A stretch of DNA of 59,865 bases from Bigelowiella natans CCMP2755 (Eukaryota > Protista > Cercozoa), in assembly GCA_000320545.1 (NCBI GenBank), contig ADNK01000579.1, forward strand, positions 1 to 59,865, read 5' to 3'. How positions within the stretch are numbered: position 1 is the first letter of the stretch; each line of letters starts with the position of its first letter. Below are positions 1-59,865 of the stretch, piece by piece. Made by a program: the position numbers and the translations under genes. The notes below the pieces were generated by a model. That model was not told where the DNA came from. It saw only the letters and a program-made list of their open reading frames with translations, and did no database searches.

Positions 1-390
1 CCTAACCCTGACCCTAACCCTAGCCCTAACCCTAACCCTAACCCTAACCCTAACCCTAACCCTAACCCTAACCCTAACCCTAACCCTAACCCTAACCCTA
101 ACCCTAACCCTAACCCTAACCCTAACCCTAACCCTAACCCTAACCCTAACCCTAACCCTAACCCTAACCCTAACCCTAACCCTAACCCTAACCCTAACCC
201 TAACCCTAACCCTAACCCTAACCCTAACCCTAACCCTAACCCTAACCCTAACCCTAACCCTAACCCTAACCCTAACCCTAACCCTAACCCTAACCCTAAC
301 CCTAACCCTAACCCTAACCCTAACCCTAACCCTAACCCTAACCCTAACCCTAACCCTAACCCTAACCCTAACCCTAACCCTAACCCTAAC
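1..390 (+). repeat. Telomeric repeat array (CCCTAA)n, left chromosome end
   Basis: Near-perfect CCCTAA tandem array from base 1, with two variant units (CCCTGA, CCCTAG) in the first 30 nt. Confidence 0.98.
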
Positions 391-1250
391 CCTGACCCTG
401 ACCCTAACCCTAACCCTGACCCCAACCCTAAACTTAACCCTAACCCTGACCCCAACCCTAAACTTAACCCTGACCCCAATTGCTGAACCTGACCCCAATC
501 ACTGAACCCAACCTTGACCCCTGAACCTGACCTTGACCCCTGAACATCACTCCTGACCCGTGAACATCACTCCTGACCATGACTGCATCAATCCCGGCAA
601 CGAGTGGTTTTCGAACAAACTGTGCTTTGCGCGTGAGGCCTGGCGCGCTCAATCGTTGCAATTGGACATTGCAAGCACACTGGAGCCTTTTTGAGGTTCA
701 AGTTTGATTTTTTTTTCGAATTTCTTCAGCCTGAAAACCTCATTTTTTCACAACGCCTGCCAGCGGGCGAAAATTGAAAAATTCTTGCCACTTTTGGACA
801 CGCCAGCGCATTTGCATTTGCGTGCCACAAGTTTTGCAAGCTCGTGAGGGTGTGTGCACACTGGCTTCATGGACGTGCGAAGTTTCAGCACACGCACGCA
901 AAAAGCACACACCTGGGCGCACATGAACGCGCAAACGTGTGCTCAATGACTCTCAATCAAAAATTCATGCCATTCGTTGCACACTTGACACAGTTGTGAC
1001 CCCAACCCTCATTTTTTCCCTGAGAAAAAACCTGGTCGATTTTTGCCACCAGTTTTCCTCACTTTGACCCTCGTTTCAACTGTCATTTCGACTCTGGTCC
1101 AGGTCAGAACCCTCACCATTGCCGTGACCACAACCCTGACCCTGACCATTGCCGTGACCCTAACCACAAAAACAACCGTGACCACGACCATGACCACAAC
1201 CCTGACCCCAAAGAGAGAACAAGGACTGACCCTGACCCTGAAGAGAGAAC
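391..1250 (+). repeat. Subtelomeric region with degenerate telomere-like repeats
   Basis: CCCTGA, CCCCAA, CCTGAA and CCTTGA variants at 391-560. A second patch (accctgaccctgacc, cattgccgtgacc x2) lies at ~1105-1240. The region is nearly devoid of TpA. Confidence 0.8.
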
Positions 1251-2222
1251 AAGGATGAAAAGAAGTGGGAAAAACAACAAGAAAAAGAACAACAACAGCA
1301 AATTGGAACAACACTTCATTGGTGGCTTGCCTGATGCCCCTGACCCAAACCCCAGAAAGTGTGCGCGTTTGACCAAGTTGTGATGCAATTCAATTCTCAT
1401 GTTTCGCGTGAAAAAACATGATTTGAATTTGGCAATTGGTGGACAAGATCAATTTGATCGATCCAGGCAAGCTGCTAGCAATCAATGAGTTTCACACGTT
1501 GCTCTCCGTGTTGTCCACGTGTGAGCTGCAGAGGGCAAAGCAGACCCGAGGTTTCCAAGTGGATTATAGCAGACAAACATGTGCACGTGTCATCAGGAAA
1601 TGCTCTGCCCATCGGTCAGGTCAGCGATCGCCGTGACGCAAGCACACAAAGAGACTGGCGGTGGCAAACAGCATGATGTTGCATGCCATTGACACCTCTA
1701 GCTACACCTCGTTTGCAATCAAAGAGTGCATGTTGCATGGTTTCACATGATCACTTGAAAGCTTGCAGCTCATCAAATGCTTTTAGCAAACACCATTAGC
1801 AATTTCATTGGTTTTGCGTTCTGCACAAATTTAAGAGCCTCTCATAAACCGAGTGTCGAGACGTCAGTCGTAATGCAAATTGATTCACGGTGAAAATAAC
1901 TGAAGAATCTATTTCATAATCCGTGAGGACTTAGCAACCTGAAATTGTTCTTTTTAAAAACATGTGGAAAATTCAAAAAATTGATTACCTTCCTACGCTT
2001 TCTTGTTCGAGTTTCAGGGCCCTAAATTGGATGTGAGTAAAAACCTCTTCACGTTCTAAGATCATGTCATAGTATGGACCTTTTCGTTTGAATTATTGCT
2101 CTCTTCTACAGCCACCCTCTTTTGTCCAAGCCTATTTGTCAGATCCTTTATGCAAAAATCTAAGTAAGCGTAGCTCTTCATCATAAAAAATCTTATCACC
2201 TCTATTTTGCATTCAAGAGTCT

Positions 2223-5166
2223 TCATTTGGCTTTTAAGGGAAGAAATCTCGATCTGAAAAAGGAAAAAAAATCGTTTAATCGTCGAAGATAAAATAAAGT
2301 GCTTTTAATCACCTTGTGCTCAGAAATTCGCTCCTGCATTCGTCTGACAAGCACTGGGCATGACCTTTGCATGTCAAAGTATACTGAATTTTGTCTCATA
2401 TTGACTATCTCTTTACAAAACCTCTGTTGTTTCTCTTGAAAAGACATAATATGTTCGGCAATCTCAGCTCTTTCATCTGGTACGGTCTACAACATCATTC
2501 GTAAAGTGAGCTCTCCAAATATGATATGGAAAATGTGTAAAAGTGACCTCAGCCGCTGTTAAATCTCGCTCGTTCACAAGCGTGTAATCGGCCCAATTAT
2601 TGAGTAACACTTCAACAACATCCAAGTGTCCTCGCCATGCTGCCGTGTGAAGAGGAGTATTGTCCTTATCATCCCCATTGTGACCCTCGCTGATTCCTAT
2701 TTTAAAACAAAATCACTGATGGAAAGCTCATATAATCCAATTTATTACCCTTATCCATATCAGCTCCGGCTTTAATAAGAAATTTTACGATATCTTTTCT
2801 ATTGTTCCGGGCCTGCAATAATATTCTCGTGAACTCAGATGAAGAACAGAAAAGTAGAAGGGATGCTTACTGCACGGAACAATGGCGTGGCTCCCCATCG
2901 ATCAGGCAATTCGAAGTCAGCCTGGGCATTTGTTCCCGAAATTAATAAGACCCATCATTGTATTATTTCGAATGTATATGTACGAAGCACCTTGCGTTCA
3001 ATGAGAAGTTTCGTCACTTCGAGTCGGCCCTGACATGACAGAAATTATAACAGGAAGTAGATACGGTTTTTTCCTTTTAATTTCCGTTCACTAACCTTGA
3101 CCGAAGCTCTATTTAATGGGGTTTGTCCATATACGGTCTGGGAGTTTATGGGAGCCCCATGATCCAACAGCAAATCCACCTACAGAATTTCTTTTAGTAT
3201 TTTTACTGAGATGTTATTACCTTGAAGTTCTCACCAGATGAGCATGTCCTTGAGAAGAGGCGTGATGAAGAGCGGTGCGGTCTTCTTTGCTTTTAGCCTC
3301 GATGTTCGCACCTAATGCATTTAAATTTAGATGAAATACATACAATATTCTGATGATTTTTTGGTAATGTCACTTAAAAATCCACATACCCGCTTTTAGA
3401 AGCAATTCTACGGCTATGTTGAAGCCTTTCATCGCTAATTGGTAATAAAGGGATTTAGTATCAAACCGTGACATAGTATATCCGTCCATACCTGCAAGTG
3501 CTAAAGGAGCATCTCCGTCTCGATCTTGTGCTTCAATATCTACCTTCCACTCCAGGATCATCCTAGCATTTATCAAATGCTATGGTTGGTTTTGCCATGG
3601 ATAATAGAACAGAATAACTTACTTTGTAAGTCCGACATGTTTTTCAGAGATCGCGTAGTGCAATGGGTTCCCAATATGGTTCGTAGCAGAAATGTCTGCT
3701 TTTGACTGATACAGCAGTCTTGCTACCTCTGGTTTATTGAATGCCTAAGAGAAATTGTAAACGATGGATGGGCTGTCCCTTTTCGCAAGGTAGAAAATTC
3801 TTTACCGTTGCGAGGTGTAGAGGTGTCTCGTCATTGTTGGTCAAATGCTCAAGATCCGCCTGGGTAACGAAGATATTCAGAAAGGAAAACAAGTCCTACT
3901 AGAAGAAATGCAGCTGACCTTATGATCGATGAGCATTTTTGCCATATCATAGAGGCCCTCTCCACTCGCTTGTATAAAATCGATATTAGTTTGACAGTAA
4001 TTTGGAAAAAGAATTTGATTTTAACCAATATGCAATGGGGTTTGTCCATCTCCTTGGTCAGCATTCACGAAAGCCTTTCTCCTCAGCAAGAGTTGTACCT
4101 ATTAGGAAATTTATACAAGAATCAGCAGCTTTTCAAGTCCGAATGTTAGTTTCAATACCATATCTTTGTTGTTTTTCTTCACCGCCATGCACAGAGGAGT
4201 CAACATAGAACTGCCCCCCTAAACGTAATCGTGGATGTTGAAGTTACGGATAATAGATGAATGTATTTACGAATAGTTGAAGAACAAATGAATGTAACAA
4301 CCTGCGAATTTATGCACGCATTTGAATCCAACAGAATTTCAGCCATTTCCCGGAGATCTTTATTTACAGCTACATGTAACGGAGCAAAGTTCTTGCTTGA
4401 TCGCACACCAACGCAAGCTTTATGCTGATAGATAAAATGGAGTAGCATCCATTAGATACGTGATTATTTTTAAGAGAATATTCTTCACCAACCTTTATTA
4501 ACAATTTGACGATTTCTGGACGTTTATTTTCTACAGCAATGATCAAAGATGTTTTGCCATCATCCTCACAAGATTCTACATCTATGCCCTGATTTCCGAA
4601 ATAATTTAATAAGTGAAGTATTCTTTGCGTAAGGGACACAAATTTACCTCCTTAAGCAATCGCAAAACTTTCTGTGAAGAATCGCTGCAAATTGCATCAA
4701 ACATTTTTTTGTGGAGTTCTTTCTTCTGGGCTTTCGGTACGTAAACGCGACCTTACATATAAATATCATCAGAAGAACTTCTACTTATAAGAATTGTATA
4801 AATACGAGAATAAACATAATTAGATAATACATTATTATTTCAAAATCACCTTGACTGTGAAGGGACTGGTGCTTCTCGAGGAATTCTCGAATCATGTGCT
4901 TGAGGGCATGAACTGGAATGAGTTTCTTAGTTTCAAGTGGTAGATTCGTGTTAGGGGACGTGTTTTTATTCTCAAGCCATCCCTCAATGGCTTCCCTTTC
5001 GTACACATGACCATCCACAGTGACGACTGGATCGCTCATTATTTGTTGAGTAATGGAACATAGGAACTTGTCCGGAATCTGTGGAAGTTGTTTAGAGAAC
5101 GCCAATGTTGCAATTAGAGGTCGTATCTATCATCAGACCACTCTAAGTTACCTTGGATGCGGGCAT
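2223..5166 (-). CDS. U-box domain + multiple ankyrin-repeat protein (putative E3 ubiquitin ligase), many short introns
   Basis: U-box IPDKFLCSITQQIMSDPVVTVDGHVYEREAIEGWL..NTSPNTNLPL (ORF 4785-5105). Ankyrin repeats DGKTSLIIAVEN, APLHVAVNK, DETPLHLA, DRTALHHAS, DNTPLHTAAWRGHLDVVEVLL are separated by ~25-70 nt GT-AG introns. Start (ATG at 5166 via a 25-nt intron) is approximate; stop at 2223. Confidence 0.85.
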
Positions 5167-5568
5167 GATGAGGAGGAATGATTCTCTCCTCTACCACAAA
5201 GAAGGAGGAGGGCAAGAAGCCCTTCGAGTTGTGCAAGCCCGCCAGACAGGCAACTTTAATTTCTCGCAGCCTCGAAAGCGAACGCCTTCCCGGCAAAATA
5301 CATTCGAAGGAGAACACGTGTAGTTCTTCTTTTTTTGCCTGCATTTTCCTGGCCTGATGTCATTATTTCGGGAGCACAAAGTTCTAATAAAAACCTGCTA
5401 GATCTAGTAGTTTGTCAGGAGTACTACTTCCTTCATGTGACATCTTGTTCGAAACACCTTCGCGCCACAATTCCTCCATTGCTTTTTGTGAGGATCAATC
5501 AACGATTTAAGGGGCGCTACCAGGAACAGAACAAGAACAAAACAGATATAACAAGAAATTTGCCCAGC

Positions 5569-7048
5569 TTTTGTGGGAGACTTCTCTGGCAGCAATTATA
5601 CGTACGTGCCACTTGCTTTGTAGATTATTGTTGCGTTGCAGGCATCTTCCCATGCACAAGTGTCCAAAAATGATAATGTTTTTCTACGCTAACACCGACT
5701 ACCATTCCAGGATGTGGAGTGTCCTGCTGGAAGTGCTTGTGATGTTGATAAAGCTGTCCATGACAATTGGGTCAATAAACAACTAATCGGAAGAAGCGTT
5801 AACTTCGACATACTTACATGCACCTTCCACCCCGTTTTCCCCGAATGAATCATCCAGGATTATCTTAGCTGGGATCTCGATGCTGAATCACATGACCATT
5901 GTACGATCTAACAATATAAAAACCTTCCCTCCTCCTTATTTCGCTATGTCCAAATAACCAGGAACCCAGAATACGTTGTTTAGTTTATAGATAAGAGGTA
6001 GTTAGTAGTACTCACACTCAGTATGTAATTGATCAGGCTGAGACCCTTAAACACATCGGTAAGGACAAAGAAACAAAAACTATTTATCGAAATTTGTGTT
6101 TAATACATTCGTCAACCATTGGAAATGTAAGGTGTTGTTCTGAACAACTTTTTATTATTACGAGGCACATATCTACAGCACTCGGCCAAGCTTCCACACC
6201 GTTTCCGTCGTGTGGCCTCCTTGCTGACTCGACGAACTCCCATTGGTTGTTACCAAAACAATGATTTGTGTAAAATTACGGCCCTTAATCCGATTATTAT
6301 TTCTGATGGCATTCATTGTCATGCGCTTGTAAATGTTGTGCAGTTGCACTTAAGACTGAAGAGCCTAAAGTCTGGATTTCAGCCAGGAGAACTTCCAACG
6401 TAGTATTATGGAATAAATAATTGTATATAGGAATAGGATACGTTCCAACGTAGTATTTTGGAATAAATAATTGTAAAAAGGAAGAGGATACGTTTTAAAG
6501 CATTGATTTGAACGACTTTTTTTGAATAAGAACACAGATATAAACACCTTGGCATGCATAACCCTAATATCTTTTTACCCAGGGAACATACAAATTTGAT
6601 ATCCTTTTCGAGTGGTATGTACGCTGCTGTTTCTGTTGCTGCTGCTACTACAACAACAACAACAACAACAACAACTACTACTACTACTACAACTCTACTA
6701 ATATACTCCTGCCAGTAGGAAATTAGATAAGAATTTTATTTCATTTCTATTCATATGACGCAAGCATACTACACACTACGAGAGAATATGACAGAGATCA
6801 ACTGAGAGATAGAGAGAGACGAAGGGTTGCTGCAGCAGCGGGATGGATGATATGCCGTGAGAATTTTGTTTGACCCTGGTATTGATCATCATCATCATCA
6901 TCATCATCGAGATGTAGATGGATGTACACATCATGGAAACAACAACAACAACAACAACAACAATAGGTCTGCTTTCGGATCTTCAGAAACAAAGATGCAC
7001 ATGAAGTAATGCTGATGCAAACAATAGATAGTAATATAAGTAGTAGTG

Positions 7049-7080
<32 letters not shown>

Positions 7081-8697
7081 CGTCAATGATTGTCTAGATT
7101 AGCAGTGAGTAGTGTGCGGAAATCAAATAACATTAGTTACTATTTTCTTTGAAACAACATGAGGTGCAGTAGCCATGAGCATGTTGTTTGTCGTGGTGGT
7201 AGAATGTTGTTGTGAATGCCATCGTGATCCAATATGCAGAATATTGTTGTCACCAGTAGCTGGTAGTAGGTATTTTCAACTAACAAACATCGGTTCTCTC
7301 ACATCAGGATCTTTGTGACAAAGAAGTATGCTAATGAAAAGGGCAATGCATTGGTACTGGAAGATAGTAGATTGTTGTTGTTGTTGCTGCCTTTTGAAGC
7401 AATAATAGCAAGTTGGCGAACTACTACTACTACTACTACTACTACTGTGTATTATTACGTGAATAGACTTGATGGTGACAATGCCATCCCAATAAATTAT
7501 AACTCCTGTTAAGGAGGAGGAGGAGGAGGTGGAGAAATTGGTTGGTCCTACTTATTATGTGATTTAGAGTTGTATTTTAATTGAAAACAGCAATTGTTCA
7601 AAATACTACGACGAACGACGTTTGATGAGATAACGATATTATGTATAGTTGGAAAAATTTAAAAATAAAGCCACGAAGACAGATTTTGAGGTAGTAGTAG
7701 AAGAATTGTGGTAGGATTTGGTTGAGGAGTAGTTAAATGCATGCAGATAATAACGACGACGATGATGATGATGATGATGATGATGATGGTGCGCGACATT
7801 ATTGTAATTTTAATGTGGATGATTGGGTGATGATGGTATGCATCATCAGGCGTGACCTTGTCGTGATAATGATGATAATGATGATGATGATGATGATGAC
7901 GACGACGATAGGACATATTCAATGGCTGGTGCTTGGCCTAATATCATGCTGTTTGTATTGTATATGTTAGGAATTAAAGGGTATTCATGTCCGGTCTATC
8001 ACCATCGATTCTGCTGAATCAAAGGAAGCGAAAAATGATGAAGAAGTAAAGGAGGACGACTCTAAGGACATAAAATCGTAATATCTCATTGCTCTCTCTT
8101 CTAGTAGACAGTCAGTAGTAGTATAAAGAGAGACGAGCAAGACTGCATCGAGCGAACAGTTTCTCTTCTTCACTTCCTTCTCCTCCTCATTTTAACTATT
8201 ATTCTAACGACACACTACCATCAAAAATAGTGGCATTAATGTAAGAGCACCAAGCAAGTATCATCAAGTTGTAATTTACCCGGATGATAGCGTTGTTGGA
8301 TATGTCTTTTGGATGGAGGTCGGTGGTTTTATTTTTGCATTTTGTATGGTATATTATTATTATTATTATTATCACCTTTTTCTTCATTTGACCTCCTTCC
8401 TTGTTGTGCCTGACTTAGCAGTAGAGTAGTAGTAGGAGTAGGAATAGCAGAAGTAATGCTAGAATAGTTTCATTTTTTACTGTGTTTGTTGTGTGGTGTA
8501 CGTATGGTGTACTTGCGTGGTAATACGGAGACGTGTGGATGGTGAATTATGGAACTACTACCACTGCTACTACTACTTCTTGGGATTATGTGCTGTTGGT
8601 TTTTATTATATTTACTCAATTTTTGTTGTCAAAGGCTATTTCCAAGGGAAATGAGGGGCAGGAGACCATCGTTGAGAAGAAGACGATGCTACATGGT

Positions 8698-8741
<44 letters not shown>

Positions 8742-9238
8742 ATATTATATATAATATTATAACCAGTAGCATCATACCCTCATTTTGCCATATAAGGTTT
8801 CAATTTTATATTGCCCTTGCTGGTGTTGAATTGCGACAATCTCTGGAACGTTCATGAAAGTCTTAGACCCGGGTAATAATAATACTGATAATAATAAAAT
8901 AAGTCTTAGATTCCGAGTAATAATAATAAGTCTAAGATCAGAATAATAAAATGTGTTTGCCTGCATGCTTTTGTTATCAAGTAGTATTAGTATTAGTAGT
9001 AGTAGTAGTAGTAGTAGTGGTAGCAGTAGTAGGTGCATTGAGCTGCTGTTTGTTTATGATGATGAATAGTGAAACTAGATGATGATGATGATGATGATGA
9101 CGATGATGATTGACATTCCTTTCAGCATCATCGTCGTCGTCGTTGTCCTTTATTATTGCCTCATTTTTTCATCATTCATTGATCATCCGCCTACTTATTA
9201 TTCCATCTTTCAGCATATCCCAACACGTAGTACACATG

Positions 9239-9272
<34 letters not shown>

Positions 9273-10479
9273 CGCATCACAGAATTATACCTATTTATCC
9301 CCCCTTACACTGCCAACACTCTCCTCTTTCTACGCCCCCCCCCCCCCCCCCGTCCCCCTTTGTTTCTCTAACATCGTTCACCATCACCACAATGAATAGA
9401 ACCAGCCAGCAGCAGCATAGAAGGCCAATCCATTTTCTTCTTTATTTATCGCTGTTATTAGCTTCTTCATGCGCTTTATTCCTTCTCTCTATGTACTTTA
9501 GTACTTTCTTTCTCTTCATTTCCTCCTCCTCTCTCTTTTTCTTCTCCTTCTTCTTAGATTGAATGTGCAGTTTGCTTATGAGAGCTTGCTTGAACATATT
9601 GCTCATCTTGGTAACAAGTTATAGTAATAGTATTGTGTAATTCATAACATATTGAAAGGAAGAAAAGGAAGGAAGGAGCAATCAGAAGAACAATTACATG
9701 CATCTTTATTATTTCATTTTCACCACACACACACCACACACACACACACACACACTCACACACAAACTGTGAAGGGAGGGCAAGTGCTATATATTTATAA
9801 TTGTATAAACACATCCAATCAATTCATGGTAATTTGTGTTGGTGCTGCTGTTGGTGCTGCTGTTTTTGAATTATGTCGCGTCTTGTTGGCTGCTGCTCTA
9901 TGAAAAGGTTATGTTGTAGATTACCCTTCATTACTATCATCAACAACTGAAGAAGGTATTTCTTCCTTTTGTTAGTGCTATTACGTTAGTATTTATATAG
10001 CAGCAGTATTCCATCGGTGTGATGACATGTAGTGATTCTATTTGTTTTTTTGTGTATAGTAGTAGTTTTTAGTAGTGAGAGACCATTGTTTATACAAAAT
10101 ATTCCAAGTAGTAGTTTTTAGTCGTGAGAGATCATTATTTATGAAGACTATTCCAAGTGCACTATTACTACTATTACTACCTAGTATATTTAAATTTATT
10201 TCTGCTTTGCGTTTTTTATTATATATTCTCTTTCTAATTGTTCTCATCAACTATAATAGGGAATAGTAGTAGTAGTAGTAGTAGTAGCAGCAGCAGCAGT
10301 GAAGGAGCTCGACGAATACCTGTAAGGATTAGCGGCCTTACTCATCAACCTGCAGAAACAATGATGAAGTCCAAATCTCCTTTGGAAATGGTTGGTTATT
10401 ATCATCATGTATAACATACAAACTATTTATTTGTATGAATGAGAATGACCAGCATACCGACGAAGAAGGCAATGACAGC

Positions 10480-10511
<32 letters not shown>

Positions 10512-10604
10512 TCATATCAAAGGAGGAAAGAATAAGAAGAAATGTCTTCAACAAACTTACTAACACCACTAATCAATATTCATTCGGATAAGGAAGCTGT
10601 TATT

Positions 10605-10638
<34 letters not shown>

Positions 10639-10975
10639 AATATGATCCACATCTTGCCACTTTCCTCTTTTTTTTGTTATCAAGCATCTCCCCCCCCTCC
10701 CCCCCCTCCCTCACCGTTTTCTCGGTTGGTGCTTTTCACAGACAGTTGCAGCGTACTCAATTGGGAAGTTATGTAAAGATAAACATCAACACAAAACCAT
10801 AGGTGAGGAGGACAAGAAGCACCATTATTACCATCATTTTCCATGAATCAATAATAATCTAATATGATAAAATCAATAATAATCTAATATTATTGAATGA
10901 ATAATAGTCTAATATTAATGGATGGCGGTGGTGGGTGCTCCTGCTGCTGCTCGTTGATCCAACAACAGCAGTTTA

Positions 10976-11016
<41 letters not shown>

Positions 11017-11238
11017 GCAGCATGAAAACCATACTAATAATACCCTACTAATGCATACGTATATGACCTCTGCTGCTAGTTTGTTTGTTTGCCATCACCT
11101 ATGTATATATGCCACTGCTACTTGCTGCTACTCACTCACTACATTCTCATCATCATCATAACAAAAAATAATAACGATAATAGGCACTTCCAAGTATCTA
11201 ATTGAAGCAGCTGCCAGACTTTCCGCTCAGGTACGTTG

Positions 11239-11275
<37 letters not shown>

Positions 11276-11287
11276 AAATGTCTGTGG

Positions 11288-11331
<44 letters not shown>

Positions 11332-11564
11332 GACGAGCAACCACACATTTACATACATTCACACAACAGAAAAAAGAGAGAGGGGGGGGGAGAGAGAGTA
11401 TTGATGTCAACCTTGTGATTTAGATAACATATTTTGTAAGCACATGAACATCCAATACAGTTTATGTAGTAAAGAGTGGCAGCCCTCCATTCCCTCTCAC
11501 CTGTGTGTGTAACCCCATTCCCTCACCTGTGTGTGTGTACAGAAGACACATCTCCTAAAATATA

Positions 11565-11597
<33 letters not shown>

Positions 11598-11611
11598 CTA
11601 CAACTACAACA

Positions 11612-11643
<32 letters not shown>

Positions 11644-11764
11644 ATAGTTCTCTGGAACTAAAAATAAAGAGCTAATAAAGCCGATGCTGTTTCTCTCTAG
11701 TATTCTGGCCTCGATATATGAAAGTAGTAGCCACCATCCCAATGAGCACAAGGAGAAAGAAGAC

Positions 11765-11797
<33 letters not shown>

Positions 11798-11799
11798 GG

Positions 11800-11836
<37 letters not shown>

Positions 11837-11927
11837 AAGCTCAATTACAATAACAGCAACAACAACAAGAATAATAATGATAAGAATAAATATAAATAAT
11901 GATATCATACAATAAATTCCTTCAGTG

Positions 11928-11962
<35 letters not shown>

Positions 11963-11977
11963 GTCTTTCAATATGTA

Positions 11978-12026
<49 letters not shown>

Positions 12027-12084
12027 GTGTGTGTATGTAGGATGTCCAGTAGAATATCGTAGACTATGGATCCGACAATTCTGT

Positions 12085-12120
<36 letters not shown>

Positions 12121-12375
12121 TTTGATAACAACAACAATAATAAGTATAATAATAATAAGAAAACGACGAATGATATATACCTAGGTACTAATACATAAGA
12201 CTTAGCATTTATCCACTGATTGTTTGATGACATGATTGGATGGTGGCATTTATCCACTGATTGTTTGATGACATGATTGGATGGTGGTAGTGAAAGATAA
12301 TTACGAGAGAGAGTAGTTGTTGTTCTTTCTCCATTCCATGTAAGGAGGAAGCATATCAATATAAATTATAAATAT

Positions 12376-12416
<41 letters not shown>

Positions 12417-12517
12417 AAGTCTTCCTCCTCCTCCTCCTCCTCCTCCTACTACTACTACTAGTATTTCTACTACCACTACTCGGGTAGATAGCCACCATAT
12501 GGCCATCATCGTCGTAG

Positions 12518-12548
<31 letters not shown>

Positions 12549-13654
12549 AGTAGTAGTGATAATAATATGCTACTAAACAACGTACATTGACTGCTGCTGC
12601 TCTTCAAGTTTTGATTGCAATTTTTTGATGATGAGGATAGAAACATCATCATCATCATCATCATCATCATTATCATCTACATCTGCTACATGAGCTGCTC
12701 CTTTATGTAGTTCGTCTCTGAGGAGATGATGCTGCTACTCTTGATAATATCGTATTAATGAATATTTCAAGTAGAAAGATCGTAATAGCTTGCGTTGTGA
12801 AGGCGGAAAACAAGAAATGATGATATATTCACTAGCATTATTCAAGTATAAAATTTTGGTTATTTTGTTGATTATGTGGAAAGATTGAGGATATCCTAGC
12901 CGTCATGTTCAAAAGATACTTGCATACCATCGATGGGACAGTAGAGAGGTATACTTACTTATTAACTTTGCTGCTTTAAAGAAAAGAAGAAAAACAATAG
13001 GAAGAACAAAAATAATATCATGGAAAAGAATAATTAACGATGTAGAAGATGTTAAAAAATTATAACATAGTTGTGATAATGAAGGATACTAGTGGGAAGA
13101 TGGAGTAGGAGGAGGAGGAGGAGTCGTCTCTCCCCTCTTCTTCTTCTTCTTCTTCTTCTTCTTCTTCTAGTTCTCTGTTTCCTTTCTGCTTCTTTAACAC
13201 CGCAAAATCATCATGATCATGATCGTCATCATCATCATTCAAGGATGGGTGGATGGATGGATTACACCCCAACTTATATAATAAAATATTAGTATCACTA
13301 TCTAAGTGATAAGAATTTATCATAATTTAGTATTGATAGTAGTAAGTTCTGCTACTTCTATTGCAGAGCAACAACAACAACTACTGATACTATCATTAAT
13401 CACAAGTATGATAGGTTTCTCTAAAATGGGAATGGCTTCATCTTGGAGCGAAGAGATGTATAAAATAGTCATTGATATAGCAGGTCATTGATGATGATGA
13501 TAATGATCATGAGTGTGATAAGAAAGAGAAGAGAAAGGGAGAGAGATCTTAGGATATATAAGACATCATCTTCGTAGAACTTCCCTTCTTCCTCCCCCTC
13601 CTCCTCCTCCTCCTCTTCATCATCATCATCATCATCTTCTTATTCTTCTTACCC

Positions 13655-13698
<44 letters not shown>

Positions 13699-14391
13699 AT
13701 TTCTCCTTGTCACTGTTTACTTGCTGCTCGTAGAAAATCATATGGATGTTTTGGAAACACAGCGAAGGTAACTACCTATCAGTGATTAAGAGAGAAAACA
13801 GAGAATGTATATAAACAGGAAGAGGGAAGGAGCAAATAGGTGTTAATACATCCTCCTCATCATATTGGAACATCATATTATATCGCTATAATTTAGCGGT
13901 ACTACCATTGGTATTATGCTATCATTCAATTTCTTATACTTTATTGACCCTCTTAATACGTGTTAGTGCATGCTGCAATGGAGTAGTTACAGTAGTCCTC
14001 TTCCTCTTCACTTCCTCCTTTTCCTTCAACCTCCATGCTTTCTTTTCTGATGAAATATTCGTCATATCTGGCGTATTGCTGACCTTTGTTTTCCTTTAAA
14101 ATGACCTACTATCTCATACTGTTGTTTTACCACAAAGCCGATTAATACACACCATCAAATAGCAAATATTGAGTAATCGATGTCGTAACTTGATGAATGA
14201 TAATGATATTAGTATGTTGATGATTATTCTTATTTTATTCAGAGATATGGTGCTATTTTTGCTATCTCAGTACATCTTAACAGCAGAGGTGGAAGTAGTA
14301 CAAAGTAGAAGTAGTATTAGACAGTAGTGTACACTTTGACGACGATGTGATGAGATAATGTGATATCTCTCTTCTTCACAATTAACATATA

Positions 14392-14435
<44 letters not shown>

Positions 14436-15146
14436 TTATAGTCGTTGTCAGTGTACAGATAATGTACCCACGAAAAAGCAATAAAGAAACCTGAGATCAT
14501 CGATGCCTCCTCCTGAAATAAATTTTAATAATTATTTCTTTTTAATTTATTCAGAATTTAACCAAAGTGATACAAAACAATCCAAGAGTTACAGCAGTAA
14601 TCGCACAGAGAATCGTTAGACGTAATATAACAACATTAATGATGATGGTCATGATGATTAATGCTACTGTAGTCGCTAAATTAGAAGTTGAACAACACAA
14701 CTTAAATTATGAAAAGAAAAGAAATACTGGTGCTGCCGTTGTAGAATAAATAGTGTTTGCCAGTAGCAGAAGTCGTAGCACTGTCTGTCTTCGATGATGA
14801 CGAATAATGGAAATGTATTTCTAGTGCATGTGATGTGTGTGTTCGTTGATGATGGTGATGATGCTAACAGTGGGAACCAACATTTTTACTGCGCCTGTGC
14901 GTTGTGGGTTCACAATTCACTCGTTCATTGTCCCATCGTTGTGTTTTGCTTCCAGAAAATAAGCACAGAGATGGAGCTGCTGCTGCTGCTGCCGTCGAAT
15001 CTGCAACGACGATATCTTCACCGCTTCCAGCTCCTGCATTATCATCTTCTTCTAGAGGGCGGCCTGACGCCAAGCATTCCTCTTCCTCGTCATCTTCTGG
15101 TATTGTGAGTAGTAGAAGATACCGAGCCATCAAATTAAAAGTGTAA
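5569..15146 (+). CDS. Putative multi-exon gene of unknown function; small exons in microsatellite-rich introns
   Basis: Short complex-sequence segments flanked by AG..GT amid simple repeats, e.g. ~7971 ELKGIHVRSITIDSAESKE, ~8636 AISKGNEGQETIVEKKTMLH, ~12041 CPVEYRRLWIRQFC, ~12890 YPSRHVQKILAYHRWDSRE (UBA-like), ~13415 FSKMGMASSWSEEMYKIVIDIA. A last exon ends at TAA 15146. Frames were not verified end to end, and this could be more than one gene. Confidence 0.35.
6620..14440. repeat. Dense microsatellite field: (TA)n, (TAG/CTA)n, (CAT/GAT)n, (GA)n, (CA)n, (CAA)n, (CCT)n
   Basis: Directly visible runs, mostly ~20-45 nt. The same repertoire fills the introns at 24.4-38.9 kb and 57.5-59.8 kb. 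Confidence 0.95.
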
Positions 15147-16666
15147 TGGCAACTAGGCATTTACAGCAAAGAACGATTGGTGATCATGGCATGAGATGGC
15201 ATGAATTGACGGAACATGTGATTCATACTGACTATTGATAAATTGCAGTTGTAGCGTCAGCTGAGGTGAACCCAACCGAACATAAAGACGAGCGAGCTTC
15301 AGAAGAAGAGAAAAGTCGAGCAAACAATGTCAATCATTAACTCCTGATGATGGACAACGGACAAATTGAATGCAAGGGAAGAAATTGCGAATCGTGTGAG
15401 CTCGATTCACACTGACACAAGGATCAACATCTCACCATGCGTTTGCATGTAAATGCATTTCGATCCTCATCCCAATTTGCATTGCTGATTGGCCACACTG
15501 CCCTACACAACTCTAGAACTAGCTGATGCTGTTCTGATCGATGAATGTGCCAGGACCGCCACACCTAGCTAGACATGTGCGTGTGATGCGAACAAGCACC
15601 GCTTGAGATAGCTGCGGCGCGCAGCTAGCTGCTTGGTGCGCAATTGATTTTGTTTGGAAGGCCACGAGTGCAAGCGTGGTCCGTGCCCAGCGTGTTCCAC
15701 TCATTCAATCGATTGACTCGCCTGTGCATGTGGTGCTAGCGCCCGCTGCCTGTCAAAAATGACAGCTGCACGCTTGCAATCTGCAGGCTAGCAGGTCTGG
15801 CAAGGAATCACGAATGCGAACACCGAATGGAACAATTGCTGTGCGCAGCACAACCATTCTGTTCTAATGTATGAATGGTTGCCAATCGAATGTTTTTTGC
15901 TGCAATTGTTCTTTTCATTCGAATGGTTCAGCATCGATCGAATGCATTTGGCAACATGACTAGATGATTTCAGCGAATGAAGTGCAGCATGCGCGCAGGC
16001 GGCAAGCAATTTTGGTATGCCATTCTGGCATTGCTCGATCCTTTGGTTTTCCCTCACCTTTGTTCCACTCGCTTTTTGCAAACAGTTGGGCAAATGACAC
16101 CATTTGCATTCTGTTCGTTTTCGTATGAGTTTTCAAAGTCACAGTTTCATTCGACTGAACAGTGTCTGTTCGTTGATTGCTAGATTGCACAAGCAACAAT
16201 CACCATTTTCATTCGAATGAACGTGTTTGCAAACGATCACTTCATTGCACCTGTCCATCTCACAATCTAGGAATCGAGCGAGAGAGTTAAGGGGAGCTGT
16301 TCATCATGCCATTCCGACCGCAACTCGTACCGATCGAGAGACAGTGCTTGCGACGTAGATCCATGGTCGTCATCAAGGTTTTAGCTGCATGATCTTAGGC
16401 AGAGCATGATGTACGTGCTGTGCATGAGAACATGCACGGGATCTAATTGCAGCACGTACAGTCATCATCGATGCGAATCATGCATGGAATTTTGTGCATC
16501 ACTTCATGATAAATTCTGGATTGCACAGCGACGGTTTACTTTGCACAATTCTTCAACGTACATTGGCGAAATGATGCAGCTGAAAGTTGAATGATAGGGA
16601 GTTTACTTATCTTGTCAATCATGCCGCATTTTCCAGACATTCTAACGCATCCTACAACTATCTAGA

Positions 16667-18699
16667 CTAAATTGGAGCTCTTCCATCATCCACCGTTTCA
16701 CCAATGGGAGAAGGATCGCAGGCTACTTTAGTGGTTACTTGTTCGAAATCTGGCGAATTAGGTTCTGCTGTGATACCACCAGAAACAGCTATGTCTTCTC
16801 CATCGGCGCCTTTCCCCGCTCGCTCTGCAGACACAAGCTCAATGCCGCCAACTTTCGAGTCTTGGCCAACCCGTCCATCTCCTGGATCGATGCGCTGCAA
16901 TTTATCACTGTGATGAAACTCAACGCAATCTTTGAATATTGTAATGAGGAAGAACCCAGCCACCATAGAAGCCATGCATAATATTCCTCCTACCGCTGTA
17001 CCATCGAGAAGAACGAATAAATTTTCACAGTAATCTCCAACAACAATGTTCTCGTAAGCGTTGCCAATCCATCCGCATGGTGTGTACTCATTTATAGTCG
17101 CAATGAAGCCAACAAAACCTTCGATCTGTAGGGTGGCGTTGTCTATCGCCACGCGAGACGCGTTGACGCTTGAGTCGATGAGATTGGCATCAGTGACAAT
17201 ATTATTGCACGATGTGTTAAACTCAAATTTATAGATTTCCAGCAAGTCTCTCTGAGTCTCCATGTCTCTATTGACACCAGTCAGTTCTGCTACCCGTATT
17301 TTGTTTTCTGATTTAACTGAGGCCGGTGTGTGTGATGGATAGTAGGTTGGATCGTTGGTTGGATTGGCCAATTGGCTTGACGTGTAGACGTATTTTGAAT
17401 GATCTTGAGTGAAGTTGTAGTATCTACCCACCGCAACAAGTGCTATACCAGATTTAGCAGTGTCTATCTGGCTAATAGCCTGGTTGAGTTCGGTCGTAAC
17501 ATTCATGGTGCTCTTTGCTTGCTGTAATTCTGCTATTGTGTCATTTACATCATCAGTATAGTTGAATGCGTTACGCAGCCCAAAGATGTCAATAAAGTTG
17601 GAGTCAGCGCTATAATCGTACAAACCATTGGCTGTAGTACGTTCGGGGCATGTGATAATCTTGTCTATCGTCTCTGCCAGGTTTGCAGTCACGTTATTGA
17701 TCGTAAAGTTATATTTAGAGTTAGTTTTGATTGTGGTCCGCATAGTGATGCAGCCTGCAGATGTGTAAGTACCATCACATCCACATGAATCGTAGACTAT
17801 CATGGAAAGTAACATGAAGATTCCCAAAATGAAGCAAAGCCATGCAAAAAAGAAGAACACCATATAGGCTCCGCAACACATGGGCCAACGTTTTTTACAC
17901 GGTGTGTAACCAATGAACATGATTATAAGGCACACCACAGAGACGGCAAACACAGCTGCCATGACATACTGCCCCCAAGATTCCGTACTAGTAGCAGAGT
18001 CTCTCCCATCTTCGGCATCACTCTCCATGTCTACATTTGCCTTAACCTGCTTTAGTAGAGAATTACCCACGTTTATCAACGACGTGTATATCGAATTCCA
18101 AGACTCATCCACGCTCTTCCTTGTCTCAACATCGAGATCATACGTTATTGTCGGTAAGATATTATTTCGCGCTGTTACGAGAGAATTCTTGGCCTTGACC
18201 AAATATGAGCGAGTGGAATTTGGAGCTATGAGGTCTTGTTGATCTACTGAAGGAATGCTAGCAGATGCGGGGAGAACGTTCGTGAAGTTGCCGCTTCCAT
18301 GGATGGTGTCAAGGTGAGATTTGATGAAAGTTGATTGATTGTATAGGACATACACAGTCGCATTGATCGAGAGGCACTGCGTAGTCGAGTTGTCTATTGC
18401 ATTGATGGTGGAGTTCATAGCTGTAATAATAGTTTGTGTCGTATCAATCAGGTTAATTACAGACTCAAATGTCTGATTCATGTTTGTCAATGAAGTATGT
18501 AGGAATTTTCCGACGGAAGATCCAGAGCACTTAGCAAGGACACCATATGTGCCTCCATTGTCAGCCTTTATCTGCTCAAGGCTTGTTCCTATTATTAGAT
18601 TAGGCCATCGGTGAATTATCACAACTGTTGTTCACACACCCACACACTACACACACACACTACATCGGTGAATTATCACAACTGTTGTTCACACACACA

Positions 18700-18734
<35 letters not shown>

Positions 18735-19676
18735 TACCCATCCTACTGACATATGATTTTCTACTGCTAAAAACAGTCATCGAATAAGAACTATTGCCAA
18801 CCATTACTTTCAATTCCGACATCGACTAAGAACTATTGCCTACCGCTTCTGAGAGTAGCAGGGACAGAACCCACACAGTAAAAATCTTCCCCATCTTGAA
18901 GAAGCTTGATGACATTATCAAATAGCCCATCAAGGTTGGTATATCTGCAGGAAAACAAAAATTATTTCCAAATGCTTTTCCTCCTCTGTTGAGGATCTGA
19001 TGTTTGTGGCTTTTTGCAAATTTGCCTAGCTTTACCGGAAGTTTACATGGAAAATATGGTACATAAATGGAAGGGTAAAAATTACGTACAATGTGGAGGA
19101 AGAAATGAAGACCAGAAGGATTCCAGCAATGCCGATGATGATAATCAAAGATGCCAGTAACAGCCAGCATATTCTATATTTCTGCTGCCAGCATGACTTT
19201 GAACGAAGTCTCTCCTTTCTGAAACAGAAGCAGCGACAACATTCGCAGCAGTAGCCCCAGCACATGAGGTGGAATAACATGAAAATGGAAAATAGGACGC
19301 CAAGGCCGATTCCAACGCCACCAGTCTGCAAAAAATAGCAGTAGTTCAAATTATCAGATCACTTATTTTCGACAGAGGTGGAGTGTAGAAGAAGAAAGAA
19401 GAAGAAGAAACAAGAAGAAGAAGAAGAAGAAGAAGAAGGAGGAAAAGAAAAGGAAGAAGAGAAATATAGAGGACAATAAAGTACCTGCACAAGAAGTTCA
19501 TAGGTGTATGTTTGAACGGAACTGTCGTCACTCCAGTCTTCAAACTTGACAGTGGCAGGAAAGTCCCTCTCGCCGATGGTTGCAGGTCCTCCCGGTGGCG
19601 TTTGTGCGCAAATTGACGTAACGCAGAAACTCAAACTAAGAAATACTGCCATCATTGATGACGAAGTGTATTGCAT
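16667..19676 (-). CDS. Prominin-like (prominin/tweety-type) 5-TM membrane glycoprotein, ~4 exons
   Basis: Signal peptide (exon starting 19676). TM1 is followed by Cys-rich GYCCECCRCFC and TM2. A small exon ~18945-18877 (YTNLDGLFDNVIKLLQDGEDFYC) precedes the large last exon in ORF 16667-18622, which has a helical N-glycosylated loop, TM3/TM4 ending in YDSC, a second loop, CGWIGNAYENIVVGDYC and TM5. This topology matches prominin. Confidence 0.7.
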
Positions 19677-20842
19677 TATTCCTAACGGATTTTTAAATCC
19701 CCCTCCAGCTGGAAACGAATCAAGGCGAGTCTAAAATTGGGGGGAGGCTACTTGTTCACCATGAAAGATGAATCATTGCCGTTATTACAAGCCTGTATAC
19801 TTGTATTCTCCTTTAATTAATTTCTACGACAACACAAATACGAAATAACAGTGTGTAAATCACATGCGTTTATCGCACAACAGACTTCCTCGCTACCCTT
19901 TGATGGGCCAGACTAAAAATAGCTAAGATGTGATTGTCGAAATGAAAGTCATTTCTTTGAAATTGTACCAAATTGTCTTTTTTCTTTGTGAAATAAATAA
20001 TGCTGGCAGAGAACAATGCGATGCTCCTCTGATATTGGGAAAAAAAATCCAGATGGACTATGCTCGTAGTCTTGAAAACCAGAGTGAAACAAATTGTCCG
20101 TTGACAAAAAGTGTCCGAAATCCACATGGAAATCATCATCAACATTCCGAAAAGATCCCTGTCTTTCTTGTGACGAAAATGTTGTGACGACAACAAGTCG
20201 CACAACAGAATTACTGACCAGAAGATCAATGAAGCGAATCAAGCCAACCCCCACAAACTAAAAACACTCAACAAGCCAAGCGCTTTTTTATTTTTAGAAT
20301 TTGTAAAACTCAACACAACCTAGACTAAAAATCCCTCTTCTTTCTATCATTTCTTTTCTGTATTTTTTATTTAATTTTGTTTTTCCCTATGACGCATGAT
20401 GTGTTCCTTTTCCATTTTTAACTCATTATTTTGCAATTTATACGTGTTTTTCTCTGATAGATCTAAATATAAATAAATTAATTCTTTTTGAGAAGAAATA
20501 ATAATAATCTGGCGGCACCCACGTCCTCTCCTATTCCTCCTCCTCCTCCTCCTCCTCTTCCTCCTACTATCTCCTATCTCCTACATCACTACTGCACAGA
20601 AGAAAAAACAGCAGAAGCAACAACAACATCCGATAGATACTAAACGATCCAGAAGCCACAGAGGAGGGACCGCAACATAGATAAACGATAGAGCTTTTCC
20701 TTTCATTGCACTACAATCAGCTGTTGGCCACTCCTCTTTCTTCAGGTTCCAACACCCCCAAAACCTGGCCCCTCCTTCCCATTGCTACCCCTTTCACCAC
20801 TTCTGTAGATATTGAAAATTTGTTTCGTAGAAAGCTGTTAAA

Positions 20843-22185
20843 ATGCCCAAGACTGTGCCGAAGCGCTTGACGAAAGCCGAGTTGAAAAGACTGGATGCTG
20901 CAACCGTGGAGTTTACACGCGATGATGGGTTGGTGAAATCCTCTGTCGTGGACCTCCGCCTCCTTCTCTTCCTCCATCTTTTTTCCCTCCTCTTTCTCCT
21001 TCTCTTTCTCCTCTCTCCTCCTCCATCCACATGACTAAAGCCTCTTATCAACAAACAGCACAACAGACTGGGAGTCGCTTTTCAAGAAATATCCATTTCC
21101 AAACCGGAATAAAGTCCATCTGCAGGTGGGTGACGACATAGACATTTCTCTCCAAGCTGCTTAATGATTGGTTAATGACTGTGCCTCCTCGCCTTAGATG
21201 GAAGGTGAAAAACGCAGAGTCCTTGCTGTGAAGGATAGCGAGAGCCGTAGCTCTCGATCAAAGAGGAAGAGGTCACTCCCAAGTCGCTTAGCAGACGCTC
21301 AGGCAGCAGAAAGAGTTCTAAAACTTGCGAAAAAACAAGCTCGCTTAGAAACTGATGATGGCGGTAGTAATACGAGAAGATCGAAGAGGTCAAGAGTGTC
21401 GCAGAGCTCCCTTGATAGCCTTAGGAATAGTAAACCAGGAAATAAACAACCCAACATTAAGGCAATCTTGAAGGTGGTGACTAATGCCCCGAATTTAATC
21501 GCTATAATACTCCATTTAAATATAATTTATGCATTTAGGCAAATGCAGTTTCCTCAGTTATGAAGAAACAAAGATTGCAAGCTTACAAGCAAATTGGCAA
21601 GGAACAGCCGAAACTCTCATTTGGAAAGGTATCAAGACCAGCAATGTTTTTGTTAACGTTAATTAGAAATCAAATTGTGAAGCAGTACCATTTCTTGAGC
21701 AGACAAAAAGGATAATGCAAAACGTGACATCATCGACGAAGGTCCGTTAGTAAAATGTTTATGTATCATGGAAACGGCAGTTGTAGTCCAACTTTGCGAC
21801 GGCTGAGTTCGCGCCTTTCGCTATTACAGCTTTCAAAGGAGGCTGTCGCAATTGTATCAAAGGCAACGGAAATGTTCCTTTACTTTTTCGCACAGGTAGT
21901 ACGGAAACTCATTTTACAAAGAAAGATTTTAACCTAATCACCAATCTTATTGAAAAGGAAGTGAAACGAGTTGCTGCCAAGAAAATGCTGCAAAGTCCAG
22001 ACTGTGAACGTGCAACAAAGATTAGCGAGCATGCTCACTTTCTACGAGTCGCTTTATTTAACAATTACAGAGTAGTTGCACCCGAAGAAGAAGAGAATAA
22101 CAACAAATCTGAGAAGAAAGAGGGGGAGGACAAAAATGACAAAATGCAAGCTGAGGAGATGGTCACAAACGAAGCCAACAGCTGA
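20843..22185 (+). CDS. Histone-fold protein (CHRAC1/DPB3/NF-YC-like) with long basic N-terminal extension
   Basis: Spliced C-terminal exons read TKRIMQNV..LSKEAVAIVSKATEMFLYFFAQ|EVKRVAAKKMLQSPDCERA..EHAHFL followed by an acidic tail, which is the H2A-type histone-fold pattern. ATG at 20843, stop at 22185. Confidence 0.6.
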
Positions 22186-22999
22186 ATTTGTTACACCTCT
22201 GTGTGCACCGTGTGCTGCTGTGATCGATCTCTTGTATCTGCTGGATCAGTACCCAATGTTTAGATGTTCATCAATGAACAACGCCTGTACGTCGTCACAC
22301 TCGCTACTTTAATTTTATTTTTGCACCGCGTTTAAAAAAGTCAGATCGAAATCATGTCCACAGAAATCTTTATTGACATCCACAATGCTAGAATGGTAAA
22401 CATGCAACTAAGCGACGCTTCACATAGCACCACATGACGTGCGCGTGGTGCCTGTTGTGCACATCTAGACATGGTTGTCGTATAGATGCACATCGTGTGC
22501 GCGTGTCCGTCCAGCAGATGTGCGACAAATAAATGTGCTCTGGCGGACCATGCACACACGCATGGATCAGCTTCGCGTGTTGCACGACGACATCGTGTCG
22601 TACGTACGTACGTGGACAGAACTGCACAGCCGCCGCTGTCTAGCTGTAGCCGCTTCTCTGCCCAGCCACAAAAGGGTGTGACCATTGATAAAAATTGTGA
22701 CACATCACACACCGTTGTTCACACACAATTTGATCATTTGATCACATCCATCTTGCACATGCATATGCACATGACCATGTTTGGGTGCGCGGCACGCTGC
22801 ATGCGAATGAATGACAGAAAGATACTTGCATGAGACCAGTCGCACTCATGCATACTAGCTGTCTTTCTGTTTTCTCAGAAAAATGTGAAGTTCATTTGAA
22901 TTAGTACATGTTGGATTCAACATTTCGGGATGCTGCACTCGAGAGTTCTTGTGATTATATCTACGACATGTGCAGCGCATAATCATCTGTTAATTCTGA

Positions 23000-24735
23000 T
23001 CAAGCTTCAGGATTACGGAAAAAACGACGGTATGCGTAAAAAGCACCAATCCATAAAAGTATATTGCCACTGCCAAGCAAAAGTACTCCTCCCACAACTT
23101 TGAACACTGTCATCACTAAAGGCCTGAGATCCTTAAGTCGTGTGGACTTTGCAGAATCTATCATTGCCTGGAAAATCGGACGTGCAAAAATAGCAACAAT
23201 AATGCGGTCCCATAAGAAAGTGCCGACCAGTGATGCTCCCACCAGACCCATGACTTGCCATCTGAAATGATCATCTGGAAATGGTTCCAAGTGGATGAGG
23301 GTGTTGAGCTGAGGAAAATAGCCCCATGCGCAGGTGGCAACGAGAGTGACGCACAAAAAGATTGAAAGAAACAGAGAATGATTTTCCATGAGTCCATTCA
23401 TCCAAGGTCGTCCTTTATAGTTGACGAATAAGATAGCGATTATCTGGGAGGTTTCAACCAAGAAGATAACTGTATTCATCAGATTTGGGAGGAATGGTTT
23501 CTCCCACATAGACCAAAAATCCCAATCTTCCTCAGCAGCCGCCCCCCCCTCTTCCTGAGCAGCAAGGAGAGCTGCCTCAGCTTCGTCGTCACGTTTATGA
23601 AACTCTACCACTTCCCTTAGCTTTTCCTCTCCCATAGTCGTAGTGGCTAGTGTCACAGCGTAAGACATACAAGCAAGATGAATAGCAGCCTGACCCAACA
23701 TTGACAAGAAAACAGCAGGGTCAAATAGCGATGAAAGAGGCCGAACTTTTGAGAGCGCATCGACTGGTTTGGAATAAGAGAACGATAAGGAAGCTATCAT
23801 GATCAGCCAAGATGATGCCATCATCTGTCGCTGAGAACTTCTTGCCCCCTCCAATGACAGAGCTGCTAGGGTGTAAGCAGTGATAATGCATTCCAGCATC
23901 ATGATTTGCTGCTGTTGGAGGGCTGAAAGCAATGTACAACGTCCTTGCCGAATCAAAGTAACCACATTTTGAACAGAAGGAGCTCGTGAAGTGAAAGGAG
24001 CAGCTACTGAAGCATCACCAGGTCTTACTGTTGGCAGAACGGTATCTTCGGTTGCTTCCGTTGGTTTTTCCTGATCGTACACGTTTCCATACTTTTTTGC
24101 AAGCTTTGATTTCTCCTCCTTGAGCTCGTTGTACATTCTAGACATCGTTGACCTCATAATTGAAAATGTAGCCATCACGCCAACATCTTCTCCTCTATCC
24201 TGTCTTGCCTTGATTTCCTCTTGCATCCATTCCTTCTGTTTACTCATAAGTTCTTTCTGTTTCTGTGAAAATAACTGTTTTTGAAGACGAGAAGCTTCTA
24301 GTGAGCGTTTCTTGAGTTCCTTGGTCATTAGATTCAACGACTCCTCAGCAGATTTCTCTTTACTTTCCACTGCAACTGACCCAGCATTCGTATTGCCATA
24401 CCTTCATATATCAGTAAGAATAACAATAAATTCAAGAAGACCATGATGCTACTTACTGCTGCTAATGGCTTTGTAACGAAGATCAAATATGGTAATATAC
24501 ATGATGATGAATATGATGAATATCATGAGAGTTATCATTATCTCAAAAGCGCAGCAGCAGCTGAATAGTAGCAGTATTAGAAGGCGTTTTGTAAGTAATT
24601 GTAAGAACAAATTAGATGGAGATAATAGCATTGGTAGTTTCTTGCTTCATAGTAGTTTCCATAAGCAAACAAAATCATACAGATATGACGTTGATTGCTT
24701 CTACTATTGTTATTATATCACCGTGGTAGGAGGGC

Positions 24736-24768
<33 letters not shown>

Positions 24769-25423
24769 AGTGCTACTAATAATTACTTAACTACTCAGTA
24801 ACAACATACCCGCTTAAAAGTGCAAGCCCAACATCAGCTTGCTTCAAAGCACCCACATCATTTCCCCCATCACCGCACATAAGAACGTGATGCTTTTTGA
24901 ATTCTTGCATCGAAGCTATTACGCGCGCTTTACCCTATTACATTAAATGTTCTTGTTGTTTCCGCTGCTGTTATTATCGTCGTTGTGTGTGTATGTAGGT
25001 GTGTATTGGTAGATAGATAGAAAGACACACGCAAGCAAGAATGCTTCCAACATATTTTCTGAAGATACACCTTAACAAATATCATCATCATCATCATCTT
25101 ACTTACTTAGTTAGTTAGTACCTGTGGTGACATCCTAGCAAAGACATGGAGACAATCAACGTGCTTCCATATCTCACCATCAGTTAACTCACTTGCTACT
25201 AATAGCGCCTTCTCAGTAACCATTAGAGTATGTTCTTTGCCAAGATCAGGTATTTTGGCCACGTCAAATGCAATTTTAACCTAATATATACAACGGAGAA
25301 GAAGAAGTAATAGCATTTGTTGGACAATAAGTGATAATATAATTAAATGATGATGGTGATGATGATAATGATGACGATGATGACAAAGATGAGTCGTCGC
25401 AAACGGTTTCTTCCTTCCTCCTT

Positions 25424-25467
<44 letters not shown>

Positions 25468-26160
25468 AGGTGTCATCTATCCATCCATCCAGGGCAGAAT
25501 ACTACTACTACTACTACTTTAATATTTCTCTCCCTTACTAAGACTACAATACCAAGAAGAAGGGTACTCACTGCTATGACTCAGTATTCCTACTACTTCA
25601 ACTAATACTAACAATTACAACAACAACAACAATAATAGTAACAATAATACTAGCACCTTTTCCTTCTGATCATCTTGAAGAGAGAGTGCTTGTTCCCATT
25701 CCACCATCATCATCTTTGCATCATCACCATCACCATCTTCCTCTGCTGCTGCTGCCCCCCCCTCCCCTCCTTTGACCATCTTGAGCACTAATGGTTCGGT
25801 ATTTTCGGAACGAGGTACACCAATACCAACCTCACCAGCTACATGAAGGGCAGTCAAATGAGCGTCACCAGTTATCATCGCCACTTTGTGATTGCTCTCT
25901 CGTAGTGCTTGAACGATTAATCGAGAATCGCTCCTTGTATTGCACGCAAAAGCAATAAAACCAGCGAATTTTAGGTCGCTCTCCACCTGATGATGAGGAT
26001 AAAAACCCACAAGAATAATTGGACAAATAAGAAGAACAAGAACAAGAAGAAGGAATTAAAGCAGCAATATGGGAGAGGACTACTAACTACGGCGACGAAT
26101 GACCGGAGGATCGAACGACTACATTGTTAATAACTCATGCCGGATGATGGATACAAATAA

Positions 26161-26207
<47 letters not shown>

Positions 26208-26804
26208 CATAGTGATGGCCTACAACCCACAACAGCAGCAGTTAGATAGGTAGGTAGTAGTAGTAATAATACATACAGCTATCATGTTTAAGTAGATAAT
26301 ACTACATCATCAAAACACAACAACATTTGAGATGATTATCTCGAAGAATACGATATATTATTAGCACTTATGCTGATTAACAGAGAAACACGCACACACG
26401 CACACACACACACACACACACACATATTCTACAAACTAATAAAATAACAACCCATTTGCGGTCTTGTAGTTCGGATCTTGCTGCTCCTTGAGGAACCCAT
26501 TTATAAGCAAGGGCAAGCACCCGCATCCCTCTTTCAGCCATAGAACTATGTGCTTTATCGTACCAGGAAGGTGTATTTTCTTTTTTCATCAGCTTGCTCA
26601 AGGCCTCTGGAGAACCTTTCACTAAACATGCTCTTTTTGTCCCCTGTAGTATCACCATACACAATAGATGATAAGAAAGGATCAGAGGCAGGAGGCGGAG
26701 GAAGGAAAGGGAATTTAAATGGGGGAAGGGGTACTTGAGATGGAGTGGTAGAAGTAGTAGTATTCACATCATCATCAACATATGTAACTTGACTTATAAA
26801 ATAC

Positions 26805-26844
<40 letters not shown>

Positions 26845-26868
26845 ATTGAATTTACTGTATAATCTCAT

Positions 26869-26904
<36 letters not shown>

Positions 26905-27224
26905 TGTGTTGCTGCTTGCCTACTACTAAGTTTTCATCATCTATCAGCTGATAGGAGGAGGAGGAGGAGGAGGAGTACCACCACCACCAGCAGCAGCAGC
27001 AGTAGTAGTAGTAGTAGTAATTATATTCGTAGTGTTTTTTGTCCTCCCCCCTCTCCTCGTTCTATTCCGCATGATGATGATGATGATGATGATGATGATG
27101 CATATAATAGCAACCTGAGAGGCAATGGTGATATCCGCTATAACAGACATTCGTTGTAGTTTAGACAAAAAATGGAACCTGAAATCAAAGGGTGGGTTGT
27201 TATTACAGATTGATGGGTGAATGA

Positions 27225-27270
<46 letters not shown>

Positions 27271-27387
27271 AGATACTGAGTAAGATATTGTATTTAAGAT
27301 ACTGAGTATGATGATATTGTACGCTTGTTGGATTGTAGTAGCAGAGAATTATTCTCTCAGGAGTAATAGTAAGGGGGTTAGGTTCCC

Positions 27388-27430
<43 letters not shown>

Positions 27431-27438
27431 GAGTAATG

Positions 27439-27475
<37 letters not shown>

Positions 27476-27513
27476 CGAAGAGTATCATCCTTATCATCGT
27501 ACTGATAGTCATC

Positions 27514-27545
<32 letters not shown>

Positions 27546-28542
27546 CATCATCATCACCATCATCACTACATCTTTGTAATCAAATACACAAGATTCCAAC
27601 TATAACAAATAGCTACTATGAAGAAAGAATCATTACCACATCCACGACTACTTACTACTGCTAATAGTACTACTTCCAATACTACTCTAAGTTGTAGTAC
27701 CTGTTAAGAATTCTCACGGAACGTATCTGCAAACAACACAAGAAATTAGAACAAACACATGTAGCAGCAGCGCGCAAAGTAGGCTCTCCCCCATTGAAGA
27801 TAATATATCATTATACATCCGTAGAAGGGGGGGGGATACTACTTTATCATCCAATGTAACCATCAATCAAAAACACAAGACAATCAAATACATTTGTGGT
27901 GAGAGGGAGGGGGTTGTGTTGTCCACAGAGCAATGATTGAGGATGATGATGATGATGATGATGATGCGTATTATGTGTATGTCTATCTTTTTCGTAAAAT
28001 GCATCATCATCATCATTATCAACATCAAAACCTACCGGAAACTTCCTTGCTCTTTCCTCGGTTTTCGTCTTGGCATCCTTGGCCTTTTAGTTATAATGAT
28101 TATTATTATCATTTCATACAATCGCTATATACATAGGAAAGAGTTATAACATCTCCGATCTTTTGTTTTCTTTTTTAAAAAAATAACGAGGAGGAGGAAG
28201 AAAGTGGTGGTGGTGGTGGGAGAGGAGGGAGAGGGGGAGGGAGAGGAGGCAACGATGACATCTTGCTACTATCCTTCTTCTAGTACATAAAATGCAGCAG
28301 TGATAATAATATATAATATGTCTTTGATGGATGCGGATTCCAAGTTGTTATTGTTGAAGTACTACAACTACTACTACTACTATTACTACTACTACTACTA
28401 CTACTACTTCTTCAAGTGCTCGTTGGATATCCTTCACGCGCTCACGCCATTTCTAGTTACAAGTTTGGAAAAATAGATGGTGATGATGATAATGACGACG
28501 ATGATGATAATGAGAACATCAAAATAACTCATCATCTGGTTG

Positions 28543-28579
<37 letters not shown>

Positions 28580-28794
28580 CCCAGCAGCACACGACAACAA
28601 CACACAAGAGGATGATTCTTATTTATTTCTTTATACTACAAGCTCATCGTCATCATCATGATCATGATCATCATCATCATCATACCTTTGCTGCTGCTTC
28701 AGAAGATGTTGGTTGTTTGCCCTCCGCTATTAATAGATAGATAGGTAGGTAAGTAGGTAGTAGTAGAAATATGTCAAAGCAAAAGACAGAAAGA

Positions 28795-28852
<58 letters not shown>

Positions 28853-29176
28853 ATTAATGTATGTATTATTCATGCTAATTACTACTACTAGTAGTAGTAG
28901 TTTGGTAGTAGCTAATCACAGACAGCTGCTAATAACATAACATAACAAGCACCACCTGCAATTCGGTTCTTGAAATCTTGAATTTTTTTGACGTGTGCCG
29001 CTGTACTTCCCGGGGTGGATGTGGAGGTCTTAGGGTTATACGTCCATTCAACTCCTTTGATTGCTGCTAATTCAATGGGATCTCCTGCGAGGGGGGAGGG
29101 GGGGGAGGAAAAGAAGAAAGCATATATTAATTGATAATGCATGCAAAAGCATATTATCTTGTATTTTTGTGGGCAT

Positions 29177-29207
<31 letters not shown>

Positions 29208-29247
29208 GCTACTACTATCACACTACACGTAGAGAATAGATAGATAT

Positions 29248-29278
<31 letters not shown>

Positions 29279-29740
29279 TGATGCATCATAACATAGTAAT
29301 TAGCCTTTCTGCTGACCTACTAATCCAGCACCCTCCACGCTCACTAGAGAATGGCATCTGTTATTGCACAGTCAATATACGATGAGCATTATAACCTACA
29401 CAAACAACTGCTACCCTTTCTTGTACTTGTTGTTCAGCTACTAATTACTGCGCTAATAATAGCACACATTTAGCTAAGGAAACTTGTTACGAATACAATA
29501 ATAAGAGGACATCATGCATCATCACCATTTATCAGTTATCCATCACAAGCAGTAAGTAAGTACCCTGCTAGCACCATGGTAGCATTTGGCTCTGCATTTG
29601 CTACTTTTTCTATTGCCTAATATTATGTGTTATGTAAGTATGTGGATGCGTGGCATGATGAGTGAAGAATAACAACAAAGGATAGATATCAGAAACAGAT
29701 CAAGGCAGCAGGGAAAGAGGAAAAGAAGATGAGGAAAAAG

Positions 29741-29787
<47 letters not shown>

Positions 29788-29847
29788 GTACCTATCGTAC
29801 CAATGAGGGTAAACACAACAAGATAAATACAAATCAGTTCTTCTGCT

Positions 29848-29885
<38 letters not shown>

Positions 29886-31736
29886 GATCACCATCACCTT
29901 CCCCACTACCTACATACTACCTTTTCCACAGATGCATTCCCCCCCCCCGCTTGCAGTGCCTTCGATGATGCATTCAGCACCCCAACAGGAAGTAATTGAT
30001 CGGTCGTTAACGTACCCGTTTTATCGAAGAGGCAGTGGGTTATTTTACCAGCAAAAGGCATTCTAAAGGGTTCGGTACAGAATACACCTTGTCGCATTAA
30101 TGCCAACAAAGCTGTATTGACAGCTACTGCCATTTGCATTGGAAGTTGACGAGGGACGACTGAAGCTATAATGATGACACATCGAAGCAGCAGCTCATGG
30201 GTAGATCTATAAAGAAAAGAGAAGAAGAAGAAGAAGAAGACAGGATAAGCATGCTTTCAGTGACTTTGTTTCTCTCGTCTTGTAGCTCCATCACCACTAT
30301 TCATGACCGTCATCATTATTACCGTTACCATCATCATCGTTGACAGTTTAATCTTCTTTCTCTTCTTCTTCTTCTTCTTCTTCTTCTTCTTCTTCATCAT
30401 CATCATCATATCCCCACCTCTCCTCCTCCTCCTCCTCCTCCTACTACTACTGCTTCTTATAGCGGTCTCATTCTTCTGATTACTAGTACTATAAAGCTCT
30501 AATTGCTCTCATTATTATTACTAAGGCCTAATACCTCTCTCCTTTCTGTATGCCTTTGTAGAGAACATATCCAGCAGCAGCAAGAGCGAATAACAGCAGC
30601 ACAAGTAAGGCTAAGAACGTCTCCCTAGAGTTGTCAGCAACCTGATTATTAAACAGTAGTGAGTGGTAGAGACCGAATATTAATCAACCAATCAATCAAT
30701 CGATCAATCAAGGTTATTGTGATGCCCCTCTCCTTCTTTTCCCCCCCCCTCCTCCTTCTCATCACCTTCACCACTATATAATGCTATTTATACGCCGGCA
30801 GCAGCAGCAAATTACAGTACAGCTTCTACTTGAATACGTCTTCTTCTACTACTACTACCTTCTGAGTTGAGAACTCTATCATTTGCATGAGTTCTCCCTA
30901 TTTATATCATCATAATTTATATCATCATCAAACAAATATGCAGATTTCATCATCATCATTAAGTAGCAGCAGCAGCAGCACTAGTAGTAGGTAGTAGTAG
31001 TAGTAGTAGTAGTAGTAGGTAGTAGTAGTAGTAGTAGTAGTAGATATTCTTTTCATCGATCAATCAATGCTCTCCTGCTGCTTGAAAACATGAAACATGC
31101 TGCTTGAAAACATGAAACATGCATGCATGCATGCATAAACATGCCCTCTTTTTCTTCCATGCACACTGCTGATGATGACACCACCTGCGAGGAAGAGAAG
31201 CCTGTTCTTAGGACAAAAGCAAGGCAGCCTCCATCGGGAGTCTTTGGCAAAGAAGAAGAAGAAGAAGGAGAAGGAGAAGACCCTCCAACCTGCAATTTCA
31301 AATAGTCAATTGTGAGAGATAGGTATTATTCTAGATTGACAACGAGAATATAAGTAGAAGAAGAAGGAAAGCATGTGCTCCTTTAACAGTCTACAGCATC
31401 TCATTTTTTAGGCCTAACTTACTACCTATCCTTGTTTACTGTTTCTACCCTCTTCTTCCCTCCCCCCCTCCCCCCTTTATTCTTTTTTTCCCTTCTCCAT
31501 CTCCATCACCCACCGACAATTCAATAAATGGATGATACGACAAGCAAGCATGCATAAATGATGTGTCATATCAACAATTGAAGAAGAAGAATGTCAAGTG
31601 CATAGTAGTAGTAGTAGTAGTAGTAGTAGTATATACAACTTATAATCAAATAAATAAATAAATGAATTATTTATCATCATCACAACTGCTTCTTGGGACT
31701 ACAACTACTACCAGAACGCACTGTACTAACACATAC

Positions 31737-31801
<65 letters not shown>

Positions 31802-31934
31802 GACTCAATATATCAACAGTGTGTGTGTGTGTGTGTGTGTGTGTATATTAATATGGGAATAGATCTGTTGTTTACTTATTTGCTTTACTTCTTGCTACTA
31901 CTGCTACTACTAGCACCCCGCTGTTATAACCACC

Positions 31935-31967
<33 letters not shown>

Positions 31968-32163
31968 GACAGTACCGATGATGATGAAGAAGAAAGGTTT
32001 TTCTGTGGATGTTTCTTACTCTCTGGAATGGTGTTCACAAGCATAGTGCCTGCATTCAACGACAACAACAACAACAACAATATGATGCTGCATATGAGAC
32101 AGACGAGCAGGATGATGATGATGATGTTTTCATCAAACTGTGGTGATGGTGGTAGTAATGCTC

Positions 32164-32199
<36 letters not shown>

Positions 32200-32268
32200 G
32201 CCATCTGTTGATTCTTGGAGGCATGTTATGTCTGTGTTCATATTCATGTTGGTACTACCGCACTACCA

Positions 32269-32301
<33 letters not shown>

Positions 32302-32510
32302 CAGAAAATAGGGTATGTATTCGGTGCTCAGCGTGTATGTTAAGACTTTCTTCACCTACAATGCGACGATAGAACATAACACAACAAAACAGACAACATC
32401 ACACCAAATACATCGCCCAACCCAACAACGGAGATCATCATCATCATCATCATCATCATCATTATCATGTGTATACATGTAGTATGCGTCATCGTGAAAG
32501 GGAGGGATTG

Positions 32511-32544
<34 letters not shown>

Positions 32545-33935
32545 ATGGTGGAACGTAACACCACCAGCAGCAGCAGCAGCAGCAGCAGGAGGAGGAGGAG
32601 GAGGAGGAGGAGGAGGAGAAGAGGAGGCCATGGGCAATCGTATTTATTCTTTCATTAATGAAGTGGTAGAGGAGGAGAGCACAACAGAAGAAGGAACGAT
32701 GATATATTTTCCTCCTCATTTTTGTTGTAAAGAATGCACGTTTCTTCTTCTTTTCCCTCCTCCTTCTATTTGATTGTAGACATGAATGTCGTATTGTTGG
32801 ACGAAGTAGTAAGTAGTAATACTTGAATGGTGAATAGAATCTTTCATTTGTGGGATTGACTCTCCAGTCAATGATGCCTTATAATAATCAAATCAACAAC
32901 AATAACATCGTGAGTATTAGTAACGTTATTATTATATTATTCTCATCATCATGATCATCATTACTACTAGTACTTAGTACCTCATTCGCAACAGCACTTC
33001 CAGAGAGTAGCAAGCAGTCACAAGGAACAACATTTAGGGCACTTGCTGCCGCTGCCGCTGCTGCTGCTGCTGCTTTAGCTTGCTTTTCCCTTTGTTTTAC
33101 ACCAGCAACTACTGACTTACTACTAGCCTCTTCGTTAGATTTCTTATTATCACTCTGGTGGTAGTAGAAGAACATCAGATTGATGTAAGATGTAATAAGA
33201 ATAATAATAATAATAAGCAGTAGCAGCAGCAGCCCTTTTGTTGTTAAACTCCTTCACCGCTACCACTACAACACCACCACCACCATCATCATCATCATCT
33301 GCTACCAGTATATAATTAACAATGCTGCATGTTATCATCTCTCTATTAATATTACTTGATTATTGGGAACAACTGCTTTTGCATTCTTTGCTCTAGCAGC
33401 AAGTTCATCAGGATGGGTATACTGTGTATTAGTTTAGAAATATACAGTATACAAATATATTATCAATCGATTGCTATTACACACTACCAAACCAAAGAAG
33501 ACGCACAGATATTGCCATCAAAGCTCATTTTCATTACAGATAGAGAGGGGGGGGGAAAGGAGGAAGAAGGGAATAGCAGTAGCAGCAGCAGCAGTAGTAG
33601 TATGCAGCAGCGAGTACTCTTACTACTACAAGTAGTACCTTAATAGACATGATATCGCCGGGGACCAGATTCTCAGTAGAAACATCACGCCATTCTCGTC
33701 CTAATAATGAAAGATAGAGAGATACGTGATGATGATGATGATCGGTCATATCATTATTCTAACGATAGTTTCTTGCATTGTTAATCTCGTGTTTTTGCAG
33801 TAGTAGTAGACAAGCGAGCGTTGAGTCGATGACAACGGTCAAATAATCATGATGATAATGATTGATGATTGATCATTCAGGATTGATAATGACAGGATAA
33901 GGAGGAGAAGGAGAGAGTTTGTAGCAGTAGTAGTG

Positions 33936-33968
<33 letters not shown>

Positions 33969-34792
33969 TGTGCTAGTTATCCCTCCCTCCATATGCATAA
34001 GATCAGTAATTAGTAAGCATCATCATCATCACCATCGTCATCATCATCATCATCTATCAGGTTGTTTCCAACTTGACGACTACAACAACGCACACAGCGC
34101 ATCTTGGATGTGCAGCTATATGATGAGGAGGACGCCTCCTCCTACTCATCCAACGACAACAACAACAACAACTACTACTACTACTACAACTATTTCAAAT
34201 ACTGCTATTACTACTGTCTACTACTACCTCTAAAAACCTTTACCAACGTTGCTTTTGCTGACATTCCTATAGACAGTAAACTTGGTTTGAGAGTTGTGAT
34301 AATTACATCTCGAGGACATGATTACTATTATTATTATTGTTGTGTCGTTGTTGTTATATATTGCTGTCGGTGTTGTTTATTGATACTCTTAAGTGTATAC
34401 TACGACATTAAGAAGTGGTGAGTAAGACAAATACTCACTACACTCACATGCATTGTAATTTTATATGCTGCAGCATACAATAGCACACCACCAAATAATA
34501 ATTGCAGTAACAACACACACACACACACACACACACCGTTTAGAGAGTTGATTGTCTTTATGCGCTGAAATACTGAAGCTGATATCATGTATGTAACAAC
34601 AAAATAAATAAAATAATAGGAGCTATTGCCCATCATAGCTGTTTAGTAGTAGGGTTAAGACGAAGAAGGAGAAGGAAACAACTAATAATATCTCACATTA
34701 CAACGCAAGTAATATACTCTCAATAAAAATGATGCTGATAATACTTACTACTACTACTACTACTACTACTACTACAGGGAGAGGAATGGTGA

Positions 34793-34849
<57 letters not shown>

Positions 34850-35397
34850 TATGATACAACATACCAATCCATCATACAATTTATACCAAAGTACATGCTT
34901 ATTGCAGTACCCATCATAACCATATTACCATCACCATCATCATCATCATTATCGCATCAATGGTTGGTAGTATAGAGTACCAGACTCGAGCATTAAGATG
35001 GAGAATAACTGGAATACCTGATATGATCAACAACAACAAGAACAACAAGAAAGAAAGCAAGGTTCTAATCATGCTAATCATGCTAATCATGATGATGATG
35101 ATGATCATGATGCTTAAGTGAGAAAAATCCATGAGTATCCTCGGAACTACTACTAATAATAGAATCCCATGTTTATTATTATTACTACTACCTACGTATA
35201 CCGTATATTGCCAATATTCATCCAAGGCCCATAACACAGCACAAAAAACCTGGTGATGATGATGATTCAGTAAATCAATCAATCAATGATATACAAATAC
35301 AACAAGCAAAAGGACTAACATACAACGCCCAATCCTCTGACAATAAGCAGCAGCAGCAGTAGTAGTAGTAGCTTTAACGAAAGGAGGACGAAGAACG

Positions 35398-35428
<31 letters not shown>

Positions 35429-35677
35429 CTTAGACGAAAGGACCAAGGAGAAGGGGGGAAAAAGAACCAAGATAAAGAGGTGAAAATGGTGATAGAATCA
35501 TGAGAGAAAGACAGCAGCGATGAATAACACTCCCCATCGATATGAAAAGGTGGGGCTGCTCACACTACACTCGGATGGAGAAGATGATGATGATGATGAT
35601 GAAGATGATGATGATGAAGATGATGATGATGGGGGATTATCAATGAATAAATGAATCAATCGATGGGAATAATGCCA

Positions 35678-35713
<36 letters not shown>

Positions 35714-35781
35714 TAATCTCATTCTTCAGACTGCTGCTTCTAATGTTGAAGAATCAACAATGCTTTCCTCCCCCCCCCCCC

Positions 35782-35823
<42 letters not shown>

Positions 35824-35979
35824 CCCCCCTCCCTCTCACACAACCTGGAAAACGACGATTGGCCGCCACCAGTTGTTCTTTGGAAAGGGAAATGAACTTG
35901 GGAGGCGGAACTGAAAGTACATTGAGACCATAATGCTCTTTACGGAGTTTCTCCTCTCTTTCACTTAAGCCTTTCCTAA

Positions 35980-36014
<35 letters not shown>

Positions 36015-36165
36015 GAATGAGTAGGAGCGATAGGCAGTAGTAGCAGTAGTCGCAGTGGTAGTAGGGAGGCATGATGATGATAGCAATGATGAGTAACTAA
36101 GAGGAGGGGGAGGGGGGGGATGAGGCGGAGAGAGCGTGAAAGATATAACAGAAGATAAAATCGAT

Positions 36166-36213
<48 letters not shown>

Positions 36214-37499
36214 AATGTACGTGTTACTACCAGCAAGCATAGAAGCTGAGATTGTGGTCAATTGGACATTTGAGCATGCTCACGTAGTTTCCTAGTAGTA
36301 GGTAATCATAACAATAATAATATTAATAATCATCATCATCATCGTATTATTATTTGTGAAATGATATTGCCAAACAGTGCCATATTCAACAACGACGACG
36401 AACAACATGATTTATCTTACGAATAATCACCAAATAGCAAGAAATGGATAGCTGCTGCTGCTATTTTTAGGGTTTCGTCAATGTAACTTGTTTGAAGTTA
36501 TACATAGTGTTCTCCTCATATACTAAAAAGGAATCATTTCAATGGAAAAATCTTGCAAATTTGAATAAAAGTAAATCTCTTCTTCTTCTTTTTCCTCCTC
36601 CTCCTCCTCCTCCTCATAAAATACTTCTCACTACTCTCAGTAAACCAACTTGGGAGCTTGTCCAAACGTTACCTGCATCATTGAATTCGTAACGAAGTCT
36701 TTGGAAGAGGAAAGCAAGTTTCTGTTGTCCCTGAGGACCTGTCTTTGATATGGGGACTAGCGCTGCCTAATTTAGAGGAGGAAAGATGATGACGACGATG
36801 ACTACTACTACTACAATGATGTGATGATGATGGGAATGTATGTACTGTGTGTGTGTGTGTGTGTGCTCTTTGCAAAAGAAGGTCCTCCCTTTTCCCTTTG
36901 AGTGAAAGAGGAATGGGTCGTCACATCATCATCATCATCATCATAATCATCATCATCTTAACGATGTAGATGTAAAGAATGAAATAAGTGTAGTAGCAGG
37001 AACCACCCTCTTTCACGGCAGCAGCAACAAGACTACTATCGAATGAGAAACGTAGTCGTCATTTAACATACTATGTTCACATACTAGTAGTAGTAGTAGT
37101 AGTACCTTTCCTCTATGTAGGTGGGGCTCAACCAATGCGTACAATCCTGCCTGTAATCGTAGTAGTAGTAGTAGTAGTAGTAGTTTGTAGGGGGTAACAC
37201 ACCCAGCAGCAGCAGCAGCAGCAGCAAAAGACCAACAATCAACCATACAAAAAATGAGGAGTAGACGGAGAAGAAAAAGATGACTCAGAAAAAAAAACAA
37301 AGATGTTATTTCTACAACTTGATACTTTGAACACTTCTGAGCGAACGACATGTGTTACCACCACCCTCTATAACAACTAAATAGATCTCTGGGAGTAAAG
37401 TTGTCTTCTCATCTTCTAACTTGCTCACTAGGAAATCATCTTTTCAACCAACTCAAGCAACAGACAGCAGCAGCAGTAGCAGCACCAACCCCATAATAT

Positions 37500-37532
<33 letters not shown>

Positions 37533-39263
37533 TTAAAAAAGAATTAATGTTCTTCTTCCTCCTCCCCCCTTCCTTTATCTATCTTCCCATCCCTCTCGTC
37601 CTCCTCTTCCTCCTACTACTACTACCCTGATCTTTGTTGCTGGTTGAAACAGCGTTTTCGCTTTGAAAGCAGGTCTCCAATAGCACATCAAATGGAATAA
37701 TATATGGCCCTATTATGTTGATATATAGCACATCAAATGGAATAATATATGGTCCTATTATGTTGATATATATAATAAACTACCAGCACCCACGAATCGA
37801 TCATGTGTTTAGTAGAATTATGATTAATTAAAAGAAGCATAGGAGGCCAATCTCATGAATCGTCATGCACTCCACTATCATGATCATATATATTTTAAAT
37901 TATCTCTTAACGTGAATACTCACAAACAACTATTACCGAAATCACAAGAAATAGAGCTGCTCCTGCCCAGGCATTGGGCTGGTAGTGGGAAGGAATACGC
38001 TTCTTGCTACTATTCTTCTTCGTAGAAGATGAAGAAGACGACTCATCAGTTGTGTTTGTACCACTGCTGGCACCACCTTCATCATCTACTACAGGCTCTT
38101 CTCGCACATTATTATCAGGATCATCATCATTCATCTTGCTGCTGGCGTCACCCTTCTTCTCATTAACCACCGACAATTCTCCCATTCCGTCAGATGATAA
38201 TGATGAAGTGTGAGCACCTCCTGCTGCTACTGTGGTAGCCCTGCTGCTCACTTCCTCACCCCAGGGATCATCAAACCATTCATCTAGAACGACCTACGAC
38301 AATTAGTAAACAAGTACAACCAACGGCGATGAACTAACTTAATATTTGCAGTAGCAACACCATAAATTTCTATCATGCTAGACGTATTGTTAGTTGTAGA
38401 TGCTCACAGCAGAGGCAGCAGCATCAGCACAATGCGCTAAAGCAAGCGAGGAGAAAGATTTTTGGGTAAAGAAAGGTTAAAATTATGACTAATCTGTTTT
38501 TCCCAACACAGGATGGAAAGCAATAGTGGCAAGCAACAAAAGCACACACACACACACACATACTACTACTGCTGCTGGTGCTGCTGCTACTTACTAATGC
38601 TGCTTAAAAGAGGACGGAGCACAGATATTAGTGCAGAATACAGATGATAGTGCAGAATGATACCGCTTTCTTTTGTGCTAATGCCATGCGTCTTGGCTCC
38701 CCAATTGTAGTGTATACAAAGTGGCCAGATACAGCATAAAGGACCACTATGAACGCAGCGATCATCATTCGACGCCTAGGAAGGAGAGAAGGAGGAGGAG
38801 GAGGGGTTTTGAGTGTCCCTTAATGGGGTTAAATGTTATCTTTCAATAGGGTTAAATGTCAAAATATATGAGGAGTGCAAGATGATGATGCACATTTATG
38901 AGAGTGTTCGTTCATCGTGTGTTGTTGTTGTTCCATGTACCCGGTAGCCACTTCATGCAAGGTTACCTAAGAAAAATAACAAGATATGTTATTATCATTC
39001 GATATAGTAGTAGTGTCACACAGCCAGTAGTTGGCTACACAGCTGGATATAAAGAGAGTGTGTGTCACTACGCACAAGCAACAACAAAATGATGATGTCT
39101 AGCAAGACTTATCATTCCATTGGATGGCATCATCCTTGTGCGTATGATGCCACTTATATTCGCTACAAGAACGTTGACATTATCAATGCCAGGGGGGGGA
39201 GGTGATAAAATGTCCCGTTGACAGCTACACCTTCTTCAATGAAGCGACGTGCTTGACCTCCAT
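23000..39263 (-). CDS. ATP13A1: P5A-type P-type ATPase (ATP13A1/Spf1-like), >20 exons
   Basis: Phosphorylation motif [10 protein letters not shown] (~30010), hinge [18 protein letters not shown] (~24830-24880), [42 protein letters not shown], and C-terminal [24 protein letters not shown]. First exon [11 protein letters not shown] starts at ATG 39263; stop at 23000. Confidence 0.92.
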
Positions 39264-39639
39264 CGCTCAGTGAGTTTTTCGAATGTGCAGTTTTGCGGTT
39301 CAATCTTATGTCTTGAGGAAATTCAAGCCTAACATTTCACATAGACTCAAAATTTAATTTCAGAATCTGATCTACACCCTTTTCTGCTACATGAAGCGAT
39401 CCCCACCCACCTTCTACGCAGCGGTGAGCAAAGCTCTCGTATCCACAGTCGCAGCAGTTGATACCACTGACGTAATTAGATGATCACCTATTGATAATAC
39501 TGCGACAACGGCATAAACATGTTTGTTTCCATTTTTCACCTATGATTAGCTTTACACATGTGTTCCGAAATACAACTTCCCGGAGCATTGAGACTTAAAA
39601 AATCTGGAAGAAGACAGAACTTGAGATTGTTCTCGCATT

Positions 39640-39757
39640 GATTCCTGGGATCACTTTCTTCGGATCACTTTCCTAGCATTATTTCCTTAGATCATTTCCT
39701 AGAACATTTTGCGGGATTGTTTTTTTTTAGAATCACTTCCTAGGATTGTTTCCTGGG
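39640..39757. repeat. Degenerate ~13-bp tandem repeat (GATYRYTTCCTRG-like) at the edge of the transposon block
   Basis: Units gatcactttcctag / cattatttccttag / atcatttcctag / aatcacttcctag / gattgtttcctgg. Confidence 0.6.
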
Positions 39758-40021
39758 TTGAAAATGATCCCAGCAATTTTGTGCAAGGGCTCAATGTTGG
39801 ACCATGCAAGCGCACACGTCAACCAATTGACGTCAACAAAATCCAGGCCGTCTCCCCCCAGCGGGTGTGAAACGATCCCTCAATTTTCCTTGTGGACACA
39901 TTGGAGAGGGTGTGGATGTGTGAACACACCACGATGATCCTCAAAGAGCCCCTCATTGGAATCACTTGCAATGAATTGAACGAAAAAAACTCACCTTTTG
40001 AAGTTGTGCAAAGAGCTTGAG

Positions 40022-42121
40022 CAGCTCTTTGATGGGATGAGCTGCATCCCAGAAGTTTGGAATGAACTTCAAGCAACAAGTGAACAGCCCAATTGTCCTT
40101 CTCATTGAACTCTCAAACTTTCTTCCAGGCACTGGCGTTTGAAGCTGATCCAGAGCTGTGCACCTCTTGGGATCAGGTTTGTGCGCATTCCCCTCTTTCA
40201 GCAACCCCAATGTTTGCGCTTTCCTTGGAAACACTTGCAACTTCTTTGCACTCAGCTTTGAATTTTTCTCTTCACACTTGCTCAGGTGCTCAGTGAATTC
40301 CAAGCAACCAGCAAGGCAATCAACACCCATGTCAGTCACGTCATCCACGTGCGTCACCGTGTCCTTTGACTCGGAGCACACCTCATCCACTTTCTCACAG
40401 AGTGTTTGTGCTGAGTTTTCGTGACCCATGGGCAACGAGTTCGACGCAAACGCACCCCAGAGGACTGCCATGGCAAACGTTCTTTGTGTCACGATGGTGC
40501 ATGGTGCCTGTCTGTGTCCCCCTTTGGCATCACTGTGCACGTTCCACAGAGAGTTGAGAACTCTCATGAGCGTGACCTCTGTGATGGGTGCAACATTGCA
40601 CTGCAATTTGCACAAGTCATTGAGTTTCTGCATGGCTGCTGCTGCCCTGGGCATCGTCTTTCCTTTGTCCCAAACTGGGAACCCAGGTGAAGCCCACTTT
40701 GCATCCGTGTTGTCCACTTTGCAAAACACATCAGCGTCACACAGTTGCTTGACTGCCTCCTTGAACGTCATCAGCTCATCCGGCAATCGATGAGGTTGCT
40801 GCCTCAATGGCTTCACTCCTGGTTTCAACCGAGGTGACGTGTTGTGCGGTTCACTCCTGAAGCCCCCACAACTGCTGAGCTCCTTTGCGAACACTCTTTG
40901 AAAGCGACACAATGTGAAACGCACGTGCCAGAATTGTTCCTTTGTGTTCATCGTGCTGTCACCGCACTTGATCTCATTTTCGATTCCATCCAGTGGGCTT
41001 GCCATCACAGGACATCTTCCGCAACGTCCTTGTTCGCAACAGCTGCTTGATCCGGAAAGGTGGTTGCCCCTGTGACTTTGGAAACCCCCTTCCTGGCTTC
41101 CTCTTCCGTGATGAATCGATGGCCATTCTCTGCTTTGTGCAGCCTTTGGTCTGGAGCGTCCACCAAGGACTCAAAAGTGGGCAGTGTGGATGACACAGCT
41201 TTCGATCGCAGCCTCACGATCATTGGACACATCGAGCTTGTTTGCATCCCACACTTCTGGTGGTTCCGATGACAGTGATTTCAATTCCGACACGATGCAT
41301 CCCTCCCCTTTTTGACTGCACGGTTGTGATTCCACCTCTTTGTTCAGCACCGTCAGTCTTCGGAGCTTGGGGTCAGGATTTCCGTGGACCGCCATCGAAT
41401 GCAGGTTTTGCACGTCCATCCCTGTTGGGAAATCATGCGCAACCGTGGCCTTTGTTGCTGTTGCCCACACTTTCACTTTGATGCAACTGGCCTTGCTCTT
41501 GGCCTCTCTGAACTTCACTTCAAACGTGGCCTCTCCTGGAGTTTCATTCACTCCCCCATTGAAAGACCTCGTGCATTGTTTCTCAGCTGCGAATGTGAAA
41601 GGAATGCCCAGTTTTTTGAACCTCTGCAACACCGCGACACGTGCACGGAGGCAGGTTGTGAACCACTGTCCACTGACGCCTTTCCTTTGAACACCCCTTT
41701 GGACCCCTCCAAGTGGACCAATGCCTTTCTTCTTCTTCTCAGGGTCGGATCCTCTTCGCAGGGCTTCGACATTGACTCCGCCAACTCAGCCAGATTCACC
41801 GCAGTGAGCTCCAGGGAGAGCTCATCCCAGGCAACTTCTTTCTCCTTCTTTGCGGGGTTGGGATTGGGTTCATCCTTGGCTGTCTCACACTGCACGTCCC
41901 CCGCATTTGTTCCAAGGGATTTTCCTCCATTGGGTTTCCAATCTTTCTTTTCTCCTGGTGGCTCTTTTGCATGCCTGCACTTGCATCTGTCTCCGAATCC
42001 ACAAGTTCCCTTTTCACGAAAGAAGCGACACACGGGTTTTCCCTCGTGCTTCTTGTGACACTCTTTCCCCTTCTTGCATCTTCCCACGAGGTGTTCCGTG
42101 CATGCACTGCTCACCTCCCAT
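40022..42121 (-). mobile_element. Ty3/Gypsy retrotransposon, gag(CCCH)-protease-RT half, degenerate and inverted relative to its 3' half
   Basis: RT motifs RQQPHRLP, WASPGFPV, MQKLN, DAKGGHRQ, LPMG, HVDD, IGLFTCCLKFIPNF (ORF 39962-41008). Protease-like VDSGS (~41660). Two CCCH fingers (ORF 41548-42114). Frameshifted. Confidence 0.9.
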
Positions 42122-42440
42122 CACAGCGGCGCGTTTTGGTGTTGAACTCTGAGTTTTCACACGCGGGTGCAAGAGTTGCACGCATGTTTGACACCACTGC
42201 TTCATGAACGTGATGTTTTTGCACCAAAGTGCAAATCACATTCGTGTGCACATTCACAAGTGTCAAGTGTTTGGGATTTGCAACACTCAAGTGCAAGGTG
42301 TTCATGTTCACAGAGCAAGTGTTGAATTTCACGTGTGACACATCAACTTGACACCATGGTGTGAAGAACCATTCGCAAAAGTGAAATCAAAGTGCAAAGA
42401 CGTGTTGAATTTTGCACTGGAGTGTGAAAAGCCATGCAAA

Positions 42441-43322
42441 TCAACTCTCATCTGGATCCTCTTCATTCTCCTCGTTGCGACTGGCATTGCCAGCATTGGC
42501 CGCCGCTGCCGCGTCTGCAGCCTTCTTCTGCTTCCTTTTGTGGTTCTTGCACCTGTCTGTCATGGTTGCTGCAATTTCCGATGGGAGAAATTTCGTGAAC
42601 GCTGTCTCGTGCATGACATCTGACACCTTCGCAACGTCCTCTGGAAGTCCCTTCAGTCTCATTTTTTTGCCATTCGTGATGTCGAGTTGGGCTCTGATTG
42701 TCTCTTCTTTGATCTTGGACTCCGTGTCAGTCATCAGGGCACAGTGGGTTGTGTTTTCGCTCACTTTTTGTTGAAGCAGTTCACTGCTCATCTTGCTCTT
42801 CAACCACCTTCTTTCAGGAGTGTTTTGTTTTTTGAATCCTTTTGAGAACCAATGCGAGTGACCCGTTCTGAGTGCTGCCGGTTCAATCTTTCCCATCCGT
42901 GCTCTTTTTTTTTTTCGCTCACTGTCGCACTGCTGCTTCGAAAGACGAAATGGTCCAACCCCATCCCCCCAACTGATGCCCATCTGCTTCGACAACTTGC
43001 TGGCGGTGTCGCCATCAAAACAGTCGCACAGTTCAGCCATCTTCAGCTGCTCTGTCACCATGAAATCCATTGCTTTCTCTGCATCCATTGTCCCTCCATC
43101 TTCCAATTCTTTTCGGGTTTTTTCTTCGAGCTCTTCGACAGATGGGAGCGACAACTGCTTCGATGACTCCTTGTCTGGTCTTTGCTTTTTGTCCTTGTTG
43201 TCATCGTTTGCATCTGAATCCTTTCCCTTGGCACCTGCTCCCTTTTTGCCTCCTCCCTCCTTTTTCCTTTTTCTCGAAGGGCTGCTCCTGGTCTTGGTCT
43301 TGCCCATGCCATGCGAGGGCAT
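42441..43322 (-). pseudogene. Second (accessory) ORF of the CACTA-like element, K/E-rich
   Basis: 316-aa ORF 42441-43391 lies inside the TIRs and is divergent from the transposase. No family recognised. Confidence 0.45.
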
Positions 43323-43398
43323 GTGCTGGTGCGAGGGCCTGTGCTGCGTGTGATTTTCACCCTCGTGGTCGATGCCGCTCAAGCTTTTCACACTTCTG

Positions 43399-43590
43399 GG
43401 AAAAAATCAGTGTCATTTGTCACACTTTGGGTGAAATGGAGTTTGTTTTCGGAATTTTTGCTCGTGTGAAAAAAATCATCAGGGGTGCCCGTTGTGTCAC
43501 ACTCTTTTGTGGAAAAAAATCAGTGTCATTTGTCACACTTTGGGTGAAATGGAGTTTGTTTTCGGAACTTTCACTCGTGTGAAAAAAAAC
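43399..43590. repeat. ~110-bp tandem duplication between the two CACTA ORFs
   Basis: gaaaaaatcagtgtcatttgtcacactttgggtgaaatggagtttgttttcggaa...ctcgtgtgaaaaaaa occurs twice. Confidence 0.85.
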
Positions 43591-43971
43591 AGTTTCATTG
43601 TTGGCACATTGGGTGAAATGAATCAAAGGCTTCATCCGCTGAGTGCAAAATGACGTGACGATGTGATGGATTTTTTTTGAGGCTTGCTGTGGATCTGTGG
43701 CACAGTGGTCCGCTGAGGTGATTTCAGATTGACCCGATTCTGCCCGCTGTCATCCGACATCACCGGCACTTTCGCGCCGAAACCTTGCCGAATCAATTTT
43801 TGCAATTGCCAAAAACCGTCAAAAGTTGTTGAGGATGCAAGCAGTGCCCTCCTCCCCGCTCGCCTGTTTCTCTCTTCATGGCTTGATCACCTGACTGTTC
43901 GCATGTGTTCAGGCCGAGGAGAAGAGTCAAGTGCTTTTGTGACACATGCCAAGGGTGAATGGTGAGCGCAA

Positions 43972-46900
43972 GTGCTGAGTGGAGGCACAGGAAGGAAATT
44001 CAAGCCACGGCGCATCTTTCCCAACGGGTGGAGAGCACTGAACATGATGAGCATGATGCGGAGGAGAACACTGATGGTTTGTGACTCACATTTTGATGAC
44101 CATGGACACGATGGCGATGGCGATGGCGAAGCAGGCGATGATGAGGATCATGACAGCGATCATCAGCACAGTGATTCTGAGGATGGTGGTGATGAAGACG
44201 ACCACGAGGTGGATGCCTCCAATGTTCCATTTGGATCTGAACGATGGTGCAAATTGATGATGGAGAACGAATGTGATGAAGACATGATTGGTGATGAAGC
44301 TGTGCTCAGAATGAGAACAGGCAAGAGGGCAATGCAGTGTGTGTTTGTGTGTGTGTGTGTGTGTGCATGCCAGTCAGCATGTCCATTTGTGTGCCAGTTT
44401 CACGCACCCGCCCAATTGTGGGACACACGTGCTCACGTGTGTGTTCTGCACGTGTGTGTTGTTGTGTGCATGTGCAGGCTCGGGATTGTCCGGACAACAT
44501 TGCGGAATTCCACAGAGACGTGCTGAGAGCGAAAATGCCCAGGAAAGATTTGCGATCAATGGTTTTGTCGTTTGAAGAACACATTGGTCCCACGTTGAAC
44601 AACGCAGAGTGTCTTCCAAGCAGCGCTCACCAAGCGAAAAGGATGATCAGAGTGCTGGATGTCGTGAAGGAAGGCAAGTCACTGGTCAACACAGAACCGA
44701 AGAGGTTGGCTGTGTGCCAAGAGGGTTGCGTTGCATTCACTGGAAGGCTTGAGGACAACAGAGCTTGTCCCAACTGCAAGAGTCTGAAGGAAAAAGGGGT
44801 CACGTTGTTCGTGAATGACCTGGGAAAAAGGTTGAGGCAAAATTTGAGTTCCAATGACAGCCATCCACGTGGGTTTGACCCCAATCCACCCTGCGCAGGA
44901 AAGGATGGTGGTGTGGGCACAACGTCAGACTCTGCTGTGTTCCGGCGTGTGATGCGTGATGCGAGAGATTGGGACCAAGCAATTGGCCTCCACAATGACG
45001 GAGCTGCGATCACCACACTCAATGGTCAGAGCTTCACACCCATCGCAGTGGTGTGGCACAACCTTCCACCACACTTGAGGTGGAAAAGAAACTTCATTTT
45101 CACGCACGTGATGTTCGCTGGACACTCCAACAGTTTGAGCGGACAAGCTCGACTGACCATGACAGCGTCAGAGTTGAAGGTGCGCATCAGCGTTTCACTT
45201 CGTTGCCAGCGTGGCACTTGGTGCAATGATTTTGTGTGCTGCCTCGAAGCAGGTTCTGTGGCAGGAGGGCGTTCATGTGAACGAAACGATGGGCAACGTC
45301 AGGGTGAGAGTGACATTCACTTCGTGTGATTGCAGAGCTGATCCTCTCTTCAGTGGCCGAATTCAAGCACCGAGCAAAAGGTGTCGCAAGTGCGTGATGG
45401 TCTTTGTGTTTTTCTCATGTGAGTGGTGTGATGTCATCAATGTTTCTTGCACCAAAGTGCAAAACTGTCCATTTGTGCACCTCATGGTCAAGATCATCCA
45501 TTTTGCACCGTGGTGTGCAATTTTTTGAAACACTTGCACCTTGCATTGACATGAGTGTTTTTTGTCATCAAAGTGCAAACGATGCAAAACTCAACACCAT
45601 GGTGCAACAATGCATTTGCAATGACACTGAATGCATGATCACAATTTGAACGTCACAGAGCGGGAGTGTGCCCAATGTGCGACCGAAAAGGAGAGGCCGA
45701 CGAGAAAGAAGTTGGAACCACGTGTCCTCCGAGAGGAGTCGACCGCCTCTGGAGCCCTGAACATCCGATGCCGCCTTCTGGACTGTCCGTGCCTTGCCCA
45801 GTGCTCAGAACTTTCGCCAACGTGCAGTGTGACCAGCACGTGTGTTGCTGGACACACGGTCTGGCCAACGTGATGGTTGACCTGTTTCGTCTCGCGGAAA
45901 ACATGGGGAACAAAGCCATCAACCCCACTCCTGCCTGGAAAGCAGATCCACACAAAGTTTTGCACTTCGCAAAAGATGCTTGCACATTCCATGGTTCCGA
46001 GTGACTTCTGCGACGGAGAACTCAAGTCTTTCTTCAAGCACAGCAGTGGAAATCACAAACCCAAGATTCGCAAAGGCTGCAAGTTCAGCCACAAGATGGC
46101 TTGTGTCGGTCCTCTGGGGAAGTTTGCCCTTGAGTTCGTCGCACCACCCACTCCCCAACGACAGGTTGCGCTCGACATCATGGACCACACGCAATCCGCA
46201 CTCAGATGGAGTCACACCAGGTGTTGCAGACGTGCAATGCCATGCATGTGCACACACGTGCACACGTGTGCATGCCGCATGCCATGTGTGACATTGCTGT
46301 GTCGCCAATGCCATGCATGCACTGTCCACATGTGACATTGCTGTGTCCATTGAAGGTTGCAGTTGCAGAGAATGGAACGGATTGGAGCTTCACTGGAGAG
46401 GAAGATGGCCCGCACTTTCCCAGACTGCACGCAGACGATGGTGTTTCACGTGGTGCTCAGACATCTCAGCCACTCCATGGCTCATCATGGCCCCATTCAG
46501 CAAACTTGGACCGTGTTTTTGGAAAGACATCTGAGGGTGTTGAAAAATGCAACGCCCTTGATGGGCAGGTCAGTTGTGAGGATCGCTCTGCAAGAATTCA
46601 GGGACAGGATCAAACTGGACAAAGAACGTGTCGATGTCAGCATCCCGACACACAGAGACGACCATCCGACAGGCGTGCGGGAACTTCCAGGGCACAGGTG
46701 GAGACTGGTGCGACCAGCTGCCAGGGTGAGAGATCACCTCAAACACCACGTCACTCACAACAACAGATTCACCGATCAACAGTTCCAAGGAGCAACCTTC
46801 GAGGAAACAGGTGAACTGGAGTTCAAGGGGAGACGACATCGCACCAGGCACAGCGAACTCAGGAGGAATGAGAATGGTGGCAAAACCTGCAACAGCATCG

Positions 46901-47313
46901 TTTTCGTCAAATGGGGTGTCGACGAGTTGCCAGTCATGCGGAGCACCGCTGGTGCCATCAAGTCATTCCACAAGGTCACCATTCAAGGATCATCATCGGA
47001 ATGTTTCGTGTGTGTGCGAACACTCAAGGAGCTTGAACACAAAGGTGTTTTCGGTTGTGCGAAGAAGGTGGACTTGAACCGAAGCCCCACCGTCGCGCAA
47101 AGCTTGGGAGAAGTGGTGGAGATTTCTCAATTGGACCACAGAGCTGCCCCAGTGTTCTTGCCGGTGCCAGAAGAGTTGCACCGCCGCAGGGGGAACAACG
47201 ACGTTTCAGTGAGCCGTGAAGGCCCTGTGCATTGGATGCTCCCATGTTTTTCTTGGTGTTCTCATCACACCTGGTGCAAACGTTTTCTGAACTTTGCACC
47301 GCGGTGTGATTGA
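43972..47313 (+). pseudogene. CACTA-type (TnpD/Transposase_21-like) transposase, intron-containing, mutated
   Basis: VCQEGCVAF..ACPNCK, IGLHNDG, SFTPIAVVWHNLPP, WTHGLANV, HGPIQQTWTVFLERHLRVLK correspond to the CACTA motifs ACxNxC..CPxC, LxxDG, YNLPP, MHxxxNV, GP..W.YPFERY..LK. Confidence 0.8.
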
Positions 47314-47737
47314 ACATGAATGTTCACAATGTGCGCGCGACGATCCGCTGACAGCACGGCGCACGTTTGCGCTCCGTGGTCCATGCGCACGCTGCGTGTT
47401 GTGCTGCCTGCGAGCATTGAGGAAGCACCCCAATGAGCGGACGCAGCGAGAACAGGCGCGCGCGACCGCAGCACAGGCGCGGGCACACGCAGCGTGGATG
47501 CGCATCACACTTGGTGTGAGTTCTGCAAAAGTTTTGCACCACGGTGTGAAATCAAATCAAACTCATGGTGCAAATTGATGCCGTTTTGCACCAAAGTGCA
47601 AAGTGATTTTCACACGAGATCACAATGTTCACACCCCTGGTGCAAGCCAGTGCAAAGTGATGTGCCAATTGAGGTGCAAAGTGAAACACTTTCAGTGCAA
47701 AAGTGCATGAATTTTGCACCGTTTTCTTGCCGCTGTG

Positions 47738-49952
47738 TGATGAGCAAGGAAGGGGCCAAAGCAGAGTGGAAACAACAGCATCAGGATGCGTTCAGTGCCT
47801 TGAAGCAACTTCTCAAAGAGTCGTCCTTGACCACACCCAAGTTCACGGAAACGAGTGTCAAGGCACCTTTCACAGCAGATGGACTCAGATGCGAGTGGTG
47901 TTGCAGGAGCAGGCACATCATCGCAGACGATGGGGGGGAAGGAGAGGTTGATCGCTTGCCACTCTTTCGCATTCTCGACAGTCCAAGTGGGTTGGACCAT
48001 GTCGAGAAAGGAAGTGCACACACCTTCACGGTTGTTTGATGAGTGGGCAACGTGACACTTGGGGGTTTCCCGATGAAGCTGCGAAAAGATTCAAGGTGTG
48101 CAACGTGCTCAGGCAAGCATGGGCAAGGCAAAATGCGAGAACCTTGGACGAGGATGAGTGCAGCTTGCGACCCCTGGATGACAGCAAAACACGAACACCG
48201 TCAGCGAGACTTGCACGTCAATCCAGACACGTTCACGTGTGAATCCAAGGAAGCCAAAACAACTGGCAAGTGTGCGGCTGGAAAGACATTGAAGACCTTG
48301 TTCCCTGACCAGCACGAAGCGGCAGAAGAGTTTCTGAAAGGATGCAAGGAGAGAAGCAAAGATGAAGACCTTGAAGTGCATCCCACCGAGACATTGGCGA
48401 TGGAAAACAAGTGGGGATTGCCCCTTGCTGAAACTGCTGTTTGGGAAGTCAGTGAGATGACACACGAGACCAACTCTCTGGAGGCAAGCATCAAAACAAC
48501 TGCATTGCCGGACAAAGATGCCTTGGAGGAGGAGCAGCGCAGAGACTTTGCGAAGCACTTTGCGGCGCCCTGGAGAGTGCTGAAAGTGAAAACCACGAGT
48601 CACTGAAGTCTCAGCATCGCATCGAAGGCGAACCATTGCACAAGGTGGGATCGTTCGAAGTGGGGGGAGCGGTTCCCTTGCTCACCTGCGTTCCCAAGGA
48701 ACACAGATTGCGTGCACCAAGTGCCCATCACGTCGACAATTTGTCGAATCACCGTGACGCTGCTGACCTGGCTGCGAGGACGTTGAAATCTCACCATTGG
48801 CCGGGACTGAACAGGGAATGCAGAACCCACGCAAAGGGGTGTCAAGTGTGCATCAGAGCCAAGACAAAGTTGAAGAAATTGCCGCACGCTCAAAACAAGT
48901 GCACGTCAATGATGGATGCCATTGGCTTGGATGCCATTGGGCGTGTGTCGGGTGAGAAGCACCACGTTCTTGCGTGTGGCATTTTGTCCATTGGTCACCT
49001 GGTGGCCAAAGCGACGAAGACTCTGAACGCAAGGAAGGCAGTCGATTGGTGACAACGCATGGCGCACCTGGAAGGATCATTGCGGATTGGGGAACGGAGT
49101 TTGTTGACAAGATCTTTGAACACCCAGCCAACAGGCTTCGTCACAGGCACGTCAAAGTGTCTGTGAAGAACTCACAGGGCAACAGTGACTTGGAAAGAAA
49201 GCACAGAGCACACAATGAGGGAGTGCTGTCCCAGCTGACACAAAACGTGGACACGAAAGGCAATTGGGCAGACCACCCAGAGCCCATGGTGTTTGCTGTC
49301 AATGCCTTGACGAACACTCGGGGATGTTCTCCGGCGATGCTCCTGTTTGGGTTCCAGCCTGAACTGTTCCCTGACGTGGAGACAAAACAAACAAGGGGAC
49401 ACACTGCGGAGGATCGCAAAAATGCAAACGAGACAGACGTGCGATTGCGACGTGTGCAAAACGCAAGGGTGCTGTTTGCCACCTTCGAGACGAAGCCAAG
49501 TTCGAGGCCAATTTCAAAAGAAACGCAAGTCTCAAAACGAAACGTGCAGACCACGGTGTGGGGGATCACGTGTGGCTTCACCGAGAGGATGGCAGGAAGA
49601 GCAATCCCGTCACTGCCAAGTGTGACCTGATGAAAACAGGCCCAGTTGTCATGGTCACGGTCAACAGGCGAAGCAATGCCTGCCGGGTGGTGGACGATGA
49701 GACTGGGCACTGTGCTGCCGTGCATGCGAAGCACCTCAGTCCTTTGGGACGCTTCAGACTGTCACCTGAGGTGGAGGATGTGAGCTCGGATGAGGAAAGC
49801 AGTGAATCCTCACCGTCTGAGTCTTCGAGTGGTGGGGAAGAAGACGAGGACGAACAACCTCCCGCACTGGAGGGGAAGAGGAGCAGGAGGCCGGCTCACC
49901 ACGGACCTTGCACATCGTCGTGAGTTCTCACGAACTCAAAAGAAAGGGGGGA
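47738..49952 (+). mobile_element. Ty3/Gypsy retrotransposon, RNase H-integrase half ending in a polypurine tract
   Basis: RT connection EWKQQHQDAFSALKQLL. Integrase zinc-binding H..H..HHWPGL..THAKGCQVC and core IGLD..HGAPGRIIADWGTEF..NSQGNSDLERKHR. PPT aaaagaaagggggga (49938-49952) is followed by TG, the likely 3' LTR start at 49953; the LTR end was not identified. Confidence 0.85.
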
Positions 49953-50268
49953 TGATGCAGTTGTGCATCATCCCAATGTGGTCATGCACGTCGCGCCTGG
50001 TCATGGCGGACGTGGCGTGGCGCGCATGGGCGCCCATTGTCATCGCATTGGCGCCCACATTGGCGCCTGTTTGGCGGCCCGCTTGGCGCCTGTTGGCAGG
50101 GGGCGCTTGGGACGTGACTGGCTTGAGACGTGACCGGTTGTCATTGTCATTGCGACAAGCGGTTGTCGTGATGTTTGCGACAAGCGGTGACAAGTCAGTC
50201 ACCAAAGGAGGCTGCGACAGGAGCAGCAAGTTTGTTGTCATTGTCATTGAACAAGTCGATGCAGAGGG

Positions 50269-50389
50269 ATTGAACGGAGGGGATTGCCTCCGTTCAGTCG
50301 ACACAGAGGGAAGTGAACGGAGGGGATTGCCTCCGCATCAAATTGAGTCTGGGAGACCGACAGAGAGGGAAGTGAACGGAGGGGATTGC
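50269..50389 (+). repeat. Three copies of tgaacggaggggattgc in the putative LTR/downstream region
   Basis: Direct repeats at ~50271, ~50314 and ~50373. Confidence 0.8.
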
Positions 50390-51399
50390 AGTTGGGGAAC
50401 GGCAATCATTCCTCCGTGATTGAGTCAAACGGCGGTGGACCGAAAGGAAGCAGAGGCAGAGATGCGAAGAGGACGAAGAGCAGCAACGACCCTGGGGAGG
50501 TGTCGGTGCGAGGTGGGGAGAGGCAAGACAGCGTCGAGAGGGGTGTTGCCCAATCGGGTGATGTTTCAGACGGAGTTCTGGCATTCGTGATTGTTGAGAC
50601 TGGGCAGGAATCACACCGGCGACGGCGCCGGCAAGTGTTTGGATGATCCTGCATCCTCAGTGTCAATGGGGATTGACACTGGTGCCAATTGTTTGACGTT
50701 TGTTCAATGGTGTTCATCAAAGGTTCAGAATTTCCGTCAATTGTTCCGATGTTGCGCGACGTGTTGCGGGCGCAAGCGCGGCGCAGAGGGACAATTGCAC
50801 TTGTTCTCATTGTTCTCATTGTTCTCAGTTCTCTTGGAAGTTTCAACGAATCACAACTGAAAAAAGCACAGCTTGGAGTTCACGGAGGTGGTGAAACAAG
50901 TTGCACTGTGATTGTGTGTCGTGAGGTGGAACCAAGGGAACGAGCCACCAACGAAGTGAATTGCAAAGGCATGCGATTGGCACCTCTGGACCCACTTGGC
51001 TGTGATGACAATCAATGGAGCAAGTTTGGAAAAAACCACACAGGCACTTGGAAGTGCTGGTGGCAAAGTGGTCAAAATTGAATCAAAGTGTTCAATGGAA
51101 AAGTTTTTGGGGTGTCGATGAGAAATCAGAACGTGGCCAATGAAGTGAGTGATCCTTCGTTTGAACACAACGATCACATCAAAATCACTCACGGTGGTTC
51201 ACGTGACCCCAACGCCCAAAACTGCAAACGATTGTGATGTCAGTCAAGTTGTTGCGTTGAGTGGAATTGCGCGCACGTGTCTGATGCTGATTGGTGGTGG
51301 TGCAAGTCAGCTGGTCAGGCCATGAATTGCAAACACCTTGATCGTGAAACACTGACGATGAAGCAAAAACGCTTGGTGAGCTGTTCTGTCAACCTGAAG

Positions 51400-53170
51400 C
51401 AACACGATGGACAAAACTCCTGCACGTTCAATGCCATGCTGTCATGAACTCTCACGAAAAATCGTTTGAAAAGTCTGGACGTGAAAGTCTCACTTGCAAC
51501 GTGTCGTGTGGTGTTGTTGGGAAAAACAGAAAAGAGAAGACGTCACGTCAACAGGAACAAAAAAGTTTTTCGTTTTGAAAAACACAAGTTGGGGCTGACC
51601 GTTCACGATGGCGTGCACGACTTGGTTGACAAGTTTGCACCTGAAAAGGTGCAACAAAAAGGTTCATCCACGAAACGCGGATTTGCGGTTCACAACAATC
51701 GTGCTTCACACGTCGACGACAGTGCAACTCAATGGCACACCGCTGGGACAAAATTGGACAAAATCGCACTCCTGCGACATCCGCGCCAAGTTGTTTTGTT
51801 CAGGTGAAATTGCCTCATTTCGTTCAAAATCAATTTTTCGTTCTTTGATTTGGACACGAATTCCAGTCATCAAAATCTTGAAAATTGAATTTCTCCAAAA
51901 CTGGACCATTGCGGCACTCATGGCCAGTGCAGTCATGTGCAGCTTCGCATGCTGCTCCCTGCTAGCCTGTGATGTGTTGCACGAATGCTTGGCGAGCACT
52001 TTGACCTCCCGGTGCACCCCTGCGTGGGGGCAAGTTGCCACATGCTCGACACACGTTTGCTCAATGACAAAATCAAAGAACTGGAGCAGAGAAAAAGGAA
52101 GCAGCGAACAATGCAACAAGTGTTCATTGCAAGTCCACGACAAGTGCAAGTTTGGAACAACAAACCAAGAAAAAAGCAATTGTTTCAAGGCTGTCAAAAA
52201 CCTCAACGTCGTGGAATCCTGTGTCCATCATCAGCAATGACATCGCACCTCACATCAAAACGGTCAATGGTGAATGGATCAAACACTTTCATCGTGGGGA
52301 CGTGAGAGGTTTGCCAATTGAAACGCTTGATGTTCACAAGTGTGAACCCAAAGTTTTCTTTCAGCACGACAGAACACTGTCATTGTCGTTCACAATTGGC
52401 AATTGGCATTGTGTCACGTCTCATCCAGGTTGCAACAGCACGAACGACATTGTTGCTTGCGATCGTGAGTGAAAACAACCGTGAGAAACTCACAAAAACA
52501 AGTGATGAACTTCGTCAAAAAGTTGTCAAAAAAGAACGCACACAAGCGTTTTCAATGATGAAGCCTTGAGAACGAACGAAGTGAACACATCCTGAACGCG
52601 CTGCTGTTGGTGAAGTGAACGATGACACTGTTGGCAATGGCATTGACATCAATGAACGTCAGCGCTGGGCTTCAAAATCAACTTCCAAAGTTCCAGTGTT
52701 TCGAGTGTTTTGATGACTGTGTCAACTGTGACAATCACATCATCGAGGCGTGGGATCTCACAACGTGCGTTGCAATGAGTTTGAATTGCGGTGAAGCTCA
52801 CAGCAATCTTGGAACGTTCACGTTGTCCCGAGGACAATGTGAAGAAGCAAACGCCACGTGTGACACGTGGTGCACACGTCTTCGTTCATGTCAAAGACAC
52901 GAATCACTTCTTCAAATGCGAACACCATGCCAACAGCTCAGATTGCGGATGAGCAATTTGATGCCATCATGAATCGAAACTGTGCGAGACGACACTGCTG
53001 ACTCAAGCTGAAAAAGAAATGCGGACCGCTGCGCACACTGCACGACATCGACGACAAAACACAGGTGCTTTCAAATGCATGAACACGTCATTGCAGAGAC
53101 AAATGGACACAACACGAGCGCTGCAGCCGCTGTTTTGCATGGCTGCATTGGGATGACCATTGAAAAGATT
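51400..53170 (+). pseudogene. TpA-stripped coding remnants, possibly family-B DNA polymerase of a Polinton/PLV-like element
   Basis: Frameshifted protein-like ORFs. At ~52640 GIDINE..WA..SKVPVF / FDDCVNCDNHIIEAW resembles a polB motif A (DxNxxY) region once His/Cys are read as Tyr. Identification is from memory of the pattern only. Confidence 0.3.
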
Positions 53171-53462
53171 TGATTACTTCATCACATCCGTCTCACAAAC
53201 CATGTGAGCTTGTGTCTTCCATGACACTATCTCCTCGGGTGACATCTGGAAATTTTTCGGTGTCGAAACGGAGCCGAAAGCACCCCTTGATTGTCCCACC
53301 TCCTCACTAAGAGAAAATTTTCTCCCTGGTACACACTTGTGTAGCACATGTTTGTGACATTTCTCCCTGTCCACAATGCAAGCGATCCGCAGCTTGTTTT
53401 CAGAATCCTTGCTAAATTGGAAGCAAACATTCACATTAGGGAAAGCTTGCAATCTGGTGGTT

Positions 53463-54502
53463 TCAATTCGGTATCTGTAGATTCAAAATCTGGGCAAATT
53501 TAGCTTCGAGTGAGGTTTTTTCCTCGACCCACGATGCTTGCTTAACGCTTATGGCCTTGTGATCAATTTTTCCAGCCTTACAGCATTTATAGTAACGAAC
53601 AATCACTTTATCACCCACTTTAAAAGGCTTGTACTCCACATGCCCTTTCATAAAAAAGACGTCTGTGGTCCCATACTGATACACTACATCCTGTTTGAGA
53701 GGTAGGCCAACATCCACTGTTCCACTCTCTTGGCCTTTCTGAGTCTTTATTTCCCCTTTCGACACATAAATTTTTTTTGAAAATTTCCAACCTTTTGTGT
53801 ATTTTGCCGGATATAAATTGAGTGCTTTGTGTGGAAGATTTCGTGGGTTGGGTGGTGTTCGACCGGGTGGTGTAATACTGGGTAGTGTAAGACCGGGTGG
53901 AGGACGGTACGAAGGCCAAATTCCAACCACTTTAAATTGCTCGTAGAGAGTTGGTTTGCTTGTGATGACATAGATGGAGATCCCATTGTTGCGCAATGCT
54001 GATAGGGTGTTTACGAAACCTGAATTTCCTGTAATGATTCCAATCGGTGCTTTTCCAAGTGCAGCTTTACCTTTTCCAGCTTTACCTTTTCCCGCTATAT
54101 CCGCCATCATCTTTATTTTCGCGACATCAGGTTTATTACTGTAACTGGGCTCGGGTTTGACTCCAGCGTTCTGAAGGTGGTTGAGACAATTTGTATTGGT
54201 CTTAGCCCACCGATTTGCGTAATAAGCTTGAACTTGAACCGTGTATTGCGGGAGAGCGCTCTGTTTGTATTCCTGTTGAAAGCCCTCCAACATTTTATCC
54301 TTTATTTCTTTGACTACGTCGACTTCGAGGCGATTCGGTGGAGGAGGACAACTTTCGATATGCCAAAAGACATGAAGCACTTTGTCAATAGGGTTAGGGT
54401 TAGGGTTATGCTCAGAATATTCTCGTTTAAATGTGAATGAAATTCTGGGGTAGCTTTTGTATGGGTCTACGATTGTTATTTTTGTCCCGTCTCCTATTTT
54501 CC
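53463..54502 (-). CDS. NYN (LabA/PIN-fold, MARF1-like) domain protein with C-terminal OB/cold-shock-like region; last exon, upstream exons probably reach ~55.9 kb
   Basis: VFWHIESCPPP, KPDVAKIKMMADI and IGIITGNSGFVNTLSALRNNGISIYVI align with the NYN motifs VFWDIENC, KxxAD and LISGDSDF..L..LR..G. The frame stays open upstream to the acceptor ttttacAG at ~54503. Confidence 0.65.
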
Positions 54503-54993
54503 TGTAAAATTAAGAATAAAATAACCAAACGATTAGGGGATTATACATATGTTGGTTGTTATGTTCATGGTAAAGATTTTCTCGTTGTTTCATGAACTCT
54601 TTGAGAAAATACATGAATGTATTTGAATAGTTCCTTCAACGTGTCGAATTGCCACCATGAAAGAATTTCAAATGATATACTTCAAGAAATCTTGATGTAA
54701 AAGACTGCTATGATTTTATTGTGAAAGTCTCTATAAGTTTTTTTTGTAAAATCCCAAGTACCGAAGGTTATACGGCATTGTCTCGCAAACAATGAGCATG
54801 ATATAGTTCCAGAAAAAAAATAAATTTGAAACCTTTTCTCGCCAGCTTTCATCCATATTTTCTCGGAGTTTAATCGAGTACCATTTTGACTATTATTCTC
54901 TATCCATGCCTTATTAGCAATTGTTATTAGATTGTTAATATGTGCTTATTATGTGCGGATGAGGATAAACTAACAATCGATGTTAGAGGGAGA

Positions 54994-55043
<50 letters not shown>

Positions 55044-55436
55044 ATGAGTGTGTTTTTGTGTCGAGGAAATTTGTATTTGATACAAGTATTATGATTCGAG
55101 AAAACGACACATTGATTGGCATCTTACTGCCGGTATCATGATTTTGACTAACATGTCGTTAGGGAGAATCATATTCATTTTAGTATGCCAACTTTAATAC
55201 CTCTTCAACTCCGTCTTTGACTAATGTGAAAAGCCGAATATGTTGACGGCTAATGCGCATACATTCAGGAAACTGTGGGAACTGGTCGCGACCAAGCATG
55301 AATTCGTTCTCCTTTCCATCTTTTGAAACATAAGACAAACCAGATACAAACAATCAGACATGCTCAAATGTGGCAATTCTACACAAACATACAAGTCTAA
55401 ACGGTACATACATGAACATAAATATGGCATAATATT

Positions 55437-55467
<31 letters not shown>

Positions 55468-55472
55468 TGTGT

Positions 55473-55514
<42 letters not shown>

Positions 55515-56193
55515 AAATATATGAAGAGAGCTTTGGATAAAAGAAACAGGGAGTGTGGAATATACAAGCTAATAGTTGGCAAACAAAGAACATGTGAATT
55601 CTCCCTTTCTTCTACTCGCGTGTCATATCCATTACGTCGCTCCAAATCGATGGTTTCATAACTTTGTTTGTCCTCAGATTCGAGATATCCCCATCTGTCC
55701 GGAATGGGTACCGTTTCTTCTTCTCTGCGCGAAAGGGAAGGGTTACCTTCCTTCGAATCCATGGAAACTGGAATAGAGTTGACATTTTTTCCATCTTGAG
55801 ATTATGAGTTTATACGTACCATCACGCTGGGTACGTACCTTTTTGAGGTCCAGCTCTACTCTGCATGCTCACTTCACCGTCTTTGGCGTTTTTTTGGGCG
55901 TGGTCGACTGGTGTTCTTTGGAATCGTCAACTGTAGCGCAATTGCTATAGCGTGGTCCGTGGTGCAGGTGTGGTGTGCAGATAAATATCAGTGTCCCAAG
56001 ATTTGGTGTTAATACTACAGCGACAGGCATTCAGACGCAATTTTCCCCCTTAACCTCACTACTTTGAACATAAATCTAAGGTCGCTGACCACGAATGGAT
56101 TGCGTTATTACCACTAGACTACTACTACTACTACTTCTATGTAGCCGGCTGCTGCTGCTGCTGCTGCTGCTGTAACGAACGGACGTAACCGCA

Positions 56194-56288
56194 TAGATCT
56201 AGATCTAGATAGATCTATAATAGATCTAATAGATCTACTACTACGCTCGTAGATCTAGATCTAGATGATGTCGTCTACGTAGATCTAC
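56194..56288. promoter_or_regulatory. Cluster of palindromic TAGATCTA motifs in a divergent intergenic region
   Basis: Eight AGATCT cores within ~95 bp between the NYN gene and MOCS3. The regulatory role is inferred from position only. Confidence 0.4.
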
Positions 56289-56499
56289 CACGAGTAATAG
56301 AAAATAATACTAAAACCCACTTTCAACAAATAATAGAGGCAATTTTATCCCAGTGACATCTGAAACAAAATATTTTTGTTGGTGTTGGCTTTTGAATACG
56401 TACGACAATGCATTAGGTATTATATTTGGGCATATCGCCCTATGATTAATCAATAACAGGGAGAAAGTATTTCGTCACAACAAAGAAGCACTTCGAAGA

Positions 56500-58582
56500 A
56501 TGGAGGGGACGACGACGTGCATGGGTAACTATCGTATGATGATTGGATCGTGTACTATGCGTCAAAAGACCCACTCTGAATAGTGACATTTTTCATCACA
56601 ACGCTAACATTATTATGGTGATTTGTTAGAATGCGAACGCCTCCGCAGAAGGATTAAAGAACTCGAAGCGGAAGTGCACTGTCTGCGAATGAAGCATGAA
56701 AATACACCCCCCTCAAGACAATACGATTCAAATTCCTGTAAAGGCATAGTGCTTGAAAGCGGTCACCTACATAACTTATCAAACGATGCGATTAAAAGGT
56801 GCAGCTTTTTTGTACACGATGAATTCCACGTTCGTGTTCTGAGGCACTTCCTCCTTCGTAATAAATTCGAACCCCCTCGCAATACAAGGTATGGGCGACA
56901 GATAATCTTGAAGAAGATCGGGGTTCACGGACAAGCTCGAATATCCAACACGAAGGTGTTACAAAGTTGGATGAGGAAGCACTTGCTATCACCGTCAGCA
57001 GATATGAATTGTTTGGCATATTGGTTCTTCTTCATCATTCTTCTTTCTCAGGTGCTCGTAGTTGGAGCTGGAGGTCTAGGATCGACTGCCTGCCTTTACA
57101 TGGCGGCAGCAGGAGTCCATACTCTTGGTCAGTGTATATTGTCAGATTAATGCATCACATCACACTCTTCACATATGATTTTACTTATCCACAGTTGATA
57201 GTTTCTTGTGTGTACCAAAGGAGTTGTAGACCATGATATAATAGAAATGAGCAACCTTCATCGCCAAATCATTTACAGGTATTGGGTACTGCCATAGCCG
57301 CGTTCTGAATTATTTGATTCGATATTTACTTGTTATTATATGCTTACCACACTGCTTTGTGTCTTCGTGGATAACGATAGTGCCAAATGGGTTGGCCAAA
57401 GTAAAGCTAAAATGGCAGCCCGTCGTTGTAAAGAGCTAAATCCGAAAATTAATGTAAAAGCATACCCACATGCTCTCGATGAAAAGTAAGAAGCACAAAG
57501 TAGTAGTAGTAGTAGTAGTAGTATCAAATGAACAAATATATTCAGAGCTTGGGGGTGAGTATGAATGGAGAGTATTGCCTCTGCAGTGGTATATAAATGT
57601 GCAATGCAAAGAAGAGAAAGAAGAGGAGGGACAATGGAATATATCATCTTGAGAATTGAATATGTTAATATGATAGTGTTGTTTAACGGTTGGCGCTGCT
57701 ATGATTCAGAAATGCGTTCAATCTTGCTCAAGAATATGATATTTTATTGGACTGCACTGACAATGTAATACTGTAGTACTAGCAAGAATATGATATTTTA
57801 TTTAAATGCTCTGACAATGTAATAATACTATAGAACTACACCGTATTACTTCCCTCAGTGAAGTCCTTCTCTCACAACTCAAATGCATAAATTACAACTC
57901 ACCGTGAACAACAACTGATATGGATAAACCAATAACCTTGATTTTTCCCTCCATCTTCCTTCCGAACAAAAAATCAGCAGCAGCAGACACTATCCAATAG
58001 TATCGTGCTAATATTATCAACTTATTTCCCTTCTTCTCCTCTTTGTCTTCTTCCTTTTCTTTTTCCTTATTCTTCTTCTTGTTGTTATTAACATAATTGT
58101 ACATAATCTAGACCAAAAGTCGTTACCTCATTGGAAGGGCTGCAAGCAAGTTCAGGAAACCAGTTGTCATGGGGGCCGCACAGCGCATGGATGGGTTTGA
58201 TCCTTTATATCGTTCATCTTGCCATTGTTGTTGTTTGTTGTTGCTGAAAGAAAGTGAAGTATACTCTCCAATCAAATTCTTCGATCACTATTATTATATA
58301 AGTAGTAGCTTATATTGATAATCATCAGGCAAGTTGCTCTACTTGGTCATGGAGGACCTTGTTATCGTTGTATGTACCCAAATCCGAAATCACGGGTTGA
58401 AGCACGTTGTTCTGATACCGGAGTCCTTGGGGTAGGTGAGCAGTAGTAGGTGTAGTTAGTAGAATTGCATCATCATTGTCTTTGGTTAGCAGTATTAGGA
58501 GTTGTAGTTATTAGAATTGCATCATCATTTTTTTTGCTGCGCCAAGTTATTACCACTCCTCCTCCTCCTCCACCTCCTCCTC

Positions 58583-58616
<34 letters not shown>

Positions 58617-58872
58617 GGTAAATAGAGTAGCATTTTTTTCATAATAAAAGGACAATACTCACCAGCGTGGATGTGGATATTATACGATGCTTCTTTATTA
58701 CTTTCTGCCCCCCCCCCCCCCAGGTGTTGTTGCTGGTGTTGCTGTTCCTCTTTTTCCTCCCCCTTTATTAGAGTAGAGTATAAAATTAATCGCATCTTTG
58801 AATCATTCCAAGGTTATTCCGGGTATCGTTGGATGCTTGCAAGCACTGATGGCTTTGAATTGGTGAATGTAG

Positions 58873-58910
<38 letters not shown>

Positions 58911-59773
58911 CAACGACAAGAATAAGAAGAATGATGATACGAATGAGGTCCAAGGAGTTCTAAGTACTAAGGGGGGGTTAGAATATATTGTGTGAGTAAT
59001 AATAGTAAGTACTATATAAAATGGAAACAGTAGTGTTCCCCTCCATCGTTATCAATCTGCTACTCATTCGCACTTTACTAGTTAGTTATATATTTCTGCT
59101 ATATATCTCAACAACGTTTACCCGAATGAATGAATGGCGCTCTCTGCATAAAGAACAATTACAATACTAGTTAGAGCAGCGAACAATCATTATAACAAAC
59201 AACGATAATCATGATGCTGGCCCACACACCAAGTTATCAAACAATCAATGGATGATGATAAATAACCAACAAAAGGATCATTTCGGAAGAAGCGGCACCA
59301 GAGCAGAAGGATGTAAATAATAATGATAATAATAATAATAATAAATAAGGATGATGACAGACAGACAGACAGACAGACAGCACTAGTAGCCTATTACTAG
59401 CAAACGTATCATCAAGGTACTAACATACTAGTTCCCTAACATGATATACGTGTGTTGTACTATTCAAGGTGGTGGTGGTGCCTACTACTACTACTACTAC
59501 CACGAGCAGCACTCTAACCAATCCTTCCTCGAGCTGTAGTACCAACGGAATGATGATGAGAAAGAAGAAAAAGAGAGATAGGAGGAAATTACTTGTCATT
59601 GACGGATCAAACATGAGGTAGTATAGTACTAATAGTAGCTACTATTTACTATACTTCTACTAGTTGCATTTATGTCCGGGTGATGGTGGTGATGATGGTT
59701 TTTATGCTACTACTACTACTACTACTACTACTAATAATAATAATAATAATGATAATAATGCATTTATGTGGCA

Positions 59774-59806
<33 letters not shown>

Positions 59807-59865
59807 CTGGTTTACGGTGGAAGAGCTGCACCTTCTTTCTTCCCTCCTCCTCCTCCTCCTCCTCC
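56500..59865 (+). CDS. MOCS3: UBA4/MOCS3 adenylyltransferase-sulfurtransferase (ThiF/MoeB family), multi-exon, probably runs off the window
   Basis: N-terminal coiled coil, R|YGRQIIL..IGVHGQ, VLVVGAGGLGS, VDHDIIEMSNLHRQII, GQSKA, YDILLDCTDN, GPCYRCMYP, CSDTGVLG, GIVGCLQA. Confidence 0.9.

Follow-up and report, generated by a model that had tools for sequence, protein, structure and literature searches.

A transposon nest devoid of TpA in Bigelowiella natans and its probable origin in TpA-specific hypermutation of genomic DNA

How a DNA transposon can lose one dinucleotide from its termini, exons, introns and microsatellites alike is the question raised by a locus of Bigelowiella natans CCMP2755. 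An earlier note on the window (the whole stretch of DNA analyzed, 59,865 nucleotides of contig ADNK01000579.1) described, at 44300–46560, a CACTA-like element in which TpA seemed to have been replaced by CpA or TpG. These 2261 bases contain no TA where 131 would be expected from base composition, and CA plus TG make up 22% of their dinucleotides vs. 14% where the window is TA-normal (3658 TA in 44 kb). The void is far larger than the span first noticed: it covers 13,433 bases (39742–53174) with a single TA, at 51963, against 806 expected, and chance is excluded as its cause. Across 13 consecutive 1-kb intervals of this block, observed/expected TA is 0–0.01 and observed/expected CA/TG is 1.46–1.79, reaching at least 1.52 in 10 of the 13, including six consecutive ones (44001–49001). 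GC content is 0.51 in the block vs. 0.39 outside, and the borders are abrupt, with TA density normal through 39741 and normal again from 53175. Half-depleted regions exist as well, among them 15001–16500 of the window and C218.

Hypermutation of TpA in integrated foreign DNA has been demonstrated experimentally in this alga, where integrated viral DNA in mutation-accumulation lines gains only TpA→TpG/CpA changes (Mettrop et al., 2026; bioRxiv 10.64898/2026.01.13.699255). The same preprint counts 124 TpA-poor clusters genome-wide, reports that genes poor in TpA are enriched in DDE and reverse-transcriptase domains, and names transposons as a potential target; its own demonstration concerns two inserts, one from a giant virus and one from a virophage, in which depletion is partial (rho 0.45) or absent (Mettrop et al., 2026). 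In the present assembly, the 40 kb around the genome's single NCLDV capsid gene have TA at 3.43% of dinucleotides (rho 0.46), next to the published 3.3% and 0.45 for the viral insert (Mettrop et al., 2026). The TA-erased nest is very probably a case of this reported TpA→TpG/CpA hypermutation, whose discovery is owed to that preprint.

The block is a nest of at least six unrelated repeat families together with 275 apparently unique bases, TA-free throughout. These bases (39742–40016), which have no other genome copy and are either unique or degraded beyond recognition, find only two matches outside the window, one of 83 bases from about 40017, where the next repeat starts, and one of 45 bases at 39964–40008. 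That repeat, family A (40017–42121), lacks TA both in the window and in the other copies, on C1678, C2793, and C236; it is followed by the transposon (42122–47737) and by family B (47745–50800), whose 3′ part (49956–50800) exists in at least 13 copies, all TA-free. Two plus-strand fragments of a helicase-encoding element come next (51001–51647 and 52056–52811), and the TA-bearing relative L027 has 43 TA along the first fragment vs. none here, and 57 along the second that face 25 TG, 25 CA, and 1 CG. A distant paralogue of the helicase element in C2494 is intact and TA-normal, with a 1273-aa frame carrying AAA_30 and UvrD_C_2 domains. The fragments are interrupted by a nested insertion (51706–52056) that contains the block's sole TA and in which 13 TA of a copy in C2150 face 6 CA and 5 TG. 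Last comes the 5′-truncated 3′ tail of an abundant repeat (52803–53197), at least 45 copies of which share a common end (53195–53197) and vary in their starts; the TA-free block stops 22 bases short of the end of this repeat. A sequencing or assembly artefact, in favor of which nothing was counted, is so improbable as to be negligible, since dozens of TA-free copies lie on separate contigs, show individual patterns and give way abruptly to TA-normal flanks, and the effect has been seen independently in Illumina resequencing (Mettrop et al., 2026).

Comparison between copies gives the direction of the change. TA in the TA-bearing relatives L027 and L031 faces CA (45–51), TG (39–44), and CG (4) in the window. 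Against the sister copy of the transposon in C218, the window has 276 mismatches, 160 of which sit in 80 CA/TG double swaps, and the four residual TA in C218 correspond to CA three times and to TT once. The same alignment holds 14 AC/GT double swaps, which may mark a minor ApT target or a by-product of CG-containing TA tracts. The 13-copy family has 53 dinucleotide columns in which CA and TG are mixed (294:283, plus 9 CG and 6 TA), and every other doubly different pair occupies at most two columns. Adenines change to guanine at a rate of 0.46–0.52 after T and of at most 0.05 in other contexts, and changes other than A→G occur at ∼0.01; C→T, also ∼0.01, is at background, and TpA is what is destroyed. 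CA and TG are balanced within every copy of this family, and the per-copy analysis saw no 3′-neighbor preference (0.46–0.53) that could tell which strand was hit. The mixing of CA and TG across copies implies, therefore, that each copy mutated separately, in place and on both strands. Direction, context, strand symmetry, independence between copies, and sharp borders are all shown here. The suggestion of the earlier note that CG units are double hits on one TpA fits the CG share of 1.5–4.5% at TA-derived sites and the position of CAT as the best off-target context, with AAT at a rate of just 0.025 in the family analysis.

These comparisons also bear on the notion that the DNA was TA-free from the start, through a TA-poor donor or selection, for instance against a TA-cutting nuclease. 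Mild under-representation of TA is common to many genomes, and nothing specific favors such a composition here. Sites at which the copies of a family differ between CA and TG call for an ancestral TA that changed independently, the loss extends without distinction to dead, fragmented, and nested elements and to a microsatellite, and TA-bearing relatives exist; we regard a native or selected composition as having almost no probability.

The transposon itself is a tnp2/CACTA-like element of 5.6 kb on the plus strand (42122–47737) with no TA, and its 95% identical sister (G000:C218:24555-30180) is the sole other copy in the genome. Its terminal inverted repeats are 9 bp long and perfect, reading CACAGCGGC on the left (42122–42130, plus strand) and its reverse complement on the right (47729–47737, minus strand), and homology between the two copies begins and stops exactly at these termini. 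The element resembles CACTA/EnSpm (CMC) transposons in its CAC-starting terminal repeats, in subterminal-type repeated motifs (the family D3 20-mer, five copies at 42216, 45444, 45560, 47531, and 47583), and probably in a multi-exon transposase related to Transposase_21 (tnp2), with a DUF4218-like tail. It differs from them in that no CACTA or CACTG start was found at the termini, which begin CACAG; an ancestral CACTA terminus would read CACCA or CACTG once converted. No 3-bp target-site duplication was recognizable at the flanks, which read CAT/TGA around the window copy and CAC/ACT around the C218 copy and are themselves mutated. The transposase falls below every Pfam threshold because conversion has removed all tyrosine codons along with the others that contain TA. 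The TpA→CpA/TpG signature is present in this cut-and-paste-type element, as had been proposed, and runs through it from end to end, taking in terminal repeats, exons, an intron confirmed by homology, and a former (TA)n tract. Since the element has no TA-bearing copy in the genome, its ancestral TA sites are read from CA/TG discordance with the one sister and from three tyrosine columns in distant relatives.

The cut-and-paste habit had been taken to exclude RNA editing. Hyperediting of element transcripts by an ADAR-type activity, made permanent when the edited RNA is reverse transcribed and re-inserted, would share the A→G change with a 5′ U preference that is the ADAR signature, a point raised in the discussion of Mettrop et al. 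(2026), and we give it only a slight chance. An element bounded by terminal inverted repeats and encoding a tnp2-type transposase offers no RNA intermediate, both strands rather than the transcribed strand alone are equally converted in every copy, conversion is complete at ∼100% of TA sites, and the apparently unique spacer and the whole nest are covered whatever the orientation of the elements. In addition, the transposon went on mutating after being copied, and the changes arose de novo in integrated DNA (Mettrop et al., 2026). Strand symmetry and the conversion of each copy after insertion already contradict the route through RNA. The absence of an RNA step is borne out more strongly, on the alignments, by copies in which one and the same ancestral TA has become CA or TG, independently and with no bias to either, than by the original argument that such an element has no RNA intermediate.

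Within the coding part, the short motifs and donors named at the outset are all in place, and the ancestral states proposed for them have fared unevenly. The exon at 44481–45179 (plus strand) carries the HNLPP motif (cac-aac-ctt-cca-cca, 45057–45071), has no tyrosine codon and is supported by phmmer and tblastn homology, with phmmer matches to P0002 (3e-53), P0008 (1.8e-5), and P0009 (5.4e-4). PF02992 (Transposase_21) scores 42.6 bits in P0008 and 24.6 bits in P0009 (cut-off 28.6), and a Pfam search of the transposase frame of the window gave no match at E ≤ 0.1. A tyrosine ancestral to the H of HNLPP had been postulated; the nearest protein relatives have Q, N, R, or L before NLPP, not Y, and C218, with the same CAC (H), leaves the ancestral residue unreadable. 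The same proposal for ERHL (LERHL at ∼46521–46535) finds an identical CAT (H) in C218, so that no ancestral state is readable there. Conversion of tyrosine codons is seen instead at three other codons, which have become H, C, or R (CGT) and at which relatives retain Y. One of these changes lies in the next exon (45253–45380, plus strand), which reads SCDCRADP vs. S(A/C)DYRADP in relatives, the codon at the tyrosine position being tgc in the window and tat in the TA-normal relative L036.

Between these exons lies an intron of 73 nt (45180–45252, plus strand; GTGCG...CAG). In tblastn, P0003 and P0006 align up to 45176–45179 and resume in another frame at 45256 and 45292, respectively, and L036 has an intron at the matching position, after SELK. 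The intron proposed at the GTGCG of 45180 is thus upheld by homology, but its ancestral donor is unreadable, as C218 also has GTGCG and the donor of L036 is GTCAGT, with no TA within. The GCAAG at 44321, put forward as a former GTAAG donor, lies in a different frame from the obvious acceptor, at position 44477, and reads GCAAG in C218 as well, which does not support that origin. The C-terminal part of the transposase is represented by the plus-strand open frame at 46357–47313, which contains the ERHL motif and weakly matches PF13960 (DUF4218) at 16.4 bits, below cut-off. Its Atlas neighbors are fungal DUF6830/DUF4218 clusters, which offer a lead only. A search of the organism's own genome with PF02992 and PF13960 found no intact TA-bearing CACTA-like copy, and the few matches (L033 and L034) were themselves TA-free. 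A TA-normal relative of the transposase is present in the source of run SRR14574966.

When ten large open frames from the block were searched against Pfam, the sub-threshold DUF4218 match was the single result. Neither TAA nor TAG can arise in the block, so that its long frames do not argue for genes, and TA-free DNA therefore carries a warning for annotation: with TGA alone remaining as a stop, long open stretches turn up in each of the six frames, and the loss of tyrosine and other TA-containing codons defeats domain models.

A purine–pyrimidine run, viewed in the earlier note as a decayed (TA)n tract, was found at 46241–46274 and consists of 17 in-register units (8 CA, 7 TG, and 2 CG). In-register CA/TG swaps against C218 support its origin as a (TA)17, and the mixed run is unique within the block, while 14 pure (TA)12–24 tracts lie outside it. 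A (TG)n at 44346–44369 was considered as another decayed tract and rejected as an ordinary microsatellite.

TpA-specific hypermutation of double-stranded genomic DNA in place, run to saturation, is very probably what produced the void. At each 5′-TA-3′ step of the silenced nest, one of the two adenines would be hit and changed to G, which reads as TG or CA on the plus strand with equal odds; a single hit would abolish the palindromic target on both strands, and a site would thus normally be converted once, with rare second hits, best in a CAT context, giving CG. The process would be blind to coding content, rewriting the non-coding DNA flanked by the terminal repeats, exons, introns, and the (TA)n tract alike and turning tyrosine TAY into histidine CAY, cysteine TGY, or arginine CGY in exons, and it would end within a few bases of the edge of the nest. 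In the 5.6-kb element, roughly half of the TA sites would have been converted before it was copied from terminal repeat to terminal repeat to a second locus, an estimate that assumes an ancestral TA density of ∼6%, and the remaining sites would have been converted separately in each copy afterward.

The chemistry may be adenine deamination to hypoxanthine by a candidate DNA-acting deaminase. With a palindromic target, A→G on one strand is inseparable from T→C on its complement, and a thymine-directed process, in which the T of TpA in silenced DNA is modified (hydroxymethyluracil or J-type) or damaged and mispairs with G as a primary T→C change, would leave the same footprint and differ in enzyme class alone, the palindrome hiding the distinction in every comparison. 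In dinoflagellates, 5-hydroxymethyluracil replaces T preferentially at TpA, which favors such a process; to our knowledge, no such modification has been described in chlorarachniophytes. The genome has a gene with an ADAR/ADAT1-type domain (A_deamin; G000:C2414, at about 14.1–15.8 kb), and a plausible ADAT2/3 pair has been found in B. natans (Mettrop et al., 2026), both of which point elsewhere, and we consider a thymine-directed origin unlikely. The off-target change CAT→CGT is compatible with the adenine and thymine readings alike.

Returning to hypermutation in place, its targeting would seem to follow chromatin or small-RNA state rather than repeat homology. We tentatively suggest, as a possibility that could well prove wrong, that the process is aimed at a silent domain with sharp edges, defined by chromatin or small RNA, and not at repeats or viruses as such. 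All DNA inside the block is converted to completion, the apparently unique spacer included, and intact TA-bearing paralogues elsewhere are spared. Fitting as well are elements still mobilizable from terminal repeat to terminal repeat with half of their TA sites lost, and the reach of the process into subtelomeric DNA and the innermost of the telomere repeats (300–600 of the window), where CCCTAA has decayed to CCCTGA and CCCCAA.

Several features are absent from the preprint and new here, namely the independent resolution of one site in each copy, strand symmetry within copies, borders sharp to a few bases, saturation, the weak CAT/AAT off-target context, and a DNA transposon that moved after half conversion. 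For transposons, the window fills a gap that the preprint itself points out: in the family alignments conversion is complete, symmetric, and separate for every copy, the targets include a cut-and-paste element, to which no RNA route is open, and the borders are sharp. The CA/TG discordance between copies is usable as a relative clock, and TA-free blocks offer a map of targeted domains. If targeting does follow silent domains, these blocks would permanently record, in a form readable from sequence, where heterochromatin once lay in B. natans, and the discordance would date transposition relative to silencing. We know of very few heritable genome-editing defenses outside fungi and animals, and the B. 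natans mutator is among them.

Set beside known systems, the nest shares with the hypermutated viral inserts of B. natans the identical change (TpA→TpG/CpA only), the depletion of TpA with enrichment of CpA and TpG in clustered blocks, and a foreign or mobile target, here a tnp2-like transposon, helicase-element fragments, and a 5′-truncated high-copy tail; it differs in that those inserts are at most partly depleted, whereas the nest has been converted to completion. Animal ADAR hyperediting of repeat-derived double-stranded RNA is alike in its A→G change and its preference for a 5′ U/T, and unlike in that the change here lies in genomic DNA, is heritable, has near-absolute TA specificity, and affects both strands equally. 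Fungal RIP, in Neurospora and others, likewise consists of dinucleotide-specific transitions at the DNA level that riddle and inactivate each mobile-element copy separately. RIP, however, changes C→T at CpA and so makes TpA, and it requires duplicated sequence and a premeiotic stage, whereas the process in B. natans, a vegetatively propagated alga, removes TpA, raises GC, and reaches a single-copy viral insert (Mettrop et al., 2026) and an apparently unique spacer, perhaps an old unrecognizable repeat. A GC-raising, TpA-specific DNA mutator directed against invading DNA is thus the mirror image of fungal RIP.

A check against the window sequence placed every string quoted in the earlier note where it had been reported, and the loss of TA claimed there for 44300-46560 is confirmed, with 0 TA dinucleotides against 131 expected from base composition and with CA and TG making up 22% of dinucleotides compared with 14% where the window has normal TA. 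The depletion is much wider than this stretch: a block of 13,433 bases (39742-53174) contains a single TA, at 51963, against 806 expected, and has a GC content of 0.51 compared with 0.39 outside. TA density is normal through 39741 and from 53175 onward. The left border (39600-39760) sits within a short tandem motif, which is present as ttcctag units to 39741 and as ttcctgg immediately beyond; untouched DNA gives way to converted DNA in ∼15 bases.

A repeat search of the window's own genome assembly (91.4 Mb, 3736 contigs) resolves the block into a nest of unrelated repeats. No second copy of its first 275 bases (39742-40016) was found in this assembly; these are followed by repeat family A (40017-42121), a 5.6-kb element (42122-47737) with one further copy on another contig (C218:24555-30180, 95% identity), repeat family B (47745-50800), the last 850 bases of which occur in at least 13 copies, a helicase-encoding element in two fragments (51001-51647 and 52056-52811) divided by a nested insertion (51706-52056), and the 5'-truncated tail of a high-copy repeat (52803-53197), all copies of which end at window 53195-53197. 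Other copies of these repeats, on ∼20 contigs, are nearly all TA-free too, with sharp edges to TA-normal flanks. On contig C1678 (54882-60176), families A and B, between which the 5.6-kb element lies in the window, adjoin in inverted relative orientation, and this locus was therefore rejected as a simple empty site for the 5.6-kb insertion.

Two relatives retain TA: a copy on contig C2150, and a distant relative (65-69% DNA identity) of the two helicase fragments on C2494 (42000-50000), which has normal TA content and an intact minus-strand frame (1502-5323 of that region) of 1273 aa with AAA_30, Viral_helicase1, and UvrD_C_2 domains. At the 113 TA of their aligned stretches, the window reads CA (51), TG (44), or CG (4). 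Between its two copies, the 5.6-kb element differs at 276 positions, 160 of which fall within 80 adjacent CA/TG double swaps, and the remaining differences are mostly transitions. Similarly, a 13-copy family shows a CA/TG mixture in 53 dinucleotide columns (294:283, plus 9 CG and 6 surviving TA), and other doubly different dinucleotide pairs fill at most two columns each. With the ancestor inferred from the alignment of this family, the A>G change per adenine is 0.46-0.52 where T precedes, or about one hit per TA step, compared with 0.049 in CAT, 0.025 in AAT, and ∼0.01 or lower elsewhere, and C>T is at background level. CA and TG are balanced within each copy, and no effect of the 3' neighbour on which strand is hit was found. 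On these sequence comparisons, the direction, double swaps, mixed columns, context, and symmetry together require that the ancestor carried TA, that inserted copies were converted one by one, and that both DNA strands were acted on. The comparisons rule out a natively TA-free origin and selection as the cause of TA loss, and separate conversion of each inserted copy on both strands rules out RNA editing, which bears out the DNA-level reading of the earlier note.

The two-copy homology of the 5.6-kb element is bounded exactly by inverted termini of 9 bp that match perfectly, CACAGCGGC (42122-42130 and 47729-47737), and one 20-mer is present five times, mostly towards the ends. The ends do not read CACTA, and a target-site duplication is not recognisable. 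The transposase exons were used by reference as separate queries, and the frame at 44481-45326 matched relatives in a library of 1.8 billion proteins, from P0002 (3e-53) to P0008 (1.8e-5) and P0009 (5.4e-4). As P0008 carries Pfam Transposase_21 (tnp2) above cut-off (42.6 bits), the element is predicted from its transposase to be of the cut-and-paste, tnp2/CACTA kind. A frame downstream has a sub-threshold DUF4218 match, and in the Atlas it lies next to DUF6830/DUF4218 clusters from fungi, a lead only. Outside this genome, the transposase is closest (45% identity) to a relative on a 1055-base contig of Logan run SRR14574966 (L036), in which TA is at a normal level (74 observed, 77 expected) and a 60-nt intron is rich in TA.

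The CA+TG excess indicates ∼330 former TA sites in the 5.6-kb element. Because sites resolve without bias, the 80 discordant sites correspond to ∼160 conversions since the two copies parted, which would mean that about half of the TA sites had been converted by the time of the terminus-to-terminus copying, an estimate rather than a count.

The core interpretation of the earlier note is right, with two of its four examples remaining putative. At HNLPP, proposed as a changed YNLPP, the C218 copy has the identical CAC and is hence uninformative, and the residue preceding NLPP in the nearest relatives is Q, N, R, or L and never Y. Plant CACTA transposases would read YNLPP, and the H of the window may derive from such a Y. 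Loss of tyrosine codons in general is evident at three further sites that encode tyrosine in relatives: F-Y-R (P0002, P0004) is F-H-R (cac) in the window, D-Y-R-A-D-P (P0003; L036, tat) is D-C-R-A-D-P (tgc), and L-Y-R is P-R(cgt)-G; the 328-residue frame of the window has 0 Tyr, 17 His, and 13 Cys. GCAAG at 44321 does not count as a donor, being identical in both copies and giving, with the sole nearby acceptor (44477), a 157-nt intron that fails to join the two frames. GTGCG at 45180 does begin a real intron of 73 nt: the P0003 alignment stops at 45179 and resumes at 45256 in a shifted frame, that of P0006 stops at 45176 and resumes at 45292, and the L036 intron lies at the same point after SELK, where its donor is GTCAGT, and the window's donor may or may not have had an ancestral TA. 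The suggested decayed (TA)n tract at 46241-46274 is supported by its 17 in-register units (8 CA, 7 TG, 2 CG), the sole such mixed run in the block, by in-register CA/TG swaps in the C218 copy, and by the count of pure (TA)12-24 tracts, 14 in the 46 kb where TA is normal and 0 in the block; a scrambled (TA)17 is the best reading. Its CG units are consistent with the proposed second hits, CAT being a favoured context. The (TG)n at 44346-44369 was rejected as a decayed tract, as ordinary microsatellites like it are common genome-wide.

TA is also depleted elsewhere in the window. In the telomere array (CCCTAA)n at the contig start (1-465), CCCTAA/CCCTGA/CCCCAA units number 18/4/1 at 301-450 and 1/3/2 at 451-600, a decay inward, and the adjoining subtelomere (466-1476) forms another TA-free block (1 TA; CA+TG rho 1.53). 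The TpA process thus seems to extend into the telomere as far as its innermost repeats. The stretches 15001-16500 and 22001-24000 are half-depleted (rho_TA 0.32-0.60, CA+TG rho up to 1.74), resembling an actively hypermutating giant-virus insert (rho 0.46). Large frames without a Pfam match lie at or beside them (16667-18622, 651 aa; 23000-24370, 456 aa), and these stretches may be targets still under conversion or may merely reflect coding bias.

The process is demonstrably a TpA-specific transition on double-stranded DNA, acting in place, once per site and to completion, and it is regional and sharp-edged. Adenine deamination is the likeliest chemistry, because one A>I event on either strand would give exactly TG or CA and abolish the target on both strands. 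Thymine-directed modification would also be compatible, since the target TpA is a palindrome, and is considered quite improbable beside adenine deamination. Targeting by repeat homology alone is unlikely, because a published viral insert is single-copy (Mettrop et al., 2026, bioRxiv 10.64898/2026.01.13.699255), apparently unique bases within the block are converted, and the distant intact helicase paralogue and the C2150 copy are spared. The sole A_deamin (PF02137) gene of the ADAR/ADAT1 type found in the assembly lies on contig C2414 (∼14.1-15.8 kb), with no double-stranded-RNA-binding domain seen in the exon examined, and may be among the five deaminases screened by Mettrop et al. (2026).

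The phenomenon is already described for B. natans: in mutation-accumulation lines, 231 of 302 mutations fell in one giant-virus and one virophage insert, and A>G or T>C accounted for 230 of the 231, each of these GC-biased changes being at TpA (Mettrop et al., 2026). In keeping with that species, the 40 kb around the one NCLDV capsid gene in the window's assembly have TA at 3.43% of dinucleotides (rho 0.46), and the published values are 3.3% and 0.45 (Mettrop et al., 2026). Genome-wide, 124 clusters of windows poor in TpA and rich in CpA+TpG were reported, with TpA-poor genes enriched for DDE and reverse-transcriptase domains, ADAT2/ADAT3 as a candidate and transposable elements as a potential target; that preprint contains no family alignments and does not deal with DNA transposons, introns, or microsatellites (Mettrop et al., 2026). 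The window adds paralogue-based proof for transposons, a cut-and-paste element included, saturated conversion with sharp borders, and evidence of an element moving while half converted.
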